Below are positions 1 through 64,000 of a stretch of 64,000 nucleotides of DNA, one piece after another. The notes beneath the pieces are model-generated. The model did not search any database. It had not been told where the DNA came from and was given only the letters and a program-made list of their open reading frames with translations. How positions within the stretch are numbered: position 1 is the first letter of the stretch; every line of letters begins with the position of its first letter. A program made the translations under genes and the position numbers. Location: positions 22,237-86,236 of the forward strand of contig JBLHMK010000001.1 of assembly GCA_047621945.1 (NCBI GenBank), read 5' to 3'. This DNA is from Flavobacteriaceae bacterium (GTDB lineage Bacteria; Bacteroidota; Bacteroidia; Chitinophagales; UBA8649).

Positions 1-155
1 TGAAGTGGTTTATTGCGCTTGATGCTACAGGAATGTTTAAGGAAGAAAAGAAAGAGAAAAAAGAGAAGAAAGCTGCACCCGTAAAAAAGGCAGTTCCAAA
101 TAAAGAAAAAGCAGCCAAAACTGAAAAAAAGGCCAGCAAAACAAAAAAGAAGTAA
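1..155 (+). CDS. 3' end of an upstream CDS of unknown product (Lys/Glu-rich C-terminal tail)
   Basis: Frame 3 is open from the window edge (KWFIALDATGMFKEEKKEKKEKKAAPVKKAVPNKEKAAKTEKKASKTKKK*). TAA at 153-155 overlaps the next ATG (TAATG). No start in window, so the product is not identifiable. Confidence 0.4.
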   Translation, partial: KWFIALDATGMFKEEKKEKKEKKAAPVKKAVPNKEKAAKTEKKASKTKKK

Positions 156-1873
156 TGAATACAACAACTGCATTAATAGCACCAGATAAGCGTTCGTTTT
201 TACCAGCTGATTTCAAGCTTGGAGAATGGGAGGCATTAGAGCCATATTATAAAACTCTTGTAGATCGAGATATTTCCTCTCAAGATAAATTCGAAGCATG
301 GCTTAAAGATTGGGATGAGTTATATGCTGTTGTAAGTGAGGATATGCGATTAAAGTATGTCAGTACGTCTATTGATACAACAGATGAAGAGGCAAAAAAG
401 GAATTAGAAAAATTCTACATCCATGTTGATCCAAAAATGAAACCTTGGGAAAACAAATTACAACAGATGTTTAATGCAAGCCCATTGAAGGAGAGTTTAC
501 CGGAAGACTTTAAGAATCTCAAAAGAGGTATTGAAAAAGATTTGGCCCTGTTCACAGAAAAAAATATTGAGCTTAGTAAAGATTTGAGCTTGATGGAAAA
601 CGAGTATGCTGAAACCACAGGAGCTTTTTCAATTACTTACCAAGGGAAAGAATTGACTATGCCTCAGGCAGGAGTCTTTATGAAAAAGATTGACCGTAAA
701 GTTCGGGAAGACGTTTACATGCTTTCTCGAGAAAGAGAAAATCAAGATGCAGATAAATTAGATGATTTAATGGATCGTCTGGTTAAAAAAAGACATCAAT
801 TAGCTTTAAACGCGGGGTATGAGAATTATCGCGATTATATGTTTGATGAAAAACATCGCTTTGATTATACTGCCAAGGATTGTGAAGCTTTTCATGAATC
901 TGTAGCTACAGCGATTATTCCTCTTCTTAAAAAAATGGACGACGATAGAAAAGCAGCAATGAAAGTTGATGCTTTGAAGCCCTGGGATATGGTGGTGGAT
1001 CCATTGCAACAAGCTCCACTACAACCTTTTGAGAAAACGGAAGATTTTGTAAGCAAAACAGTAGATTGTTTTAATAAATTGGATCCTTATTTTGGTGCGT
1101 GTATAGCCAATATGTATGAAACTGGAATGCTGGATCTAGAATCAAGAAAAGGAAAAGCTCCTGGTGGATATATGATGGCAATGCCAGAAACAGGTGTGCC
1201 TTTTATCTTTATGAATCATGCTTCTTCAGAAGGCGATGTAAGGGTTATGGTACACGAAGGTGGTCATGCAATACATAGTTTTTTAGATCATGCCATTCCA
1301 TTTGCAAATATGCGTCAAACTCCAAGTGAGGTTGCAGAGTTGGCCTCAATGAGTATGGAGTTATTCTCATTAGAAAATTGGGAAAGCTTTTATCCAAATG
1401 AAAGTGATTTAAAAAGAGCCAAAAGAAATCACCTAGAGGGGTTATTGAAAATGCTACCTAGTGTAGCTAAAGGAGATGCATTCCAACATTGGATGTATAC
1501 GAACCCAGAGCATACTACTCAAGATCGTCGAGCTAAATGGATGGAGTTGAATAAGATTTATGGCACAGGTTTAGTTGACAGTGAAGGTTTGGAAAAATTT
1601 CAAGAAGTAGGATACCAAGGTATTCTACATTTTTATCAAGTTCCTTTTTATTATATTGAATATGGCTTCGCTCAGCTAGGTGCAATTGCCATGTGGAGAA
1701 ACTATAAGTCTGACAAAGAACAAGCAATTACAGCGTATAAAAAAGCACTAGGCTTAGGTTATACTAGAAGTATTCCAGAAATTTATGAAGCGGCAGATAT
1801 TCGTTTTGATTTCTCTGCAGGATACGTAAAGGATTTAGCAGATTTCGTTCAGGACGAACTTAAAAAGTTGTAA
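155..1873 (+). CDS. pepF: M3-family oligoendopeptidase (PepF-like)
   Basis: 572-aa ORF with zinc-binding HExxH motif (MVHEGGHAIHSF) and the length and layout typical of M3B oligoendopeptidase F. Confidence 0.85.
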   Translation: MNTTTALIAPDKRSFLPADFKLGEWEALEPYYKTLVDRDISSQDKFEAWLKDWDELYAVVSEDMRLKYVSTSIDTTDEEAKKELEKFYIHVDPKMKPWENKLQQMFNASPLKESLPEDFKNLKRGIEKDLALFTEKNIELSKDLSLMENEYAETTGAFSITYQGKELTMPQAGVFMKKIDRKVREDVYMLSRERENQDADKLDDLMDRLVKKRHQLALNAGYENYRDYMFDEKHRFDYTAKDCEAFHESVATAIIPLLKKMDDDRKAAMKVDALKPWDMVVDPLQQAPLQPFEKTEDFVSKTVDCFNKLDPYFGACIANMYETGMLDLESRKGKAPGGYMMAMPETGVPFIFMNHASSEGDVRVMVHEGGHAIHSFLDHAIPFANMRQTPSEVAELASMSMELFSLENWESFYPNESDLKRAKRNHLEGLLKMLPSVAKGDAFQHWMYTNPEHTTQDRRAKWMELNKIYGTGLVDSEGLEKFQEVGYQGILHFYQVPFYYIEYGFAQLGAIAMWRNYKSDKEQAITAYKKALGLGYTRSIPEIYEAADIRFDFSAGYVKDLADFVQDELKKL

Positions 1874-1887
1874 AAAAAAGCAAAAAA

Positions 1888-1913
1888 AGATGCCTGGTTG
1901 CCCAGGCATCTTT
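1888..1913 (+). terminator. Putative intrinsic terminator of the pepF-like gene
   Basis: Perfect 10-bp inverted repeat agatgcctgg / ccaggcatct with a 4-nt loop, 15 nt after the stop. It is followed only by a short TTT, so the T-tract is weak. Confidence 0.5.
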
Positions 1914-2024
1914 CCATAGTTTCCCTATAACTATTAACTAATCTACTTCTAATACGTCTAGAGGAATACAAAGGTTGCTTTGAAATAAAAAAAAAGTCAT
2001 AATTTTATATAAATTCTAGTCTAC

Positions 2025-2525
2025 ATGAAAAAAATGATCGTTCAGCAAAGCATAGGTTTAAGCTTTTTCTTATTACTAGTCCTTCTAGTAGCTTGTAATA
2101 AGCAAGAAGAAGAAAAGCCTTTGGGCACAGAACCTATTAATTTTGTTGAACCAGATAGTAGTATCATTTTTGCTGCAGCTGGAGAAATTGTAGATTTTAA
2201 TTTGTACTTGGCTATTGATCAATCGATAGATAGTATTAGAGGGGGGTATTTTATCGATACGGCTATGGGTATTAATAACCTATTGTATAGCGATATGGAA
2301 ACTGAGTTTTTCAATCAAGGTTTTACAGATAGCTTAAATACACAAACGGTTTCGGGAACCATAGAAATGCCATTAGGTAGAAGTGCTTCCATTCCGTTTA
2401 GGCCTTATTTTAGCGGAAGTACTACACCCTTTATCCCTGCTCAATATGATGCGGTTCGTGTGGTGTTCCGTTTGGAAGGCGACACCGTTAGTTACGAAAA
2501 GCAATTGAAGATTATCGTAAACTAA
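2025..2525 (+). CDS. Hypothetical lipoprotein
   Basis: 166-aa ORF. N-terminal signal peptide ends in a lipobox-like LLVAC. No recognisable catalytic motif. Confidence 0.6.
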   Translation: MKKMIVQQSIGLSFFLLLVLLVACNKQEEEKPLGTEPINFVEPDSSIIFAAAGEIVDFNLYLAIDQSIDSIRGGYFIDTAMGINNLLYSDMETEFFNQGFTDSLNTQTVSGTIEMPLGRSASIPFRPYFSGSTTPFIPAQYDAVRVVFRLEGDTVSYEKQLKIIVN

Positions 2526-2529
2526 GCCC

Positions 2530-3174
2530 GTGGGAAAAGTCAGTAAGAATTTACACAACGAAAGAATTAATTACGACAAATCAACTTTGCACATAAGTCA
2601 AGCAAAGAAAAACCCTTTCAAACAATTTGATTTATGGTATCATGAAGCAGCCGAACATGGAGGCTTTGAAGCTAATGCTATGACCTTATCTACGGTTGAT
2701 ACTAAAGGAGTGCCAAGTAGTCGGGTAGTCTTGCTTAAAGAGTATTCAAACAAGGGCTTAGTGTTTTTTACCAACTATATGAGTCAGAAAGGGGAGGAGA
2801 TGCTTAAGAATGACAATGTAAGCTTATTGTTTTTCTATGAGCAAATGCAAAGACAAATCCGAATTACTGGAAAAGTGCAGAAGCTTTCTGACCAAGAAAG
2901 TGAAGCATACTTTAATACAAGACCCATTGAAAGCCAATATGGAGCGATGCTATCTAATCAAAGTCATCGCATAAATAGTAAAGAAGAATTAGAGCAAGAA
3001 TTTAATCGCTTATTGAAGAGTAATAAAAAACCCCAACGTCCTAAACATTGGGGTGGTTATATAGTAAAGCCAAGTTACTTTGAATTTTGGCAAGGAAGAC
3101 CAAATAGGATGCATGATCGCCTATCTTATGCCATCCAAAAAGATGCTTGGATTATAGATTTGTTATCGCCTTAA
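2530..3174 (+). CDS. pdxH: Pyridoxamine 5'-phosphate oxidase
   Basis: 214-aa ORF with GTG start. C-terminal signature FEFWQGRPNRMHDRLSY and length typical of PdxH. Confidence 0.9.
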   Translation: MGKVSKNLHNERINYDKSTLHISQAKKNPFKQFDLWYHEAAEHGGFEANAMTLSTVDTKGVPSSRVVLLKEYSNKGLVFFTNYMSQKGEEMLKNDNVSLLFFYEQMQRQIRITGKVQKLSDQESEAYFNTRPIESQYGAMLSNQSHRINSKEELEQEFNRLLKSNKKPQRPKHWGGYIVKPSYFEFWQGRPNRMHDRLSYAIQKDAWIIDLLSP

Positions 3175-3187
3175 CGAAACTTCGTTA

Positions 3188-3334
3188 TTACTTCTTAGCG
3201 GCAACCTTTGTTTTTGCCTTAGCTTTTTTCTTTTTAGCCGGAGCCACTAAAATGACAGGTCTTTTTGGTCTAGATACACCCCAAGAACCTTGAGATATTT
3301 TACCACGTTTTGTTTTTTTATCGCCTCTTCCCAT
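3188..3334 (-). CDS. 30S ribosomal protein THX (bTHX), 48 aa
   Basis: Absent from the ORF track because it is under 60 aa. Minus-strand translation is MGRGDKKTKRGKISQGSWGVSRPKRPVILVAPAKKKKAKAKTKVAAKK*. The N-terminus fits the bTHX pattern MG(K/R)GD(K/R)(K/R)T(K/R)RGKI..G(S/T)(Y/W)G..RP(K/R) known from Thermus and Bacteroidota. A TAnnTTTG box lies about 35 nt upstream. Confidence 0.8.
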   Translation of the reverse strand: MGRGDKKTKRGKISQGSWGVSRPKRPVILVAPAKKKKAKAKTKVAAKK

Positions 3335-3367
3335 TTTCTACAGATTTTAATTCAATTAATTAGGATA

Positions 3368-3375
3368 CAAAAATA
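3368..3375 (-). promoter_or_regulatory. Bacteroidota -7 promoter box (TAttTTTG) upstream of the bTHX gene
   Basis: The plus strand reads caaaaata, which is TATTTTTG on the minus strand. This is an exact match to the TAnnTTTG consensus described for Bacteroides and Flavobacterium promoters. It lies 33 nt upstream of the ATG. Confidence 0.4.
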
Positions 3376-3380
3376 AAAAA

Positions 3381-3409
3381 ATCCTGCTAAAATCGAATTT
3401 TAGCAGGAT
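3381..3409 (-). terminator. Intrinsic terminator of hup
   Basis: Perfect 13-bp inverted repeat atcctgctaaaat / attttagcaggat with a 3-nt loop, just downstream of the hup stop. It is followed on the minus strand by a T-rich run (tttttttattttt). Confidence 0.75.
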
Positions 3410-3435
3410 TTTAATGTGTGCTAGAGTTTAATTAA

Positions 3436-3705
3436 TTAAACTCTAGAAGATAATTCTTTACCTGGCTTAAACTTTACAACGTTTTTAGCTGCAATGTTAA
3501 TTTCTGCACCAGTTTGAGGGTTTCTTCCTTTTCTTGCAGCTCTATGAGTTACTGAGAAAGTACCGAATCCAACTAAAGTTAACTTGTCACCTTTTGATAA
3601 AGTTCCAGTTACACCATCAGTTACTGCTTCTAAAGCAGCACTTGCTTGTACTTTAGTTAAACCTGCATCTTCAGCGATTTTGCTGATTAATTCACCTTTG
3701 TTCAT
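3436..3705 (-). CDS. hup: HU family DNA-binding protein
   Basis: 89-aa ORF MNKGELISKIAEDAGLTKVQASAALEAV...GFGTFSVTHRAARKGRNPQTGAEI..., a canonical HU/IHF fold sequence. Confidence 0.9.
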   Translation of the reverse strand: MNKGELISKIAEDAGLTKVQASAALEAVTDGVTGTLSKGDKLTLVGFGTFSVTHRAARKGRNPQTGAEINIAAKNVVKFKPGKELSSRV

Positions 3706-3981
3706 AATATTAAAATTTTGGTTAAATAATTTGATAACTCAAAAATACGTGCAATTCCTTTATTGACAAGACTTTCCGTGAATTGCCTATGTTGATAATT
3801 TGTGTTTTAACTAAAGAGGGGTCATGACCTATTTTATTAACATACTGATTGTTAGAGTATTATAAAAATACTTTTTTCTTTTAATTTGTGGATATATTCT
3901 GAAATATATTTTAAAATACCTAGTAAAATCAAGGGTTTTTGCCATTTTGTCCTTGCTAGTTTGTAAGTTTACACGAGAAAT

Positions 3982-4740
3982 ATGGAAAATAAAAGTACAG
4001 ATAGTCGTTACCTTGAATTTGGAAACGGACCCGTCATCGTTCTACTGCATGGATTGTTTGGTGCTTTAAGCAACTTTGAAAAAGTAATTGAACATTTCCA
4101 AAGTAATTATACTGTCCTATTTCCGCAACTCCCTCTTTATACTTCTTCATTACTCAATTCTACAGTAGGTGGAATGGTAGACTTTGTGAAAACCCTTTTA
4201 GAAGAGAAAAATTATAGGAATGTTCATCTAGTAGGAAATTCGCTAGGGGGACATATCGGTTTAGTATATGCTTTACAAAATATAGATCGAGTAACCTCAA
4301 TTACCTTAACCGGTAGCTCGGGCTTGTTTGAAAATTCATTAGGGGATGGATATCCGAATAAAGAGAATTACGATTATATACGAAAGAAAACAGAATATAC
4401 TTTTTATGACTCGACTATGGCCTCAAAAGAATTAGTAGATGAAGTATTTGAAACGGTTAACAATCGAGCTAAAGCGATTCGAGTAATTACATTGGCTAAA
4501 TCTGCTTTGAGACACAACTTAAGAACGGAGCTACAAAAAATTGACATTCCCGTGAATTTAATCTGGGGTAAAAATGATAATATTACTCCATTGTTCGTCG
4601 GTGAGGAGTTTGAAAAACTTATTTCAGATGCAAAACTAGAGGTAATAGATGAATGTGGACATGCTCCTATGATGGAACATCCAGAAAAGTTTAACCAACT
4701 TTTGGAGCAATTTTTGAGTAGAATAGAGATAAACAAGTAA
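3982..4740 (+). CDS. Alpha/beta-fold hydrolase
   Basis: 252-aa ORF. Oxyanion region HGLFG and nucleophile elbow GNSLGG. A C-terminal His (CGHAPMMEHP) is consistent with a Ser-Asp-His triad. Confidence 0.8.
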   Translation: MENKSTDSRYLEFGNGPVIVLLHGLFGALSNFEKVIEHFQSNYTVLFPQLPLYTSSLLNSTVGGMVDFVKTLLEEKNYRNVHLVGNSLGGHIGLVYALQNIDRVTSITLTGSSGLFENSLGDGYPNKENYDYIRKKTEYTFYDSTMASKELVDEVFETVNNRAKAIRVITLAKSALRHNLRTELQKIDIPVNLIWGKNDNITPLFVGEEFEKLISDAKLEVIDECGHAPMMEHPEKFNQLLEQFLSRIEINK

Positions 4741-4742
4741 GA

Positions 4743-5402
4743 TTGATCGCAAAATACGCCATAGAAGAAAGTATACCTTATCTGAAGATAACAGACAACA
4801 TAGAGTTTGCTGTAGAATTGATGGAGGAGTTTAAACAAGCTCACTTACCTGTTCTGCATGGCAAGGAACTTGTTGGGGTAGTTTCCGAACAACAATTACT
4901 AGATGCGGAAGGAGTTGAAAAAATAAGCGAGTTGGCTTTTCCATTAATAAAAATAGCAGTGGACGAGCATACTCATCTGTTCGATGCCATGAAAGCAGGT
5001 TTTGAAAGTCATAGTAGTGTACTTCCCGTTATTAATAAAGAAGGGAGCTACATCGGTTTGATTTCTCCTCGAAGTCTACTTATTAAGTTGTCTGAATTTA
5101 ATTTCGTTCGAGAATCCGGTGGAATTTTTGTTCTAGAAGTGCCATCACAGGATTATTCGCTTGCCGAGATTTCGCGTTTGGTTGAATCTAATAAAGCTTC
5201 GGTGCTATCTATTGCCACAGCACCTATTGACGATTCAGATAAAATACAAGTAACAGTTAAGGTTAGTACCTTGGACTTGACTTATATTATTGCTACTCTT
5301 GAACGTTATAATTATATGGTGACGAATATTTTTCATCAGGCAGAACAAATCGATCAGCTTAAAGAGCGTTATGATTCATTGATGCACTATTTGAATGTGT
5401 AA
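4743..5402 (+). CDS. CBS domain-containing protein
   Basis: 219-aa ORF with TTG start 3 nt after the preceding stop. Two CBS-like repeats (HLPVLHGKELVGVVS and VLPVINKEGSYIGLIS). Confidence 0.7.
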   Translation: MIAKYAIEESIPYLKITDNIEFAVELMEEFKQAHLPVLHGKELVGVVSEQQLLDAEGVEKISELAFPLIKIAVDEHTHLFDAMKAGFESHSSVLPVINKEGSYIGLISPRSLLIKLSEFNFVRESGGIFVLEVPSQDYSLAEISRLVESNKASVLSIATAPIDDSDKIQVTVKVSTLDLTYIIATLERYNYMVTNIFHQAEQIDQLKERYDSLMHYLNV

Positions 5403-5456
5403 GCTTACTTTTCATTTCTCCTAAGCTAAATTGAAGTATTCCCTTATCTTTGCTCT

Positions 5457-6335
5457 ATGCATATAGCCGTATACGGACGAAAGTTAAAGCCAAATGCTAC
5501 AGAACACGTAGCTCACTTTTTTAAGCTTTTAAAAGCAAAGGGGATTTCCTATACGGTATACAGTCCTTTTCAAAGACATTTGATAAATGACCATCAACTA
5601 CAAATTGATGATGACGTTTTTACCAAGAAAAAGGAAATTACTAAATCCATAGATTTTGTATTTAGTTTAGGCGGTGATGGTACAATCCTAGATATAGTAA
5701 GCTGGATAGGTAAAAAAGAAATTCCCGTTGTAGGAATCAATTTTGGACGATTAGGATTCTTAGCTAGTATTTCAATAGCCGATATAGAAGAGTCTTTAAA
5801 TGCTATTATTGAAGGTAAACATGTGATCGATGGTAGGAACTTAATTCAATTGGAGACCAATAAGAAGTTGTTTGGCAATTCTTCTTTTGCCTTGAATGAG
5901 TTTACCGTGCAACGAGTAGAAACTTCCTCTATGATTACTGTGCACGCTTTTTTAAATGGTCAACATCTAAACTCTTATTGGGCGGATGGTCTTATCATTG
6001 CAACCGCTACAGGTTCTACCGGTTATTCTTTAAGTTGTGGTGGGCCCGTAATTTATCCAAACAGCAAAAATTTTGTAATTACACCTGTTGCCCCACATAA
6101 TCTTAACGTTCGTCCCATGGTAGTTCAAGATGATGTTGAGTTGAAATTGAAAATTGAAGGCAGAAGTAAACGCTTTTTGACAACTTTAGATAGCCGAAAC
6201 AAAACAATAGATGCAAGTTTTGAGCTCACCCTAAGAAAAGCTCCTTTTCAAGCTCAGCTTGTACGGCTTAGTTCTAGTAACTTTGTCAATGCAATTAGAG
6301 AAAAACTGCTTTGGGGAGAAGATTTAAGAAATTAA
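5457..6335 (+). CDS. nadK: NAD kinase
   Basis: 292-aa ORF with the GGDGT motif (FSLGGDGTILD) and the ATATGSTGYSLSCGGP motif typical of NAD kinases. Confidence 0.9.
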   Translation: MHIAVYGRKLKPNATEHVAHFFKLLKAKGISYTVYSPFQRHLINDHQLQIDDDVFTKKKEITKSIDFVFSLGGDGTILDIVSWIGKKEIPVVGINFGRLGFLASISIADIEESLNAIIEGKHVIDGRNLIQLETNKKLFGNSSFALNEFTVQRVETSSMITVHAFLNGQHLNSYWADGLIIATATGSTGYSLSCGGPVIYPNSKNFVITPVAPHNLNVRPMVVQDDVELKLKIEGRSKRFLTTLDSRNKTIDASFELTLRKAPFQAQLVRLSSSNFVNAIREKLLWGEDLRN

Positions 6336-6391
6336 ATCGAATTAAGCTTTTTTGGCACACCTATTGATTGTATAAACCCAAATGAATAAAA

Positions 6392-6922
6392 ATGAAAAAT
6401 TTAGTGTTCCTTTTAGTCGCAATTGTTTCTCTAAGCAGCTGCAAAACGCTGATTCCATTTACTGAAGACCTAAAGAATAGTAATAGTTGGACTGATAATG
6501 AAATTAAGCAGATTCAGTATTACAACTCTGAGCCTATTATCTTAAATCGTCAGCTTAAAAGCAACGAGACAGGTATAGTATCTGGTAAGATTAAAATGGT
6601 TGATGGCAAGGAAGTCGAAGAAATTGTAATAAGAAAAGGTACGCCTGGAATCATTTCAGCACTTCCTGATGGAAGTCGGATGGCAATCAGCTTTGAAATA
6701 GGAGATGACCACTACTTAACTTTTGGAGTGGACAAGAACAGAGGTGGGCGATACTATCTTCGATTGAAAGATTATAAAAAGAACAAATTTGCTGTAGTCT
6801 CATATTTCAATAAAACCTATAATGTAAGCCCACAGGCCTTAACTGCATACTTGCAAGTTAATTTGAAAAAAATCAAAAAAGAACAACTTTCATTGCGTGT
6901 TGCTAAGGGGCGAAAGTTGTAA
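6392..6922 (+). CDS. Hypothetical lipoprotein
   Basis: 176-aa ORF. Signal peptide with lipobox LSSC. No recognisable domain. Confidence 0.55.
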   Translation: MKNLVFLLVAIVSLSSCKTLIPFTEDLKNSNSWTDNEIKQIQYYNSEPIILNRQLKSNETGIVSGKIKMVDGKEVEEIVIRKGTPGIISALPDGSRMAISFEIGDDHYLTFGVDKNRGGRYYLRLKDYKKNKFAVVSYFNKTYNVSPQALTAYLQVNLKKIKKEQLSLRVAKGRKL

Positions 6923-6945
6923 ATTATACCTTAAACTGTTAAGAA

Positions 6946-6973
6946 AGAGCGCTCATATTGAGCGCTCTTTTTG
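6946..6973 (+). terminator. Intrinsic terminator
   Basis: 10-bp perfect stem agagcgctca / tgagcgctct with a 3-nt loop, followed by TTTTT, 24 nt after the stop at 6922. Confidence 0.7.
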
Positions 6974-7045
6974 TTTATACCTTTGATTTTCCGGAACAAA
7001 CATTATCTTTTTTGGAAAAGAGGTATAAATATGTAGTGAATACGC

Positions 7046-7053
7046 TATATTTG
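7046..7053 (+). promoter_or_regulatory. Bacteroidota -7 promoter box (TAtaTTTG) upstream of the ppiD-like gene
   Basis: Exact TAnnTTTG match (tatatttg) 39 nt upstream of the ATG at 7092. No well-spaced -33 TTG was seen. Confidence 0.4.
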
Positions 7054-7091
7054 CACCTCTTAAAGAAGTACAATAAATAAAAAAAATATAA

Positions 7092-9188
7092 ATGGCGGTA
7101 ATAGGCACATTAAGACAGAAGCTCGGTGGAATTTTGATATTCGTAATTGCTCTAGCAATGTTAGCTTTCATCCTTATGGATATGGGGGGTAATGGAAATG
7201 GTCCAGTACGTGGAACCGATGTAGCAAAAGTAAATGGGGAAGCGATTTCTTATGCAGAATTTGACGATCGATTAACTATCAATGAAAATTTCTTAAAGAA
7301 TCAATTGCAAGGGCAAGAATTAACAGATGCTCAGAAAGAAAGTTTACGCACAAGTACCTTCAATGAAGTTATTGGGGAGAAATTGAAAAAAGGATTATAT
7401 GCTGACTTAGGTATTCGTGTAGGAACTGCAGAGAAAAAAGCGATGCTTTTTGATGAAAAATTTCAACATCCAAGTATTACTTCATCTTTTAAAGGAGAAG
7501 ATGGACAATATAGTGCGGCTAATTTTAAGCAGTATTTGGAAACATTGGATTTGGTTGACCAAAACTCTGGTTTAACTGCTGAAGAGAAACGTGCACAATG
7601 GACAAATTTCGAGAAAGCGATCTATAAGGAAAGAGCGGATACGAAATACAATCAGTTGTTAGCACAAAGCACGAATGTGCCAACATGGATGGCAAGTGCG
7701 CTTTACCAAAGTGATAATGCTAGAGCAAATGCTGAGTTTATTTACTTGCCGTTTTCAAGTATAGAAGATGCTGAAGTGAGCTATGCTGATTCAGATTTAA
7801 AAGCTTATATGAATGAGCACAATAATGAATACAAACAAGATGCATCTGTTAATATTAAGTATGTAGCTTACCCAATTACACCATCGTCAGATGACATTCT
7901 AAATGCACAGAACTGGATGGAGGACAAATTCACATCATGGAAAGAAGCGGAAAGTGATTCATTATTTATTATGGCTAGTTCTGAAACTCGATGGAATTCA
8001 AGTTATTTCAAAAATGGTGAATTGGTAAATTTGTTTGCTGATTCAATGTTTAGTCAGCCAGTGGGTTCGTTCTTTGGTCCTACCAAAAATGCAGACGAAT
8101 TTGTAACGTACAAATTAATTGACCGTAAACAAATAGCAGATTCATTAAAAGTAAGACATCTTCTTATTACAGGTGAAGGGTTTACAACACAAGAAGAAGC
8201 ATCTAACCGTATTGATAGTTTGAGAACTTCAATAATTGAAGATGGTGTTCCATTATCTAGCCTAACGGCTAAGTATTCTCAGGATCCATCAAATGCGCAG
8301 AATGGCGGTGACTTAGGTTGGGTTCTTCCAGGTGAAATGGTGCTTCCGTTTAACAAGGCTATTTTCTTTGAAATGAAGCCAGGTGATGTTAAAATGGTAT
8401 ATACCCAGTTTGGTGCACACTTCGTGGAAGTATATAGCTGGGGTACAACAACTCCAGGTGTGAAAGTGGCTACTCTAAATAAATCTATTTTTGCTAGTGA
8501 AGAGACCACTAACGGGATATTTGCTGAAGCAAGTTTGTATTCAGGAAACAATCGTTCTAAAGAAGCCTTTTTAGCCGGTTCGGATAAAGTGAAAGAAGCC
8601 GCCAGTGTAGCTAAAATTTCGAATACTATTCCTAGTTTAGATGGTAATGCACGTGAAATGATTAAATGGGCATTTAATTCAGACAATGGTGACGTTTCTG
8701 CTCCTTTTATGATTGGAGATAATTTCGTAGTTGCATTGCAAGATGGTAAGTCTGAAGAAGGTCAAGCTAATCTTGAAAGTGTGCGAACTATTATAGAAGC
8801 AGAAGTGTTAAAGCAAAAGAAAGCTGAACTTTTAAAAGCTAAATTACAAGGATCAGATTTAAATGCTCTTGCATCATCTAACGGAACAAGTATTCAAACT
8901 GCAAATGATTTATCACTTATTAATGTAACCCTTCCTGGTGTTGGAAATGAGCCTAAGGTGGCAGCTACAGCGGTAGGATTGCCTTTGAATAGTGTTTCTG
9001 GGCCAATTGTAGGTGAAAATGGTGTTTACGTAGTGAAGTCAACTTCTAAAGCAGAAGTTCCTGCAGCAACTGATTTAAGCGCTTACAAATCTAGATCTAG
9101 TTCTTTTTCAGCAGGTGTGCAAGGAAGACTAATTGAAGCCTTGAAAAGTGCTGCGAAAGTAGAGGATAACAGTTTCGACTTTTTCTAA
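7092..9188 (+). CDS. Periplasmic chaperone / peptidyl-prolyl isomerase, PpiD/SurA-like
   Basis: 698-aa ORF. Single N-terminal TM helix (ILIFVIALAMLAFILM), SurA-N-like region and a parvulin rotamase motif (GGDLGWVLPGEMVLPFNKAIF). Confidence 0.8.
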   Translation: MAVIGTLRQKLGGILIFVIALAMLAFILMDMGGNGNGPVRGTDVAKVNGEAISYAEFDDRLTINENFLKNQLQGQELTDAQKESLRTSTFNEVIGEKLKKGLYADLGIRVGTAEKKAMLFDEKFQHPSITSSFKGEDGQYSAANFKQYLETLDLVDQNSGLTAEEKRAQWTNFEKAIYKERADTKYNQLLAQSTNVPTWMASALYQSDNARANAEFIYLPFSSIEDAEVSYADSDLKAYMNEHNNEYKQDASVNIKYVAYPITPSSDDILNAQNWMEDKFTSWKEAESDSLFIMASSETRWNSSYFKNGELVNLFADSMFSQPVGSFFGPTKNADEFVTYKLIDRKQIADSLKVRHLLITGEGFTTQEEASNRIDSLRTSIIEDGVPLSSLTAKYSQDPSNAQNGGDLGWVLPGEMVLPFNKAIFFEMKPGDVKMVYTQFGAHFVEVYSWGTTTPGVKVATLNKSIFASEETTNGIFAEASLYSGNNRSKEAFLAGSDKVKEAASVAKISNTIPSLDGNAREMIKWAFNSDNGDVSAPFMIGDNFVVALQDGKSEEGQANLESVRTIIEAEVLKQKKAELLKAKLQGSDLNALASSNGTSIQTANDLSLINVTLPGVGNEPKVAATAVGLPLNSVSGPIVGENGVYVVKSTSKAEVPAATDLSAYKSRSSSFSAGVQGRLIEALKSAAKVEDNSFDFF

Positions 9189-9203
9189 AGTAAAACGAAA
9201 ACA

Positions 9204-9701
9204 ATGGAAAATAAAGTAGCAATAAAAGCTATAGAAACCATTGACCTATTGCAACTAATTAACGTGAATAACTTAAAAGGCTTAGACTTAAAGCCTTTTT
9301 TGTTTCAGGGTCTATTGTTACGCGAAAAGGACTACCGAAATACGCTTAAAGAGTACGATTTTAGTGATTTCAAGGGAAGTTTGGTCTATCTACATTGTAG
9401 TAGTGATGCTATTATCCCTATGTGGGCCTACATGTTGTTAGCATCTTATCTCACTGATTTAGAGATTCCCCATATCTTTGCAGTAGATAAAAATGAAGCC
9501 ATTAACCTTTTTATTTCCGAAGCAATCACTCATCTAGATATAAATTATTTTGAAGGAAAACGAGTAGTAATTAAGGGCTGTAGTGGAAAAATAAAGATTA
9601 ACGAACAGAACTATATAAAACTAACTCAAAAATTGAAACCAATCGTGAAAGCCATTTCTTATGGTGAAGCTTGCTCCATGGTTCCAATTGCGAAAAACTA
9701 A
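9204..9701 (+). CDS. Conserved hypothetical protein
   Basis: 165-aa ORF tightly packed between the ppiD-like gene (15-nt gap) and the next gene (3-nt gap). No motif recognised. Confidence 0.5.
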   Translation: MENKVAIKAIETIDLLQLINVNNLKGLDLKPFLFQGLLLREKDYRNTLKEYDFSDFKGSLVYLHCSSDAIIPMWAYMLLASYLTDLEIPHIFAVDKNEAINLFISEAITHLDINYFEGKRVVIKGCSGKIKINEQNYIKLTQKLKPIVKAISYGEACSMVPIAKN

Positions 9702-9704
9702 TTC

Positions 9705-10781
9705 ATGAAAAAGTTAAATAAGTGGCTGATGCCAGTTTTCGTGACGCTCGTTACTTTGCTATTATTTAAAACAGCTTTATTGAGTCTTACAGAAGAAAAC
9801 AGACCCGTGCCTAGAGCTAAAATCGCTGGAATGAACCTGTTCGGCAATTGCGAAGAATCTGAAAGTCATAATATTACAGAGAGTCTTACCGCCCCTCAAC
9901 GTATTCATCCTGTTCGCATAAGCGGAGAAGTTTTGTTCGCAAATGAACTAGTACCTCTAAATGATCAAGAAGTGCGAGAAAGATTTGATAGAGAACTTCT
10001 TGTAAATACCTTTTGGCATTCAAATACCATGTTGAATTATAAATTGTCTAGTAAGTATTTTGAAGATATTGAACGTATTTTAGAAGAGAATGGAGTACCA
10101 GGCGACTTTAAGTATTTAGCCGTAGCTGAGAGTGGATTGAGAAACGTAGTTTCACCTGCAGGAGCTGCTGGTTATTGGCAGTTTTTACGTTCAACAGGTT
10201 TAGAGTATGGGCTTGAAATTAATAATGAAGTAGATGAACGCTACGATTATGTGAAAGCAACATCCGCGGCTTGTGAGTATCTAAAGGATGCCAAGGCAAG
10301 ATTTGGTACTTGGACGCTAGCTGCAGCTAGTTATAATGTGGGAATGGCTAAACTAAGTAAAAGATTGCAAGAACAACAAGTAGACAATTATTACGATTTA
10401 TACCTTAACTCAGAAACATCTCGCTACTTATTTCGAATTTTATCGTATAAAATGGTTTTTGAGAACCCAGATAAATTTGGATTCGATTTCGTAAAAAAAG
10501 ACTTTTACGATCCGTATCAATACAAGAATGTGGTAGTAGAAAATTCTATTGCTGATTTAGCCCAGTTCGCAATTGATAATGGCACTACATACAAAATGTT
10601 GAAAGTAGTAAACCCTTGGTTGACAGCTAAAATATTGACAATAAGTACTGGGAATAGTTACAGCATTAAAATCCCAACGAGCTATGTTGACGAAGCTTTT
10701 CATGGTGCGGAATACGAAGAAAAAGGGGTCGTAGAATTTGATGAAAGTAATGATCTTAACGAAATAGAAATTAGTGAATAA
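9705..10781 (+). CDS. Lytic transglycosylase domain protein (SLT family)
   Basis: 358-aa ORF with an N-terminal TM/signal segment. SLT motifs are AVAESGLRN (catalytic Glu), AAGYWQFL and ASYNVG. Confidence 0.8.
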   Translation: MKKLNKWLMPVFVTLVTLLLFKTALLSLTEENRPVPRAKIAGMNLFGNCEESESHNITESLTAPQRIHPVRISGEVLFANELVPLNDQEVRERFDRELLVNTFWHSNTMLNYKLSSKYFEDIERILEENGVPGDFKYLAVAESGLRNVVSPAGAAGYWQFLRSTGLEYGLEINNEVDERYDYVKATSAACEYLKDAKARFGTWTLAAASYNVGMAKLSKRLQEQQVDNYYDLYLNSETSRYLFRILSYKMVFENPDKFGFDFVKKDFYDPYQYKNVVVENSIADLAQFAIDNGTTYKMLKVVNPWLTAKILTISTGNSYSIKIPTSYVDEAFHGAEYEEKGVVEFDESNDLNEIEISE

Positions 10782-11206
10782 TGACAGATTTATCTTTGTT
10801 TAAATACAAGTTTCCCTTACAAATGCGCTGGAATGATCTTGATGCATTAGGGCATGTAAATAATGCACTGTTTATTACCTATTTTGAAACGGCTAGAGGA
10901 AGATATATGTTAGAAGCTTGTCCAGGTTGGGATTGGAGGAAACAGATGTTTTTGATAGGAAATGTAAATGCCAGTTTTCAAAAAGAATTGTTGTTAGATG
11001 CTTCAAACCCTCAAGTGTGGATGCGTACATCTAAAGTTGGCAATAAGAGTTTTGAATTAAGCTATGCTATAGTGAGCGAAGGAAAAGATGGCGATATCAT
11101 ACATGCCACTGGGAATACTACTCAGATAATGTTCGATATGCGCTCGAAGCAGACAATCTTGATTCCAGATTGGATCAAAGAAGCTCTTTCAGCATACGAA
11201 GGCTAG
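10781..11206 (+). CDS. Acyl-CoA thioesterase, 4HBT (YbgC-like) family
   Basis: 141-aa ORF. Hotdog-fold motif RWNDLDALGHVNNALFITYFETARG. ATG overlaps the upstream stop (TAATG). Confidence 0.8.
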   Translation: MTDLSLFKYKFPLQMRWNDLDALGHVNNALFITYFETARGRYMLEACPGWDWRKQMFLIGNVNASFQKELLLDASNPQVWMRTSKVGNKSFELSYAIVSEGKDGDIIHATGNTTQIMFDMRSKQTILIPDWIKEALSAYEG

Positions 11207-11889
11207 TCCTTGTACCTTTCACTAAAGACCTTTAGGTGATCAGGTAGACGCTTGGTACTCATTTTCACCCAGTTTAATCTTAACTGGTCTTTTTCCTCTG
11301 CGTTTAGTTGCCATGATACTTGGCTTTGTCGCATTTGTTTACTTAGATGTTGAAGGATAATTGCTGCACTCACTGAAATGTTTAAGCTTTCCGTATGACC
11401 AATCATAGGGATTTTTAAAAACACATCGGCCTGGTCTAAAACGGTTTGACTCAAACCTTTCTTTTCTGCACCAAAGAAGAAAACTGATTTTTTGCTTGCA
11501 TCAAATTCCTCAAGGGTACAATCATTCGTATGAGGAGTAGTAGCCACAATTTGATAGCCATCCTTTCGCAAAGTATCAATGGCAAGTTGCGTATCGTCAT
11601 ATTTATGAACATCCACCCATTTATTAGCTCCCTTGCTCACATTTTTTGAAAGCTTGAATTCATTAAATGTTTCTATTACATGGCAGTCTTGTATACCAAA
11701 GCAATCACATGACCGAATTACTGCATTACTATTATGTGATTGGAATAAATTCTCTAAGGCAACAGCGAAGTGCCTCGTACGTTCTTCTATGACCTTGTCA
11801 AGCTGTTCCTTCCGCTCATCAGTTAGGAACTGAGAAAGGTGGTATAAAAGAGCCTTAGCTTTATCCATGGCATGAAGATAAGAAGTCAA
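11203..11889 (-). CDS. SpoU/TrmH-family RNA 2'-O-methyltransferase
   Basis: 228-aa ORF. SPOUT motifs FFFGAEKKGLS and IPMIGHTESLNISVSAAIILQHL. The first Met is taken from the track, and an internal start (MDKAK) is possible. Confidence 0.8.
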   Translation of the reverse strand: MTSYLHAMDKAKALLYHLSQFLTDERKEQLDKVIEERTRHFAVALENLFQSHNSNAVIRSCDCFGIQDCHVIETFNEFKLSKNVSKGANKWVDVHKYDDTQLAIDTLRKDGYQIVATTPHTNDCTLEEFDASKKSVFFFGAEKKGLSQTVLDQADVFLKIPMIGHTESLNISVSAAIILQHLSKQMRQSQVSWQLNAEEKDQLRLNWVKMSTKRLPDHLKVFSERYKD

Positions 11890-11904
11890 AAATAAAGTCC
11901 AAGC

Positions 11905-13626
11905 TTAAAAGGAAAAACTATATTGCCTCATGCTTACGTTACCTCTTTCATCAGCCACAAGAAATTCAAAGTCATTGACGCCCTTTACCGTGTTCTCATC
12001 TATGGTGTAGCTCATGAGATTTCGTTTAGCATCGTAAGCCATAATGACCCACTTGCCGTTCACAAAAGCATTGTAGGTTTCGATGCCAGAAAAATTATCA
12101 CTAACTCTAAACTCGATTTTCTTTTGATAGGTCATTTGTTTCCCTTCACTAATATTGAGAGCTGAAATCTTGGGCGCAATAGTATCTAAATCAATAAAAT
12201 AAGTACCCAATTTTCGGGTTTCACCATGAATAAATCCTTCTCTAGCCATGCCGCCAATAGACTTTTTCCTATTCTTGTAGTCATAATAGGCGATCAAGTA
12301 TTTATCTAGTTTGCTGGTATCGATATCATGGTATTTTAGTGCAATATCAAAGTACCCAGATACAGGAGTCTGACTATTGTGAAGTTCGATGTATGGGCCA
12401 TAGGAATTATGCGCTCGTTCCTTGTATTGGAAATATAAATCATCAAACAAAACGCTTTCACCTAAACTAATACGAACATTATCGTTTCTAAATTGATTGC
12501 GCTCTCCCGCTAGAAAAAGTGAGCTGTACTCTTCTTCTTTTGGAGTGAAAAAGCTCCCCTCAGCTTGATATTGAACCTTGAAGTTGGCAATAGAAGTGTT
12601 TCCATGGAAATCACTCACTTCGATTCGAATAGAATGAACTGCATCATCAAGTAATAGGATTTCCCCTTGATTGAACAAGAGGGGATAGGTAGGAAGTTTA
12701 TTTCCTTTTTCCACGAAGCACTTATGTACGGTATTGTTGTGATTCTTTTTTTGCCAATAATCACAATGGCTAAAAACATGCTTAGTGTTATCAAATGACA
12801 ACTCGTCAACTCGATAATGGAAATTGAGATTTTCGTTGTCATACAATTTTACTTCATAGACGCCATTCTTATTGCTCGTTCCGGTAAATAAATCTACGGA
12901 ATGGACACCTATTCCCAGCTGTTGAGTGTTTACTAGAACCGTTGAGTTCAATTTATAGTTACCCGAACTAACTAAGGTTGTTTTCAATTTTTTACTAGCA
13001 GTAAACTGTCTTTGCTCATCCAAATTGTAAAAGAACAAATTGTAAATACTAGGTTTGGCCTGATCAATAATCCAATCTTTAAATCCATAAAGTAAAGGAT
13101 TCAATGGATGCTCTAAACTATCGCGTAATTCAAAATGTAAATGTGGCCCACCTGAGCCCCCAGAATTACCCGACTTAGCAATTACATCACCCTTGTCTAT
13201 AGGGAATAAACTTGGATCCATAAATTCCATGTTAATAGCAAATTCACTTTGCATTCGTTGTTGCTGTTTAACCCATTCTTGAATTTCGCTGCTAAATTTC
13301 TGAAGGTGCCCATAAACGGACACTATTCCGTTAGGATGAGTAAGGTAAAGCGCATTGCCATAACCATATGGCGAAACTGCTACCCTAGAAATATAACCTT
13401 CTGCAACCGCATAAATACTTTTTCCTTCAACTCCTTGAGTTTTAATATCAATACCCGTATGAAAGTGTGTACTTCTTGGTTCTCCAAAGGTGCCAGATAA
13501 ATAGATCTTTACATCAACAGGTGACCGGAAATAACCCTCTGGAACAATAGGCAGCGTTGCAAACAACCCTTGACTAAAGACAAATGAAAACAAAAAAACA
13601 AGCAAGTAAAAATGGATACTTTTCAT
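11905..13626 (-). CDS. M23 family metallopeptidase
   Basis: Zinc-site motifs HFHTGIDI and GGPHLHFEL. The start is moved to Met23 of the track ORF (MKSIHFYLLVFLFSFVFSQG), which gives a clean signal peptide. The track ORF begins at a TTG 66 nt upstream. Confidence 0.8.
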   Translation of the reverse strand: MKSIHFYLLVFLFSFVFSQGLFATLPIVPEGYFRSPVDVKIYLSGTFGEPRSTHFHTGIDIKTQGVEGKSIYAVAEGYISRVAVSPYGYGNALYLTHPNGIVSVYGHLQKFSSEIQEWVKQQQRMQSEFAINMEFMDPSLFPIDKGDVIAKSGNSGGSGGPHLHFELRDSLEHPLNPLLYGFKDWIIDQAKPSIYNLFFYNLDEQRQFTASKKLKTTLVSSGNYKLNSTVLVNTQQLGIGVHSVDLFTGTSNKNGVYEVKLYDNENLNFHYRVDELSFDNTKHVFSHCDYWQKKNHNNTVHKCFVEKGNKLPTYPLLFNQGEILLLDDAVHSIRIEVSDFHGNTSIANFKVQYQAEGSFFTPKEEEYSSLFLAGERNQFRNDNVRISLGESVLFDDLYFQYKERAHNSYGPYIELHNSQTPVSGYFDIALKYHDIDTSKLDKYLIAYYDYKNRKKSIGGMAREGFIHGETRKLGTYFIDLDTIAPKISALNISEGKQMTYQKKIEFRVSDNFSGIETYNAFVNGKWVIMAYDAKRNLMSYTIDENTVKGVNDFEFLVADERGNVSMRQYSFSF

Positions 13627-13707
13627 TGTCGTAAATTTAATAGATTCTATAGGGATAATACAATTACGATACCAACATGCAAGAGTGGACAATTGCTAAG
13701 AAAAGGA

Positions 13708-13740
13708 CAAAAAAAAGGAGAACCTAAGGTTCTCCTTCTA
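13708..13740 (-). terminator. Intrinsic terminator of the RND efflux operon
   Basis: 10-bp stem aaggagaacc / ggttctcctt with a 3-nt loop, immediately after the stop at 13746. A T8 run follows on the minus strand (A-run on plus). Confidence 0.75.
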
Positions 13741-13745
13741 TATAA

Positions 13746-16700
13746 TTATTTGAACATGTTCGCAAGCTTATTGCCTGCTCGATCAAACAATAGAATCATT
13801 ACTGGAACAATTACTAATGTTAAGAATGTAGCAAAGGTTAATCCGTAAATAACGGTCCAACTTAGTGCTCCCCAGAAAATAACATTATCACCCCCAATGT
13901 AGAAATTAGGCTCTAACTGAGTTATTAAACCACTAAAATCGATATTTATTCCTACTGCTAATGGAATAAGACCTAAAACAGTGGTTATTGCCGTCAATAG
14001 TACGGGTCTTAGACGTGTTTTACCTGCAGCGACAATTGCCGTTGTAATATCAGTTCTATTCAGACGTGTTTTCATCGACATTCCCATGTCTTTTTTCATT
14101 CTATCTCTGGTCAATTGAGTGAAATCCATCAATACAATCGCATTATTCACAACAACTCCTGCCAAGGAAATAATTCCAATCATGGTCATGATAATTACGA
14201 ATTGGTCTCCAAAAACTGCGATTCCCAAGAATACGCCAATAAAGCTAAACAATACCGAAAGTAGAATGATGATCGGAGCGGTTACCGAATTAAACTGAGT
14301 TACAATAATCAAGAAAATTGAGAAGACAGCAATCATTAATGCTGTTTTTAGGAAGGCCATGGACTTCTCTTGTTCTTCCTGTTCTCCAGTAAAGTTTATT
14401 TTATAACCATCCTTAAGTGAAATGTTCTCTGCTATCAGCTTTTCAAGGGTTGCAATAATTTCATTTGCATTTCCGCCTTCTTCCAAATTAGAGTAAAGTG
14501 TAACCACCCGGTCTAAATCAACTCTTCGAACAGAGCCTAAACTAGAAGTATATTTAACCGTGGCCATTGCCGAAATAGGAACTTGTTTCACTTTTCCATC
14601 TGATTGATCTCTAAACGTGATTAACATGTTTTTTAAAGACTCTAAATCATAACGCTGATCTGTTTGTAAACGAAGCATAATTGGATAGTCATCATCACCT
14701 TCATTGTAAGTCGAAATTTCCTTTCCAAATAAAGCAGTTCTTAATGAGCTAGCTACTTGAGCAGTGGATAAACCATAAGTTCTTGTAGCGGCACGATCAA
14801 TATCAAACAACAATTCTGGTTTGCCTAAATCTAAATTTGATTTTAATTTTTCAATACCTTCAACTTCACCTTTAAGCATCGCATTGTTAATGAGTGTTCG
14901 AACTTCATCGTGAACTTTAAACAACTCTTCAAACTCTTCACCGCTAATAGCTATATTAATTGGTGGGCCTACTGGAGGACCATTAGGGTCTTTTGAAACC
15001 GAAACAACTGCACCAGGTATTTGCCCTACTACATCACGAATTTCATTCATCGCTTTAGTTGTATTGAATCGTTCTGTCTCCCCATCCACATGAGTCACTT
15101 CCGTTCTGTTTTCATATTGAACAAAAGAAATGGTCAACTTGGCTTTGTTTGGGGTTTTACCTTGGTTCTCCCCGGCCTGACCAGAATTTGGATCAGATGT
15201 TCCTTCTCCTACATTAGTTAGGACAGATTCAACATTCAATCCAGTTCCAATACCATATTGCTCCATTGCGGCAATCACATCTTGCTCAACTATCCGAACC
15301 TTTTTATTGGTGTATTCTATATCGGTTCCTGTAGGAAATTCTACGAATACGTTGACATAGTTAGGTTGCCCTTCTGGGAAGAAAACCACTTCTGGCTGTC
15401 TTGCATCAAAGAACATCGCCGAACCTACAAGCATAAAAAACATACTGATAAATAGTATGATTGGCATACTTCCAGTTAAAGCCCAATGTACAAAACGTTC
15501 ATATTTACCCTCAACCCAGGGAAGAATTCTTTCTTGAAAATATTTTGCTGCAGGTGAAAGGAAATACTTATTAATCAAAAAGATTAATACAACACCAAAC
15601 ATGATGTTCCCAATTACAACTGCTGGAGTAATTGATTTATTCAGTCCTACAACTATCAATACAAGACCTAGAACTAAAGGAATACCATTGAGCAACCAAA
15701 ATGAAAGAGGTTTCATTTTCTTCTTAGTTTTGACTTCTTCATCCAGCTTCATGAAGAAAGAAGTCAAAACAGGATTAATAACCAAGGCTACAAATAATGA
15801 ACTACTTAATACTATCATTAAAGTGATAGGTAAGTACTTCATAAATTCACCCATGATGTCTTTCCAAAATATTAATGGAAAAAACGCAGCTAGAGTAGTA
15901 GCCGTAGAAGCAATAATAGGAACTGCAACTTCACCCACACCTTCTTTAGAGGCTGTTAGAATATCTTTTCCTTCTTGCAATAAACGGTAAATATTTTCAA
16001 CAACTACAATTCCATTATCCACCAACATTCCTAAGGCGAGGACTAACGAGAATAGTACCATGATATTCAGGGTAACTCCCATCAAGTTTAGGATTAAAAA
16101 ACCCATTACCATACTCATTGGAATTGCTATTCCTACGAAGAGGGCATTTCTTAAGCCTAAGAAAAATAAAAGCACGAGTACGACTAGAATTATACCTGAG
16201 ATGATGCTGTTTTCTAAATTTGCTACTTGCAATTTTGTTTGCAATGAAGTATCGTTTGTAATCGTTACTGTCAGATCGTCTTCAAACTTATCTTTTTTAG
16301 CTTTAGCAATGATAGCATTGATTTTATCAACTGCCACGATTAAGTTTTCACCACTTCGCTTCATTACATCTAAAGAAACCACTGGTTTACCACCAATTCT
16401 TGCGTAACTATCTGTCTCTTTAGCTTTAAAGCTTATTGTTGCTATATCTTTTAGAAATACGGGTTTTTGAAATTCACTTTTAACAATGATATCTTTGATT
16501 TGACTGACATCACCGAATTCACCAACAATACGAACGGTTCTTCGATTATCTCCTACTAGAAGATCTCCCGCCGAAATTGTCATATTTTCATAGTTTATGG
16601 CATCTTCGATATCCTTAAAACTAACTTTAGCAGCTTCCATTTTAGCATTATCTACAGATATACTAACTTCCTTGTCTAGGCTTCCTCGTATTTCAACTTT

Positions 16701-17255
16701 GGATACTTGCGATAAATTCTCTATTTCATCTTCAAGGTATTCCGCATACTCTTTTAACTGTTCAAGAGAATAGTTGTCGCCACTTAGATTGATATTAATA
16801 AATGGAATCGAAGCAAAATCTAATTCAAATACATTAGGCTCCTGGTCCATATCAGAAGGCAATTCGCTTTGCGCTTTATCTACAGCGTCCTTAACATCAA
16901 GGAGCGCTTCACTTACATCTACATCAAAATCAAACTTAACAATGGTAGTTGAGTAATCTTGAATTGCTGTAGATGAAATGGAAGTAACATCTGTTATAGT
17001 GTTAATCTCTTTTTCGATGTGCCTTGTAATTAGGTTTTCCATATCCTCAGGTGAATTACCTGGATATGCCACACCAACGTAAATAGTTGGTACGTTAATC
17101 TCTGGAAAATTTTCACGAGGCATAGAATTGTATGCTCCAATACCCGTAATTAATATAAGGAACATCAAAATTACTACGCTTGTTCTATTATCAACCGATA
17201 AGGTTGACAAGAAGAATTCACGTGTTATTTGATTTGATTTTTTATCTTGACTCAT
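13746..17255 (-). CDS. Efflux RND transporter permease subunit (AcrB/HAE family)
   Basis: 1169-aa ORF with a 12-TM / two large periplasmic loop architecture and typical RND sequence (e.g. GMLVDNGIVVVENI, AGVVVNNAIVLMDF). Confidence 0.9.
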   Translation of the reverse strand: MSQDKKSNQITREFFLSTLSVDNRTSVVILMFLILITGIGAYNSMPRENFPEINVPTIYVGVAYPGNSPEDMENLITRHIEKEINTITDVTSISSTAIQDYSTTIVKFDFDVDVSEALLDVKDAVDKAQSELPSDMDQEPNVFELDFASIPFININLSGDNYSLEQLKEYAEYLEDEIENLSQVSKVEIRGSLDKEVSISVDNAKMEAAKVSFKDIEDAINYENMTISAGDLLVGDNRRTVRIVGEFGDVSQIKDIIVKSEFQKPVFLKDIATISFKAKETDSYARIGGKPVVSLDVMKRSGENLIVAVDKINAIIAKAKKDKFEDDLTVTITNDTSLQTKLQVANLENSIISGIILVVLVLLFFLGLRNALFVGIAIPMSMVMGFLILNLMGVTLNIMVLFSLVLALGMLVDNGIVVVENIYRLLQEGKDILTASKEGVGEVAVPIIASTATTLAAFFPLIFWKDIMGEFMKYLPITLMIVLSSSLFVALVINPVLTSFFMKLDEEVKTKKKMKPLSFWLLNGIPLVLGLVLIVVGLNKSITPAVVIGNIMFGVVLIFLINKYFLSPAAKYFQERILPWVEGKYERFVHWALTGSMPIILFISMFFMLVGSAMFFDARQPEVVFFPEGQPNYVNVFVEFPTGTDIEYTNKKVRIVEQDVIAAMEQYGIGTGLNVESVLTNVGEGTSDPNSGQAGENQGKTPNKAKLTISFVQYENRTEVTHVDGETERFNTTKAMNEIRDVVGQIPGAVVSVSKDPNGPPVGPPINIAISGEEFEELFKVHDEVRTLINNAMLKGEVEGIEKLKSNLDLGKPELLFDIDRAATRTYGLSTAQVASSLRTALFGKEISTYNEGDDDYPIMLRLQTDQRYDLESLKNMLITFRDQSDGKVKQVPISAMATVKYTSSLGSVRRVDLDRVVTLYSNLEEGGNANEIIATLEKLIAENISLKDGYKINFTGEQEEQEKSMAFLKTALMIAVFSIFLIIVTQFNSVTAPIIILLSVLFSFIGVFLGIAVFGDQFVIIMTMIGIISLAGVVVNNAIVLMDFTQLTRDRMKKDMGMSMKTRLNRTDITTAIVAAGKTRLRPVLLTAITTVLGLIPLAVGINIDFSGLITQLEPNFYIGGDNVIFWGALSWTVIYGLTFATFLTLVIVPVMILLFDRAGNKLANMFK

Positions 17256-17281
17256 TGCAATCAGCTTATTCGTTCAATAAA

Positions 17282-18421
17282 TTATTTTTGGATATGGATA
17301 AATTGTCCATCCAATACGTTTCGGAAACCTTCATTAATGATCACATCTTCTGCACCTAAACCGGAAGTAACTAGTATGTTTCCACCATAGCTTTCTCCAA
17401 CTTCAATTACTTTCTTAACTGCGATAGTTTCCATGCTTAGTGTATCAATGGTAGCCGTGTAGACGAAGTAACCTTTAGAAGATTCTTGCAGAAGACTCGT
17501 CGGTATTGTGATGGCATCTTTTACCGACTCATTCGTAAATTTTGCTTTAACCAACATATTCGGCTTGATTTCTCCTTTACTATTTTCTATCGCAGCTATA
17601 ATTTGAAATGCACGATTGTAAGTACTTACTATTTGACCAACAGAAGTAACTTTGGCGCTTTTTTCAATTCCTAGGGCTGGTAGATCAACTAGAATAATAT
17701 CTCCCTTTTTCACTTTGCCTAAATAGACTTCTGGCAAATCTATTCGAACTTCCATTTTAGAGTTATTCACTACCTGGCAAGCAGGCATTCCAGGTGAAGC
17801 CATTTCTCCAAGCTTTAAACTAATCGATTCAATATACCCACTAATAGGTGCTTGAATAGAAGTTTTACTTAACTGGGTATTTATAGAACCTTTCTTGTCA
17901 TTAAGTGATTCATAGTTGTTTTTAGCTTGTAAATACTCAATTTCAGAACCAATTTTTTGATCCCAAAGTCGTTGTCTTTTGTCAAAAACATCTTTAGCTA
18001 AGGTGATGTTTGTTTCTAATTCAGCTAGTTGACTAAGAATTACGCTGTTGTCTAATTGGATTAATGTTTTACCCTTTGAAACATATTGCCCCTCATTAAC
18101 AAGAACACGAGTTACTAAACCACCCATATCAGTAGTCACCATTACGTTGTTTTCTGTATATGTTTTTCCTTGAGCTTCTATGTAATTGTTGAATTCACCT
18201 TTAGCTAAGTCAATAACTGTAACTAGCTCTAATTTCTCCTCTTTTGAGGTGCTGTCTAGTTCCTCGATGCTTACTTCTAAAGCATTCAGCTTGGCTTCCA
18301 TTGTTTTGATTTCAGCTTCCACTTTGCTTTTTTGGCTTTTTAATTCTCCCAAAGTGGAATTTTCTCCGCAAGCAGAGAATAACATTAATCCGACTAATAA
18401 TAATTTGATGCTACTTTTCAT
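17282..18421 (-). CDS. Efflux RND periplasmic adaptor (membrane fusion protein)
   Basis: 379-aa ORF. Lipoprotein signal (LFSAC), coiled-coil hairpin region and barrel-sandwich motifs. Sits between the tolC-like and RND genes. Confidence 0.85.
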   Translation of the reverse strand: MKSSIKLLLVGLMLFSACGENSTLGELKSQKSKVEAEIKTMEAKLNALEVSIEELDSTSKEEKLELVTVIDLAKGEFNNYIEAQGKTYTENNVMVTTDMGGLVTRVLVNEGQYVSKGKTLIQLDNSVILSQLAELETNITLAKDVFDKRQRLWDQKIGSEIEYLQAKNNYESLNDKKGSINTQLSKTSIQAPISGYIESISLKLGEMASPGMPACQVVNNSKMEVRIDLPEVYLGKVKKGDIILVDLPALGIEKSAKVTSVGQIVSTYNRAFQIIAAIENSKGEIKPNMLVKAKFTNESVKDAITIPTSLLQESSKGYFVYTATIDTLSMETIAVKKVIEVGESYGGNILVTSGLGAEDVIINEGFRNVLDGQFIHIQK

Positions 18422-18431
18422 TGTTGTTTTT

Positions 18432-19745
18432 TTATAAAGAACCTAAGGCTTTGTTTACGTCAAGTTTTGCAATTAATAAATTGTATAAGGATTGGGTGTA
18501 ATTAATCATTGTGTTGGTGTATTCTTGTTGGGCTTGAGAAAGCTCGAAACTACTTCCAACTCCTTCATTGAACATGATAATAGTTTTATTCAAGATCTTG
18601 TCTGCCAAAGCTAAATTTTCAACTTGATTATTATATTCGCTAATGGCATTTGCCATGTTGTTTTGCGAATTAGATACTTGTAGGTCAATTACTTCCTTGA
18701 TATTAGCTTGATTGTTTTCAATTATTTGAAGTTCCAGCTTACGTTGTTGAACTTGCGATTTCGCTTTTAATCCGTCAAATACAGGGATTTTTAGTTTAAA
18801 ACCAACGGTTCCAAAGTCATACCATCTCAGGTTTGAATCGAAAAAATTGAAAGTTTCTCTTTGAGCTAAAGTCCCGTATAGGGCATAGGCATACAAGCTT
18901 GGGAAATAACTTGATCTAGCTTGTTTAATATCATACTTTCTAAGAGCTGCTTGATTGGCAAGTAGCTTAGTTTCAATACGGTTTTCTGGATCAGCTTGGG
19001 CACTTACCTCATAGCTAAAGTTTTCCATCATGGTAATGAATTCTTCGTCTAGAATGATGGTCGAATCATTGGGCATACCAATAACATACTTTAAATTTAG
19101 AAGTGCATTTTCCCATTGATTTCGCTGCTTTTCAATTTGTGTTAACAAATTTGACATGTTTAACTCTAATCGGTTAACACTTAACTCATCAATTAATCCT
19201 TCCTTATAGGTTGCGCTTGTTTCATTAAGGATTTGTCTAAGAGTAGCTTCGTTTTGACTTAAAAGGGAATAAGCTTCTTGGCTAATTAGTGCTCCGTAAT
19301 AGGCTTTTATAATACTTTCTGTAGTATTTATTCTTTGTTGTTCAACCTCGTAATCAGCGGAAGCAATTAAAGCGTTTCTTGCCTTTAAACCATAAATGTA
19401 TCTAGCGTCAAAAACAAGTTGCGATACATCTGCGGTTAAGTTTGCCGTCTGTGGTTGAGCAAAAATGAATTCTTGCTCAGTAGGGCCAAACACTCCTGCC
19501 GGAATAATACTTACTTGTTGCTCGAAAGCAAAGGCATAGTCCAAGTTTACATTAATTTGCGGAAATCCTTCTGTCATTATTTCAAAAGCATATTCTTTTC
19601 GAATCTCAGCGTTTACTTTGGCATTCTTTAAATCATTGTTGTTCTCTAACCCAAACTCGATAGCTTCTTCAAGCGACAAATTATCTTGCGCAAAAAGAGC
19701 TACAGGCAGCAAGAACAATGAAAGGATAGTTCTTAATTTATTCAT
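18432..19745 (-). CDS. TolC-family outer membrane efflux protein
   Basis: 437-aa ORF. Signal peptide (LLPVALFAQ) and a two-repeat TolC-like helical/beta pattern. Overlaps the tetR stop by 8 nt. Confidence 0.85.
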   Translation of the reverse strand: MNKLRTILSLFLLPVALFAQDNLSLEEAIEFGLENNNDLKNAKVNAEIRKEYAFEIMTEGFPQINVNLDYAFAFEQQVSIIPAGVFGPTEQEFIFAQPQTANLTADVSQLVFDARYIYGLKARNALIASADYEVEQQRINTTESIIKAYYGALISQEAYSLLSQNEATLRQILNETSATYKEGLIDELSVNRLELNMSNLLTQIEKQRNQWENALLNLKYVIGMPNDSTIILDEEFITMMENFSYEVSAQADPENRIETKLLANQAALRKYDIKQARSSYFPSLYAYALYGTLAQRETFNFFDSNLRWYDFGTVGFKLKIPVFDGLKAKSQVQQRKLELQIIENNQANIKEVIDLQVSNSQNNMANAISEYNNQVENLALADKILNKTIIMFNEGVGSSFELSQAQQEYTNTMINYTQSLYNLLIAKLDVNKALGSL

Positions 19746-20349
19746 TTTCTTCTAATTGTATGTTTTTTAAATATTTATGGCCTTTTTCAGTTGAAATACC
19801 ATGGAGGTGGTAAGCAATAAACTCTTTATATAAGTCGGAGAAATTGTAATCCGAAGGAGGGAAATTATACGGGTTAACTAAATAATCAATTGAGTTGATG
19901 TATAGTTTTGTAATTACATCTTCATCAATTCCCATCCGGTACATGCCGTCTTCTTTACCTTTTGATATATTCGCTTTTATACAGCTGTAAATAAATTCTG
20001 TTTTGAATTGATCTATTATCGTCCAAGCTTCTGGGTAGTATTTTTTAATATCGTAGATAGAAGAAGGGTGCATAGATCGAAACTGTTTCAAGCTTTCTCT
20101 AACAATGCGGATGATTTCATCAATCGCATTTTCAGCATCTGTAATTGCCGTTCCAATGACTATCTTTTCCTGTGAAAAGTGAAGCTGCAAAGTCTTCTGA
20201 ACTAGGTCAGACTTATTATCTACATATTGGTAAAGTGTTTTTTTCGAAATCCCTAACTCTCTTGAAATGTCGTCCATTGTTATTGAACGAACACCAAGTT
20301 TAAAGAAAAGTTCTTTAGCTTTGACTAATATTTGTTGTTCTTGAGTCAT
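19738..20349 (-). CDS. TetR/AcrR family transcriptional regulator (first gene of the efflux operon)
   Basis: HTH motif MDDISRELGISKKTLYQYV. The start is moved to Met11 of the track ORF (MTQEQQILVKAKELF) because the upstream extension begins with GTG and overlaps a TAnnTTTG box. Confidence 0.85.
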   Translation of the reverse strand: MTQEQQILVKAKELFFKLGVRSITMDDISRELGISKKTLYQYVDNKSDLVQKTLQLHFSQEKIVIGTAITDAENAIDEIIRIVRESLKQFRSMHPSSIYDIKKYYPEAWTIIDQFKTEFIYSCIKANISKGKEDGMYRMGIDEDVITKLYINSIDYLVNPYNFPPSDYNFSDLYKEFIAYHLHGISTEKGHKYLKNIQLEENE

Positions 20350-20359
20350 AAATTGAGTG

Positions 20360-20367
20360 CAAAAATA
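20360..20367 (-). promoter_or_regulatory. Bacteroidota -7 promoter box (TAttTTTG) for the tetR efflux operon
   Basis: The plus strand reads caaaaata, which is TATTTTTG on the minus strand. It lies 10 nt upstream of the ATG at 20349, implying a very short leader. Confidence 0.4.
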
Positions 20368-20378
20368 AGTCGAAAACA

Positions 20379-20414
20379 CTTAGGAAACAAATTTCAATGT
20401 TAAAGTTTCCAAAG
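20379..20414. promoter_or_regulatory. Imperfect inverted repeat, candidate TetR operator
   Basis: CTTAGGAAAC-N16-GTTTCCAAAG, with 9 of 10 positions complementary. It sits just upstream of the tetR -7 box in the tetR / DUF1573 divergent intergenic region. Confidence 0.3.
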
Positions 20415-20490
20415 TTTTTTATCTTAGAACTCTTATGTTAATCTTCTGTTAACTATATTTGCACAATATTTAATTGGTGTAGAAATAGAA

Positions 20491-20498
20491 TACTTTTG
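20491..20498 (+). promoter_or_regulatory. Bacteroidota -7 promoter box (TActTTTG) upstream of the DUF1573 gene
   Basis: Exact TAnnTTTG match 24 nt upstream of the ATG at 20522. A second exact match (tatatttg) lies at about 20454-20461. Confidence 0.35.
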
Positions 20499-20521
20499 TT
20501 TCGAACAAAAAATATACATTT

Positions 20522-20941
20522 ATGAAGAGTTTATTATTCGTTTTATTTGCATTTATTGGTTTAAGTGCGGTCGCACAAGATGGTGGTTTAAATTTAGCGG
20601 TGGAAGGGGGAGCTCAAATTGAGTTTGTTGAAGAAACTGTTGACTATGGCACTATTTCAAAAGGTTCTGATGGGAACCGTGAATTTATTTTCACTAATAA
20701 TGGAAATGAGCCATTGATTATCTCAAGTTGTAAAGGATCTTGCGGTTGTACCGTGCCTAAGTGTCCAACTGAGCCGGTATTGCCTGGTGAAACTGCAAAA
20801 ATAAAAGTAAAATATGATACGAATAGACTTGGTAAATTTACAAAGTCAATTACTGTAACATCTAATGCGGGTGCACCACTGAAAACTGTAAAAATTACAG
20901 GTAATGTTGTTGCATCTACCCCAGAACAAGCTCCTGAGTAA
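20522..20941 (+). CDS. DUF1573 domain-containing secreted protein
   Basis: 139-aa ORF. Signal peptide plus the hallmark SCGCT motif (SSCKGSCGCTVPKCP) and LPGE..KI.V.Y pattern of DUF1573. Confidence 0.8.
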   Translation: MKSLLFVLFAFIGLSAVAQDGGLNLAVEGGAQIEFVEETVDYGTISKGSDGNREFIFTNNGNEPLIISSCKGSCGCTVPKCPTEPVLPGETAKIKVKYDTNRLGKFTKSITVTSNAGAPLKTVKITGNVVASTPEQAPE

Positions 20942-20992
20942 TTTTCAAAAAAGTCGTAAGTTTTGTCGTTATTACTCAGATAAGCTGTCCAT

Positions 20993-21010
20993 GAGCTCCG
21001 CAAGGAGCTC
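20993..21010 (+). terminator. Weak hairpin downstream of the DUF1573 gene
   Basis: 7-bp stem gagctcc / ggagctc with loop gcaa, followed by ttggtgttt. There is no clean T-tract. Confidence 0.3.
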
Positions 21011-21036
21011 TTGGTGTTTCTAGTAGTCTCGTCTTT

Positions 21037-21837
21037 CTAAATTTTCGTCTTTTTGATCATGATTTTCTCATAAAGTTTGGGAAACCATCTATTTAACCAG
21101 AATACTCTCTTCGCTGTCTTTCCTATAAGAACAAGGTCTTTTCTATTCTCAATGGCTTGAAAAATTTGAGAAGCAACCATACTTGGGGTAAGAGCTTCTT
21201 GTGTGGAGTTTTTAAAATATTTTTGCTGGCTTTCTTGTAATTCTGTATTCACAAAACTAGGGCAGATTGTAAGCACTTGAACCTGCTCCATACGTAATTC
21301 AGCTCTTAAGCTTCCTAAATAGCCCCATACAGCATGTTTGCTAGCCGCATAGGCAGTTCTATATAATAAAGGACTATACCCAGCTACGCTTGATACACTT
21401 GCTAGTGTGCCATGATTGCGTATGATTTCTGGTAGAGCAAAGTGGCTTAAATGAACGGTTCCCATAAAGTTAATGTCCATTAAATTTTTGGTAGCTGATA
21501 TACTAGTCTCTTTTTCTGGAGCGATGAATGTGATTCCCGCGTTGTTAATTAACATATCAATCTGACCTAGCTGAGTTTTACATGCATTAATGAATGCTTC
21601 ACAGGCTTCAGCATCTCTAATATCGACTACTTGAAGATAATGCTTGCAGTTATTGCTAGCTAACTGCACCCTTAATTCTTCCAGCGCTTCTTCTCGAATA
21701 TCAACTCCGGCAACATTCATGTTTAGCTTTACTGCTTGTAAGGCTAAAGCTTTCCCAATACCACGTGCAATTCCCGAAATAACGATGGTTTTATTCTCAA
21801 AATTTGAAGTCATTAATTCAAAGTTAAGCTTAATCAT
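21037..21837 (-). CDS. SDR family oxidoreductase
   Basis: 266-aa ORF. Cofactor motif ISGIARGIGKAL, NNAG and catalytic YAASKHAV. The start is ambiguous: Met9 (21813) is preceded by an exact TAacTTTG box that lies inside the longer ORF. Confidence 0.85.
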   Translation of the reverse strand: MIKLNFELMTSNFENKTIVISGIARGIGKALALQAVKLNMNVAGVDIREEALEELRVQLASNNCKHYLQVVDIRDAEACEAFINACKTQLGQIDMLINNAGITFIAPEKETSISATKNLMDINFMGTVHLSHFALPEIIRNHGTLASVSSVAGYSPLLYRTAYAASKHAVWGYLGSLRAELRMEQVQVLTICPSFVNTELQESQQKYFKNSTQEALTPSMVASQIFQAIENRKDLVLIGKTAKRVFWLNRWFPKLYEKIMIKKTKI

Positions 21838-21870
21838 GGAGATTTTTTATCTTCAAGGATACTAACAACT

Positions 21871-22206
21871 ATGGCATTTAACGATGAGTTGGCAAATCGA
21901 ACCCGTGTTTATTTAGGCGCACATCCAAGATTTAATGAAAAGAAAATGTTCAGTGGATTGACCTTTTTATTAGATGGAAAAATAACTGTTGGAGTTATGA
22001 AAGATCAACTCATGGTTCGAGGAATAGCTTCAAAAGAAGCTGAGTTATTATCTCAGGATGGGGTGAGTGAAATGAAATTCACTGGCAAAGCCAGGAAATA
22101 ATTTATTTCTGTGAACGCATCTGCTTTTGAAAAAGAGGAACAGCTCCACTATTTTATTGAGCTAGGAATAGAACATGCAGAACATAAACTAAAAGAGAAA
22201 AAGTAA
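21871..22206 (+). pseudogene. TfoX N-terminal-domain gene interrupted by an in-frame TAA
   Basis: The track ORF (76 aa) stops at TAA 22099-22101. The same frame then continues open for 34 codons (FISVNASAFEKEEQLHYFIELGIEHAEHKLKEKK*). The combined 111 residues match the usual length and layout of TfoX-N proteins (...KFTGK.(M)K.F(I/V).V....). Confidence 0.7.
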
Positions 22207-22208
22207 GC

Positions 22209-24623
22209 CTAGTATAAAATAGGAAATTTGGCAGGATTGCTTTCATGCATCATCATATAGACTGCTTCAAAAACATCTTCTGCATTTGGCTTGCTAAAGT
22301 AATCGCCATCCGTACCATAAGCACCTCGATGAGCCTTAGCTGTTATCGTAACAGGTGCAGCATCTAAATATTTATACCCTTGTTGCTCTTCTAAAACCTT
22401 TTGCATCATGTATGCACTTGCTCCACCAGGAACATCTTCATCAAAGAAAACTACTCGATTAGTTTTCTTCACTGATTTTACGAGATGATGATGAACGTCA
22501 AAAGGTAAAAGACTTTGAATATCTATAAGCTCTACACTAATACCTTGTTCTTCTAGTTGCAATATAGCTTTATCTGCAATTCTAACACAAGAACCATAGG
22601 TAACAAGCGTAAGGTCATTTCCTACTTGTAAGGTTTCTGGAACGCCAAGTGGCAAACAAAATTCTTCAAGATTATCCGGCATAGTTTCTTTCAAACGATA
22701 GCCATTCAAGCACTCAATGATAAGTGCAGGTTCATCACTCTTCAACATAGTGTTATAAAAACCTGCTGCTTGTGTCATATTTCTAGGAACAAGAATGTTC
22801 ATACCTCGAAGTGAGTTAATGATCATTCCCATCGGAGAACCTGTATGCCAGATGCCTTCTAGGCGATGTCCTCTACTTCGAATAATTAAAGGGCAACGTT
22901 GTATCCCGTTAGTTCTGTATGTTAATGAAGCTACGTCATCGCTTAGTGGTTGTAGCCCGTATATCAAATAGTCTAAATATTGGATTTCAGCGATAGGTCT
23001 TAAGCCTCTCATGGCCATACCTATGGCTTGCCCAACAATCGTTAACTCACGTATTCCAGTATCAAAAACACGATGAATCCCATGTTTTTCTTGTAGTCCA
23101 GCAAATCCCTGATTAACATCCCCAATTTTACCTACATCTTCACCAAATGCAATTACACGAGGATCTCTTTTTAGCATAAGATCAAATGCGGTATTAAGAA
23201 TTTCAAAACCATTTTTTTCTTCACTAGTAGAAGAAAATTTTGCACTCACTTCTTTTACTTTTAAAGCAGCATAAGGAGTTTCACTGTGAAGGTGAGTATT
23301 GAACGTCACTCTTGCTTCCGCTTCAAAATGATGTAGCCAGTTACTCAATTCCTTTTTTGCATCATGGGTTTCCCTTCCAATTATTCTAAGTATACGTTTT
23401 GCGCTTTCTACCAAGTCCTTGTTTACCGGGTTGTATGCAGACTTCAAATCTTTTGCAACTACCGCAATTTTATCTTTTAAAGGAGAGGCTTGCTCCAGCT
23501 TTGAAATAAGCGTTTGCAATTCGGCAATTTTCGATTTAATAGGTTTATTAAACTCACTCCATGCAGTCTTCTTACTTTCTAAAACATGCTGCTTCGCTTC
23601 TTTTTCTATTTGCTCTAACTCAGCGTTACTAGCTAATTTATTATCTTCAATCCACTCCCGCATTTTCTTTAAACAATCGAAGTCTACTTCCCATTGTAAT
23701 CGTTCCTTTGATTTGTACCTCTCATGCGAACCTGAGGTACTGTGACCTTGAGGTTGGGTTACTTCAGTAATATGAAACAAAGCTGGAATTTGCTTTTCTC
23801 GAACCAGTTTAATTCCTTCTTCATATACCGCGCACAATTCTGCATAATCATAAGCTTTCGCTTTAAAAATATACATCCCATTTCCATTGTCATCTATGCG
23901 AAACCCTTCTAGGACTTCAGAAATGTTTTCTTTGGTTGTTTGATACTTTTTAGGAACGGAAATACCATATCCATCATCAAAAACAGTGAATGCCAATGGA
24001 ATCTTTAATACACAAGCTGCATTGATACTTTCCCAGAAGTGACCTTCAGAAGTGCTTGCGTCTCCAATAGTTGCAAAACAAACTTCGTTGCCCCCATTTG
24101 AAAAAGGATTGTCACCCTGTAACTCTTCGTTATTTCTATAGAATTTTGATGCTAAAGCTAAACCAATTGCTCGAGGCATTTGACCGGCAGTACATGAGAC
24201 ATCTGCAGCAGTGTTGTATCGATTTTTTAACTCCAACCATTCTCCATCCTTATCAATCAAAGGAGAAGCGAAGTGACCATTCATTTGCCGACCATTACTA
24301 CTTGGGTCTGCACCTGGCTGAGAATCTGCATATAACTGAGCATAAAACTGTTGAACTGTAATCAGTTCTTTAGCAAGCATTAAGGTTTGATCTCTATAGT
24401 AACCCGAGCGAAAATCACCTTTGTCAAAATTCTTTGACATAGCAACTTGAGCCAACTCTTTACCGTCCCCAAATATTCCAAACTTGGCTTTCCCGGTAAG
24501 GACTTCTTTCCTTCCCATTAAGCTAGCCTCTCGACTTACAACAGCCAATCGGTAGTCCTCCAACACTATTTTTATGTAGTCTTGTTCGATATTCCCTTTA
24601 GTGTTTTTGGTTTTTGTGGACAT
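22209..24623 (-). CDS. Fused alpha/beta E1 component of a 2-oxoacid (branched-chain-type) dehydrogenase, TPP-dependent
   Basis: About 800-aa ORF. N-terminal E1-alpha-like half with a TPP-binding region (IGDASTSEGHFWESINAA) and C-terminal E1-beta/transketolase-like half. The start is moved to Met16 (MSTKTKNTKG) because an exact TAtaTTTG box lies between that ATG and the track's TTG start. Confidence 0.85.
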   Translation of the reverse strand: MSTKTKNTKGNIEQDYIKIVLEDYRLAVVSREASLMGRKEVLTGKAKFGIFGDGKELAQVAMSKNFDKGDFRSGYYRDQTLMLAKELITVQQFYAQLYADSQPGADPSSNGRQMNGHFASPLIDKDGEWLELKNRYNTAADVSCTAGQMPRAIGLALASKFYRNNEELQGDNPFSNGGNEVCFATIGDASTSEGHFWESINAACVLKIPLAFTVFDDGYGISVPKKYQTTKENISEVLEGFRIDDNGNGMYIFKAKAYDYAELCAVYEEGIKLVREKQIPALFHITEVTQPQGHSTSGSHERYKSKERLQWEVDFDCLKKMREWIEDNKLASNAELEQIEKEAKQHVLESKKTAWSEFNKPIKSKIAELQTLISKLEQASPLKDKIAVVAKDLKSAYNPVNKDLVESAKRILRIIGRETHDAKKELSNWLHHFEAEARVTFNTHLHSETPYAALKVKEVSAKFSSTSEEKNGFEILNTAFDLMLKRDPRVIAFGEDVGKIGDVNQGFAGLQEKHGIHRVFDTGIRELTIVGQAIGMAMRGLRPIAEIQYLDYLIYGLQPLSDDVASLTYRTNGIQRCPLIIRSRGHRLEGIWHTGSPMGMIINSLRGMNILVPRNMTQAAGFYNTMLKSDEPALIIECLNGYRLKETMPDNLEEFCLPLGVPETLQVGNDLTLVTYGSCVRIADKAILQLEEQGISVELIDIQSLLPFDVHHHLVKSVKKTNRVVFFDEDVPGGASAYMMQKVLEEQQGYKYLDAAPVTITAKAHRGAYGTDGDYFSKPNAEDVFEAVYMMMHESNPAKFPILY

Positions 24624-24657
24624 ATTAATTGCTTTGATTGTTTTGTATTTGGAACTG

Positions 24658-24665
24658 CAAATATA
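24658..24665 (-). promoter_or_regulatory. Bacteroidota -7 promoter box (TAtaTTTG) for the E1 gene
   Basis: The plus strand reads caaatata, which is TATATTTG on the minus strand, 34 nt upstream of the ATG at 24623. Confidence 0.45.
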
Positions 24666-24759
24666 CAAATTGCGAGGCGAATCTAAGCGTTAAATGCATG
24701 TTAATGATTTGTATGGTTTCAATTTTATTCCTTACTTTTAAGTCATAAATCAAAATACT

Positions 24760-25194
24760 ATGAAGCACTTATTTTTACTTTTATTCTTAGGCCTTAATTT
24801 AAGCAATGTAGCTTTCGCGCAAGGCAATGCGGAAATGTCTTTTGCTGAAGAAAAATTTAATTTCGGAGAATTAGACGAAGGTCCAAAAGTCAATCACGAG
24901 TTTATGTTTACGAATACAGGTACGGAAGCTTTAGTTTTGAGTAATGTGAAAGCATCTTGTGGATGTACCACACCTTCTTGGCCTAAAGATCCTATCTTAC
25001 CTGGTGAAGAAGGGAAAATTTTAGTGACCTACAATACAGCAAGAAGAATTGGATCTTTTAACAAGTCAATCACAATTACCTCAAATGCCACAGAGACTTC
25101 TAAAATTCTTTACATTTCGGGAAAAGTAAACGCCGTTCCAGAAGAGGAAACAATGCCAATTAAACAACCTTTAATGATGGCGCCATCGAATTAA
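24760..25194 (+). CDS. DUF1573 domain-containing secreted protein (paralog of 20522..20941)
   Basis: 144-aa ORF. Signal peptide, VKASCGCTTPSWP motif and the same LPGEEGKILVTYNT...FNKSITITSNA pattern as the other copy. Confidence 0.8.
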   Translation: MKHLFLLLFLGLNLSNVAFAQGNAEMSFAEEKFNFGELDEGPKVNHEFMFTNTGTEALVLSNVKASCGCTTPSWPKDPILPGEEGKILVTYNTARRIGSFNKSITITSNATETSKILYISGKVNAVPEEETMPIKQPLMMAPSN

Positions 25195-25218
25195 TAATCA
25201 ATAATTACACAATTAAAA

Positions 25219-25248
25219 AGTCCGAGTATGTACTCGGACTTTTTTTTT
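25219..25248 (+). terminator. Intrinsic terminator
   Basis: Stem agtccgag / ctcggact with loop tatgta, flanked by an A-run and T9, 25 nt after the stop at 25194. The track start of the next ORF (25228) lies inside this hairpin. Confidence 0.7.
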
Positions 25249-25260
25249 ACATTTGTATCT

Positions 25261-25683
25261 ATGAAGATTAACACGAATAAAGCACCCAAACCAGTAGGTT
25301 CCTATCCACACGCTCGCAAGGCGGGAGATTTACTTTTTCTTTCCGGAATTGGACCTCGTTCAACTGAAGGCGATCACACTGGAGTTCCTGGTCTCGAAAC
25401 GGACAAGAACGGAAATTTTGTATCCTTCGATTTTGAAGCGCAATGTCATTCGGTTTTTCAGAATGTCAAAGCCGTTTTGGAAGCTAGTGAGGCTGATTGG
25501 ATGGATTTGGTTGATGTTACTGTCTTCTTAACAGATATGAAACGAGATTTCCATACCTACAATAGAATTTATGCAGAGTACTTCAAGGATAATCAACCTT
25601 GTAGAACGACCTGCGAGATTAAAAGCTTACCTACCCCAATTGCCATAGAATTGAAGTGCATTGCTTATTTAGGTAAGAAGTAA
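25261..25683 (+). CDS. RidA/YjgF family reactive-intermediate deaminase
   Basis: N-terminus MKINTNKAPKPVGSYPHARKAGDLLFLSGIGP fits the RidA pattern (AP..G.Y..A......SG). The start is moved to Met12 of the track ORF, downstream of the terminator. Confidence 0.85.
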   Translation: MKINTNKAPKPVGSYPHARKAGDLLFLSGIGPRSTEGDHTGVPGLETDKNGNFVSFDFEAQCHSVFQNVKAVLEASEADWMDLVDVTVFLTDMKRDFHTYNRIYAEYFKDNQPCRTTCEIKSLPTPIAIELKCIAYLGKK

Positions 25684-25693
25684 ACCATTGTCC

Positions 25694-26716
25694 ATGAAAA
25701 AAGTCCTTTTAATAAGTATCCTAATTCTTGGAATTATTTTGGTAGGGCTATCTATACTTTGGAATGTAAGGCCTGCTCCTGATGCTTTATCTGAATACAA
25801 AGTTGACCATAAAGAAGATTCTTACTTGGACGGACTTACTGTTCAGTTTTTAGGTAATACGAACCTTGTATTTAGCGATGGTGAAACAAGTATAATGACT
25901 GATGGGTTTTTTACTCGCCCCAATGCATTTACCATACTTTTTGGTGAAGTTGAACCGGACATTAAACGGGTAAAAGAGAATTTGCACAACGCTGGCTTAG
26001 AAACTTTGGATGCAGTTATTCCTCTTCATTCTCACTTCGATCATGCCATGGATGCCGCGCTTGTAGCAGATCTGATGAATGCTCAATTGATAGGTTCTTC
26101 CTCTACTATTAATATCGGTCGAGGCTACGGACTTCAAGAAGAAAGTATGAGTATTCCTATATTGAATGAGCCTTTTAATATTGGGGCTTTTACTCTAACT
26201 TTTTTAACTTCTAATCATTGGCAATACCCTGACAAAAAACAAAGAGATTTGTTATTGAATCAGGATATTGAAGAACCTTTAATTACACCTGCATCTATCT
26301 TTGATTACAAAGAAGGAATCAGCTATATGATACTATTAGAACATGGTAATCATAAAATTGCCATTAATGGAAGCGCTGGATTTAAAGTAAATACAGTAGA
26401 AGACTTTGACGCTGATATTAGTTTCTTATCTATTGCAGGCTTAGAGTTAATGGACGGCGATTATAATCAAGGCTATCAAACTCATGTTATAGATGCAGTC
26501 AATCCGGAAGTATTAGTTCCTATACATTGGGATGACTTTACTATTCCACTTTCTGAAGGATTAAAGACCACAAATATGCTGGTAAACTTTAAAATGGGTA
26601 GCGATTTAAGTAAAGCTTTTGAAATCATTGAAAGCAATAATTTACCTCAGAATAGAAAGATAAAAGTACTTCCGCTTTGGGAAATAATATCAGTTAAGGA
26701 ATTGATTGAAAACTAA
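25694..26716 (+). CDS. MBL-fold metallo-hydrolase, membrane-anchored
   Basis: HxHxDH motif (PLHSHFDHAMDA). N-terminal TM/signal anchor MKKVLLISILILGIILVGL. ATG at 25694 is preferred over TTG at 25688. Confidence 0.75.
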   Translation: MKKVLLISILILGIILVGLSILWNVRPAPDALSEYKVDHKEDSYLDGLTVQFLGNTNLVFSDGETSIMTDGFFTRPNAFTILFGEVEPDIKRVKENLHNAGLETLDAVIPLHSHFDHAMDAALVADLMNAQLIGSSSTINIGRGYGLQEESMSIPILNEPFNIGAFTLTFLTSNHWQYPDKKQRDLLLNQDIEEPLITPASIFDYKEGISYMILLEHGNHKIAINGSAGFKVNTVEDFDADISFLSIAGLELMDGDYNQGYQTHVIDAVNPEVLVPIHWDDFTIPLSEGLKTTNMLVNFKMGSDLSKAFEIIESNNLPQNRKIKVLPLWEIISVKELIEN

Positions 26717-26719
26717 GCC

Positions 26720-28060
26720 TTAGAATATAGGTGTATCAATAAAAATTCTGACGTTTCCATCTTTGTCTTTTGAAGTCTCTTTAAATTGCTCATACAATTC
26801 TGGTCTGTCGTAAATTACAAAGTAATTGAAAGGGTCATTGATTATACTGTTCTTTATCTTGATAAAAGGATCTCCAGCATATGAGTTGTACAAACCTAAT
26901 TTCACATCTTGCTCTTTGTAATACTTTTGAGCAATACCTCGATACAATTTATCGACGGTTTCTTGGTCTCCAACCGTCATCCAAGTAAACAACAATTTGT
27001 CAGTTAGTTTTAAGCTTGCTAGGACTTTAAAAATCCCTTTAGGATTGTCTAGCATGAAAGAAAAATAATCTCCCCAATTAACCGCAACACAAGCCGCTTT
27101 CATTTTGCCATTTTCATCAGCCAACATGTAAGCGCCTGAAGTTTTTGAATAATTCACGATTCGTTCATAGAAATGATAGAATTCTTCAAAACTAGGATAT
27201 TGATTGAACATGTAATTCCCTCGATGGGCTTGACTCATGTCGAACAATTCTTCTAGCCGAACTTTATCATGTGTAATATCTACTAATTGTTTGCGATACT
27301 TGGTGCGACCATAAAATAAAGAAAGGTGTGAGTTGTTGGTAACAGGCCAAATATCCCATTTCTTATTGTAATGTTCTGCTAATTTTTTTAACGCACGATT
27401 AATTCTTTCGTTTGCTTTACCCATTGCCGCATAGACAAAGTGAACGTTATTTTGATTAACTAAGTCTAACAAGATGGTAAACATGGTAGAAAATACTCCC
27501 GTACGTCTATATATTTTTTGACCATTTCTAAGGCCTTCACTAATTCGAAGTAAGTTATAATAATATCCTTTATGTCGTTCTTCTCCTTCTAATCCATCGG
27601 TAAATTCAAATTCATTTGCATGCACATAACCGGCCAACTTATAGGGACACAAACCTTCTGCATCTTTTTTATCTTCTTCAACATCTAAAGCTAATACAAC
27701 TATAGCGTTGTCGTTTATTGACTCCAATGAAGCAGGCACATCGTGAAAGTATATTTGAAAATTCAGTTTACCTTCCGTTCCTTTATCATCTTGATGTTTT
27801 TCTGGAACAGAGATGACTTCTTTACATTCACCAAAAAAGTAATCTAAATCGCCTTTTAATCCGAAAAGTTGAAAGAGTTTATCTGCAGAATGCAAGTACT
27901 TAATAGGAAATGCAAAAAGTGCTAATCGGCCATCAAAACGGTCGAGACAATCTATTTGAATAGTTTTATAGTTCAAAGTGCCCTTACCTTCTATGGTAAT
28001 GCTATCTTTTGAATCATGAATATTATCTTCGAAAAAATAATGATAATTTCTATGTTTCAT
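26720..28060 (-). CDS. Conserved hypothetical protein, possible tandem GNAT-like N-acyltransferase
   Basis: 446-aa ORF 32 nt downstream of the Spt-like gene. No signal peptide or TM segment. The segment LLRISEGLRNGQKIYRRTGVFSTMFTILLDLVNQNNVHFVYAAMG resembles a GNAT beta4-alpha3-beta5 core. The functional call is inference only. Confidence 0.35.
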   Translation of the reverse strand: MKHRNYHYFFEDNIHDSKDSITIEGKGTLNYKTIQIDCLDRFDGRLALFAFPIKYLHSADKLFQLFGLKGDLDYFFGECKEVISVPEKHQDDKGTEGKLNFQIYFHDVPASLESINDNAIVVLALDVEEDKKDAEGLCPYKLAGYVHANEFEFTDGLEGEERHKGYYYNLLRISEGLRNGQKIYRRTGVFSTMFTILLDLVNQNNVHFVYAAMGKANERINRALKKLAEHYNKKWDIWPVTNNSHLSLFYGRTKYRKQLVDITHDKVRLEELFDMSQAHRGNYMFNQYPSFEEFYHFYERIVNYSKTSGAYMLADENGKMKAACVAVNWGDYFSFMLDNPKGIFKVLASLKLTDKLLFTWMTVGDQETVDKLYRGIAQKYYKEQDVKLGLYNSYAGDPFIKIKNSIINDPFNYFVIYDRPELYEQFKETSKDKDGNVRIFIDTPIF

Positions 28061-28092
28061 GGCTTGGTTTGGTGTTTGGATAATGAAACTGA

Positions 28093-29283
28093 CTAAATAA
28101 GGCCTATTTTTTTACCTATTTTTTTAAATGTACTAACGATGTATTCTAGATGCTCTGGCTCATGAGTTGCCATGTAACTTGTACGTAACATTTGCATGCC
28201 AGGAGGTATTGCCGGTGAAATAAAAGCGTTTACAAAAACACCTTCATCATAAAGCATTCTCCAAATTTTAAAAGTCTTTTCATCATCCCCAATAATAACA
28301 GGAACAATGGCAGTTTCGCCATCCACCACTTGAAAGCCTGAGTCTTTTAATCCTCGTCTAACAAACTCTGTATTGGCACAAACTTTTTTAGGTAAATCCG
28401 GATTAGCTTTCAATACTTCAAGCGCAGCTAAAGCACTTGCCACTGAGGCAGGTGAGGGCGATGCACTAAAAATTAAAGCAGATGATTTATGTCTTAAATA
28501 GTTGATTACCTTTTCTTCGCCTACCACAAAACCACCAATTGAGGCTAAGGTTTTGCTGAAGGTGCTAAGTATCAAGTCTGCATCATCTTGCACGCCAAAA
28601 TGATGAGCGGTTCCTCTACCACCAGGGCCGATAACACCAAAAGCATGAGCATCATCTACCACTACATTTGCATTATATTTTTTCCCTAATGCAGTCAACT
28701 GGTCTAGTGAAACAATTGACCCAAAGGTGCTGAAAACCCCATCGGTCGCAATCAATTTCCCATCTTCTAAAGGAAGCTTGGAAAGTCTCTTTTCAAGGTC
28801 TTCCATATCATTGTGTCGATATCTAAGCACATTGATGTTTAAGCTGGACGCAATCATATTTCCCGCTACAATACTTGCATGATTATCTCTATCTGAAAGA
28901 ATATGTTCTCCTCTTCCAACTAATGGAGTTATTACACCTTGCCCTGCTTGAAAACCCGTGCTAAAAAGTAAAGCTGATTCTTTGCCCATAAATTTGGCAA
29001 TCTTATCTTCCATTTCAACGTGTAAATCGATGGTCCCTGTTAGGAAACGGGAACCAGAACAAGATGTTCCATATTTTTCAATAGCCTTAATTGCGGCTTC
29101 TTTAACATGCGGATGAGTGGTTAATCCAAGGTAGTTGTTTGAACCTGCCATTACTACTTTCTTACCTTCCATGGTAACCACTGGTCCTTCACTATCTTGT
29201 ATTTCTCGAAAATAAGGGTAGATTCCTTGCTCTTTTACTTCTTCTGATCGATTAAAAGCTCTGCATTTATCTAAAATCTGCAT
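28093..29283 (-). CDS. Alpha-oxoamine synthase family PLP enzyme, serine palmitoyltransferase / cysteate-acyltransferase-like
   Basis: Motifs GIYPYFREI, GSNNYLGL, VVDDAHAFGVIG and STFSKTLASIGGF (PLP lysine). Overall closer to bacterial Spt than to BioF by eye. The start is moved to Met8 (MQILDKCRAF). Confidence 0.8.
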   Translation of the reverse strand: MQILDKCRAFNRSEEVKEQGIYPYFREIQDSEGPVVTMEGKKVVMAGSNNYLGLTTHPHVKEAAIKAIEKYGTSCSGSRFLTGTIDLHVEMEDKIAKFMGKESALLFSTGFQAGQGVITPLVGRGEHILSDRDNHASIVAGNMIASSLNINVLRYRHNDMEDLEKRLSKLPLEDGKLIATDGVFSTFGSIVSLDQLTALGKKYNANVVVDDAHAFGVIGPGGRGTAHHFGVQDDADLILSTFSKTLASIGGFVVGEEKVINYLRHKSSALIFSASPSPASVASALAALEVLKANPDLPKKVCANTEFVRRGLKDSGFQVVDGETAIVPVIIGDDEKTFKIWRMLYDEGVFVNAFISPAIPPGMQMLRTSYMATHEPEHLEYIVSTFKKIGKKIGLI

Positions 29284-29352
29284 TATTACTAGTTTAAATT
29301 TCAAGCGAAGTTACTTTTTTCTTATTATTGCCATTCAACTTACACACAGAAT

Positions 29353-30345
29353 ATGTCCGACAAGCTTAAAATAGTACTAACAGGAGGAAATGGTTTCTTA
29401 GGAAGTCATCTAGTGGATAGACTCCTATTGGAGAATACCGAAGTTCATTGTATTGTGCGTGAATCAAGCAATTTAAAATGGCTTAATGGCAAAAACATAC
29501 ACATTCATACTTGCGGTTTGAAGGATATTGACGCTATGTCTAAGGTGTTTGAAAATGTGGATTACATTTTTCATCTGGCGGGAGTAGTAGCCGCATTGAG
29601 CTATGAGGATTACTATTATGGTAATGTAGAGCTGACGAAAAATTTATTAGAAGCTGCCCTACCACATAAGGAGGGTTTAAAGAAGATTGTAGTTACTAGT
29701 AGTTTAGCTGTAGGTGGCCCTTGCACTAAAGAAACTCCTATTGATGAAACCGGTGGATTTAATGCGATTTCTTTATATGGCAAAGCAAAAGTAGAGCAAG
29801 AGCAACTATGCGCTCAGTATTATAATCGACTTCCTATTACAATTGCGCGACCTTCCGTAATAAGTGGAGAAAGAGAAGTAGAATTGTTTGAATTTATCAA
29901 AACAGTAAATCAAGGCTTGGTGCCTTTAGTGGGCTCCGAAGACAAGTATGTGGGTATCGTAAATGTAAAAGACTTAACAGAAGGATTCTATCAAATGGCG
30001 TTATCAAGTAATACTGCTGGGGAAGCTTATTATATGAGTTCGGAAGAAGTCATTTCATGGAAAGAACTTGGGGAGATTTGTGCAAATAAATTAGGTAACA
30101 AACCGCTGTATCTGCACTTACCCCATTTTGTTATTCGCTCAGCAGGAGCTATTGCTGGATTTTTCGGGAAGCTAAGTGGCAAGGCGCCAACATTTGATGT
30201 AGAAAAGGCAAAAGAAGGGGTCGAAAGTGCTTGGATATGTAAGGTGAATAAAGCCAAAAGTGACTTTGGCTTTGTACAGACGGTTTCTATCAAAGATGGG
30301 GTGGAACAAGCTATTGATTGGTATAAAGAAAATAATTGGTTGTAA
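29353..30345 (+). CDS. Extended-SDR NAD(P)-dependent epimerase/dehydratase-family reductase
   Basis: 330-aa ORF. Rossmann motif KIVLTGGNGFLGSHL and catalytic YGKAK. Divergent from the Spt-like gene across about 70 bp. Confidence 0.8.
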   Translation: MSDKLKIVLTGGNGFLGSHLVDRLLLENTEVHCIVRESSNLKWLNGKNIHIHTCGLKDIDAMSKVFENVDYIFHLAGVVAALSYEDYYYGNVELTKNLLEAALPHKEGLKKIVVTSSLAVGGPCTKETPIDETGGFNAISLYGKAKVEQEQLCAQYYNRLPITIARPSVISGEREVELFEFIKTVNQGLVPLVGSEDKYVGIVNVKDLTEGFYQMALSSNTAGEAYYMSSEEVISWKELGEICANKLGNKPLYLHLPHFVIRSAGAIAGFFGKLSGKAPTFDVEKAKEGVESAWICKVNKAKSDFGFVQTVSIKDGVEQAIDWYKENNWL

Positions 30346-30433
30346 AGGGTTTTTGATTGGCAAAGTGAGTGCTGAAAGTCACAAAAGAATGAACCAAGAG
30401 CGCATAGCTTCGCAGTTCTAAAAACAATGAATT

Positions 30434-30745
30434 ATGATAGGAAAATGGATTAAAAAGTTTTTAGGAATGCCAGATGCGGATGAGTTAAAATCTTTTGCAG
30501 AGAGAGGGGCTGTAATTATTGATGTGCGAACCAAGGGAGAATTTCAATCAGGACATGGAAAGAATGCTAAAAACATTCCACTTGACCGAATATCCACTGA
30601 AGCAGGAAAGATAAAAGCGATGAAAAAACCGATCATTGTCTGTTGCCGTTCAGGAGCAAGAAGTGGTCAAGCAGCTACTATTTTAAAAGGCAAGGGGATT
30701 GACGTAATGAATGGAGGTGCTTGGCAAAATGTAGCCAATCTCTAA
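30434..30745 (+). CDS. Rhodanese-like domain protein
   Basis: 103-aa single-domain ORF with active-site loop CCRSGARSGQAA. Confidence 0.85.
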   Translation: MIGKWIKKFLGMPDADELKSFAERGAVIIDVRTKGEFQSGHGKNAKNIPLDRISTEAGKIKAMKKPIIVCCRSGARSGQAATILKGKGIDVMNGGAWQNVANL

Positions 30746-30748
30746 ACA

Positions 30749-32290
30749 CTAGTCGTGTTCGTCTTTACCATATAGGTATTCACCAACTTTCACTTTACCA
30801 TAGATATCTTCAAAGTGTTTATATTCTGTCATGGTAACCCTTCTATTGATGTGCTTTCTAGTAATCTCATCAGTATGTTTTAAACCGGCAGCAGCTAAGA
30901 GTTCTACTAATGATTCGATGGTTTCATGATGGTAGTTGGCTACATGTTTTTTCTTTTCTTTTACGACAAGACCTTGCATTAAACTATTGTTTTGGGTGGT
31001 TATACCTGTTGGACAAGAGTTGTTATTGCATTCTAAAGCTTGAATACATCCTAATGCCAGCATCATAGCACGAGCAGAATAACATACATCCGCTCCTAGT
31101 GCTATGGTTTTAATAATATGGAAGGCGGTTGTTATTTTACCAGCTGCTATAATTTTGATGTGCTTTTTAATATTATAACCCACCAAACAATTACTGGCAA
31201 ATGTCAAGCCGTCCTTGTAAGGCATTCCCACTGAATTGGTGAATTCTAATGGTGCAGCACCGGTCCCCCCTTCGCCACCATCTATGGCAATAAAATCGGG
31301 ATAAATGTCTAAACGAATCATGGTCTTGCAAAGGGCATGAAATTCCTCTTTACTTCCTATACATAGCTTAAATCCTACAGGTTTTCCATCGGATAACTCT
31401 CTTAGCTTTTGAACAAATTGAATTAATCCTTCAAATTCTTTAAAAGCCCTATGATAAGGCGGAGAATAAACAGTTTTTCCAACTTCCACGTTTCTAATTG
31501 CGGCTATTTCTTTTGTTACTTTTTTGCCAGGTAAGATTCCTCCATGACCGGGTTTAGCTCCTTGTGAAAGCTTCAGTTCAATCATTTTAACTTCTGGTCT
31601 TAAGGCATTTTTTCGGAACAAATCTCCGTCGAAATTCCCTTCTTTATCTCTACAACCAAAATACCCCGTTCCTACCTGCCAAATAAGATCTCCCCCAGGA
31701 TTTAAATGATAAGGGCTAATTCCTCCTTCACCGGTATTATGCGCAAAATGACCAATTTTTGCACCGCCATTTAAGGCTTCAATAGCATTAGCACTTAAGG
31801 AACCAAAACTCATAGCTGAAACATTCAACACACTAGCGCTGTATGGTTGCTTGCATTGATGATTCCCAATAGTAACTCTAGGGTCTTGATCTAAATCCTG
31901 AGGATTTAAAGAATGGATACAGTGATTCATCCATTCATATCCTTCAGCATAAATATCTAATTGTGTTCCAAATGGAGCACTATCTAAGTCTTTTTGTGCG
32001 CGTTGATAAACGACACTTCTACTTATTCGATTAATTGGAGTTCCATTGGTATCAGACTCTACAAAATACTGGTAGATTTTGGGGCGAAGTTCTTCCATTA
32101 AGAAACGGCCATGTCCTAAAACTGGAAAATTTCTTACCACAGGGTTAATACTAATATACATGTCATACAAGCCAAGAAGAATGATTGGGGCCAAAATAAT
32201 TAGGAACCAAAGTAGGGAAGTCCAAAGTACAGAAAACCCTAGTATTAGGGCGATAGAAATAATGCAGAATAATAAAAACGGTTTGCGCAT
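30749..32290 (-). CDS. FMN-binding glutamate synthase family protein (GltB domain 2-like), membrane-anchored
   Basis: Two N-terminal TM helices and a TIM-barrel FMN domain with DGGEGGTGAAP. The start is moved to Met16 (MRKPFLLFCII). Confidence 0.85.
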   Translation of the reverse strand: MRKPFLLFCIISIALILGFSVLWTSLLWFLIILAPIILLGLYDMYISINPVVRNFPVLGHGRFLMEELRPKIYQYFVESDTNGTPINRISRSVVYQRAQKDLDSAPFGTQLDIYAEGYEWMNHCIHSLNPQDLDQDPRVTIGNHQCKQPYSASVLNVSAMSFGSLSANAIEALNGGAKIGHFAHNTGEGGISPYHLNPGGDLIWQVGTGYFGCRDKEGNFDGDLFRKNALRPEVKMIELKLSQGAKPGHGGILPGKKVTKEIAAIRNVEVGKTVYSPPYHRAFKEFEGLIQFVQKLRELSDGKPVGFKLCIGSKEEFHALCKTMIRLDIYPDFIAIDGGEGGTGAAPLEFTNSVGMPYKDGLTFASNCLVGYNIKKHIKIIAAGKITTAFHIIKTIALGADVCYSARAMMLALGCIQALECNNNSCPTGITTQNNSLMQGLVVKEKKKHVANYHHETIESLVELLAAAGLKHTDEITRKHINRRVTMTEYKHFEDIYGKVKVGEYLYGKDEHD

Positions 32291-32395
32291 AACTGAATAA
32301 TTGTAGGTCGCAAAGTTGCTTAAGTTTTTGCACAATTCAAACCTTTATAATTCTAGAGCTTATTCTTATCTTTAGGATTATCTGAAAACTATATT

Positions 32396-34111
32396 ATGAA
32401 TCGTCCATTATTAAGCCTTTTATTCCTCATTCCTTTTTCGCTTTATAGTCAAGAAAAATTGCAAGTTGAAGTGGTTAAGGAAACCGCTGAAACTTTAGTT
32501 AACCTGAACAACTCTGCATACTTTATTGCGGATAAGGAGCAAAATCATTTAGCTGTTGATCTTGTGAAAGCGTATACGGTAGATAGCACATTTACGCGTA
32601 AAACGGAGCGGCACAGAGTAGTGGGTGGAGGATTGATTCGTGTTCTTGGTTTTAGATGGAAGTCAGTTAACCAAACTAGACAAAAAATGGTGGGGTGGGT
32701 CAATAAACACTACTTACACGGGATGAATGACGAAGCTCAATTTACAGAGTATGATATTAACTATGATTTGATTCCAAGCTTAGATAGATATAAAGACCTA
32801 GCCTATTATGCCTACCAAGAACAGTTTGGGATGAAGAAAGCAAAAAAGAAAAAAGAGAAGGGGAATGTGCCTTTTATTTACCCGCCAGATGATGCCGACA
32901 TGACCAAGTATCGCTTCCATTGTGAAAATACACCAGCGCTTGATTTTCGTACACAGTTGAATACGATGTTCTTTCCAGTGCACAGAAATAATGATTTATC
33001 TAAGCATCCTAATTTTATGAACCCACATCCAGTTATGGGAATGTATGGTATTTTGGTATTAGACTGTAATCATGGATGTCATCCAGAAATTCATCCTTAT
33101 GAATGGGTTTGGTGGTTGAATTTAACTGAAGAAAAAACAACGTGGAATGTAGGGTTCTTAAGGGATGTTAGTAATCGTTTCAAGCATTGGTCTACTAAAC
33201 GAAGAACTGGTGAAATTAATGTTCCTTTTACCTTTTCTCTGGATGAAGAAAATTGGTCCATTCAAATTGATCATCAGATGTTTGGGAATTTTAGTGAAGA
33301 AGGTTTTAAAGAATTAGACTTGCAAGGTGAGTATTATGCTTTTGATGAAACTTCACGAGTGTTTGAATTGGGTAATGATTTAAATGGGCAAAGTATTACC
33401 GTGAATAGCAATGTTAAAATACCTTATGAAAGTTTACAATACGCCCTGAGGAATCTTAAGTTGAATAAGCAGGAGAAGCTATTAACCGGCGAGTTGCATT
33501 TAGCCATGTCTATTAATGAGGTGTATACGGCGGAGATTATTACTTCGTCCTCTAAAATCGAGTCTGAATCTTCAGATTTTGGTCAGCTATTAGAGTTAAT
33601 GCAAGGTAGCTTTTCAAGTAAATTACAAGCAGCAAGCGACACTGATTATTATGATATATCGCTGCACATGTATCCGATATGGGAAGACCTTGGTCCAGGT
33701 TGGCTTTATGTAGAACAAGCTGTTTCTAGCATGCCGGACAAACCATACCGTCAACGAATCTATCAGGTCCAACAAATAGATGCAGCTAGTTTTAGAAGTG
33801 ATATTTATACCTTGCCAAATGAAGAAAGCGCCATTAGTAAGTGGAATGACCCTAGTTTTTTTGACCAATGGGAACCTGCAGATTTAAAGATGAAAGAGGG
33901 TTGTGGAGTATATTTGAAGAAGACTGGAGAATTTCAATTTGAAGGGTCAACACTAAATGGCACTTGTCTCAGTGATTTCCGTGGAGCAAGTTATACAACG
34001 TCTGTTGTTAATATCAATGCTGATGGTTTAGCTAATTGGGACAGGGGTTTTGATGCGAATGGCAGCCATGTTTGGGGCGCAGAAAAAGGGGCCTATGACT
34101 ATAAAAAGTAA
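32396..34111 (+). CDS. Secreted protein: unknown Cys/His-rich N-terminal domain fused to a CpcT/CpeT-like C-terminal domain
   Basis: 571-aa ORF. Signal peptide (LLFLIPFSLYSQ). The N-terminal ~380 aa carry HCENTP and LDCNHGCHPEIHPYEWVWW. The C-terminal ~175 aa (LMQGSFSS...DISLHMYPIW...YVEQAVSSMPDKPYRQRIYQV) resemble the CpcT/CpeT beta-barrel family. Confidence 0.5.
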   Translation: MNRPLLSLLFLIPFSLYSQEKLQVEVVKETAETLVNLNNSAYFIADKEQNHLAVDLVKAYTVDSTFTRKTERHRVVGGGLIRVLGFRWKSVNQTRQKMVGWVNKHYLHGMNDEAQFTEYDINYDLIPSLDRYKDLAYYAYQEQFGMKKAKKKKEKGNVPFIYPPDDADMTKYRFHCENTPALDFRTQLNTMFFPVHRNNDLSKHPNFMNPHPVMGMYGILVLDCNHGCHPEIHPYEWVWWLNLTEEKTTWNVGFLRDVSNRFKHWSTKRRTGEINVPFTFSLDEENWSIQIDHQMFGNFSEEGFKELDLQGEYYAFDETSRVFELGNDLNGQSITVNSNVKIPYESLQYALRNLKLNKQEKLLTGELHLAMSINEVYTAEIITSSSKIESESSDFGQLLELMQGSFSSKLQAASDTDYYDISLHMYPIWEDLGPGWLYVEQAVSSMPDKPYRQRIYQVQQIDAASFRSDIYTLPNEESAISKWNDPSFFDQWEPADLKMKEGCGVYLKKTGEFQFEGSTLNGTCLSDFRGASYTTSVVNINADGLANWDRGFDANGSHVWGAEKGAYDYKK

Positions 34112-34207
34112 AATTATTTATATAACTTTTTACAAAAAACCCTTGATTAGTTGTTAAAATCGAGAGTTAACATGGTATAGTGTGCCCTATCGGCAAAAAT
34201 AGATACC

Positions 34208-34513
34208 ATGAAAAGAACACTACTTTTTGTATTCATTTGCGGCTTATGAGCAAGTGCTTACGCTCAGATAAGATATACCATTGAAGCAGATTACTTTTAT
34301 AAATGTAATGGTTGCCAGGATTGTTACGGATTCGGTGCTGGAGATAGTGACTTTGAAATTTGCACGCGAATTCAAGATGGGTCAACCTTAGGTATATCTA
34401 ATTATGATGAAGAATGTTACGAACGAGAGGTAGAGAATTTTCCTTGCTTTCAGGAGGTTGTGGTTCTTATTTATGTGTTGTGGCCAATTCCTCATTTGCG
34501 GGAAAGAAAATAA
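34208..34513 (+). pseudogene. 5' remnant of a secreted-protein gene with an in-frame TGA in the signal peptide
   Basis: ATG 34208 gives MKRTLLFVFICGL, then TGA (34247-34249). The same frame continues ASAYAQIRYTIEADYFYKCNGCQDCYGFGAGDSDFEICTRIQDG... for 87 codons. Together these read as a classic signal peptide FICGL(L)ASAYAQ, and a single TTA to TGA change would explain the stop. It is not in the ORF track because the long part has no start codon. Confidence 0.55.
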
Positions 34514-34705
34514 TTACTTTAAGCTAAGGTCTTGTTAGCTTAAAAAGATAAAAATAAATCTGAAAACCAAAAACACTAACAGTTGAATTTCATCGTATTA
34601 TGAAAACGTTAGTCAGAATTTAATAAAAATAACATCCTCAAATTAAACCTTTTGAAGTATTGACCGTCTAACAAATAATATTAAGCTCTAAAAATAAAAA
34701 TTGCT

Positions 34706-35644
34706 ATGAAATTAGAATTTAAAAAAGCCTACAGAGGGATTAATAGCTTGCTTTTAATTATTTTATTTACATTTTTTGCTTGTAGTAAATCTGAAGATGA
34801 TAATATGAATAATGTGAATGAAACCGACCACCTAACCCATTTGCCCTTTGGAGGCAATGCTCCTACGAATATTTTGATCCAAAATCAAGGGGCACAAAAT
34901 CCTGATTTTCTTTCACTTTGGCTTTGTGGTCTTCCCTCCAATGGCGCTGGTGCTAATGATGCTAGTGATTGGACAAATGATGATGGTACTTGGGATTACA
35001 CAAAGAAACCTCAAGTAGAAGGAAACGTAACTTGGAATCACGAATTGAATATTATTTTAGATGGTAATGGAAACAGAATAATAACTGGAAATAATCTACC
35101 CAATCACCCTACAGGAGTTTTTCCTATTCAAGCCAATACGGAAGCTTGGAATTATGATAAGAATCCAAATATCATTTCAGAACAAGTTGTAAATTATACT
35201 TTACCAGCGTTACCAGAAATAGCTATAAGCCCAAGTTGTGTGGGTTTTGGACCTGCGGGATTTTCATTAACTGGAGCAGCTATTTATCATGGCGCTTCAA
35301 CACTTGGCACAGATGCAGCTGCTCATGAAATATTAGATAGATTTGGCGGTCATACAGATGGAACAGAAAGATACCATTATCATTATCCTGCTCAAGATTT
35401 GCAAGACCATATACATCCTCATGAAAATGGGCATTCAGCACTTATGGGTTATATGATTGATGGTTTTGCCATTTATGGTCCTTATGGTGAAAATGGCGAG
35501 TTGTTAAAATCTGAAGATTTAGATGAATGTCATGGACACGCCCATTCCGTTCTTTGGGATGGACAAATGGTCAGCTTATACCACTATCATTGGACCTATG
35601 ATTTCCCCTACAATATTGGTTGTTATAGAGGAACACCACAATAA
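34706..35644 (+). CDS. YHYH-domain lipoprotein
   Basis: 312-aa ORF. Lipobox FFAC. Two YHYH signatures (GTERYHYHYPAQ and VSLYHYHWTYDFPYN) characteristic of the YHYH protein family. Confidence 0.75.
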   Translation: MKLEFKKAYRGINSLLLIILFTFFACSKSEDDNMNNVNETDHLTHLPFGGNAPTNILIQNQGAQNPDFLSLWLCGLPSNGAGANDASDWTNDDGTWDYTKKPQVEGNVTWNHELNIILDGNGNRIITGNNLPNHPTGVFPIQANTEAWNYDKNPNIISEQVVNYTLPALPEIAISPSCVGFGPAGFSLTGAAIYHGASTLGTDAAAHEILDRFGGHTDGTERYHYHYPAQDLQDHIHPHENGHSALMGYMIDGFAIYGPYGENGELLKSEDLDECHGHAHSVLWDGQMVSLYHYHWTYDFPYNIGCYRGTPQ

Positions 35645-35661
35645 GTTTAAAATAACTTTTT

Positions 35662-36951
35662 ATGTTAAAATTCAAATATTTTTCACTAATACTTAGTCTT
35701 AGTTTTTTAATTGCCTCTTGTTCAAAAGACAATAATATTATAGCAACAATTACAAGTAGCCCTAATATTCTATTTATCATCGCGGATGATTTAGGCAAAG
35801 ATGCAATAAACGGATATCAAGAGGGTAGTATTAAGCCAACTACTCCAAATATTGATGCCATTAGAAATAATGGATTATTATTTAGCAACTTTTGGGTCAA
35901 TCCAACTTGCACCCCTACAAGAGCAGCAATAATAACAGGTAAGTATGGCTATCATACAAACGTTAAAGGTGTTGGAGATGTTTTAAATTCATCTGAAACA
36001 GTTATTCAAAAATACATTATCGATAACACAAACAATAAGTATGCTACTGCTGTAGTGGGCAAATGGCATTTGTCTGGGAACAATGCAAGCTTCAACCCTG
36101 AGTCTTTTGGTATTGACTATTATTCAGGCTTAATTAGAGGAGCTGTTGATGATTATTATCAATGGCAACTTTCAGAAAATGGTGGCAGTAGTTTACAAAC
36201 AGCTTATACCACAGAAGTTTTTACAGATTTAGCAATTGATTGGATGAATGAGCAAAGCAAACCTTGGTTTCTTTGGTTAGCTTATAATGCTCCACACACT
36301 CCTTTTCATTTGCCACCAAGCAATATGCACAGCCAAGGAAGTTTAGCCGAATACGTAACAGGTGTGAATGCGACTCCTTATTATATGGCTGCTATTGAAG
36401 CTATGGATTATCAAATTGGGAGATTATTAGATAGTATACCATCAGAAGATAGGGCTAATACAATAATTATTTTCATTGGAGATAATGGAACTCCAAACCA
36501 AGTTGCTCAAAGTCCTTATACAAGTTCTACCGTTAAAAACACTTTATACCAAGGAGGAATAAATGTTCCTATGTTTATTTCAGGCAATGGTGTTTCTAGA
36601 ACAGGAACGGAGGATAATATATTAAGCGGAACAGATCTTTTTGCAACTATTGCAGAAATTGCAGGAGTTAGTTTAAACGAATATAATGATAGTAAAAGTT
36701 TCAAATCTTTATTATCTCAATCTGATACCATTAGAAATTATCAATACTCAGAGTTAAATGATGGTACAACTGATTTCTGGACTATAAGTAATGGTACTTA
36801 TAAACTAATATTGCGCATAGGAAATGAAGAAATGTATCATTTAGCCAACGATCCTTATGAACAAATTAATTTATTGAATGGTAATTTGTCTTCAATAGAA
36901 CAGAATGTAAAACTGGAATTAGAAGCTGAATTGGATGTCATAAGGCAATAA
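35662..36951 (+). CDS. Sulfatase (formylglycine-dependent), lipoprotein
   Basis: 429-aa ORF. Lipobox IASC. Sulfatase signature CTPTRAAIITGKY (C-x-P-x-R) and N-terminal metal-binding IIADDLG. Confidence 0.85.
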   Translation: MLKFKYFSLILSLSFLIASCSKDNNIIATITSSPNILFIIADDLGKDAINGYQEGSIKPTTPNIDAIRNNGLLFSNFWVNPTCTPTRAAIITGKYGYHTNVKGVGDVLNSSETVIQKYIIDNTNNKYATAVVGKWHLSGNNASFNPESFGIDYYSGLIRGAVDDYYQWQLSENGGSSLQTAYTTEVFTDLAIDWMNEQSKPWFLWLAYNAPHTPFHLPPSNMHSQGSLAEYVTGVNATPYYMAAIEAMDYQIGRLLDSIPSEDRANTIIIFIGDNGTPNQVAQSPYTSSTVKNTLYQGGINVPMFISGNGVSRTGTEDNILSGTDLFATIAEIAGVSLNEYNDSKSFKSLLSQSDTIRNYQYSELNDGTTDFWTISNGTYKLILRIGNEEMYHLANDPYEQINLLNGNLSSIEQNVKLELEAELDVIRQ

Positions 36952-36987
36952 AGAAAACTGACTACAACAAAAAAACATAGGTAATAG

Positions 36988-37740
36988 CTTCCTATCGTTA
37001 GCTACTCCCCATATTCAAGCGATGGTTCTTGGTGATATTATTGTAATGATAATGGACCCCCATCTAATGATTTGGATGACATTTTGATATTCTCTGTGCG
37101 ACCAAATGGAAATGTTTTTGATGGTACTGCGAATATTATCTTACATGGTGTTCCAGGCTTTGCTGAAGACCCAGGAATAGAAGCAAGTTGGACAATGAGA
37201 AAATATTGGAATTTCACGGATACTTCTGGTTCTATTGTTAATCCAGTGGATTTACAGGTGCTGCGGGCGCCGGGCCAGGGAGTTCTCTATTGCCAGTAGA
37301 ATTGATGTTCTTCAAAGGAAAGCATATTGATGCAGGAAACCTATGGTATAATAAACTATGCTTATGTGGATGAAGAGTTTGCCAATGCTGTTAATTACTA
37401 TAGATTGAAGAATGAAGATTTTGATGGAACTTACGAGATCTCGGCTATTGATAATAACAAACAAGAGTTGGATGAAAGTAAGATCTTGTTATTGTACCCT
37501 AATCCTTCAACTCAAGGCTTAATCAATTTGGATGCCTTTATTGCAAATGAAGGAGAGTTTAGAATTGAGGTATATGATTTAGTAGGTAAGAAAATTTCTA
37601 GCCATAAAGTGTACCTTGATAAGGGTAAACAAACTATTCAAGTTAATTTTGATGGAATGGGAAGTGGTTCCTTCATTGCTGAAAAGCTTGAAACATCTAC
37701 CAATGAACGAGTAAAGAAAAAGTTTGTTCGAACTAATTAG
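36988..37740 (+). pseudogene. 3' remnant of a T9SS-secreted protein gene (in-frame TGA, two frameshifts, internal deletion)
   Basis: Frame 1 is open from 36988 with an in-frame TGA at 37033-37035 (SSDGSW*YYCNDNGPP). The conserved PVELMFFKGKHIDAGN motif is readable only in frame 3 (37242-37373). Frame 1 resumes with YAYVDEEFANAVNYYRLKNEDFDGTYE and an intact T9SS C-terminal domain (ILLLYPNPSTQGLINL...). Track ORFs 37072..37299 and 37327..37740 are fragments of this remnant. Confidence 0.65.
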
Positions 37741-37750
37741 CATACTAAAC

Positions 37751-37778
37751 GGACTTGAGTTAACTCAAGTCCTTTTTT
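37751..37778 (+). terminator. Intrinsic terminator
   Basis: Perfect 22-nt palindrome ggacttgagttaactcaagtcc followed by T6, 10 nt after the stop at 37740. Confidence 0.75.
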
Positions 37779-37854
37779 ATTTCTTTCCTGATAGTTAGCA
37801 TAACTTTTTTGTTAAACGCACATTCCTTCCGTTTAGCTTTAGTAATTTTGCACA

Positions 37855-39138
37855 ATGAGTATTAGCTTAATAATTATATTATCATTGGCCGCAGGCTTAG
37901 TGCTGGGCTTTGGGTTTATGTATCTAAAGTCAAAGGCTGATGTTGGAAAAATTCTTGGAAAAGTAGAGTTGTTAGAAGCTGACAATGCAAGCTTGAAAAG
38001 TAGTCTAGTAGGGTGGCAAGCTAAAAGTAATGAACTTAATAATTTGCTAGCTGGTGCAGAAAAAGACATTGAACATTTACATGAAAAACTAAGAAGTCAG
38101 GAGCAAAATCAAGAGGAGTCCCAAGAGAAAATGATCTTGCAATTTGAAAGTATGGCGAGTAAAATTCTAACTGAGAATAGTCAAAAATTTTCAGCGCAGA
38201 ATAAAGAGTCCATTACGCATATATTAAACCCATTGAAAGAAAAGATTAGTGATTTCGAAAAGAAAGTGGAATCTACAAACAAGGAGAGTATTGATATGCA
38301 TGCCTCTTTAAGACAGCAGATTTTGGGCTTACGTGAGTTGAATGAGCAGATGAGTAAGGAAGCTGTCAATTTAACTAAAGCGCTGAAGGGAGATAGCAAG
38401 AAACAAGGAAATTGGGGAGAGTTGGTCCTAGAGCGAGTGTTAGAAAAATCAGGCCTGGAAAAAGGTAGAGAATACGATGTACAGAAAAGTTTTAATCGAC
38501 CAGATGGCTCCAGAGTATTGCCTGACGTAATCATCCATTTACCGGATGGCAAGAAGATGATAGTCGATAGTAAGGTTAGTTTGACGGCTTATGAGCAATT
38601 TGTAAACAGTGATGATGAGTTAGAGCAAAACCGATTCTTAAAAGCACATATTGATTCTATTAAGAAGCATATAGATGGCTTGGGCAATCAGAACTATCAT
38701 GACTTATACCAAATTGAGAGTCCAAATTTTGTATTAATGTTTATCCCAATCGAGCCAGCTTTTGCTATTGCTATTAATCACGATGATAAGTTATACAACA
38801 AAGCATTCGATAAGAACATTGTAATTGTTACACCGAGTACCTTGCTAGCTACCTTAAGAACTATAGATACCATGTGGAGTAATGATAAGCAGCAAAGGAA
38901 TGCATTAGAGATTGCTGTGCAGGCAGGAGGGCTTTATGATAAGTTTGAGGGCTTGATGCAGGATTTGGTTAAAGTAGGTAAGAAAATACAGGAAACAGAT
39001 GGCGAATACAAAAGTGCCATGAATAAGCTTTTCGAAGGGAAAGGCAATCTCATCAACCGAGTTGAAAAATTGAAAAAGCTTGGCGCAAAGGCAAATAAAA
39101 GTCTTCCAAGTAGTATCGTTGATCGGGCGGAAGAGTAG
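37855..39138 (+). CDS. rmuC: DNA recombination protein RmuC
   Basis: 427-aa ORF. N-terminal TM helix, long coiled-coil and a C-terminal RmuC nuclease-like domain (GNWGELVLERVLE...LPDVIIHLPDGKKMIVDSKVSL). Confidence 0.9.
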   Translation: MSISLIIILSLAAGLVLGFGFMYLKSKADVGKILGKVELLEADNASLKSSLVGWQAKSNELNNLLAGAEKDIEHLHEKLRSQEQNQEESQEKMILQFESMASKILTENSQKFSAQNKESITHILNPLKEKISDFEKKVESTNKESIDMHASLRQQILGLRELNEQMSKEAVNLTKALKGDSKKQGNWGELVLERVLEKSGLEKGREYDVQKSFNRPDGSRVLPDVIIHLPDGKKMIVDSKVSLTAYEQFVNSDDELEQNRFLKAHIDSIKKHIDGLGNQNYHDLYQIESPNFVLMFIPIEPAFAIAINHDDKLYNKAFDKNIVIVTPSTLLATLRTIDTMWSNDKQQRNALEIAVQAGGLYDKFEGLMQDLVKVGKKIQETDGEYKSAMNKLFEGKGNLINRVEKLKKLGAKANKSLPSSIVDRAEE

Positions 39139-39158
39139 TCTCAAGAATTAATATGCTT

Positions 39159-39178
39159 TATCCGTTTATAAACGGATA
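39159..39178 (+). other. 20-nt perfect palindrome downstream of rmuC
   Basis: tatccgtttataaacggata, 20 nt after the rmuC stop. No T-tract follows, so the terminator assignment is uncertain. Confidence 0.3.
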
Positions 39179-39261
39179 CTAACGTATAATATACGAATAG
39201 TAGGAAGAAAGGATTATATATTTACATTACAATTAAATATTATATAACCTAAATTTTTATT

Positions 39262-39603
39262 ATGACTACTTTAAAAAATCATGTACAACTTATCGGTAGA
39301 ATAGGATCCGACACAGAATTAAAAACTTTGGAAAGTGGAAAGTCTTTGCTGAACATTTCTATAGCTACAAACGACTACTACAAGGATAAAGAAGGGAATA
39401 AACAGGAGAAAACGGAATGGCACCGATTAGTAGCTTGGGGCAAAACAGCCGAGAATATCGATAAATTGGTAAACAAGGGTGATGAAATTGCAATCGAAGG
39501 GAAATTGACTCATAGAAGTTATGAAAAAGATGGGGAAACCCGCTATGCTTCGGAAGTCCTTGTCAATGAATTCTTATTATTGAAGAGTGTAGAACAAAAG
39601 TAA
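39262..39603 (+). CDS. ssb: Single-stranded DNA-binding protein, short form lacking the acidic C-terminal tail
   Basis: 113-aa OB-fold ORF (VQLIGRIGSDTELK...TEWHRLVAWGKTAENI...IEGKLTHRSYE). It ends LLLKSVEQK, with no Gly/Pro-rich linker and no D-D-(I/L)-P-F tip. Confidence 0.8.
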   Translation: MTTLKNHVQLIGRIGSDTELKTLESGKSLLNISIATNDYYKDKEGNKQEKTEWHRLVAWGKTAENIDKLVNKGDEIAIEGKLTHRSYEKDGETRYASEVLVNEFLLLKSVEQK

Positions 39604-39664
39604 ATTCTTGTTAGTTTCGGTGCTTTGTGGTTTGACTCCCCCTCTTTGCCTTGAGGTGCCGAAA

Positions 39665-40129
39665 CTATTTAAAGATTCCAAAGCGATTTTCTAAGGCTAT
39701 TCGGCGATACTCGAAAATCTCTGCTAATTGCTTTTTAATAATTAAGATATTTGCAATGTCGCCTAAAAATCCTAGCGGTGCTTGATAATCAATGATGTCT
39801 TCCATGAGCACACCTCCTGGAATTTCTTTGATATGATGTTGATGGTGCCACATTTTGTAGGGACCAACTCGTTGCTCATCTACGAAGAATTCGCCCATTT
39901 GTACATGAGTGATTTCTGTTACCCATGTCATTTTGATGCCGAGAAGAGGACTAACCTTATATTGGATCATCATTCCAGGATACATTTTCTCAGGAAGATC
40001 TCCTTTGATTTCAAATCCCATATATTCAGGAGTAATTTCTTTGAGGTTCTTTGGAGAGGAGATAAAATCCCAAATAGCTTCTTTTGATGCGGGTATTTTC
40101 TGAATTGTTTTTATTGTATGCACTGCCAT
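39665..40129 (-). CDS. SRPBCC (START/Bet v1-like) family protein
   Basis: 154-aa ORF. The pattern IPASKEAIWDFISSPKNLKEITP...GPYKMWHHQHHIKEI is typical of SRPBCC ligand-binding proteins. Confidence 0.7.
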   Translation of the reverse strand: MAVHTIKTIQKIPASKEAIWDFISSPKNLKEITPEYMGFEIKGDLPEKMYPGMMIQYKVSPLLGIKMTWVTEITHVQMGEFFVDEQRVGPYKMWHHQHHIKEIPGGVLMEDIIDYQAPLGFLGDIANILIIKKQLAEIFEYRRIALENRFGIFK

Positions 40130-40198
40130 GTCAATTAAACAAGCAGGTATTTAAATTGTTTAGCTCAATTGTGTTAATGGGTTCAATGGGGCATAAAC

Positions 40199-40232
40199 AA
40201 AAAAAAGACCGCGTAAACGCGGTCTTTTTTTT
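40199..40232 (-). terminator. Strong intrinsic terminator ending the 1275-aa gene
   Basis: GC-rich stem gaccgcg / cgcggtc with loop taaa, flanked by A8 and T8. It begins 16 nt after the stop at 40248. Confidence 0.8.
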
Positions 40233-40247
40233 ATCTTGAATCACTGT

Positions 40248-43200
40248 TTATTTAATGATCATTTTTATGCTTTGCTGACTGCTTTCATTTGAAATTTGCA
40301 AATGATAAATTCCAGCATTTAAATTAGGACTTACTACATTTAGCTGCTGTTGTCCAAGCGATAACTCATAATTCCATGATTGAACTACTCGTCCTAATAA
40401 GTCTATCATATTGATTTGGTATTCACCTGAAGTGCGAACATTCATTCCAATGGAAAATTCACCATTGTTTGGATTAGGATACAAACTTAATTCTCCAAGC
40501 GCTGTTAACTCACGAACTCTAGTGCTAGTTGAAGTATCTGTACAATACACAGTGAATAAAACACCATCTCCAATCACATCGCAATTACCTACAATATTAG
40601 GGAAGTTAGCAGGTGGAGGTTGTGGTAAATCAATTACAAACTCAATACTTTCCGTAGTACCTGCTGAAATACTGGCATTTACATCTGGTATATTGTATAG
40701 GATATCATTGCTGATTTGACTACAAGAATCTGTTAACACCGTTACATTCATTCCTGATAAAGCGATATCTAAAGTACCCGTTCCGGTATTTGGTAAAATC
40801 ATTTCCCATGTTCCATTTGGATTGTCATTGAAACCTAACATGGACACTAACTCTAAACAAGCAGGATCTCCTAGCTGAGAAGTTGCTAATCCCCATAGTC
40901 CTGAGTTTACTGGTGTTCCTGGAGGTACAATACCTGCAGCTAAAGTTGCAATAACATCTAAAGTGTCACCCGTAGGTAGAACCATTAATAATGGATTGAT
41001 TTCCCAGTCAGTGCCACTCAAACCAATGCAAATATTAATTTGTGGAGTACATGCTACTGAGAAAGGATCCCATGCAACGCTAGTGTCTATAGTCACTGAT
41101 TGAGCTGTAAATGGAGTAGCATAATAGTTGCCATTTGCCAAATTCAGGTCGCTACAAGCTAGATTAATAATAGTATCATTATCGCCTGGGAAAACCATAT
41201 TGGCAGCTATAGCAGCTTGCAGCTCAGCTATAGTTGTAACAGGTCCATCAGCTTCAGAAGTAACCGCCCATGCCACTGAATTACCACTCAACAAGTTAAA
41301 GTCACTCGCTGTTAAGGTAACTTGATCTCCATTTAGATTCACTACAACTCCGTTAGAGCTAGAAAAACCAGCTTCGCATTCAAGAACAATTATAGGAGGG
41401 GTGTATGAAGTAATTTCTGTTGTCTCAATGATATAAATCATTACTCCATCTACTTGTATTTCAATAGTAGTTCCTAACTCATTAATGTACACAGTTGCAA
41501 CACCATTCTCTACGATGTAGAAAGAATCTAAAGGATTAACGCTGACCGTGTTTGATCCATCAAGCACTGTAGTATCTCCGTTTGAATCAACTATTACAGT
41601 TCCAATAGCGAATGTTATCGTATCTGGAGTTAAAATTACCACATTTGTATCCGTGCAATATGCTGTGAAAGCCGTGGCCGTTCCAAAAGTTTCACAATCT
41701 ACGGCTACACTAGGGAAGTTAGATGGTAAAGGAGGAATAGTAATAGAAAACACTCCTGTATTTCCTGCATTTACAGTCCCACTTATTCCTGTGATAGAAG
41801 TAATTTGATCGCTAGTTAAATTGTTACATGAATCAGCCAAAACAAGCATATCGAAATCGGCAATGTTGAAATTTAAAGCGCCACTTCCTGTGTTTGGTAG
41901 AATAAATGTCCATGTTCCGTTGGGGTCTTCTGTATATTGAAGGATGTCGATCAAATCAATACAAACAGGATCTCCGAACTGAGAAGTAGCTACACTCCAA
42001 AGTGTAGGGTCAATAGGGGTACCTGGAGGAATCAAACCACCTGCTAACTCACCAATTACGTCTATGGTATCGCCATTTGGAAGAATTAACTCTAAAGGAC
42101 TTACTTGATAGTTAGATCCAGATAAGGATATACATACTTCCATTGAAGGTCGACAACTTGTCGCTTCATTCATATCATAATAAATGGAATCAACAACTAA
42201 AGCCTCAGCTGTAAATGGCGTCATTAAGTAGTCTCCATTTTCTAATGAAACATCGCTGCAAGCTAAGTTTAATGTGGAATCGCCATCACCTGGGAATACC
42301 CATCCGCTATCTATAGCTACTTGTAATTCTGCCATATTCGTAATTGGTCCTTGAGCGTCTGTAGAAATAGCCCATGCTATGATATTTCCTGAATTAAGAA
42401 TGAAATCCTCAGCAGTGAAATCTATTTCATCTCCTGAGAATGAGATTAAAGAACCGTTACTCATAGATGTACCTGGGATACATAAACTAAATGGAGAAGA
42501 GAGTTCTTCACAAGCTAAGTTATTAGCAAAACTAACCGTAAAAGTACCACCAGCTGAAATAGCATTTGCGCTTAAGGTATCATTAGTTTCATTGAGTATT
42601 TGGATGTTATCTGTATACCATTGGACATCATAGCTGTTTGGATTAGCCGTATAAACTTCTCCATTCATGGCTTCAATTAAAGGTGTAGTTACACTTTCAA
42701 CTGTAATTGTTGCAGTATCAGAAAAACCTGGGCAAATATTCCCTGTTTCTAGTACTTCTACTACAAAGTTCCCAATACTATTTACGGTCAATGTTTGACT
42801 ATTCGCATTAAGGATTACTCCATTATCATCGTACCATTGGTAATAATCAAACCCAGCACCTGCGTCTAGGATTGTTGAATCACCAGTACAAATAGCAAAG
42901 CCATTACTAGCTAACAAGTTGTTCGCAGCTGAAGTAGCTTGAATTCTCACAGTGTCCCAATTCTCTAAAACAGTATTTACCTGTTGTTGAATAGTGATTG
43001 TACCTGAAAAATTATTAGCGTTATATCCTAAAACAAGTCCAGGAGATAAAGCTGTAAAGCTTGTTGTTGCAGTTCCTAGATTATCATCTTGACTACCAAA
43101 TGGCGGGCCATTATCCTCGTCCCAAGCATTAATAGAAACTGAAAAAGAGGTAATCGGCACATTCAAACCATTAAAGGTTTTATTTGTTCCTGAACTAGCT

Positions 43201-44075
43201 GTTGATGTGGTAACTGAACCACTTCCTCCATTAATCAATAGATACAACTCAGGATTTTGAAGAGTTGTTAACTCTTCAATGTCTCCAGTCCATCCACCAG
43301 TAGCAGATATAGTTGCCTGCGAAACGTAATATTCATAAATTGTAGTGGTTAACTTAACGGGATAGTCTCCTGGTGCAGAATAGGTTTTTGAAGCAGGTAA
43401 GCCAGTTGCAGTGGTACCATCATGAAACAACCAAGCTTGTTGAACTGGATAAAGAATCGGATCCGGAGAAGCTAAGTCAGTATCAAAAGAAACCGTTGCT
43501 GAATTGCACGCTACTGGTGGGGTCATTTCAATAGGACCAGTTCCTGTACCTGGCAGCACTTCGATATATAAGTCAGTTGTCTGGGCATCACAAGCCGATA
43601 ATCCTGAAAGAGAACCACATCCTTGAATATTTACTACAATAGTATATATTCCAGGTGAAGCAAAAGTTTCCCCACATAAACTCACCACACCATAACGATA
43701 GTTTTGAGGGTTGTAAGTATTGTTATTTGCAAAAGCTGCAGCATCAGTAGTCCATGATAATCCAATAGGTAAACCACTAACTCCTAAAATTTGGATTGAG
43801 GTTACGGTTGCTGTCCCTGATATTGGGGAGGTAATAGCTTGTTTTTTTGGAAGTAGATACTGTACAAAAATAGTAGTATCTGAGCCCTGTACAACCACAC
43901 TCGTATCTACATCAGTCGGGTTGGCATCGTTCGTGAATCCCAATGAGAAATCATCAATTGTCCCCCATACTGCGGGGTTAGGTGTCCCTTGAAGACAAGC
44001 TTGACTAAAACCAAGTTGTGGCAATTGAGTCAAAATAAAAAGGCTTAAAAGTAGTTTTATATTTGTCATATTCAA
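40248..44075 (-). CDS. Giant T9SS-secreted surface protein (PKD-like module, two large Cys-containing repeats, type-A C-terminal sorting domain)
   Basis: 1275-aa ORF. Signal peptide (LFILTQLPQLGFSQ) and a PKD-like segment (WLFHDGTTATGLPASKTYSAPGDYPVKLTT). Two ~265-aa repeats. C-terminal LSLYPNPNNGEFSIGMNV...GIYHLQISNESSQQSIKMIIK matches the T9SS sorting domain. Confidence 0.8.
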   Translation of the reverse strand: MNMTNIKLLLSLFILTQLPQLGFSQACLQGTPNPAVWGTIDDFSLGFTNDANPTDVDTSVVVQGSDTTIFVQYLLPKKQAITSPISGTATVTSIQILGVSGLPIGLSWTTDAAAFANNNTYNPQNYRYGVVSLCGETFASPGIYTIVVNIQGCGSLSGLSACDAQTTDLYIEVLPGTGTGPIEMTPPVACNSATVSFDTDLASPDPILYPVQQAWLFHDGTTATGLPASKTYSAPGDYPVKLTTTIYEYYVSQATISATGGWTGDIEELTTLQNPELYLLINGGSGSVTTSTASSGTNKTFNGLNVPITSFSVSINAWDEDNGPPFGSQDDNLGTATTSFTALSPGLVLGYNANNFSGTITIQQQVNTVLENWDTVRIQATSAANNLLASNGFAICTGDSTILDAGAGFDYYQWYDDNGVILNANSQTLTVNSIGNFVVEVLETGNICPGFSDTATITVESVTTPLIEAMNGEVYTANPNSYDVQWYTDNIQILNETNDTLSANAISAGGTFTVSFANNLACEELSSPFSLCIPGTSMSNGSLISFSGDEIDFTAEDFILNSGNIIAWAISTDAQGPITNMAELQVAIDSGWVFPGDGDSTLNLACSDVSLENGDYLMTPFTAEALVVDSIYYDMNEATSCRPSMEVCISLSGSNYQVSPLELILPNGDTIDVIGELAGGLIPPGTPIDPTLWSVATSQFGDPVCIDLIDILQYTEDPNGTWTFILPNTGSGALNFNIADFDMLVLADSCNNLTSDQITSITGISGTVNAGNTGVFSITIPPLPSNFPSVAVDCETFGTATAFTAYCTDTNVVILTPDTITFAIGTVIVDSNGDTTVLDGSNTVSVNPLDSFYIVENGVATVYINELGTTIEIQVDGVMIYIIETTEITSYTPPIIVLECEAGFSSSNGVVVNLNGDQVTLTASDFNLLSGNSVAWAVTSEADGPVTTIAELQAAIAANMVFPGDNDTIINLACSDLNLANGNYYATPFTAQSVTIDTSVAWDPFSVACTPQINICIGLSGTDWEINPLLMVLPTGDTLDVIATLAAGIVPPGTPVNSGLWGLATSQLGDPACLELVSMLGFNDNPNGTWEMILPNTGTGTLDIALSGMNVTVLTDSCSQISNDILYNIPDVNASISAGTTESIEFVIDLPQPPPANFPNIVGNCDVIGDGVLFTVYCTDTSTSTRVRELTALGELSLYPNPNNGEFSIGMNVRTSGEYQINMIDLLGRVVQSWNYELSLGQQQLNVVSPNLNAGIYHLQISNESSQQSIKMIIK
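40530..41333 (-). repeat. Intragenic protein-level repeat, copy 2 (aa 915-1182)
   Basis: NGDQVTLTASDFNLLSGNSVAWAVTSEADGPVTTIAELQ...NLACSD...GDPACLEL...NPNGTWEMILPNTGTGTL...DSC...VYCTDTS. It is separated from copy 1 by a 103-aa spacer. Confidence 0.75.
41643..42437 (-). repeat. Intragenic protein-level repeat, copy 1 (aa 547-811 of the 1275-aa protein)
   Basis: SGDEIDFTAEDFILNSGNIIAWAISTDAQGPITNMAELQ...NLACSD...GDPVCIDL...DPNGTWTFILPNTGSGAL...DSC...AYCTDTN. It aligns colinearly with copy 2, with roughly half the positions identical by eye and conserved Cys positions. Confidence 0.75.
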
Positions 44076-44178
44076 TCTTGTTAATTAATGAGGCCGAAGG
44101 TACGGTATTACTTTATCAAGTCTAAATCAAGGTTTTAAATGGAGTACAACTAATGAGAAATAGTACTTCTTTTAGCGT

Positions 44179-46224
44179 TTAATCATTATCTAAATAGCTT
44201 CTATAGGCCTGAATAAAAGCGGCACCTAGGTTTTGATGAGGGGGCACGTATTCTGCAAATTTATCGTGGGCATAGCTATTTTTTGTAAATTGTTTGGATA
44301 GATTCAACCAGAATTCATCCCATTTAATAGGCTGACCAGCATCTACATTTTGCGCTAGTTTGTAGATAAGAGGATTGTTTACTGTGAAAGTGCCAATCTG
44401 TTTGGTAGAAATAATATGAGCACTTGGTGACTTGGTTAATATATCGGTAACTTGATGGTATCCGCCACAAGACCCTAATAACACAACCTTGGTTTCTTCT
44501 CTTAGGAAGTGAATAGTACGTGATACATAAAAGCTATGTCCTCGGTGGACTAAAACTTCTATATCAGCTTGCATAGCATCTACAAATTGGTTCATTAATT
44601 TTTGCCCCTCAAAATCATGTTGGGGTTTATTCGCTAATATCTGAATAGGTGTAGAATTGACACTGGTAATGACTATGAATTCACCGAAATCCTTGATTTT
44701 CCAATCTTTGTTTCTCCATAAACTTAAGAATGTTTGGAAAGAAGTCATTCCATCCTCATCATCATAAAAACAGTGAATTTGAGTATGTAAATTATCACGT
44801 CCAAGCAACTCGGCTCTACTAATCTCATTAATGGACGGCAGGGTGATAAGGCTTGTTATAGTCTGATAAGCTTCTTGATTGTGCACGGCTTTATCTTGGA
44901 AAAGCTTCATTAGTAAGGTGTAAATCAACCGCAAATTTGGATCTCCTGCTTCTTTATAGTTTTGCAATAAATTTTCTTCTAAACGAATTAGGGATAGGCT
45001 GTCATTTAAACTCCCTAAGGCATCTGCTAAACTTACCGCTTCCCTTAAGGCATCTTTCTCACAATCTAAATAGGCAAATTTACTAATGAGCTCTTCTCTT
45101 TGTTCAATGGACATTTGATCGAGAAAATATTCTAGCTTCCCGTATGAAATACACATTTTTAGAAAGGTTCGAAATTGATTGAAATTCACTTCTTCAAGTA
45201 GACCATAGTTGGTCTTTCCTTCCTGTTTGATTTTAGCAAGTAATAAATTAAAAACGCCATTAAAAGATGAGGTAAATATTTCTTCTTCGCTATATACAAT
45301 GATATGATAAATTTGTTGACTGGAATAAGGGGCAAGCGATTCAAAACGATGTTTATCGTCATGATTTTCGTACAAAGAATTAATGAGTCTTATCTTTTTA
45401 ATAGCGCTTGTCTTAAGGGCGTTGTCAATCGAATTCCTTGCTAGTATAGAATCGCTTGAGGCTAATTCCACTAACTTTGTGAAGAATTGTTCACTCCCTA
45501 ATTTTGCAATGTTATTTGCTTCCTCAATAGTTAATTCCTCATTCACAATAGCTTGTAATAAGCACAGTGCATTGCTTGAGCTTCCCGTGTGCTGATAAAT
45601 AGCTAGGACTAGACTATCTGTTTTATTTGAAGAGCTTTTCAAATGGGAATAAAGCACGTGTAAACCTGAAAAGTATTGTTTAGCGGCAATGGGGTCTTTT
45701 TCAATAAGTTTGCTTAAGATAGCTGGGGCATAGGATGCTAAAGAGAATGTTTTATAATTATTCAATACAACGTGCGGCTTGAGAATAGCCTCATTTTCGA
45801 CAAATTCTAGCGCTTCTGGCGTCGCGTAAATAAAAGGAAGAATCGTATAGCTTAAGATGGGATTAGATCTAAAAAATACATTAGTGCGTTTATCTTCTAG
45901 TTGCTGTAAATACTTCTCAAGAATATAGAAGCTCTTTATCTCTCTAGCATCTAGCGAGGAATGTTCATTGAAGTTGACTAGGTGAAAGTATATGGACAGG
46001 CGTATCTTTTCTTTCGTTTGACTTTCCAAATTTAACTGAGCCAAAAGTAGTTGTAATTTATCTACCTGCTCAAAAAGAACTGAGGCAGACTCTTCTCCGT
46101 TAAATTGCCAATTTTCAATACCATCGAGTTGGTCAATTCTATTCTGCTGAAAGTCTATATAGCTTTGAGTGAATGCGGAATGAAAACCGAGAAGGAGAAA
46201 AATATGGACTAAAAAACACTTCAT
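44179..46224 (-). CDS. Secreted/periplasmic protein of unknown function (C-terminal His/Cys motif region)
   Basis: 681-aa ORF. Signal peptide MKCFLVHIFLLLGFHSAFTQ. No family recognised. C-terminal motifs VLVHRGHSFY and VVLLGSCGGYHQV. Confidence 0.6.
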   Translation of the reverse strand: MKCFLVHIFLLLGFHSAFTQSYIDFQQNRIDQLDGIENWQFNGEESASVLFEQVDKLQLLLAQLNLESQTKEKIRLSIYFHLVNFNEHSSLDAREIKSFYILEKYLQQLEDKRTNVFFRSNPILSYTILPFIYATPEALEFVENEAILKPHVVLNNYKTFSLASYAPAILSKLIEKDPIAAKQYFSGLHVLYSHLKSSSNKTDSLVLAIYQHTGSSSNALCLLQAIVNEELTIEEANNIAKLGSEQFFTKLVELASSDSILARNSIDNALKTSAIKKIRLINSLYENHDDKHRFESLAPYSSQQIYHIIVYSEEEIFTSSFNGVFNLLLAKIKQEGKTNYGLLEEVNFNQFRTFLKMCISYGKLEYFLDQMSIEQREELISKFAYLDCEKDALREAVSLADALGSLNDSLSLIRLEENLLQNYKEAGDPNLRLIYTLLMKLFQDKAVHNQEAYQTITSLITLPSINEISRAELLGRDNLHTQIHCFYDDEDGMTSFQTFLSLWRNKDWKIKDFGEFIVITSVNSTPIQILANKPQHDFEGQKLMNQFVDAMQADIEVLVHRGHSFYVSRTIHFLREETKVVLLGSCGGYHQVTDILTKSPSAHIISTKQIGTFTVNNPLIYKLAQNVDAGQPIKWDEFWLNLSKQFTKNSYAHDKFAEYVPPHQNLGAAFIQAYRSYLDND

Positions 46225-46247
46225 ATTAGTGTCGTAAAGATAGTTAT

Positions 46248-47285
46248 TTATGCCTTAGCTAATGTAAAGCCAAAAGTAGTCCCTACGCCGGTGTTACTGC
46301 GCACGTGGATGGTTTGCTCATGGGCATCAATAATATGTTTACAAATTGAGAGTCCAAGCCCGTTTCCACCCTCATATCTAGATCGATGACTATCTACCCG
46401 ATAAAATCGTTCAAACAATCTTGGTAAATGTTGCTGTTCTATTCCAGGTCCATCATCAGTAACTTCGATCAAGATATGATTACCCATTGTATAAATGCCT
46501 ACAAGAACTACCCCTTCTTCGTTACCATATTTAATTGCATTAATAACTAGATTGTTTAATATAGTCTCCACTTGCGCTCTATCTGCATTAACCATTTTAC
46601 TGTTCGGGTTTTCTGCTTTTTGTTTGAGTTTTATGTCTTTTACTTCCGCAGACATTTCGTGTGACTCAAATACATCTTCAACTAACTTTACTATGTCGAA
46701 TTTACTAATTGAAAGGTCTAAATTCCCGGATTCATTCTCTGAAATAATCAATAGATTATCTACAATACTTGAAAGTCGATCTAAATTTTTTGAAGCTTTC
46801 TTTAGATAACTAGTATTCACCTCGGGATTGTCTAGTGCGCCATTCAAGAGGGTTTCGATGTATCCTTGGGTGTTAAAAATAGGTGTTTTGAGTTCATGAC
46901 TAACGTCTCCTAAAAACTCTCTCCTATACCTTGCCATTTTCTTGAGTTCTTCAATTTCGCTGGCTTTGGAATGACTAAACTCTTTTACTCTAGCTTCTAC
47001 TTCATTTAAGGGGTCATCAGCTTGTTGTGTGATTTGACTACTACTTCCGGACTTTAACTGGTGTACATTTTTATAAATCAACTTGATTCTTCGGTAAATG
47101 AATCCATCTACTAAAAAGTAGATTATCGCATAGCTAACAAGAAAGGAAAGTATTACAAAGAGCAATAGAAAATACCAATTTAATTCCCAATTGAAAATGA
47201 ATGTCACGCTAAGCAAAACACCCATGCCTGCTGCAATTAGAATTGAAGCTATTAAAGCTACTTGGAGTAAACTAGCGTTTTTCAT
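46248..47285 (-). CDS. Sensor histidine kinase (intramembrane-sensing type)
   Basis: 345-aa ORF. Two N-terminal TM helices with a minimal external loop. H-box DVSHELKTPIF, N-box LVINAIKYG, G1 VTDDGPGI and G2 GGNGLGLSICK. Start overlaps the RR stop (ATGA). Confidence 0.9.
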   Translation of the reverse strand: MKNASLLQVALIASILIAAGMGVLLSVTFIFNWELNWYFLLLFVILSFLVSYAIIYFLVDGFIYRRIKLIYKNVHQLKSGSSSQITQQADDPLNEVEARVKEFSHSKASEIEELKKMARYRREFLGDVSHELKTPIFNTQGYIETLLNGALDNPEVNTSYLKKASKNLDRLSSIVDNLLIISENESGNLDLSISKFDIVKLVEDVFESHEMSAEVKDIKLKQKAENPNSKMVNADRAQVETILNNLVINAIKYGNEEGVVLVGIYTMGNHILIEVTDDGPGIEQQHLPRLFERFYRVDSHRSRYEGGNGLGLSICKHIIDAHEQTIHVRSNTGVGTTFGFTLAKA

Positions 47286-47962
47286 GCATGAAATTTATAT
47301 CCTACACCTTTGACCGTTACAAAATGATCGTTTCCTATTTTTTCTCGTAATTTTCGAATGTGAACATCAATAGTTCGATCTACAACTATTGTTTCTGTTC
47401 CCCAAACTTTAGTAAGAATTTCTTCTCGTGTAAAAACTCGCCCTGGCTTAGACATAAGTAGGCAAAGGAGATTGAATTCTTTTTTGGGAAGAGATAGTTC
47501 TTTATCAGCTATAAAAACTAAATGTTGATTTAAATCTATTTTAACTCCGCTAGCTTCTATTGAATTTTGTTCTTCCTCAAGGTGATTTCTGCGCAAGAGG
47601 CTTTTGATTTTACTTATAAGTAATCTAGGCTTGATTGGTTTTGAAATGTAATCATCCGCTCCAGCATCAAATCCTGCAATCTGGCTATAGTCTTCGTGCC
47701 TAGCTGTTAAAAACGTAATTAGCGTATTTTTAAACTCGGGCAATTTCCTAAGTTCATTACAAACTTCCATTCCATCCATATTGGGCATCATTACATCAAG
47801 TACAATTAGATGGGGTTTAAAAGTCTTGGCTAATTCAATAGCTATGACTCCATCCTCAGCACAAGCGGTTTGAAAACCTTCTTGTTGTAAATTGTATCGA
47901 ATGAACTCTAAGGTATCTTCTTCATCATCTACTAATAAGATTTTTATCTCTGAATTTTCCAT
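47282..47962 (-). CDS. OmpR/PhoB-family response regulator
   Basis: 226-aa ORF. Receiver motifs ILLVDDEED, DVMMPNMDG and SKP. Winged-helix C-terminus ...RTIDVHIRKLREKIG...VKGVGYKFHA. This is the only gene in the window ending in TGA. Confidence 0.9.
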   Translation of the reverse strand: MENSEIKILLVDDEEDTLEFIRYNLQQEGFQTACAEDGVIAIELAKTFKPHLIVLDVMMPNMDGMEVCNELRKLPEFKNTLITFLTARHEDYSQIAGFDAGADDYISKPIKPRLLISKIKSLLRRNHLEEEQNSIEASGVKIDLNQHLVFIADKELSLPKKEFNLLCLLMSKPGRVFTREEILTKVWGTETIVVDRTIDVHIRKLREKIGNDHFVTVKGVGYKFHA

Positions 47963-47979
47963 AATTATCTATTTGACTG

Positions 47980-47987
47980 CAAATATA
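47980..47987 (-). promoter_or_regulatory. Bacteroidota -7 promoter box (TAtaTTTG) for the two-component operon
   Basis: The plus strand reads caaatata, which is TATATTTG on the minus strand, 17 nt upstream of the ATG at 47962. Confidence 0.45.
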
Positions 47988-48105
47988 CAGGGTTTAGTTT
48001 ATTGAATTCGCTTCTTAATTATTTGTTTACAAACCTGTTTAATTCTTAAAGATTAGATAACATAGCGATAAGATGCTGCTTATTTCGATAAATCATATTT
48101 GCAGC

Positions 48106-49461
48106 ATGAAAAAAAATATAAAAACTATGAAAAATTTATTGTTACCGTTAATGGCCTTAGGTCTTATGAATTTCTTTCTTCAATCTTGCAAAGAAGATGA
48201 TGAATGTGAAGGTGTTGCTTGCTCGGCTAATCAAACTTGTGAAGATGGAACTTGTGTAGATGTTTCTGAGAACGAGTTGGTTCAAGGCTTTATAAGTCAG
48301 GATGTAACATGGACAGCAGATAAGGTTTATGAGTTAAGCGGAAGAGTGGTAGTACGAAGCGGAGCTACACTAAGTATAGAAGCAGGTACTCTTATTAAGG
48401 GCCAAGAAGGAACAGGGTCTAGTGCCAGTGTTTTAATCGTGGAAAGAGGAGCAATGATAGATGCACAAGGAACTGCTACTAGTCCAATTATTTTTACTTC
48501 TCAATCGGATAATATTAAACCAGGTGAAATTGCAGGTAGTAATCTAGATGAAACAGTAAATGAACTATGGGGGGGATTAATTATTTTAGGAAATGCGCCT
48601 GTTTCAACTGAAGACGGAGATGTATTGGGTCAGGTAGAAGGAATTCCTTCGAATGAAACTTATGGTCAGTATGGAGGAAGTGATGCAAATGATAACTCAG
48701 GAACATTGACTTATGTATCGATTCGTCATGGTGGTATTACTATTGGAGATGGTAACGAAATTAATGGTCTAACCCTAGGTGGGGTTGGCGCAGGAACTAC
48801 TATTGACCACATAGAGATTGTTGCAAACTTAGATGATGGAGTAGAATTTTTTGGAGGTACAGTTAATGCTTCAAACATTATAGTTATCTATCAAGGAGAT
48901 GATGGCATCGATATTGATCAAAATTATTCTGGAACTATTGACAATGTTATAGTTATTAGTGGTGACGGTATTGGTACAGACGAAGCCTTAGAAATAGATG
49001 GCCCGGAGAATTCAACTTACACAACAGGATTATTCACGATTAGAAATGGTTCTTTTATCAATGAAGGGACTTCTGGCTCGGCTGGTGATTTAAAATCTAA
49101 AGCGCAGGGAACTATAGAGAACTGTACATTTGAAGGTTTTACTTCTGGATTAAAAATAAGAGCAAGCTTTTCTGATACGACTTTATGCACGGAGAAAGAA
49201 GATTCATATGCACATTTATCTGCAGCATCACCAAGCTTGATTGTTAGGAATAATCAGTTTGGAACAAATTCAACACTTGCAGATTACGTAAATGTTTATT
49301 CAGGTTCTTGTACCGATTGTTCTTGTCCAAGTGGCGTAGAAGGTAATAGTGATAACATTATTGCTGCTGACGGGAATACTGCTGCTGCTTCAGTAAGCGG
49401 GGGAGCAGTGCGATCAGAGTTTAGTAATTGGACCTGGGCAGCAGAAAGAGGGAAATTATAA
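48106..49461 (+). CDS. Hypothetical lipoprotein (Cys-rich N-terminal knot plus beta-helix-like repeats), partner of the downstream TonB-dependent receptor
   Basis: Signal peptide with lipobox LQSC, then CEGVACSANQTCEDGTCVD and repetitive G-rich strands (GTLIKGQEGTGSSASVLIVERGAMIDAQG...). The start is moved to Met12 of the track ORF. Met19 (48127) is an equally good alternative. Confidence 0.6.
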   Translation: MKKNIKTMKNLLLPLMALGLMNFFLQSCKEDDECEGVACSANQTCEDGTCVDVSENELVQGFISQDVTWTADKVYELSGRVVVRSGATLSIEAGTLIKGQEGTGSSASVLIVERGAMIDAQGTATSPIIFTSQSDNIKPGEIAGSNLDETVNELWGGLIILGNAPVSTEDGDVLGQVEGIPSNETYGQYGGSDANDNSGTLTYVSIRHGGITIGDGNEINGLTLGGVGAGTTIDHIEIVANLDDGVEFFGGTVNASNIIVIYQGDDGIDIDQNYSGTIDNVIVISGDGIGTDEALEIDGPENSTYTTGLFTIRNGSFINEGTSGSAGDLKSKAQGTIENCTFEGFTSGLKIRASFSDTTLCTEKEDSYAHLSAASPSLIVRNNQFGTNSTLADYVNVYSGSCTDCSCPSGVEGNSDNIIAADGNTAAASVSGGAVRSEFSNWTWAAERGKL

Positions 49462-49535
49462 AAAAAATATAACATTCATTTATGAAAGGCGCTAGTTTTA
49501 CTAGTGCCTTTTGTGATGTTAGGAAATCAGGGATT

Positions 49536-52415
49536 ATGAAGAATTTAGTTTTAGTTGTGTTAAGTGTTTTTGCTTTAAATATGGGTATGGCACAACAGGG
49601 GAAGTTAAGAGGTACAATTATTGACAAGGAAAATGCAGAAACGCTAATTGGAGTGAGTATAGTTTTGGAAGGAACAACCACAGGAACGATTACGGATCTT
49701 GATGGTAACTACAATTTAAACTTAGACCCAGGCACTTACACCGTATTATTTTCTTATATCTCTTATGCTACCCAGCGAGTAACTGATGTGCTTATAAAGC
49801 CAGGAGAAACAAAGCTAATTGATATTCAACTAGGAACAGATGCAGAACAAATTGGTGAGGTGGTAGTTAAAGCTGAGCGAATTACAAACAGTGAAACTGC
49901 CCTATTGACTATCCAAAAGAAATCTACGGCTGTTTTGGATGGAGTTTCTTCTCAAACTTTTAGTAAGACAGGGGATAATGATGCTGCTGCCGCTATAAAG
50001 CGAGTAACGGGAGTATCCGTTGAGGGAGGGAAGTATGTGTACGTGAGAGGATTAGGAGATAGGTATACTAAAACTCAACTTAATGGAGTAGATATACCTG
50101 GTTTAGATCCGGATAGAAATTCGGTTCAAATGGATATCTTCCCCGCGAATTTATTAGATAATATTTTAGTTTACAAAACATTTAATCCAGATTTACCCGG
50201 AGATTTTACTGGAGGATTGGTTGATGTAACTACTAAGAGTTTTCCTTCTACCTCAACCTTTGGGTTTTCGGCCAGTTTGGGTTACACTGCAGGAATGAAT
50301 TTGAATAGTAACGCGCTTCGATATAAAGGTGGCGCAGGGACATTTTTCGGATTTGGAAATAAGTTTCGGGAGCTTCCTTTTCCGGAAAACACTAACATCC
50401 CTAATCGATTCGAATTCAATCCAACATTAACTGAGTTAACGGGTGGTTTTAATCGTCAATTAGCTCCAACTCAATTTACCAGCCCGTTGAATGGAAGCTT
50501 ATCTATTTCAAGAGGAAATCAAGTAAACAAGGAGAAAGTAACTTTAGGGTTTAACTCTGCTTTTAATTATCGATACCAATTTAGAAACTATGATAATTTT
50601 GAGTTTGGAAGATCGATTAAAGATCAATCTTCAGAAACTGAACTTTTACAAACACAATATGCTAGTGGGCAACGTTCTGAGCAGGAAGTTCAGTGGAGTG
50701 GAATGTTAGGTGGAGCATTGAAAACTAACAAGAGTAAATTTATTTTGAATTTACTTCATAGTCAAAATGCAGTAAGTCGATCAGCGCTATATGACCTTAC
50801 CTATCCTTCTGGACAAAACACGGCTTTACCTAAAAAGCAATTCGTACTTGATTATTCTCAGCGATCAGTGTCCAATATGCTATTGGGAGGTAAACATAGT
50901 ATCCGTCCTGATAAATGGGAACTGGAGTGGAAGCTTTCACCCACTTTTTCAAAGATTACAGAACCTGATATTAGAAGCACAACCTATCTTATAGAAAATG
51001 ATGAATTTATTATTGATAATGGTGACGGAGCGGTTCCTGAAAGATTTTATCGTTCATTAAACGAGATTAATATGGTGGCTCGTATGGATGTGACTCACGA
51101 TTTCAAAGTATGGAAGAATTTAGATTCTAAGTTGAAATTTGGATTTGCAAGCACTTATAAAAATCGTGATTATCAAATCTTGAGATTTATATTTAATTCT
51201 ACGCTAGATGCTGACCTTACTGGTAATGCAGATGAGTTGTTCTCGGATGAATTGTTGTGGACGCCATCGAATAGAACTGGAACCTATGTAAGAGCTGAAG
51301 AAAGCTTAAATGACAATCCAAACATTTATACTGCAACTCAAAACGTAGCAGCGATTTATGTGATGAACGAATTACCGATTACTCCGGTATTCAAAGCTTC
51401 CTATGGATTGCGTTATGAGAGAACGGATAACTGGATAACTGGATATGGAAGATTGTCAGGTGAACAAATCAATCGGGATATTGAAGGGGAGAAAGTATTG
51501 ACAGAAAACGATTTCTTACCCGCTTTAAATTTAATTTATAATGTAACTAAAGATATGAACTTAAGAATGTCTTATAGTAGAACATTAGCAAGACCTTCTT
51601 TCAAGGAAAAATCATTCGTAAGTATTCTGGATCCTTTATCTGGAATCAGATTTATTGGTAACATTGATTTGGAGAAAACGAACATTGAGAATGTAGACCT
51701 TCGTTGGGAGAATTTCTTTAAACGTGGTCAAATGATATCGGTGAGTTCATTCTATAAGCACTTTAAAAATCCTATTGAGATTGCCGGATTTGAACTTGAA
51801 CAAGATGATATCACTCCACGTAATGCTGGTACAGCTCATTTAATAGGAGCCGAGTTTGAGTTCAGGAAAGATTTTGGGTGGATTAGCTCTAAAATGGCTG
51901 ACTTATCTATAGGTGCAAATGTAACTTATGTAAAATCCTTGATTGATATGAGAAAAATTACGGTAGGGGCTGGAGCTGATGGAGTTTTTGGAACCGATGA
52001 CGATCGTACTGAATTCGAATCTAGAAGTGATAACTTAAGAGATGGAGAAACATTAGGTAATTTCCGTAGTATGTTTGGTCAGTCGCCGTTTATAGTAAAT
52101 GCCAATATCACTTATTCAAATGATACGGTTGGATTTGAAGCGAACTTATCGTATAACATACAAGGGAAAAGATTGGCTGTTGTTGGAGTTGGCGTGCGAC
52201 CAGATGTATACGACCAATCTTTTCATAGTTTGAATCTTAAGCTTTCCCAGCGGTTTGGAAAAGAAGACAGATGGAAAGCGAGCATCACCGCTCAAAACCT
52301 AATAGGTGATTTAAGAGAGAAGTTTTATGAGTCTTATGAAGCAGAAGCTCAAGTGTTTGAGCGCTTCGATCCAGGAAGAAGCTTTTCAGTGGGAATTTCC
52401 TACCTCATTAAATAA
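49536..52415 (+). CDS. TonB-dependent receptor with N-terminal carboxypeptidase-regulatory-like domain
   Basis: Signal peptide MKNLVLVVLSVFALNMGMAQQ (start moved to Met19). CarbopepD_reg-like GKLRGTIIDKENAETLIGVSIVLEGTTTGTITDLDGNYNL. Plug region VTGVSVEGGKYVYVRGLGDRYTKTQLNG, followed by a long beta-barrel. Confidence 0.85.
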   Translation: MKNLVLVVLSVFALNMGMAQQGKLRGTIIDKENAETLIGVSIVLEGTTTGTITDLDGNYNLNLDPGTYTVLFSYISYATQRVTDVLIKPGETKLIDIQLGTDAEQIGEVVVKAERITNSETALLTIQKKSTAVLDGVSSQTFSKTGDNDAAAAIKRVTGVSVEGGKYVYVRGLGDRYTKTQLNGVDIPGLDPDRNSVQMDIFPANLLDNILVYKTFNPDLPGDFTGGLVDVTTKSFPSTSTFGFSASLGYTAGMNLNSNALRYKGGAGTFFGFGNKFRELPFPENTNIPNRFEFNPTLTELTGGFNRQLAPTQFTSPLNGSLSISRGNQVNKEKVTLGFNSAFNYRYQFRNYDNFEFGRSIKDQSSETELLQTQYASGQRSEQEVQWSGMLGGALKTNKSKFILNLLHSQNAVSRSALYDLTYPSGQNTALPKKQFVLDYSQRSVSNMLLGGKHSIRPDKWELEWKLSPTFSKITEPDIRSTTYLIENDEFIIDNGDGAVPERFYRSLNEINMVARMDVTHDFKVWKNLDSKLKFGFASTYKNRDYQILRFIFNSTLDADLTGNADELFSDELLWTPSNRTGTYVRAEESLNDNPNIYTATQNVAAIYVMNELPITPVFKASYGLRYERTDNWITGYGRLSGEQINRDIEGEKVLTENDFLPALNLIYNVTKDMNLRMSYSRTLARPSFKEKSFVSILDPLSGIRFIGNIDLEKTNIENVDLRWENFFKRGQMISVSSFYKHFKNPIEIAGFELEQDDITPRNAGTAHLIGAEFEFRKDFGWISSKMADLSIGANVTYVKSLIDMRKITVGAGADGVFGTDDDRTEFESRSDNLRDGETLGNFRSMFGQSPFIVNANITYSNDTVGFEANLSYNIQGKRLAVVGVGVRPDVYDQSFHSLNLKLSQRFGKEDRWKASITAQNLIGDLREKFYESYEAEAQVFERFDPGRSFSVGISYLIK

Positions 52416-52420
52416 GAAAC

Positions 52421-52456
52421 AAAAAAAATCCGAACCTTTAAAGGTTCGGATTTTTT
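52421..52456. terminator. Bidirectional intrinsic terminator shared by the convergent TonB-receptor and ferritin genes
   Basis: Stem tccgaacc / ggttcgga with loop tttaaa, flanked by A8 upstream and T6 downstream. It lies between the stops at 52415 (+) and 52458 (-). Confidence 0.8.
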
Positions 52457-52457
52457 A

Positions 52458-52982
52458 TTATGCTGCACTATCAGCAGGAGGCTCGGGGCTTGGTTTAGCC
52501 AAGCTACCTAATTCTTTATCGATGTAGTACAAACTTTGTGCACCTGTACCGATAAGCTTAATTTTATCTAAAACTTTCTGAAACAAAGTTTCTTCTTCCC
52601 GTTGTTCTTGAACGAAAAAACGCAACATTTCAATCGTTACGTGGTCATCTTCTGCTTTAGCCAATTCTACTAATTTAAAAATGGCTTGCGTAACCTCTTT
52701 CTCTGTACTGTAAGCCGTTTCACAAATCTCTTTAACCTCATTGAATTTGTGATTAGGTTGTTTCACTGGGGGCACTAATGCGTGTCCGCCTACCTCATTG
52801 ATGTATTGAAACAATTTGATGAAATGCAAATTTTCCTCATGCGCGTGACCATAGAAAAAACTTGCAGCTCCATCCATACCCCTTGTTTCGCACCAGCTAG
52901 CCATGGCTAGATATTGCAAGGAAGCTTCTAGTTCATATAGAAGGTGATCATTTAAAGCTTTTTCTATTTTTTTTGAAATCAT
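52458..52982 (-). CDS. ftn: Ferritin (non-haem, Ftn type)
   Basis: 174-aa ORF. Ferroxidase-centre pattern ELEASLQYLAMASW...HAHEENLHFIKLF...FVQEQREEE. Confidence 0.9.
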   Translation of the reverse strand: MISKKIEKALNDHLLYELEASLQYLAMASWCETRGMDGAASFFYGHAHEENLHFIKLFQYINEVGGHALVPPVKQPNHKFNEVKEICETAYSTEKEVTQAIFKLVELAKAEDDHVTIEMLRFFVQEQREEETLFQKVLDKIKLIGTGAQSLYYIDKELGSLAKPSPEPPADSAA

Positions 52983-53131
52983 AATAGTCTATTTTTTTAA
53001 TCTTAACGCAAGAATAAACACAAAAGTTGGTATTTTGAAATTTTAATTTTGAAGATATAGATAGCTCAGTATAGATCTTATAAAAAAAGGCCTCCAAAAT
53101 TGAAGCCTTTTTTATAAAGTTCAATGTATTC

Positions 53132-53580
53132 TTAACTTAAAGCTGCAATTACCAATACTTGACCCGGATAGATGTGATCTGGATCTTCTAACATTCGCTT
53201 AGTGGCTTCAAAAATTAGCTTATACTTGCTTGAATCGCCATATACTTTCTTAGAAAATTTTGATAAGTAATCTCCTGATACTAAAGTATAAAACTGAGTT
53301 TCTGGAGCTTCAACTACTTCTTCAACTTCAACTCTATCATCTACAGAGTTAATTCCTCGGATGTTTCCTGCTGCCATAACGATACGGTTATTTTCTTGCA
53401 AAGTATCTACTTTACCTTCAAGAATAACAATACTTCCATTTAAAGTAGCTTCTACACTATCTGAACTTTAATATGATTCAACATTGCGTTATTTTTGTCT
53501 TTGTCTGAAGCTAGATCTGCTTCTTCTATTCTGCCGAACAATTTCGCTCCAGCATCCTTTTCGAAAGAAAATAATCCTAA
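53132..53580 (-). pseudogene. Kbp/YgaU-like BON-LysM protein gene, frameshifted and lacking a start codon
   Basis: Track ORF 53132..53401 encodes the BON C-terminal part plus LysM (FYTLVSGDYLSKFSKKVYGDSSKYKLIFEA...IYPGQVLVI). Upstream in another frame, 53580-53455 reads (L)GLFSFEKDAGAKLFGRIEEADLASDKDKNNAMLNHIKVQ, matching the E. coli Kbp N-terminus MGLFNFVKDAGEKL. The frames switch near 53455-53468. The codon at the Met position is TTA, with an in-frame TAA three codons upstream. Confidence 0.7.
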
Positions 53581-53625
53581 GTGTTTTTAAGTTTCAATTT
53601 TAATAAATATGCTGAAAATGACTTC

Positions 53626-54576
53626 CTATTTCAAGCCAATTTCTCTTAATCGTTGATCCAAGTACTCTCCAGAAGTAATAGGTTTGTAGTTTAATGGATT
53701 GTCCGTTGTGATACAACTTTCAAGACAAGTCAAATTCATGTTACTTCTTGGGTGTAAGAAGAATGGAATAGAATACCTTGAGGTATGCCACATTTCTCTT
53801 GGTGGGTTAACTACTCGATGCGTGGTTGAACGTAAAACATTATTAGTTAAACGTTGTAACATATCACCTACATTGATTACTAGATGTCCTTCTGGAGCAT
53901 TTACAGAAACCCAGTTTCCGTCTTTATCTTTCACCTGAAGCCCTTCAGCTGAAGCACCTGCAAGCAAAGTAATCAAATTAATATCTTCATGCTGCTCTGC
54001 ACGAATAGAAGACTTGGGTTCACCTTGAATAGGTGGGTAATGGATAGCTCTTAATATGCTATTTCCATTATGTATTTTGGCTTCGAAATAATACTCGTCT
54101 AGATTTAAATATAAGGCGATAGCTCTTAACAAAAGGGCACCAGACTTTTCAAATGAAGTATATAACTTACGACCAATTTCTTCGAAATCAGGCAACAAAT
54201 CTACTACGATATTCGAGGGATATTCTTTTGAAATTTTATCGCCATCAGTTACTTCTTGGCCCATTTGCCAAAATTCTTTTAAATCAGGAGCATCAAAACC
54301 TTTCGCGTGCTCTCTACCGAAGCTAGTGTAGCCCCTTTGTCCAGCGTTTGCTATATCTTCATACTTCAACTTAGTTGTAGTGTCAAATTCAAAGAAACGT
54401 TTCACTTGCGTATAGAATGCATTAATATATTCATCTGGAACACCGTGATTCTTTACGGTGACAAATCCAACATCTTTCCATGCCTTTCCTAACTCTGCAA
54501 TAAATTCTTGACGTTGAGCGTCATTACCCGTCGCGAATTTTGATAAATCAACTGCAGGAATACTTGTTACAGCCAT
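53626..54576 (-). CDS. 2OG-Fe(II) oxygenase (isopenicillin-N-synthase-like family)
   Basis: 316-aa ORF. Iron-binding HxD (AEQHEDINLITLL) and distal His plus 2OG-binding Arg region (STTHRVVNP...RYSIPFF). Confidence 0.8.
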   Translation of the reverse strand: MAVTSIPAVDLSKFATGNDAQRQEFIAELGKAWKDVGFVTVKNHGVPDEYINAFYTQVKRFFEFDTTTKLKYEDIANAGQRGYTSFGREHAKGFDAPDLKEFWQMGQEVTDGDKISKEYPSNIVVDLLPDFEEIGRKLYTSFEKSGALLLRAIALYLNLDEYYFEAKIHNGNSILRAIHYPPIQGEPKSSIRAEQHEDINLITLLAGASAEGLQVKDKDGNWVSVNAPEGHLVINVGDMLQRLTNNVLRSTTHRVVNPPREMWHTSRYSIPFFLHPRSNMNLTCLESCITTDNPLNYKPITSGEYLDQRLREIGLK

Positions 54577-54611
54577 AAATAGTAAGTTTAATTGAATACA
54601 AAATTAAGCAA

Positions 54612-56174
54612 TTAATATGAATCCTTATGAATTTGCTTTATTTCAATGAATTTTAGAGGGGTCTCTTTATCGTATATATATAACTGCCCATGCAAAATGT
54701 TTCTTTTTTGAAGGAATGCGATGGCCTCACTTTCATCCTTAATTTTAAGTACATTCCGTTGGGCGTAAAAAATTATTTGCGGATCAACGCTTAACTCTCC
54801 CTGTACAAAAACCACATTATCAGGAGGTGTTTGTTCTTTGATGCTAGTTCCTAGAATTTGGCTTTGTGCATATATATCCCCTCTTAGAGACTCTTCTCCT
54901 GGTGGGTTAATATAGTAATAGGAAGCTAGGGAGGCTATGACGACAAATACAATACCCAAACGCAGCTGAGTCATAGATAAGGTTTGCGATTTCTTAAGCT
55001 TATCAAAAAGAATCCCAATCAACACACTTAAAAAAAGTGAACCGTATAGACTTACAAAGTCGTGGCCTGAATAATTCAATAGAAAGATATGTAAGAGTAT
55101 TACTGGTAATGTCGATAGCCAAAGAAACCGGTATCCATTTTTGGTGAAAACTATTCTCAATTTAGCTTTGCTAATAGTCAAATAAACGAAACTCCCAAGC
55201 AAAAGGAATAGCGGTAAATAACTAGTAACATATCCTTTGAGCATGCTAAGAACTAGAAAAGCAATCTGTTTAATTTGACTACCAAAATTTGAAGTTTCAG
55301 ATAAACTCCCTCTTTCAGTCATACGATTTAACATTTGATCTAAATAGGCTTCAAAACCTGCAATCTGGCTGTACTGAAAAACGAATAAGGCAACAGCCGC
55401 AATACTTACGAAGAGTGTAATTAGGTTAATTGGGATGTACACTTTAGTTTTTCTTAGTTTAATAAAGGAATACAAAAACACACTAAATGCAAAAAATAAG
55501 CCTAGCCATGAAGTATAAATCATTAAAAACAAAAAGATTGCATAATGAACGAGGTATTTTGGCGAAAAGAAACGCTTACGCATTAAGAGTTTCAATATGG
55601 TGTAAACATTTAGAATGAAAAAGAGGTGAACCAGCATGTCACTCATGTAGGTATTGCATTGAAACCATAAGACTCCTTGGCTAAATAAATACACTGATAC
55701 CCCTACAATGCCTGACCAGTATGTTCTGGCAAAAGGTTTTTGTTGCCCAAGCAGGCAAACAATCAAATAAATAAAAAGGGCACAGATTAAATTGATGACT
55801 AAATGAAATATCTGTAAAGCCAAAACCGTGGGCTTTACATGTAATATTTTAAAAAAAATATGTGGCAAGATGAAAGCAAAGGGCGGATGAGATACATAAT
55901 AGTAATTCCCTGCTTCATCTAGCATTTCACCTGTAGTGCTTGCCCAGTTATTCAAGTGTTTGTTGGCTGCGCCTGGATAGCTCATAACAGGGCTGAAGCC
56001 ATATTTCATAGCTCCTTCGGTAGACCAAATGTCTAAAACCCTAAGCGAAACCGCACTGACGAATTCATGATGCTTAGATAATGGTCGATTTATATTAGGT
56101 AAACGAACCAATACAGAAAGCATGAATATGCCTATGATTATGAGAAAGGGGAAAATGGAAATTGTTCTTTTCAA
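54612..56174 (-). CDS. Polytopic membrane protein, possible GT-C (ArnT/PMT-like) glycosyltransferase
   Basis: 520-aa ORF with about 12 predicted hydrophobic helices and a C-terminal soluble domain. The architecture resembles GT-C enzymes, but no diagnostic motif could be confirmed. Confidence 0.4.
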   Translation of the reverse strand: MKRTISIFPFLIIIGIFMLSVLVRLPNINRPLSKHHEFVSAVSLRVLDIWSTEGAMKYGFSPVMSYPGAANKHLNNWASTTGEMLDEAGNYYYVSHPPFAFILPHIFFKILHVKPTVLALQIFHLVINLICALFIYLIVCLLGQQKPFARTYWSGIVGVSVYLFSQGVLWFQCNTYMSDMLVHLFFILNVYTILKLLMRKRFFSPKYLVHYAIFLFLMIYTSWLGLFFAFSVFLYSFIKLRKTKVYIPINLITLFVSIAAVALFVFQYSQIAGFEAYLDQMLNRMTERGSLSETSNFGSQIKQIAFLVLSMLKGYVTSYLPLFLLLGSFVYLTISKAKLRIVFTKNGYRFLWLSTLPVILLHIFLLNYSGHDFVSLYGSLFLSVLIGILFDKLKKSQTLSMTQLRLGIVFVVIASLASYYYINPPGEESLRGDIYAQSQILGTSIKEQTPPDNVVFVQGELSVDPQIIFYAQRNVLKIKDESEAIAFLQKRNILHGQLYIYDKETPLKFIEIKQIHKDSY

Positions 56175-56267
56175 TGCTTTGCTTTTCCTTTCGTCAAAAT
56201 TAGCATTAACTGACTAATTAATTGATTTTATTGGGGAAAACTGCGACCTTTGCACAAAACGAAACGC

Positions 56268-56852
56268 ATGTTAGCTGGTTTAAAACTTCCTAGTGACCCT
56301 AGATGGGTGAATTTGGCAGAAAAGAATATTGAAGAAATACTTACGGATCACGCCTATTGCGAGCAAAAGGCGGCAACAAATTGTATCACCATCATTCAAA
56401 TGTTTCCTGAATATGAGGATGTGGTGGAAGCTTTAATGCCAATTGTTACAGAAGAATGGGGGCATTTTAGAATGGTTGTTGATCAGCTCAAAAAAAGGGA
56501 AATGTCCTTGGGTCGACAACGAAGAGATGAATATGTTAATCAGTTACAATCTAATATTATTCAAGGTGGATCAAGAGAACACCAATTAGTTGAACGTTTG
56601 TTAGTTGCTGCTTTGATTGAAGCAAGAAGCTGTGAGCGCTTTCGATTACTTTCTTTGGATATAAATGACGATGAACTAAAAGAATTCTATCGGAAGCTGA
56701 TGATTAGTGAAGCCGGGCATTTTAGATTGTTTTTGGACTTGGCTACAGCAATCTTACCGAAAGAACAAGTGATGGCTCGTTGGGAAGAATACTTGAACGC
56801 TGAAGCTCAAATTATAGCCAATTTGGAATTGAGGGGAGATCGGGTTCATTAA
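56268..56852 (+). CDS. miaE: tRNA-(ms2io6A37)-hydroxylase MiaE
   Basis: Diiron four-helix motifs DHAYCEQKAA, EEWGHFRMV, IEARSCERF and SEAGHFRLF. ATG at 56268 is preferred over the track's TTG at 56250. Confidence 0.85.
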   Translation: MLAGLKLPSDPRWVNLAEKNIEEILTDHAYCEQKAATNCITIIQMFPEYEDVVEALMPIVTEEWGHFRMVVDQLKKREMSLGRQRRDEYVNQLQSNIIQGGSREHQLVERLLVAALIEARSCERFRLLSLDINDDELKEFYRKLMISEAGHFRLFLDLATAILPKEQVMARWEEYLNAEAQIIANLELRGDRVH

Positions 56853-56855
56853 AAG

Positions 56856-57710
56856 ATGGAAGAATTTATTCAGCTTATTCTTGATGACATTCAAACCACT
56901 ACTCTTCAAGCGTACATCCCTCCATTTGTTTTATTTGTTATTTTAGCTCTTTTTGCCTGGCTTATAAACTCCCTTTTTGATACAAACTTGAATGAGAGAC
57001 TCGCTTGGTTTACTTCTCAATTTAGTAGTCGAAATGTCGACCCTCAAGTTCAGAAATTACTAGAAAAAAACTTTCCGTATTATAGCTCTTTAGATGAAAA
57101 GGCAAAGAATAAGTTTTTAAAGAGACTTGCCATATTCATGGGGATGAAAACTTTCGTTCCGAGGGCTATGGACTTGAATGAAAGTATTAATCTTTTGATA
57201 GGCGCAACAGCGGTTCAATTGACTTTTGGTTTAAACAACTTTGCTTTTTTCTCTTTCGAAAAAATCCTAATCTATCCTTCAAGTTATTATAGTTCTATTC
57301 GAGATACGTATCATAAGGGGGAGGTAAATGCGAGATTAAGAATAATTGTTCTGTCTGCCAAGCATTTTCTAGAAGGGGTCCAAGATGAAAAAGATGGACT
57401 TAATTTAGGCTTGCATGAAATGTCTCATGCTATGCAAGTTCACGCAATCTCTAGCCTTGATAAACGATTTATCAACAGGTTTAGCAAATGGCAAGCAATT
57501 GCAGAAAAAGAAATAATGCTAATCAAGCAAGGAAATAATCATTTCTTGAGGGAATATGCCGCTACCAATGCAGAGGAAATGTTTGCGGTTTGTGTAGAGA
57601 ATTTCTTTGAGCGACCACAAGAATTCAAGCTCGCTTTACCAGACTTATATGGACCTATGAAAGGGCTCTTGAATCAGGATCCACTTCGGGTGAATAACCC
57701 TGTTCTGTAA
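56856..57710 (+). CDS. Zinc metallopeptidase, MtfA/M90-like
   Basis: 284-aa ORF. N-terminal TM helix, HExxH motif (GLHEMSHAMQVH) and downstream NAEEMFAV, as in MtfA-type peptidases. Confidence 0.55.
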   Translation: MEEFIQLILDDIQTTTLQAYIPPFVLFVILALFAWLINSLFDTNLNERLAWFTSQFSSRNVDPQVQKLLEKNFPYYSSLDEKAKNKFLKRLAIFMGMKTFVPRAMDLNESINLLIGATAVQLTFGLNNFAFFSFEKILIYPSSYYSSIRDTYHKGEVNARLRIIVLSAKHFLEGVQDEKDGLNLGLHEMSHAMQVHAISSLDKRFINRFSKWQAIAEKEIMLIKQGNNHFLREYAATNAEEMFAVCVENFFERPQEFKLALPDLYGPMKGLLNQDPLRVNNPVL

Positions 57711-57717
57711 ATCAAGT

Positions 57718-59571
57718 TTAGCCAACCAATTCTTCTTCTATGTCTTTCTCTACTTTTAAATTATCAATAATAAACTCTTGACGTTGCGGAGTGTTTTTAC
57801 CCATATAATAACCGAGGATATCTTCAATGGAATTATCGTTTCCAAGAATGACGGGGGAAAGACGAATGTTTTCACCAATAAAATCCTCAAACTCATCTGG
57901 TGAAATTTCACCTAAGCCCTTAAATCGGGTAATCTCTGGTTTACCCCGTAAAGATGCAACAGCTTTTTTCCTTTCTTCTTCGCTATAACAATAGAACGTT
58001 TGTTTTTTATCTCTAACTCTGAATAATGGGGTCTCCAAAATTTTAACATGTCCTTCCTTAACTAAATCTGGGAAGAATTGTAAAAAGAAAGTTAAAAGCA
58101 ACAATCTAATGTGCATGCCATCTACATCAGCATCCGTTGCAATCACGACATTATTGTAGCGCAGTTCTTCTAGCCCTTCCTCTATATTTAATGCGTGTTG
58201 TAATAGATTGAATTCTTCGTTTTCGTATACTACTTTCTTTTTCAGACTATAAGTGTTTAAAGGCTTTCCTTTCAAACTAAATACTGCTTGAGTTTCTACG
58301 TCCCTTGCTTTCGTGATAGATCCACTTGCCGAATCTCCCTCCGTAATGAAGACGGTCGTGTCTAAATGTCGAATGTTTTTCTTGTCGGAAAAATGAAAGC
58401 GACAATCTCTTAATTTCTTATTGTGAAGATTTGCTTTTTTGGCTCTTTCCTTGGCTATTTTCTTCACGCCAGCCATGTCCTTTCTCTCGCGTTCACTTTG
58501 CTGAATTTTTTTCAGCAATTTCTCCGAAATTTCTGGATTACGGTGAAGGAAATTATCCAGATGTTTTTTTACAAAATCACCTATAAAAACTCGCATACTA
58601 GTTTTCTCATCCAAGTTGTTGGAACCTAATTTTGTTTTCGTCTGACTTTCAAATATAGGGTCCTGCATCCGGATACTAACTGCTCCAACTATGGAGGCGC
58701 GAATATCTTGAGAATCAAAGTTTTTACCATAAAATTCTCTCATGGTTTTCACTAAAGCTTCTTTGAATGCATTAAGGTGTGTGCCTCCTTGAACGGTGTG
58801 TTGTCCATTTACATAACTATAGTACTCTTCACCGTAATGATTGTCGTGTACTAGGGCAAACTCTATATCCTCTGACTTGAAATGAATAACGGGATAGCGA
58901 ATAGTATTGGCATCAGTTTTTCTGAGAAGTAGGTCTTTTAAACCCTCCTTTGAAAGAAATTTTTGACCATTATAATTTATAGTTAGTCCACAATTTAAGT
59001 GGGCGTAATTCCAAATTTGGTTTTCCAAATAATCGGGAATGAACTTATATTTTTTGAAGATAATGTCATCAGGAACAAATTCAATATAGGTTCCATTTGG
59101 CTCAGTCGTTTTTTCATCGCGCTCCTCAATGAGATTTCCTTGTTCGAAGATGGCTACTTTCTTTTTTCCTTCTCTAACCGCTTCTACCTTAAAATAAATG
59201 GATAAGGCATTAACTGCTTTAGTACCTACTCCGTTTAGGCCTACAGATTTTTTAAATGCTTTAGAATCATATTTCCCTCCGGTATTGATTTTAGAAACTG
59301 CGTCAACTACTTTACCTAAAGGAATACCCCTTCCATAATCCCTGACAGTAACTTTTTTCTCTTCAACTTTGATATCGACTTTTTTACCATAGCCCATAAC
59401 GAACTCATCGATACAGTTATCTATGACTTCTTTTACAAGAATGTATATCCCATCATCTTGCGAAGACCCGTCGCCCGTTTTACCAATATACATTCCTGGA
59501 CGAAGGCGCATGTGTTCTTTCCAATCGAGGGAGCGTATATTATCTTCGTTATATGTTACTTCATTAGCCAT
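57718..59571 (-). CDS. parE: DNA topoisomerase IV subunit B
   Basis: 617-aa ORF. GHKL ATPase N-terminus ([24 protein letters not shown]), Toprim ITEGDSASG and [10 protein letters not shown]. The short length and lack of a GyrB insert favour ParE over GyrB. Confidence 0.85.
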
Positions 59572-59674
59572 TTATAATAGTATATTTATTTCAAGAAACT
59601 TAAAAATAAGTAAATCCAAAGCGATTACTTTTGTTTTCTCTGAAAGAATGTGCACATCCTATTGTGTATTTTGT

Positions 59675-59682
59675 TAAATTTG
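59675..59682 (+). promoter_or_regulatory. Bacteroidota -7 promoter box (TAaaTTTG) upstream of the tandem receiver genes
   Basis: Exact TAnnTTTG match 11 nt upstream of the ATG at 59694. A second exact match (tacttttg) lies at about 59626-59633. Both fall inside the longer track ORF (59631), supporting the downstream start. Confidence 0.4.
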
Positions 59683-59693
59683 AAAAACAATTT

Positions 59694-60140
59694 ATGAGTA
59701 CAGCAATAAAAAACAAAATCACCTTAATAGATGATAGTCCGTCTGAACCTATCTTGTTGGCCAGTGCCATTCAGAAAAGTGAGCGGAATATTGTCTTGGA
59801 ATCCTTTGATGATAGCATTTATGCAGTAGAAGAATTAGCGCGAAGAGGAAAGGAAGATGAGGAGTCACTTCCCAATCTTATTTTGCTTGATTTGAATATG
59901 CCTGGATACAATGGAATTGAAGTTTTAGGAAAGTTAAGAAAGGATGAAAACTTATGTTTCATTCCAATCATTGTTATGACTTCTTCGAGCTTGGATGCAG
60001 ATATGAGAGAAGCCTTGAAGGAAGGGGCTAATTGTGTCATTGTAAAACCTACTGGACACAAGAGATATGTTGAAGTAGTTCAGATTATTTACGATTTTTG
60101 GTTTAACACAGTAAAACGATTAGATATTGGCTTTTTCTAA
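59694..60140 (+). CDS. Stand-alone response-regulator receiver protein (CheY-like)
   Basis: Receiver motifs ITLIDDSPSE, LILLDLNMPGYNG, MTSSS and VIVKP. There is no output domain. The start is moved to Met22 of the track ORF. Confidence 0.8.
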   Translation: MSTAIKNKITLIDDSPSEPILLASAIQKSERNIVLESFDDSIYAVEELARRGKEDEESLPNLILLDLNMPGYNGIEVLGKLRKDENLCFIPIIVMTSSSLDADMREALKEGANCVIVKPTGHKRYVEVVQIIYDFWFNTVKRLDIGFF

Positions 60141-60852
60141 AAATGGAATAAAAATATTAGTTGTTGAGGACACTCCTGGAGATGTTTTTCTTATTAAATT
60201 TTATTTAGAAGAATTGGATCCCGATAACTACGAAATTCAAAGTGTAGATAATCTAGAGGAAGCGCATTATAAAATTGAAAGAGAGGCATTTGATGTCATC
60301 CTTTTAGATTTGCATCTTCCAGATTCACAAGGAATTGTAACTCTTCAAAATTCGGTAAAGAAATTCCCTAATGATGTTTTTATTGTTTTAACTGGACTTT
60401 CCGATGCCAAGATTGGCTTAGAAGCAGTTAAATATGGAGCACAAGACTTTTTAGTAAAAGGTCGAATTGATAGTAAATCTTTAGATAGTTCTATTAAATT
60501 TTCATTTCAGCGAGCTAAGCTTAAGCGAGCAGTTAAGTTGTATGGAGAAGCTTTGAAGACCCTTGAAGTGATGTATGGAATGATAATCGTAATTATTGAT
60601 AAATCACGATCAGCAGTATATACTTCCCTAAGATTCAAGTCTTTTTTCATGATTGATGAGGAGACTGTCGATACCATGGAAGAACTCATGCATGTTTTTG
60701 AAAACAACCAAGAAATCTTAAATGCTATCAATTCAGCAAGTGATTTAAAAATCGATAATTTTGTTGCTACATTAAGGGGGCAACAGTATAATTTTAAGGT
60801 CAGTAAGTCAAAAGAATTCAATGACCAAACGGTCATTAGTGTTTCAAGATAA
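60127..60852 (+). CDS. Response regulator with a C-terminal domain of unknown function (PAS-like?)
   Basis: 241-aa ORF with TTG start overlapping the upstream gene by 14 nt. Receiver motifs KILVVEDTPGD, VILLDLHLPDSQG, VLTGLSD and DFLVKG. The C-terminal ~110 aa has no recognised DNA-binding or enzymatic motif. Confidence 0.7.
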   Translation: MAFSKNGIKILVVEDTPGDVFLIKFYLEELDPDNYEIQSVDNLEEAHYKIEREAFDVILLDLHLPDSQGIVTLQNSVKKFPNDVFIVLTGLSDAKIGLEAVKYGAQDFLVKGRIDSKSLDSSIKFSFQRAKLKRAVKLYGEALKTLEVMYGMIIVIIDKSRSAVYTSLRFKSFFMIDEETVDTMEELMHVFENNQEILNAINSASDLKIDNFVATLRGQQYNFKVSKSKEFNDQTVISVSR

Positions 60853-60854
60853 AT

Positions 60855-62627
60855 CTAATAGATATCTTGCAATATTCCAGGAGAAAATGAATTATTAGTA
60901 TTGATTGATCTTGGGGATAATTCTCCAAGTTGGTAGCCAAAGTTCTTTTCTTGAACTAGATACCCATTCGGGTAATACCCAAATGATATTTCCATGTAAT
61001 TGATACCTAAGGTTAGATTTTGAAATCGAATACCTCCACCATATCCTTGATAAATAGTATTGTTAAAAATGAAATCGGTGTTGCTTCGACCCAATACGCC
61101 TATATCTGCAAAAAAGAAAAAGTTACCCTTGCTTGTCCACCAATCAATTGGGGTATAAAAAACCGATTCAAGATTGAGTATAAAGCTTTTGGTGCCAATT
61201 AATCTTTGAGAATTAAACCCCCTGATGGCCCCATTTCCAATATTATAAAACTCTGAAATTGGCCGATTGAAACTTAAGGTAGTATTGGTAGAAATAAATT
61301 GTCTAAATCCCAGTTTTCGTAAAGGAATTCGATTGGTAAAGTATGAATTTATAGTTTGAATACTAATTTGTTCAATATTTTTTGAGCGTATAAATGCGCC
61401 CATTTTAAACTCATTTTGCATGAAGCCGAACTTAGGATACTTCTTACTATAATTAACTGTAAACCCATTATAAAAGCGACCTCCTAATATATCATTAATT
61501 TCATAACCCCCTATCAATGCTAGATTAAAGCCTTTTGGAACATAATCAAACTGACGAAATCGATAGAGCTCTTCGAATCCATACCAATCTCGGTTTGCCA
61601 AGCCAATACTTCCCAAATAAATTTGTTTGTTTACAAAATTTTGAAAAGGTTGATCGTCAGGGATAACGTAGTTCTTTTTAACAACCCCTCGTAGAGAAAT
61701 AATCATACGCAAAGATTCATGTCTTTCATTTAGATTCTTTAGTCCAAATGACCTAGCTAACCAGGCATCAGTATTAATAAATCTATTATTGTATTTATTT
61801 GAAATTTCATTAGTTTCAATTTTCCGTGCATTATTAGATACTTCCAATTTACCAGCCCATTTGGTATTATAAGCGAAGAAGTCTCGTTTTAATTGAAAAC
61901 TATAGCTTTCACTTTGATTTTGTTTGTTATAGTCAAGTCCTAAACTTATTTGAGAACGAGCAATATTGTTTACCTTATAGAAGACTCCAACATTATAAGG
62001 GTTTCTAGGATCAATAATTCCAGCCCCATAAAAACCCGCTTTTTGAGCAATCCCAAAAAAATCGTAGAAGGAACCTCCTAGCGTTAGAGAGGTTGGAGTA
62101 CCATAAAAAAGGGCTTTCCAATGTCGATTATCGTGGGCATATATTTTCACATCTACGCCTGGTATGTGAGGAGTTTGTTCAATCTTGATAAGCGCATCTT
62201 TATATATGGTGTTTTCGCGAATGTTTCTTTCTGTATCCGCCACTAACCGGGGGTCAACTAACTCGCCGATTTTAAAGAGCAATTGCTTTTTAACTAATAC
62301 AGCACTGTGATTACCTCGTTTGTTTTCCACCAACTTAACATCATTAATATCCTCTTGGCCATACACCGGGTCATCAAATCGGTCAACGATAAAAACTTCA
62401 ATACTATTAATCTCAAGATTTTGAAATTCCACAAAGAAATCACTCGGCGTATAGTCTCGAACCGCTTTAGGCATGAGGTAGAAATAGTCGACAAATTTTT
62501 CTTGCTTTTTAGCCTTTTTCTGAATGGAATCTATAGCATTGCTATCTATCACAAACGATTCAATTTCTTCCTGTGCGAAAGCGAAAGAGATTAATGTTAA
62601 AAATATTAAAAGGTAAAGTGTTTTCAT
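60855..62627 (-). CDS. Omp85/BamA-superfamily-like outer-membrane beta-barrel protein
   Basis: 590-aa ORF. Signal peptide (LISFAFAQ), a POTRA-like segment (LLFKIGELVDPRLVADTERNIRENTIYKDALIKIE), alternating beta-strand pattern, YGGGIRF motif and an aromatic C-terminus (DIY). Confidence 0.5.
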   Translation of the reverse strand: MKTLYLLIFLTLISFAFAQEEIESFVIDSNAIDSIQKKAKKQEKFVDYFYLMPKAVRDYTPSDFFVEFQNLEINSIEVFIVDRFDDPVYGQEDINDVKLVENKRGNHSAVLVKKQLLFKIGELVDPRLVADTERNIRENTIYKDALIKIEQTPHIPGVDVKIYAHDNRHWKALFYGTPTSLTLGGSFYDFFGIAQKAGFYGAGIIDPRNPYNVGVFYKVNNIARSQISLGLDYNKQNQSESYSFQLKRDFFAYNTKWAGKLEVSNNARKIETNEISNKYNNRFINTDAWLARSFGLKNLNERHESLRMIISLRGVVKKNYVIPDDQPFQNFVNKQIYLGSIGLANRDWYGFEELYRFRQFDYVPKGFNLALIGGYEINDILGGRFYNGFTVNYSKKYPKFGFMQNEFKMGAFIRSKNIEQISIQTINSYFTNRIPLRKLGFRQFISTNTTLSFNRPISEFYNIGNGAIRGFNSQRLIGTKSFILNLESVFYTPIDWWTSKGNFFFFADIGVLGRSNTDFIFNNTIYQGYGGGIRFQNLTLGINYMEISFGYYPNGYLVQEKNFGYQLGELSPRSINTNNSFSPGILQDIY

Positions 62628-62691
62628 TAAGGTCTCTAAAAATAATGAACTTATACTAGTTATCCCACGTTTTCAATGGAAATCTACAATT

Positions 62692-63297
62692 ATGAGCAAT
62701 TCGTTTTTAATGCTGTTATTTTTGAGTATTACTCTACAAGTGAACGCTAAGCAGGGAAAAGACAATTTGGAAACCATAACACTTGGAGCCGGATGCTTCT
62801 GGTGTGTGGAAGCCGTGTATCAGGAATTGAATGGGGTAGAGACCGCAGTATCAGGATATATGGGAGGCCATGTAGACGATCCAAGCTATAAGGCCGTGTG
62901 CGCCGGAAATACAGGGCATGCCGAAGTTGTCCAATTGACTTTTGATAATTCAATCATTAGCCTAGAAGAGATTTTAGAAGTGTTTTTTGAAGTGCACGAT
63001 CCGACCACCTTGAACAGGCAAGGGGCTGATATCGGGACGCAATATCGTTCGGCTATTTTCTATGAGAATGACGAGCAAAAAGAAATTGCTTTAAAGGTTA
63101 AAAGAGCATTAAGTGTAGCTAAGGTTTGGGAGAATGCAATTGTAACTGAGGTTTCTTCGGCTAGTACGTTTTACAAAGCGGAGAATTATCATCAAGATTA
63201 CTATGCCCTAAATGGAAACAATAATCCGTATTGCAGTAAGGTAATTACTCCGAAAATTGAAAAATTTAGGAAGGTATTTGAAGAAAAATTGAAGTAG
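62692..63297 (+). CDS. msrA: Peptide-methionine (S)-S-oxide reductase MsrA (with N-terminal signal-like segment)
   Basis: 201-aa ORF. Catalytic motif GAGCFWCVEAVY and GHAEVVQ. The N-terminal MSNSFLMLLFLSITLQVNA looks like an export signal. Confidence 0.9.
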   Translation: MSNSFLMLLFLSITLQVNAKQGKDNLETITLGAGCFWCVEAVYQELNGVETAVSGYMGGHVDDPSYKAVCAGNTGHAEVVQLTFDNSIISLEEILEVFFEVHDPTTLNRQGADIGTQYRSAIFYENDEQKEIALKVKRALSVAKVWENAIVTEVSSASTFYKAENYHQDYYALNGNNNPYCSKVITPKIEKFRKVFEEKLK

Positions 63298-63314
63298 TTC
63301 TTAGTAGCTAATTC

Positions 63315-63815
63315 TTAGCCCAATGGAATTTCCATTTTGGCTTTATTATATTCTTCATTTTGACTGGCTCCTAGCCAGTCTACATTTCTGCCAAGAAGTT
63401 TTTCTTCAAGCTTATCGCTGCAGATCTTGGGATAGATTAAGGTGTTTGAGGAATGGTTGTAAACTTGGCTTTTCTCACCATCTAGATCATAGTAATTCCA
63501 AAGCCCGATTTTTTCACCTTTGTTATATTGGCCAACAGACTTTAAACTCATTGAGTAATCTGGGTATCTCTCCATCCATTCGCCATCTTTCTCTCCATAG
63601 GAATATTGACCATAAAGGATGGCTTTGGTGCCTAAATAGGACTTTATGAAAGAGCTGCCATGTTTGATGTTTTTGTCAGACTTTAACACATAGTATTTGG
63701 CTTTTCCAAAGCGCAGGGAGTCCTTTTGCTTGACTAGATCTTGTGCAAGTAAACTGTCGCAACTGAACACTAGAATCAGCAGAATTAACGCTTTTAAATG
63801 GATGAAAGTTTTCAA
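63315..63815 (-). CDS. Secreted MORN-variant repeat protein (hypothetical)
   Basis: 166-aa ORF. Signal peptide (LILVFSCDSLLAQ) and repeats of the form G.Y..GEK.G.W (GQYSYGEKDGEWMERY, GQYNKGEKIGLWNYYDLDGE). Confidence 0.45.
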   Translation of the reverse strand: MKTFIHLKALILLILVFSCDSLLAQDLVKQKDSLRFGKAKYYVLKSDKNIKHGSSFIKSYLGTKAILYGQYSYGEKDGEWMERYPDYSMSLKSVGQYNKGEKIGLWNYYDLDGEKSQVYNHSSNTLIYPKICSDKLEEKLLGRNVDWLGASQNEEYNKAKMEIPLG

Positions 63816-64000
63816 ATTCTATTTCGATGTATGTAAAAACGTTCGGAAGAGTACAACCAACGATAATTTTTTATCATTGGTTGTATTGAAACGGTAAAGG
63901 TATGAATGTTGAGATTAATAAGAAAGAGCCTCAGTAAACTGAAGCTCTTTCGATGGTTGAAGTTTGGCGTACCGCACTTCTGGGTCTTAAGGGGCAAAAC

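Follow-up and report, generated by a model that had tools for sequence, protein, structure and literature searches.

On balance, we favour reading the three-gene locus described here as a compact module for the (dihydro)ceramide backbone, in which an Spt would perform the condensation, a 446-aa protein of an unannotated family the N-acylation, and an SDR the keto reduction. The locus lies in the window (the whole stretch of DNA analysed, 64,000 nt) from an uncultured Flavobacteriaceae bacterium (GTDB Chitinophagales; UBA8649; assembly GCA_047621945.1, contig JBLHMK010000001.1, positions 22,237–86,236 of the forward strand). Judging from active-site conservation, Spt would condense L-serine with a long-chain acyl thioester to 3-ketodihydrosphingosine (3-KDS). 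The 446-aa protein, a predicted tandem GNAT resembling N-myristoyltransferase (NMT), would use acyl-CoA or acyl-ACP to attach a fatty acyl group at the C2 amine of 3-KDS or sphinganine, a step suggested by fold and synteny, and the SDR may reduce the C3 keto group as CerR does, which is the weakest link of the scheme. N-acylation of the Spt product is the most likely function of the 446-aa protein; acting on that amine, it would therefore do the job of the acyltransferase bCerS, to which a family-profile search, returning no protein from outside the family, gives no link.

The three open reading frames (ORFs) are present in the ORF listing where the first-pass annotation had placed them (Table 1), and the motifs cited there (YPYFREI, SNNYLGL, DDAH, TFSKTLASIGG, GGNGFLGSHL and YGKAK) all occur in the translations. 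The alpha-oxoamine synthase (AOS) frame spans 28093–29304 on the minus strand from a TTG start or 28093–29283 from an ATG start; tblastn matches of orthologues begin at the ATG, and the TTG at 29304 is also possible. The 446-aa gene was confirmed to follow the AOS stop codon after a gap of 32 nt, as claimed, and this gap contains no terminator-like site. The two genes are presumably co-transcribed; in related loci they lie on the same strand with a spacer of usually 7–170 nt. The distance to the divergent SDR gene, previously given as about 70 bp, measures 69 bp, and neither a sigma-70-like site nor an exact Bacteroidota -7 motif occurs in this interval, the promoters being presumed from the divergent geometry alone. 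No hydrophobic segment of transmembrane strength is found in the AOS, the 446-aa protein or the SDR, in line with the cytoplasmic location proposed earlier for the 446-aa protein. Bacterial Spt and bCerS are likewise cytoplasmic and soluble (PMC11087976), as the 446-aa protein is predicted to be from its sequence.

Table 1. Features of the candidate ceramide-backbone locus (window coordinates).
Feature	Coordinates	Strand	Basis and remarks
Spt-type alpha-oxoamine synthase (AOS)	28093..29283	-	396 aa from ATG; Pfam, NCBIfam and PDB matches, active-site residues
446-aa soluble protein, unannotated family, predicted tandem GNAT (NMT/Eis-like); candidate N-acyltransferase on Spt product	26720..28060	-	AlphaFold2, Foldseek, synteny
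Extended (epimerase/dehydratase-type) SDR, divergent from Spt gene; candidate 3-keto reductase, role uncertain	29353..30345	+	330 aa; Pfam, NCBIfam
Divergent Spt–SDR intergenic region, 69 bp; presumed promoters of both genes	29284..29352	.	Geometry alone
Spacer from Spt to 446-aa gene, 32 nt; co-transcription presumed	28061..28092	-	No terminator-like site

By its sequence, the AOS is a serine-type Spt. It matches Pfam Aminotran_1_2 (E = 2.8e-52), and the best of 41 NCBIfam models is NF047600 SerpalmtaseCFB (Spt-CFB) at 502 bits, short of the curated equivalog cut-off of 640 bits; Kbl (369 bits) and BioF (359 bits) score well below it. The AOS does not group with BioF or Kbl, a grouping that the first-pass annotation had named as a ground for refutation. 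The best PDB match is Sphingobacterium multivorum Spt (SmSpt; PDB entries 3a2b and 8guh, 408 bits, 48% identity). Residues N52, Y54, G80, S81, H138, S185, D210, H213, T241, S243, K244, F272, S273, A274 and R367 (SmSpt numbering) are conserved, among them those contacting serine (N52, Y54, G80, S81, S185 and R367). The PLP lysine and the PLP anchors (K244, H138, D210, H213, T241, S243 and S273) are kept in the AOS and in all 41 orthologues linked to a 446-aa gene, and the lysine of TFSK, previously proposed to bind PLP, aligns with Lys244. The clade-specific changes S53N, A79S and M271I fall outside direct contacts, M271 touching the substrate through its main chain only. The AOS belongs to a separate Chitinophagales/Cytophagales orthogroup, which has only a generic name at NCBI. 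Its description as divergent was overstated, given 48% identity to SmSpt and 70% to a stand-alone orthologue in cultured Marivirga, which has no 446-aa partner.

A cysteate-specific AOS was considered and rejected, since alanine replaces SulA Lys281 and the closest relatives are Spt rather than cysteate enzymes. The first-pass annotation had named capnoid lipids as an alternative product; in that case the AOS would use cysteate as its acyl acceptor, dehydrocapnine would be reduced by the SDR, and the 446-aa protein would supply the missing N-acylation of capnine. The organism does belong to Bacteroidota, and the pathway of cysteate-fatty acyl transferase (SulA/CapB/CFAT with CapC/KCR) likewise has an AOS followed by a reductase and includes an N-acylation step, for which the literature searched names no enzyme. 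However, the AOS and 41 of 41 pair-linked orthologues carry the Spt-type alanine in place of the SulA-type lysine, and the SulA K281A variant is inactive (PMC9304779). Solved cysteate acyltransferases also score far lower (233 bits for 28eh and 220 bits for 7u7h, against 408 bits for Spt). The alanine therefore effectively rules out a capnine or sulfonolipid product.

The 446-aa protein has no Pfam, NCBIfam or PDB sequence match, as expected from the earlier remark that it carries no recognisable signature. In a profile search of 1.84 billion representatives, its family is small, with about eight full-length clusters, all from Chitinophagales/Saprospirales-type MAGs, and at E ≤ 0.001 no protein outside the family was found. 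The family occurs in widespread Chitinophagales of freshwater, marine and wastewater habitats and carries no annotation; the suggestion of an undescribed family stands as an unannotated family that is closed in this search. None of 38 members reaches a Pfam GNAT gathering threshold or matches an NMT Pfam domain. One member (P0027) matches PF13480 (Acetyltransf_6) at 21.5 bits, against a cut-off of 22, over residues 254–335.

The AlphaFold2 model (pLDDT of 88.4 and pTM of 0.87) predicts with high confidence a two-lobed, tandem GNAT, which bears out the acyltransferase-like fold proposed earlier. Residues 172–214 (RISEG...YAAMG), then likened to a GNAT β4–α3–β5 core, correspond in the model to such a unit (strand 162–173, a hairpin, helix 186–203 and strand 208–214). 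A Foldseek search returned 125 PDB matches at E ≤ 0.001, of which NMT is the best (PDB entry 1iyl, E = 5.6e-10, TM of 0.47/0.54), with Eis-like and further tandem GNATs next. The probability is 1.00 for NMT, Eis-like enzymes and MAB_4324, with alignments of approximately 330–430 columns. The best 50 matches are acyl-CoA-dependent enzymes (NMT, Eis-like and MAB_4324), with neither FemX nor MprF among them. These matches, headed by long-chain and other acyl-CoA-dependent tandem GNATs, speak for the module, as does the weak sequence echo of PF13480 in one member; the two lobes have no significant similarity to each other (hhalign E of 0.1–0.2), which speaks against it.

It is unlikely, though a fair minority of the weight falls here, that the 446-aa protein modifies the sphingolipid in another way (by aminoacyl-tRNA-dependent aminoacylation, or by O-acylation or head-group acylation of ceramide) while a canonical bCerS elsewhere makes the amide. 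The tandem GNAT fold is common to FemX/MprF-type transferases and a fold match does not identify the substrate; the near-threshold PF13480 match is to a general GNAT-domain family close to the FemAB type. The absence of FemX and MprF from the acyl-CoA-dependent best 50 matches argues against such a modification, and no head-group glycosyl- or phospho-transferase is present within the module.

The family has 33 invariant columns, many of them polar, including the polar or charged residues E87, H89, H147, N149, R172, S174, R185, D331, D397 and D409, and the C-terminus has a fixed length in 87 of 87 members and ends in a hydrophobic residue. Such residues and such a C-terminus are typical of an active site and suggest an active enzyme. 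The N-terminal lobe has an invariant but non-canonical Y-R-R-x-x-[IVLM]-F in which the glycine varies, G188 being Lys or Arg in many members, and the C-terminal lobe, with its invariant N-P-x-G-x-F, also departs from the canonical Q/R-x-x-G-x-G/A β4–α3 motif. That this motif is not strictly kept weighs against the module. The pantetheine diphosphate is predicted to be bound by Y184-R185-R186, where helix α3 of the N-lobe begins, and by the C-lobe loop N339-P340-x-G342-x-F344. Further likely catalytic elements are the invariant but flexible loop V85-x-E87-x-H89...G94..G97 and, by analogy with NMT, in which the C-terminal carboxylate acts as base, the fixed-length C-terminus with its hydrophobic end.

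These residues also bear on the idea that the 446-aa protein has no catalytic role and, as a pseudo-GNAT partner of Spt, regulates that enzyme or channels its product, which we regard as improbable. A loose analogy exists in eukaryotic SPT, with its small subunits and ORM regulators; the CoA-binding glycine motif is degenerate, and the gene, when linked, is always immediately downstream of Spt. Yet the many invariant polar and charged residues and the fixed C-terminus resemble an active site, and the family persists in loci away from Spt.

In 41 of 82 testable loci, the 446-aa gene directly follows an Spt orthologue, downstream of it and with the same orientation; the co-conservation with Spt that the first-pass annotation had set as a check holds across deep clades. 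The linked loci belong to at least four such clades, in which the 446-aa protein has diverged to 41–47% identity, and the pair-linked Spt orthologues are 64–92% identical; the genes around the pair are otherwise not conserved. In ten loci from two separate clades, an SDR that clusters with this one occupies the same position. In four loci, a YegS/DAGK-family lipid kinase lies directly upstream of Spt; bacterial kinases of ceramide and dihydrosphingosine are members of this wider lipid-kinase family (bioRxiv 10.1101/2023.05.01.538943). In eight loci, from a clade without Spt adjacency, a neutral/alkaline ceramidase (PF04734, 347 bits) is encoded three genes from the 446-aa gene, and five loci have acyl-CoA dehydrogenase and thiolase genes downstream. 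The pairing across deep clades and the separate sphingolipid and acyl-CoA neighbours count in favour of the module, and the half of the family that is away from Spt, together with the Marivirga Spt that occurs alone, counts against it. Association with Spt, with the SDR alongside in ten loci, suggests that the 446-aa protein works next to Spt as bCerS does, and is not proof of membership in the bCerS family.

The same distribution informs two of the alternatives. A modification other than N-acylation would fit the unlinked half of the family and the Marivirga Spt that works without a 446-aa partner; nevertheless, so tight a pairing with Spt, joined in two clades by the SDR, is more readily explained by a core step of backbone synthesis than by a decoration. 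A function unrelated to sphingolipids, either fatty acylation of protein N termini or lysines (as in NMT) or acetylation of small molecules or antibiotics (as in Eis), with the Spt adjacency an inherited accident, seems to us a poor prospect. The best fold matches are indeed NMT and Eis-like enzymes, and in the roughly half of loci without Spt adjacency the neighbours include DprA, ClpB, an M1 peptidase and DUF6044. However, the Spt pair persists in at least four deep clades amid reshuffled surroundings, and the ceramidase, lipid kinase and SDR are independent sphingolipid-type neighbours found in different clades. N-acylation of the Spt product remains our preferred function.

For the SDR, the assignment to the epimerase/dehydratase type stands, on the basis of Pfam Epimerase (E = 7.8e-32) and the extended-SDR motifs GGNGFLG (TGxxGxxG-type) and YGKAK (YxxxK), whereas the implied reductase role is weaker than first presented: the gene accompanies the pair in only ten loci, and a sugar epimerase is equally close. 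Among NCBIfam models, HpnA (113 bits) and the 2-alkyl-3-oxoalkanoate reductase OleD (83–92 bits) score best, and the same HpnA-over-OleD ranking is obtained for a Sphingomonas SDR encoded beside ACP and Spt (presumed CerR), with which the SDR shares 24% identity along its whole length (85 bits, E = 2e-23). Of the solved structures, the GDP-sugar 4-epimerase 8rdg comes closest, at 84 bits, and the near-equality of these two scores counts against the module. The SDR could plausibly serve as the 3-keto reductase, an assignment that stays ambiguous.

In surveys of the capacity of bacteria to make sphingolipids, genomes are scored by BLAST matches to Spt, bCerS and CerR, and many Spt-positive lineages then appear without bCerS and CerR, for which 'replacement by alternative non-homologous proteins' has been invoked (PMC11334938). 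The locus offers a specific, clonable candidate for the missing N-acyltransferase. We tentatively suggest, while thinking it somewhat doubtful, that the family was recruited independently as yet another ceramide synthase, besides eukaryotic Lag1/CerS and bCerS, in the form of an NMT-like tandem GNAT that N-acylates 3-KDS in uncultured Chitinophagales without bCerS. If so, it would be a concrete case of non-homologous replacement of bCerS, would add marker genes for bacterial ceramide synthesis, would indicate that the GNAT superfamily arrived at ceramide N-acylation more than once, and would make available for structural comparison a bacterial relative of the NMT-like fold that acts on lipids.

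Among known systems, the closest global structural match is NMT (PDB entries 1iyl, 1nmt and 5uut), a eukaryotic fatty-acyl-CoA-dependent N-acyltransferase that acts on the N-terminal glycine of proteins. Both GNAT lobes align over approximately 400 columns, and the two share basic residues at the start of the N-lobe helix α3 and a fixed-length C-terminus with a hydrophobic end. The likeness is in fold only, with 10–13% identity, no Pfam NMT domain, TM of 0.47–0.54 and r.m.s.d. above 6 Å. The Eis-like and other bacterial tandem GNATs (2hv2, 3n7z, 2i00, 6rfy and MAB_4324, 7q3a), which acetylate aminoglycosides or unknown substrates, are also two-lobed, soluble, bacterial and of similar size, but their TM is lower (0.31–0.45), no sequence relationship to them is detectable, and they are not linked to Spt. 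Compared with the Spt/bCerS/CerR pathway (Caulobacter CCNA_01220, CCNA_01212 and CCNA_01222; Bacteroides fragilis cerS BF9343_4218 and cerR BF9343_4240), the SDR shares only 24% identity with the presumed Sphingomonas CerR, and the 446-aa family, having no relative outside itself in the profile search, would therefore escape the BLAST criteria by which surveys score bCerS (PMC11334938). The three predicted roles match nonetheless: a PLP condensing enzyme, a soluble N-acyltransferase and an epimerase-type SDR. Their genes are clustered here, as in many non-Bacteroidota, whereas in the known sphingolipid-producing Bacteroidota they are not (PMC11334938).

The module consists of a minus-strand gene pair, in which an α-oxoamine synthase (AOS) is followed after 32 nt by the gene of a 446-residue protein, and of a divergent short-chain dehydrogenase/reductase (SDR) gene whose start lies 69 bp from that of the AOS. 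On balance it is probably a ceramide-backbone module, in which a serine palmitoyltransferase (Spt) would act first, a tandem-GNAT N-acyltransferase second and the SDR third. The listing of open reading frames (ORFs) confirms all three genes where the first-pass annotation had placed them, and every motif quoted there is present in the translations. An alternative AOS start, TTG, lies at 29304; tblastn matches of orthologues begin at the ATG. Transmembrane-grade hydrophobic segments are absent from the AOS, the 446-residue protein and the SDR. Scans around the module for sigma-70 promoters, terminators and the Bacteroidota −7 motif gave results no better than chance, the intergenic regions are empty, and across the 64-kb window (1–64000) every Rfam family stays below its gathering score.

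Features of the module and of its surroundings, in window positions
Feature	Position	Strand	Basis
446-residue protein	26720–28060	−	ORF listing; Pfam and NCBIfam empty
AOS (putative Spt)	28093–29283	−	Pfam Aminotran_1_2, E = 2.8e-52
Extended SDR, 330 residues	29353–30345	+	Pfam Epimerase, E = 7.8e-32
819-residue E1-like ORF	22209–24668	−	reading of the translation
Metallo-β-lactamase-fold protein	25688–26716	+	weak Pfam matches
Small rhodanese	30434–30745		
528-residue protein, glutamate synthase FMN domain	30749–32335	−	PF01645, E = 2e-86
316-residue ORF and 520-residue membrane ORF	53626–56174	−	

The AOS appears to be an Spt of the serine type and not a cysteate-specific one. NCBIfam ranks the Bacteroidota serine palmitoyltransferase equivalog NF047600 first (502 bits, under the cut-off of 640), well ahead of Kbl (369 bits) and BioF (359 bits). 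Against solved structures it scores 408 bits with the Spt of Sphingobacterium multivorum (SmSpt, 48% identity), approximately 271 with Sphingomonas Spt, approximately 260 with Kbl, and 233 and 220 with the cysteate acyltransferases 28eh and 7u7h. The roles described for SmSpt residues (PMC10196870) were transferred by alignment to the window AOS and to 41 pair-linked orthologues, which are encoded directly upstream of a homologue of the 446-residue protein; N52, Y54, G80, S81, H138, S185, D210, H213, T241, S243, K244, F272, S273 and R367 are kept in the window enzyme and in all 41. The sole active-site difference reported between Spt and SulA, the cysteate-specific AOS of capnine and sulfonolipid synthesis, is Ala in place of Lys281, and K281A SulA is inactive (PMC9304779). 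This position aligns with Ala in 41 of 41 orthologues. The first-pass annotation had left the choice between a sphingoid- and a capnoid-lipid pathway; the sphingoid half is supported by the Spt active site and the similarity scores, and capnine synthesis is rejected as extremely unlikely because of the Ala at the Lys281 position and the lower scores to cysteate acyltransferases.

The window Spt belongs to a distinct orthogroup and is no aberrant enzyme: orthologues 67–92% identical to it occur in many Bacteroidota metagenome-assembled genomes (MAGs), and that of the cultured Marivirga harenae is 70% identical. Relative to SmSpt, S53N, A79S and M271I are common to all pair-linked orthologues. 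SmSpt position 79 corresponds to Cys133 of human SPTLC1, a neuropathy site tied to altered amino-acid preference, and position 53 matches Asn177 of human SPTLC2.

The 446-residue protein is a member of an orphan family with a predicted tandem GNAT fold. The AlphaFold2 model, built from a 38-sequence alignment, has a pLDDT of 88.4 and a pTM of 0.87, and a Foldseek search of the PDB returned 125 matches at E ≤ 0.001. N-myristoyltransferases (NMTs) head the list (1iyl, E = 5.6e-10, TM 0.47/0.54, 396 columns), followed by the Eis-like tandem GNATs 2hv2, 3n7z, 2i00, 6rfy and 2ozg and the tandem-repeat GNAT MAB_4324. The fold search thus agrees with the acyltransferase suspected from the sequence, and the segment then singled out as a GNAT core, residues 172–214, forms a β4–(hairpin)–α3–β5 unit of the N-terminal lobe in the model. 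Comparison of the N-terminal and C-terminal halves with hhalign gave no significant internal duplication (E of 0.1–0.2). Pfam and NCBIfam searches at E ≤ 10 with the window protein and all 38 aligned members yielded no consistent family, and searching PDB sequences, whether with the protein alone or with the profile, produced nothing but noise. The only sequence-level GNAT echo comes from one family member, P0027, which matches Acetyltransf_6 (PF13480) at 21.5 bits (gathering cut-off 22) over residues 254–335, the start of the C-terminal lobe.

The family alignment contains 33 invariant columns, including Y184-R185 where helix α3 begins (R186 is nearly invariant), the motif N-P-x-G-x-F of a second-lobe loop, and V85, E87 and H89. 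The last three fall within residues 84–98, the sole low-confidence stretch of the model (pLDDT below 50), where G94 and G97 are likewise invariant or nearly so; this stretch resembles a flexible lid, or a loop involved in catalysis, that is conserved in the family. In all 87 members, from the fetched loci and from the window, the chain stops exactly four residues past F-x-[D/E], the last residue being Leu in 72, Ile in 7, Phe in 5, Thr in 2 and Val in 1. Since the catalytic base of NMT is its C-terminal carboxylate, this fixed C-terminus is suggestive of an NMT-like mechanism.

The family is small. In 5.8 billion proteins a word-indexed search picked up only 50 relatives; none had a Pfam domain, and those with a name were called 'hypothetical'. 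A full scan of 1.84 billion cluster representatives with the HMMER profile gave 38 matches, approximately eight of them full-length and the others fragments, and no credible relative outside the family; two weak matches there (P0080 and P0084) proved unrelated or uninformative. Among single genomes from 185,579 species, 125 relatives were detected. Each of the 80 retrieved comes from a MAG, the sample types being freshwater, marine, bog and wastewater; the MAG labels are Chitinophagales, Saprospirales/Saprospiraceae, Sphingobacteriales or generic Bacteroidota, with one exception (Verrucomicrobia).

Gene linkage was assessed in 86 related loci and the window, with Spt adjacency scored at the 82 places that had enough upstream sequence. 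An Spt orthologue lies directly upstream on the same strand at 41 of these, usually 7–170 nt away, and a neighbour-joining tree of the family distributes the Spt-linked loci over at least four deep clades. Across these clades the 446-residue protein falls to 41–47% identity, Spt remains at 64–92%, and the rest of the neighbourhood is almost wholly different; retention of the pair in differing surroundings is the classic signature of functional coupling. That the coupled protein is a non-catalytic Spt partner is very improbable. Ten loci from two well-separated clades have an epimerase-type SDR in the divergent position seen in the window, with 71–78% and 37–39% identity to the window SDR.

Approximately half of the family is not linked to Spt, its neighbours being DprA, ClpB, a DUF6044 membrane protein or an M1 peptidase. 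An acyltransferase function unrelated to sphingolipids is very improbable. In Marivirga the Spt orthologue is a stand-alone gene, in agreement with the published finding that the three ceramide genes are unclustered in known sphingolipid-producing Bacteroidota (PMC11334938). A bacterial ceramide synthase (bCerS) encoded elsewhere, with the 446-residue protein carrying out a different sphingolipid modification, is an unlikely but appreciable alternative.

Several loci carry further lipid-related genes. A YegS/Rv2252/BmrU-family lipid kinase (DAGK_cat and YegS_C; TIGR00147, 125 bits, above cut-off) lies directly upstream of the Spt/tandem-GNAT pair on the same strand (L021:3468-4379; also L023, L024 and L025). 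Bacterial ceramide kinase and dihydrosphingosine kinase are members of the same wider family (bioRxiv 10.1101/2023.05.01.538943), and the gene product could phosphorylate sphingoid bases or ceramide. Directly downstream of the 446-residue homologue, in five loci (L053:7415-10500; also L052, L054, L055 and L062), come genes for a 594-residue acyl-CoA dehydrogenase and a thiolase on the same strand, in a clade that also keeps the SDR. In a clade without Spt adjacency, a neutral/alkaline ceramidase (PF04734, 347 bits; L080:8698-10473, also L070, L072 and L081-L085) is located three genes from the 446-residue homologue, past two CoA-transferase subunits. The MAG bog_950 has one copy beside Spt (L032) and a second paralogue (L043:1652-13124) whose preceding genes encode a DUF6044 membrane protein and an MptB-like membrane glycosyltransferase, with two classical SDRs and an AOS on its 3′ side. 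This AOS was dropped as independent support because it is BioF/Kbl-like rather than Spt-like. Translations of further ORFs there resemble phosphopantetheinyl transferase, FabD and a hotdog dehydratase, and these genes may form a distinct cluster for a lipid or a polyketide.

Around the module itself, the metallo-β-lactamase-fold protein has a strongly hydrophobic N-terminus, and its ORF, a neighbour unique to the window, is convergent with the 446-residue gene and 3 nt from its stop codon. The 819-residue ORF, which resembles a fused α+β E1 of a 2-oxoacid dehydrogenase and is retained next to the module in the most closely related loci (cluster c35, L007-L010), could supply branched-chain acyl-CoA primers. 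The 528-residue protein has hydrophobic helices at its N-terminus; the rhodanese gene adjoins it, and a rhodanese homologue also occurs near the SDR in L009, L053 and L055. The 316- and 520-residue ORFs, 25 kb away, have a counterpart just upstream of the Spt/tandem-GNAT pair at L001:3371-5924, judged from sizes, order and strand alone, whose 317-residue protein carries DIOX_N/2OG-FeII_Oxy domains.

The SDR is of the extended type, with HpnA as its best NCBIfam model (113 bits), followed by the long-chain 2-alkyl-3-oxoalkanoate reductase OleD (83–92 bits). In Sphingomonas the gene order is epimerase-family SDR, ACP, Spt, and comparison with the gene order published for Caulobacter makes this SDR the presumed ceramide reductase (CerR); no bCerS was seen within 10 kb of the Sphingomonas Spt. 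The window SDR aligns with the presumed CerR end to end (24% identity, E = 2e-23), and HpnA ranks above OleD for both. Its closest solved structure, a GDP-sugar 4-epimerase, scores equally (84 bits), so its assignment as 3-keto reductase rests mainly on position.

In the favoured ceramide-backbone pathway, Spt would form 3-ketodihydrosphingosine, as its conserved active site suggests; from fold and synteny, the presumably co-transcribed tandem GNAT would N-acylate this product from acyl-CoA or acyl-ACP, and the SDR would reduce the 3-keto group. With the capnoid option dropped, the first-pass reading is essentially right. We infer that the putative acyltransferase represents a tandem GNAT family of NMT-like type that has not been described before; it offers a candidate, open to direct testing, for the ceramide synthase that is missing from Spt-positive bacteria without a recognizable bCerS. 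The proposed order of roles is that of the established Spt, bCerS and CerR logic of Caulobacter and B. fragilis; in the family profile search the candidate itself shows no sequence link to bCerS.

Follow-up and report, generated by a model that had tools for sequence, protein, structure and literature searches.

Gene organization of the locus

Within the 64,000-nucleotide stretch of DNA that was analyzed, hereafter the window, four consecutive minus-strand genes, here called RR, HK, P681, and P1275, were found by ORF calls at the coordinates proposed in the initial annotation.

47282..47962 (47962->47282), minus strand: RR, OmpR/PhoB-family response regulator, 226 aa (ORF call, domains)
46248..47285 (47285->46248), minus strand: HK, histidine kinase, 345 aa (ORF call, domains, TM analysis)
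44179..46224 (46224->44179), minus strand: P681, predicted exported protein of an uncharacterized family, 681 aa (ORF call, homologs)
40248..44075 (44075->40248), minus strand: P1275, predicted T9SS type-A cargo, 1275 aa (ORF call, domains)

The coding regions of RR and HK overlap by ATGA, as had been annotated, and the sequence there reads gcATGAaa. Gaps of 23 nt between HK and P681 and of 103 nt between P681 and P1275 were likewise correct, as were the position of the TATATTTG box upstream of RR and the make-up of P1275, with its PKD module, both of its large repeats, and its T9SS sorting domain. An Rfam search of both intergenic gaps returned no match.

A two-component system with a sensor-less kinase

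RR combines a receiver domain (Response_reg, PF00072, 97.3 bits) with a C-terminal winged-helix domain (Trans_reg_C, PF00486, 85.7 bits), and the motifs VDDE and LIVLDVMMP are present in its translation; this domain composition places it in the OmpR/PhoB family. In HK, two hydrophobic segments (aa 3-33 and aa 33-64), separated by an outer loop of 6 aa (NWELNW), are followed by a linker of about 55 aa and by the HisKA and HATPase_c domains, which were the only Pfam domains detected; HAMP and PAS were absent even at E<=5. The topology proposed earlier, with two TM helices, a minimal loop, and neither PAS nor HAMP, is thus borne out. The definition of intramembrane-sensing histidine kinases that Mascher reportedly gave in 2006 restricts the input region to a pair of TM helices separated by fewer than 25 aa. 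Judged by its predicted topology, HK fits this type, with two TM helices, a short loop, a length of 345 aa (below about 400), and no recognizable input domain. The linker of BceS forms a HAMP-like helix bundle, and by analogy such a bundle may be hidden in the linker of HK. Since HK possesses neither an extracytoplasmic nor a recognizable cytoplasmic input domain, it presumably receives its signal via the membrane or via a partner.

RR and HK share several features with the Firmicutes modules BceRS-BceAB, LiaFSR, and GraSR-VraFG, namely, a short kinase (<400 aa) with a two-TM input and a minimal loop, an OmpR-type regulator as its partner, and a nonkinase protein encoded alongside that could supply or modulate the signal. 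In contrast to these modules, the system described here belongs to another phylum, its operon contains no ABC transporter, and the co-encoded protein is the exported, soluble, 681-aa P681 instead of an ABC transporter or membrane protein.

Among the NCBIfam models, those of PhoB/PhoR gave the highest scores for RR and HK. RR matched the Bacteroidota PhoB model NF053854 with 214.7 bits, and HK matched the Bacteroidota PhoR model NF053855 with 149.8 bits, in the catalytic core (aa 111-344) only. A periplasmic sensor domain is likewise missing from E. coli PhoR, and in one clade a PPK2 gene follows P681. However, there are no adjoining pst or phoU genes. The scores are below the curated equivalog cutoffs of 270 and 500 bits, respectively, and HK has no PAS domain, so that neither protein was assigned as a PhoB or PhoR equivalog.

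Conservation of the RR-HK-P681 linkage

The tightly spaced order RR>HK>P681 is kept in all relatives with P681 identities of 44% or more, and the gap between HK and P681 ranges from 13 to 28 nt in the loci L081-85 and L094 (P681 identity, 44-58%). In other Chitinophagales, orthologous RR (53-65% identity) and/or HK (43-51%) genes lie beside P681-family genes, and across the order this association occurs in at least five different arrangements, including the following.

L015: RR>HK>paralog>P681
L010, L011, L014: HK>paralog>P681
L004-6: RR...paralog>P681
L063, L064, L068, L070, L075: divergent, HK<RR on one side and P681 on the other

One cultured carrier of the divergent version is Chitinophaga japonensis DSM 13484, in which the locus occupies about positions 1,961,300-1,966,500 of NZ_VLLG01000002.1. 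The P681 family is linked again and again to a single orthologous two-component system with a kinase devoid of a sensor domain, so that the input of this kinase becomes directly testable. No orthologous RR or HK was found within 10 kb of the P681 homolog in 68 of the 80 species-level loci, which means that the linkage is not obligatory and could partly reflect inherited synteny.

In its strongest form, this reasoning would make P681 a lineage-wide housekeeping periplasmic protein without a functional tie to RR and HK, next to which it lies merely by inheritance. The neighbors of P681 in most clades are indeed housekeeping genes (glyA, mutS, trmH-like, and PPK2), and the two-component system is absent nearby in L095 and L096. 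Yet the linkage survives at least five rearranged configurations, in some of which only RR or only HK is left, and the genes are very closely spaced, their coding regions overlapping or abutting. We therefore consider a purely inherited proximity unlikely. The initial annotation had regarded all four genes as a single regulon or operon; the short conserved gaps and the recurrent linkage support this for RR, HK, and P681, whereas the membership of P1275 was not sustained, as detailed below.

A putative control region shared with divergent lipoprotein and TonB-dependent receptor genes

Upstream of RR, the following features were recognized.

47980..47987 (47987->47980), minus strand: TATATTTG, Bacteroidota-type -7 promoter box upstream of RR (sequence, alignment)
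48011..48029, minus strand: TAAACAAATAATTAAGAAG, 19-bp conserved block T[TA]AAC-N6-TTAAG, candidate RR site proximal to the RR promoter (alignment, PWM)
48042..48060, minus strand: TTATCTAATCTTTAAGAAT, second copy of the block, near the promoter of the divergent lipoprotein/TonB-receptor genes (alignment, PWM)
48073..52415, plus strand: divergent pair encoding a lipoprotein and a TonB-dependent receptor (ORF calls, synteny)

The TATATTTG box is identical in four of five aligned related intergenic regions and is replaced by TATATTTA in the remaining one. On its own, TAnnTTTG shows no enrichment across the window, with 100 matches versus 87 +/- 9 expected, and a sigma-70 consensus scan, which found 24 sites where 35 were expected, is uninformative for this phylum. 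The block TAAACAAATAATTAAGAAG reached a PWM score of 22.7 (maximum, 24.1), and TTATCTAATCTTTAAGAAT, 31 bp from it, scored 21.5; only two sites in the 64 kb scored above 20, one of them being TAAACAAATAATTAAGAAG. It was only the PWM that separated the two real sites from the background, as a degenerate motif search gave chance-level counts (21 matches versus 24 expected). In sequence and arrangement, the blocks fit tandem half-sites of an OmpR/PhoB-type regulator and may act as its operators. TTATC-N6-TTATC had also been considered as an operator and was discarded in favor of these blocks, being neither enriched nor conserved. The operator-like repeats have no counterpart upstream of P681 or of P1275.

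The lipoprotein of the divergent pair belongs to the Beta_helix_4 family in relatives, and its start is probably at 48127; the alignment shows a conserved start, ATGAAAAA. The divergent arrangement is kept in L015, L081-85, L088-89, and L094. The pair is syntenic with RR and HK and is likely to be under their regulation.

P681 represents a large family missed by domain libraries

P681 consists of a signal peptide, an alpha-solenoid (about aa 25-460), and an alpha/beta domain (about aa 470-680), and its AF2 model is of good quality (pLDDT 87, pTM 0.81). Apart from the short core of the signal peptide, it has no hydrophobic segment of 19 residues, and a cleavage motif of the AQ/TQ type is visible in the aligned N termini. 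Clustered at 50% identity, the family falls into at least 1350 groups, and it appears to be essentially confined to Chitinophagales. Its characteristic motifs are DxDG, HRGHS, GSCGG, and a Lys. Invariant in the alignment are Y487-x-D489-x-D491-G492, H560-R-G-H563-S564, and G584-S-C586-G587, and K608 is conserved in at least 90% of the members. In the model, these Asp, His, Cys, and Lys residues, all of them invariant or nearly so, are located at the C-terminal ends of parallel strands, the usual place of active or ligand-binding sites in such folds.

No known family was recovered by homology searches. P681 had no match in Pfam or NCBIfam, and nothing consistent emerged when the full set of 25 family members was searched against Pfam at E<=5. 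The full-length profile retrieved no PDB chain at E<=10, and the profile of the C-terminal domain retrieved six nonsignificant matches to unrelated proteins (LSD1 SWIRM, YbgC) with E values of 0.22-1.3. The latter profile matched 1016 of 5.8 billion proteins; Pfam domains were absent from all of the best 120 of these 1016 matches, which came mostly from short contigs, the few named sources being Bacteroidia or Chitinophagales. The extra domains of long, fusion-like family members were uninformative. Foldseek gave no significant match to the model either (best E = 0.019, small GTPases), and thus no catalytic assignment is supported. Several known pockets considered for comparison, namely, HAD (DxDG), CE4 (TFDDG/HxxH), LmbE (PDDE/HxDH), the histidine phosphatase RHG and PTP Cx5R motifs, the acidic pocket of receiver domains, and the G motifs of Ras, found no support in any search. 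The family is therefore large, order-wide, and wholly missed by current domain libraries, and it offers a confident predicted structure with clear invariant residues that are open to mutation.

The invariant His (G-H-S) after one strand and the invariant Cys (G-S-C-G-G) after the next, together with the N-terminal alpha-solenoid, raise the idea of a new His/Cys periplasmic peptidase resembling clan CD, in which a helical substrate arm would serve a catalytic domain as in CHAT/separase proteins, whose layout and His-then-Cys order P681 shares. Unlike these proteins, P681 is exported and shows no sequence or fold match to them. The PDB searches described above lend the idea no support, no Pfam peptidase family was matched, and caspase, gingipain, and legumain are absent from the best 50 Foldseek matches, for which reason P681 was not classified as a clan CD cysteine peptidase. 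In the predicted model, the order of strands and helices resembles a Ras-like sandwich, albeit one without any G motifs, more closely than the caspase fold. Moreover, 23 residues separate His and Cys in P681, and this spacing is longer in known clan CD enzymes. A peptidase of this kind thus seems highly improbable.

Another reading assigns P681 a role in signaling, as a periplasmic co-sensor that would modulate the sensor-less kinase, with the Asp/His/Cys pocket as its binding site for a ligand or metal. By analogy, this logic parallels that of the accessory proteins of intramembrane-sensing kinases. It would suit a kinase devoid of an input domain, the family-wide invariance of the pocket residues, and the retention of HK in an operon with the paralog and P681 where RR is absent nearby (L010, L011, and L014). 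On the other hand, the known partners of intramembrane-sensing kinases are membrane proteins, and P681 has no TM segment. BceAB is one such membrane-protein partner. Direct sensing of a soluble periplasmic protein by a kinase loop of 6 aa is also hard to picture, and most P681-family members have no kinase nearby. We regard a co-sensor as conceivable but doubtful.

P1275 is a predicted T9SS cargo with a terminator and a probable promoter of its own

P1275 is composed of a putative signal peptide, an N-terminal region, a PKD domain, an Ig-like region, two 283-aa modules, and a C-terminal sorting domain.

43341..43520, minus strand: PKD domain, aa 186-245 (PKD_4 at aa 188-245, 37.5 bits, cutoff 27)
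41640..42482, minus strand: module copy 1, about aa 532-812 (BLASTP between copies)
40533..41378, minus strand: module copy 2, about aa 900-1181 (BLASTP between copies)
40254..40484, minus strand: T9SS C-terminal sorting domain (Por_Secre_tail), aa 1198-1274 (PF18962, TIGR04183)
44144..44168, minus strand: conserved block AAGTACTATTTCTCATTAGTTGTAC just 3' of the P681 stop (alignment)
44095..44102 (44102->44095), minus strand: candidate -7-like box TACCTTCG, 25 nt upstream of ATG 44069 (alignment)
40199..40232 (40232->40199), minus strand: intrinsic terminator AAAAAAAAGACCGCG-TTTA-CGCGGTCTTTTTTTT (fold versus shuffles)

The ORF from 44075 to 40248 was found as annotated, but the true start is more likely the ATG at 44069, giving 1273 aa, as in the homologs P0041 and P0042. 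The N terminus, MNMTNIKLLLSLFILTQLPQLGFSQA-C, looks like a signal peptide, and the sorting domain lies at the extreme C terminus (PF18962, 47.1 bits, cutoff 27; TIGR04183, 38.1 bits, cutoff 23). The two modules share 46% identity across 283 aa (E = 2e-94) in a direct pairwise BLASTP comparison, a repeat that self-BLAST did not report. The module has no Pfam model; its AF2 model (pLDDT 82) consists mainly of beta strands, and Foldseek gave only generic tandem Ig/FN3 matches (TM <0.22). From this composition, P1275 is predicted to be secreted as a typical T9SS type-A cargo of beta-sandwich modules, adhesin- or surface-layer-like. Another CTD-bearing ORF, at 37327-37740, suggests that the host has a T9SS. 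Like SprB/RemA-like T9SS adhesins, P1275 has a putative signal peptide, PKD and Ig-like beta-sandwich modules, a Por_Secre_tail, and a lineage-specific number of modules; it differs from them in its 283-aa module, which has no Pfam model and only generic structural matches, and in that nothing points to a role in motility.

The terminator downstream of P1275 is a hairpin with a 9-bp GC-rich stem, and its A8/T8 flanks make it potentially bidirectional. A simple consensus scan overlooked it, but it folds at -24.8 kcal/mol (z = -6.2), a value that none of 200 shuffles equaled, in agreement with the hairpin plus T8 terminator noted earlier. An equivalent hairpin is located 3' of the P1275 homolog in L086, and none follows P681 in L084. 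Between the four genes, the consensus scan detected no minus-strand terminator-like site, and both gaps, already described as free of hairpins with a T-tract, fold no better than shuffles (z = 0.49 and -0.60). The 103-nt gap between P681 and P1275 is nevertheless not signal-free, as it carries a positionally conserved promoter-like box, a candidate only: TACCTTCG is one mismatch from TAnnTTTG, and its aligned position holds TATTTTCG in L086 and TAATTTTA in L088. The block AAGTACTATTTCTCATTAGTTGTAC is also kept upstream of P1275 homologs, one of which has no P681 beside it, and is probably part of the P1275 5' region.

P1275 and P681 vary independently among relatives

The order of the four genes is not co-conserved in relatives as far as P1275 is concerned. 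L081-L084 have RR-HK-P681-SRPBCC and no P1275; in L088/L089, all that is left of P681 between HK and the P1275 homolog is a remnant (aa 569-621, E = 1e-5); and in the lineage of L087/L094, about 8 kb of other genes separate P681 from P1275. P1275 homologs at 40-47% identity reside in unrelated neighborhoods, and no P1275 homolog was found as a neighbor at any of the 80 P681 loci. We infer from these comparisons that P1275 is not part of the RR-HK-P681 unit and that their adjacency is lineage-specific synteny.

The initial annotation had favored one dedicated system, in which the two-component system controls P1275 and P681 serves as its accessory or maturation factor. The four genes are codirectional, with no terminator before 40232-40199, P681 is directly upstream of P1275 in the window and probably in L086, and in L088, P1275 is still found downstream of this RR-HK pair. 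This reading is difficult to reconcile with the independent losses of P1275 and P681 and the 8 kb between them in L087/L094, with the distant P1275 homologs, which are never found beside P681 or this two-component system, with the count of zero among 80 loci, and with the missing operator-like motif upstream of P1275. We judge it very unlikely. P681 as an accessory dedicated to P1275 is not borne out, and the proposed undescribed cell-surface system gives way to an ordinary adhesin-like T9SS cargo that comes and goes independently of the unit. Annotation as a giant surface system is tempting but unsupported; P1275 is better described as ordinary and mobile in synteny.

Two proposed adjacent units

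Taken together, we favor two units, an RR>HK>P681 operon and an independent P1275, adjacent through lineage-specific synteny, at slightly better than even odds (probability of roughly 0.55). In the first unit, the three genes would be transcribed as an operon from the conserved TATATTTG promoter within a divergent control region of 164 nt that is common to the lipoprotein/TonB-receptor operon, and RR would autoregulate this operon and control the divergent transporter genes, with a signal that reaches the kinase via the membrane or via a partner. P681, exported by means of its cleavable signal peptide and presumably periplasmic, would most likely be a co-expressed effector, either an enzyme or a metal- or ligand-binding protein acting on the envelope, the main alternative being the co-sensor that feeds back to the kinase. 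More tentatively, the P681 family might be a new class of exported alpha-solenoid plus alpha/beta proteins, with an active or ligand-binding site of Asp, His, Cys, and Lys, that serves a sensor-less histidine kinase as its sensing or enzymatic arm in the periplasm. If so, this signaling architecture would be undescribed in Bacteroidota, and its partner would be unlike the membrane-protein partners in Firmicutes.

The second unit would comprise P1275 with a separate terminator and, probably, a separate promoter. As there is no terminator between the units, P1275 may receive read-through from the first one here, and some regulatory tie is possible, given that the window, probably L086, and L088 with its P681 remnant keep P1275 downstream of RR-HK. 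Within P1275, one 283-aa module is duplicated in this clade, and module copy 2 is absent from the P1275 homologs of about 900 aa.

Locus organization and transcription signals

The locus is a probable two-component operon with an uncharacterised exported partner, P681, beside an ordinary T9SS cargo gene, P1275. The four-gene surface system proposed in the initial annotation dissolves; what merits experiment is the P681 family, with its repeated linkage to a kinase devoid of a sensor domain. The four minus-strand reading frames lie exactly where they had been placed:

47987->47980, minus strand: TATATTTG box
47962->47282, minus strand: OmpR/PhoB-type response regulator (RR)
47285->46248, minus strand: histidine kinase (HK)
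46224->44179, minus strand: P681, 681-aa protein predicted to be exported
44168->44144, minus strand: conserved block, probably part of the P1275 5' region
44102->44095, minus strand: -7-like box TACCTTCG, candidate promoter signal
44075->40248, minus strand: P1275, T9SS cargo protein
40232->40199, minus strand: hairpin AAGACCGCG-TTTA-CGCGGTCTT, flanked by A8 and T8

The RR and HK frames share ATGA, and spacers of 23 nt and 103 nt separate HK from P681 and P681 from P1275, respectively. The strong terminator reported behind P1275 is present (-24.8 kcal/mol, z = -6.2), and the reported absence of hairpins from both internal gaps is borne out, neither folding beyond shuffled sequence. An Rfam search returned solely sub-threshold leader/sRNA matches, located on the terminator itself. 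TAnnTTTG by itself is not enriched across the window, and the weight given to the box at 47980 derives from its retention in relatives. Another exact TAnnTTTG (TACTTTTG) occurs at 46271-46278 on the minus strand, 47 nt 5' of the P681 start, within the 3' end of the HK gene (codons for GTTFGF), where it may serve as an internal promoter or may just reflect the coding sequence.

P1275 and its independence from P681

P1275 belongs among the T9SS type-A cargo proteins and has their usual adhesin-like anatomy. Pfam and NCBIfam identified PKD_4 and Por_Secre_tail, and the order is putative signal peptide, N-terminal region, PKD, Cys-containing Ig-like region, two 283-aa modules and type-A sorting domain, which upholds the anatomy originally described, including the two large repeats (46% identical over 283 aa, E = 2e-94). 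Translation more likely begins at the 44069 ATG, because the resulting 1273 aa agrees with homologues. These measure ~1272 aa when they have two modules and ~900 aa when they have one. The model of the module (pLDDT 82) consists mainly of beta strands; its structural matches, all of low TM, were limited to tandem Ig/FN3-like proteins (the biofilm scaffold RbmA among them) and indicated no enzyme fold.

Comparison of 26 P1275 homologues and of loci from relatives (numbered L001-L096) speaks against P681 as a dedicated accessory of P1275, as had been suggested. P1275 is missing from L081-84. In L088/L089 (P1275 homologue 64% identical, one module, 907 aa), the order is RR>HK>P1275, with a 371-nt spacer before P1275 that holds (9645-9803) a 53-codon P681 remnant (aa 569-621, 36% identity, E = 1e-5), which looks like recent gene decay. 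In L087 (72%), the two genes are ~8 kb apart, with RDD, SpoIIM, MoxR, DUF58 and Peptidase_M90 genes between them; in L094, the same RDD-to-Peptidase_M90 block starts directly after P681. L086 (80%) shows P1275>SRPBCC, <SSB<RmuC, its contig ending just 5' of P1275, and homologues of 40-47% identity lie in unrelated surroundings (ferredoxin/LuxC upstream, or TonB receptors). In no case among 80 species-level P681 loci does a P1275 homologue adjoin P681. Since each gene persists without the other, P681 appears not to be a dedicated accessory, and the four-gene order, whose conservation had been raised as a check, is a trait of one shallow lineage. Of the proposed unit, RR>HK>P681 stands, being kept in L081-85 and L094, whereas P1275 comes and goes separately.

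The transcription signals of P1275 can be viewed likewise. The terminator belongs to P1275, because an equivalent hairpin lies 3' of the homologue in L086 and none lies between P681 and SRPBCC in L084. The 44168->44144 block and the TACCTTCG box are conserved in position in L086 and in P681-less L088, and in L087 the P1275 homologue necessarily has its own promoter, because the upstream gene is divergent. P1275 would be a separate adhesin-like gene, perhaps receiving read-through in the window genome.

In a 137-aa ORF at 37327-37740 (plus strand), the T9SS sorting domain (Por_Secre_tail, E = 3e-8) takes up nearly the whole length. L086 encodes a T9SS protein of >2500 aa at the corresponding place on the far side of RmuC. 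The short ORF is perhaps a remnant, or else a cargo of very small size.

Linkage of the two-component system with P681

RR contains Response_reg and Trans_reg_C, and HK contains HisKA and HATPase_c (Pfam, NCBIfam). The kinase architecture first described holds: two hydrophobic segments joined by NWELNW, with no HAMP or PAS found even at E<=5. HK thereby has the topology that defines an intramembrane-sensing kinase, although it is found outside Firmicutes and its neighbour is of a different kind. Lacking any input domain, it would sense its signal through the membrane or via a partner. The pair most closely resembles PhoBR, yet falls below both equivalog cutoffs.

L081-83 (P681 58% identical) and L084 (56%) share the order TonB-receptor< Beta_helix_4< / >RR>HK>P681>SRPBCC / <SSB<RmuC, with the flanking genes of the window, and L085 and L094 (44%) retain both RR>HK>P681 and that divergent pair. 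Elsewhere, RR (53-65% identity) and HK (43-51%) orthologues adjoin P681-family genes in other arrangements: RR>HK>paralog>P681 (L015), HK>paralog>P681 with RR absent (L010, L011, L014), RR followed after ~600 nt by paralog>P681 with HK absent (L004-6), and RR and HK divergent from P681, as HK<RR< / >P681 (L063, L064, L068, L070, L075). With thousands of genes as possible neighbours, linkage to this particular two-component system, found in 12/80 species loci on separate branches of a P681 tree, is far above chance, and its persistence through rearrangement argues for a functional tie, although not, given the other 68 loci, an obligatory one.

In other clades, P681 is followed by Pfam-confirmed PPK2 or preceded by mutS and a trmH-like gene. 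PPK2 (E = 6e-62) lies 0-125 nt 3' of P681 in >20 loci of one Flavipsychrobacter/Taibaiella-like clade (L041-L079), usually with glyA upstream. This adjacency, together with the likeness of RR/HK to PhoB/PhoR, makes a possible phosphate-related role for P681 a lead.

The P681 family

P681 is a genuinely uncharacterised family, outside any described one. Neither Pfam nor NCBIfam matched it, and none of 40 full-length relatives from a word-indexed search carries a Pfam domain; the few source-named among them come from Chitinophagales or Chitinophagaceae MAGs. Against 1.84 billion cluster representatives, the profile matched 1350 at E<=1e-3, of which 675 reached E<=1e-30. A one-genome-per-species scan yielded at least 562 loci; the 80 retained are nearly all labelled Chitinophagales, Chitinophagaceae or unclassified Bacteroidota, one being the cultured Chitinophaga japonensis. 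A C-terminal-domain profile gave 1016 matches; all of the 120 listed lack a Pfam domain, and these are mostly on short contigs, the few source-named being Bacteroidia or Chitinophagales.

The confident AlphaFold2 model (pLDDT 87, pTM 0.81) comprises a signal-peptide helix, then an alpha-solenoid to ~residue 460, and lastly an alpha/beta domain at the C-terminus. In the family alignment, Y487-x-D489-x-D491-G492, H560-R-G-H563-S564 and L583-G-S-C586-G587 are invariant, as are N616, P618, W635, W639, Y659, P662 and N665; K608, also invariant there, is conserved to >=90% and is R in the L015 paralog. The motifs map to the C-terminal ends of consecutive strands, in such folds the usual position of an active or ligand-binding site, which we infer for P681 from the model. 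The full-length profile had no match among PDB chains at E<=10, the C-terminal-domain profile had six non-significant, unrelated ones (E 0.22-1.3), and Foldseek against the PDB found nothing significant (best, small GTPases including MglA, E = 0.019-0.4; otherwise generic solenoids).

P681 is predicted to be exported, because its hydrophobic core falls short of TM-helix length, and probably stays in the periplasm, because it has no T9SS sorting domain. There it would act as a co-expressed effector; a role as co-sensor seems less likely.

Between L081 and the window, P681 (58%) evolves faster than its neighbours (RR 87%, HK 72%, TonB receptor 77%, SRPBCC/SSB/RmuC 75-79%), with its C-terminal motifs nevertheless invariant. 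The paralog (990-1200 aa) shares the HRGHS and GSCGG motifs of P681 in its C-terminal domain. It lies directly 5' of a ~700-aa P681 homologue in L001-L006, L010-L012, L014, L015, L017 and L032, and this tandem pair, with coding regions often overlapping or abutting, occurs in many Chitinophagales genomes.

Control region

Alignment of the RR/Beta_helix_4 intergenic region from five genomes revealed four conserved elements: the TATATTTG box on the RR side, CAT(A/C)TTTGC on the opposite strand, preceding a conserved ATGAAAAA start, and two 19-bp blocks, both T[TA]AAC-N6-TTAAG, 31 bp apart. The PWM derived from the ten aligned sites scored >20 across the 64-kb window only at 48011-48029 and 48042-48060 (next best 13.5), and found no such site ahead of P681 or P1275. 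OmpR/PhoB-type regulators bind direct repeats spaced 11 bp; from this spacing in the blocks, we infer that RR autoregulates and controls the divergent lipoprotein/TonB-receptor operon. We consider it somewhat better than even (about 0.55) that RR>HK>P681 is an autoregulated operon whose control region is common with the TonB-dependent uptake pair.

The mechanically called lipoprotein start, ATG 48073 (462 aa, plus strand), is probably wrong and should be 48127, because the conserved ATGAAAAA there aligns with the starts in relatives (405-445 aa). A conserved -7-like CATATTTGC lies at ~48095-48103, within the supposed N-terminus. The mature form would start at the lipobox Cys (FLQSC), followed by KEDDE, which we take to resemble the Bacteroidota surface-lipoprotein export signal. 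Genes for a ferritin-like protein, a 2OG-Fe(II) oxygenase and an uncharacterised 520-aa protein (52458-56174, minus strand) keep synteny with the TonB receptor, lipoprotein, RR and HK genes in L081-L084 and L088, which hints that the TonB-receptor/lipoprotein pair could be metal-related.
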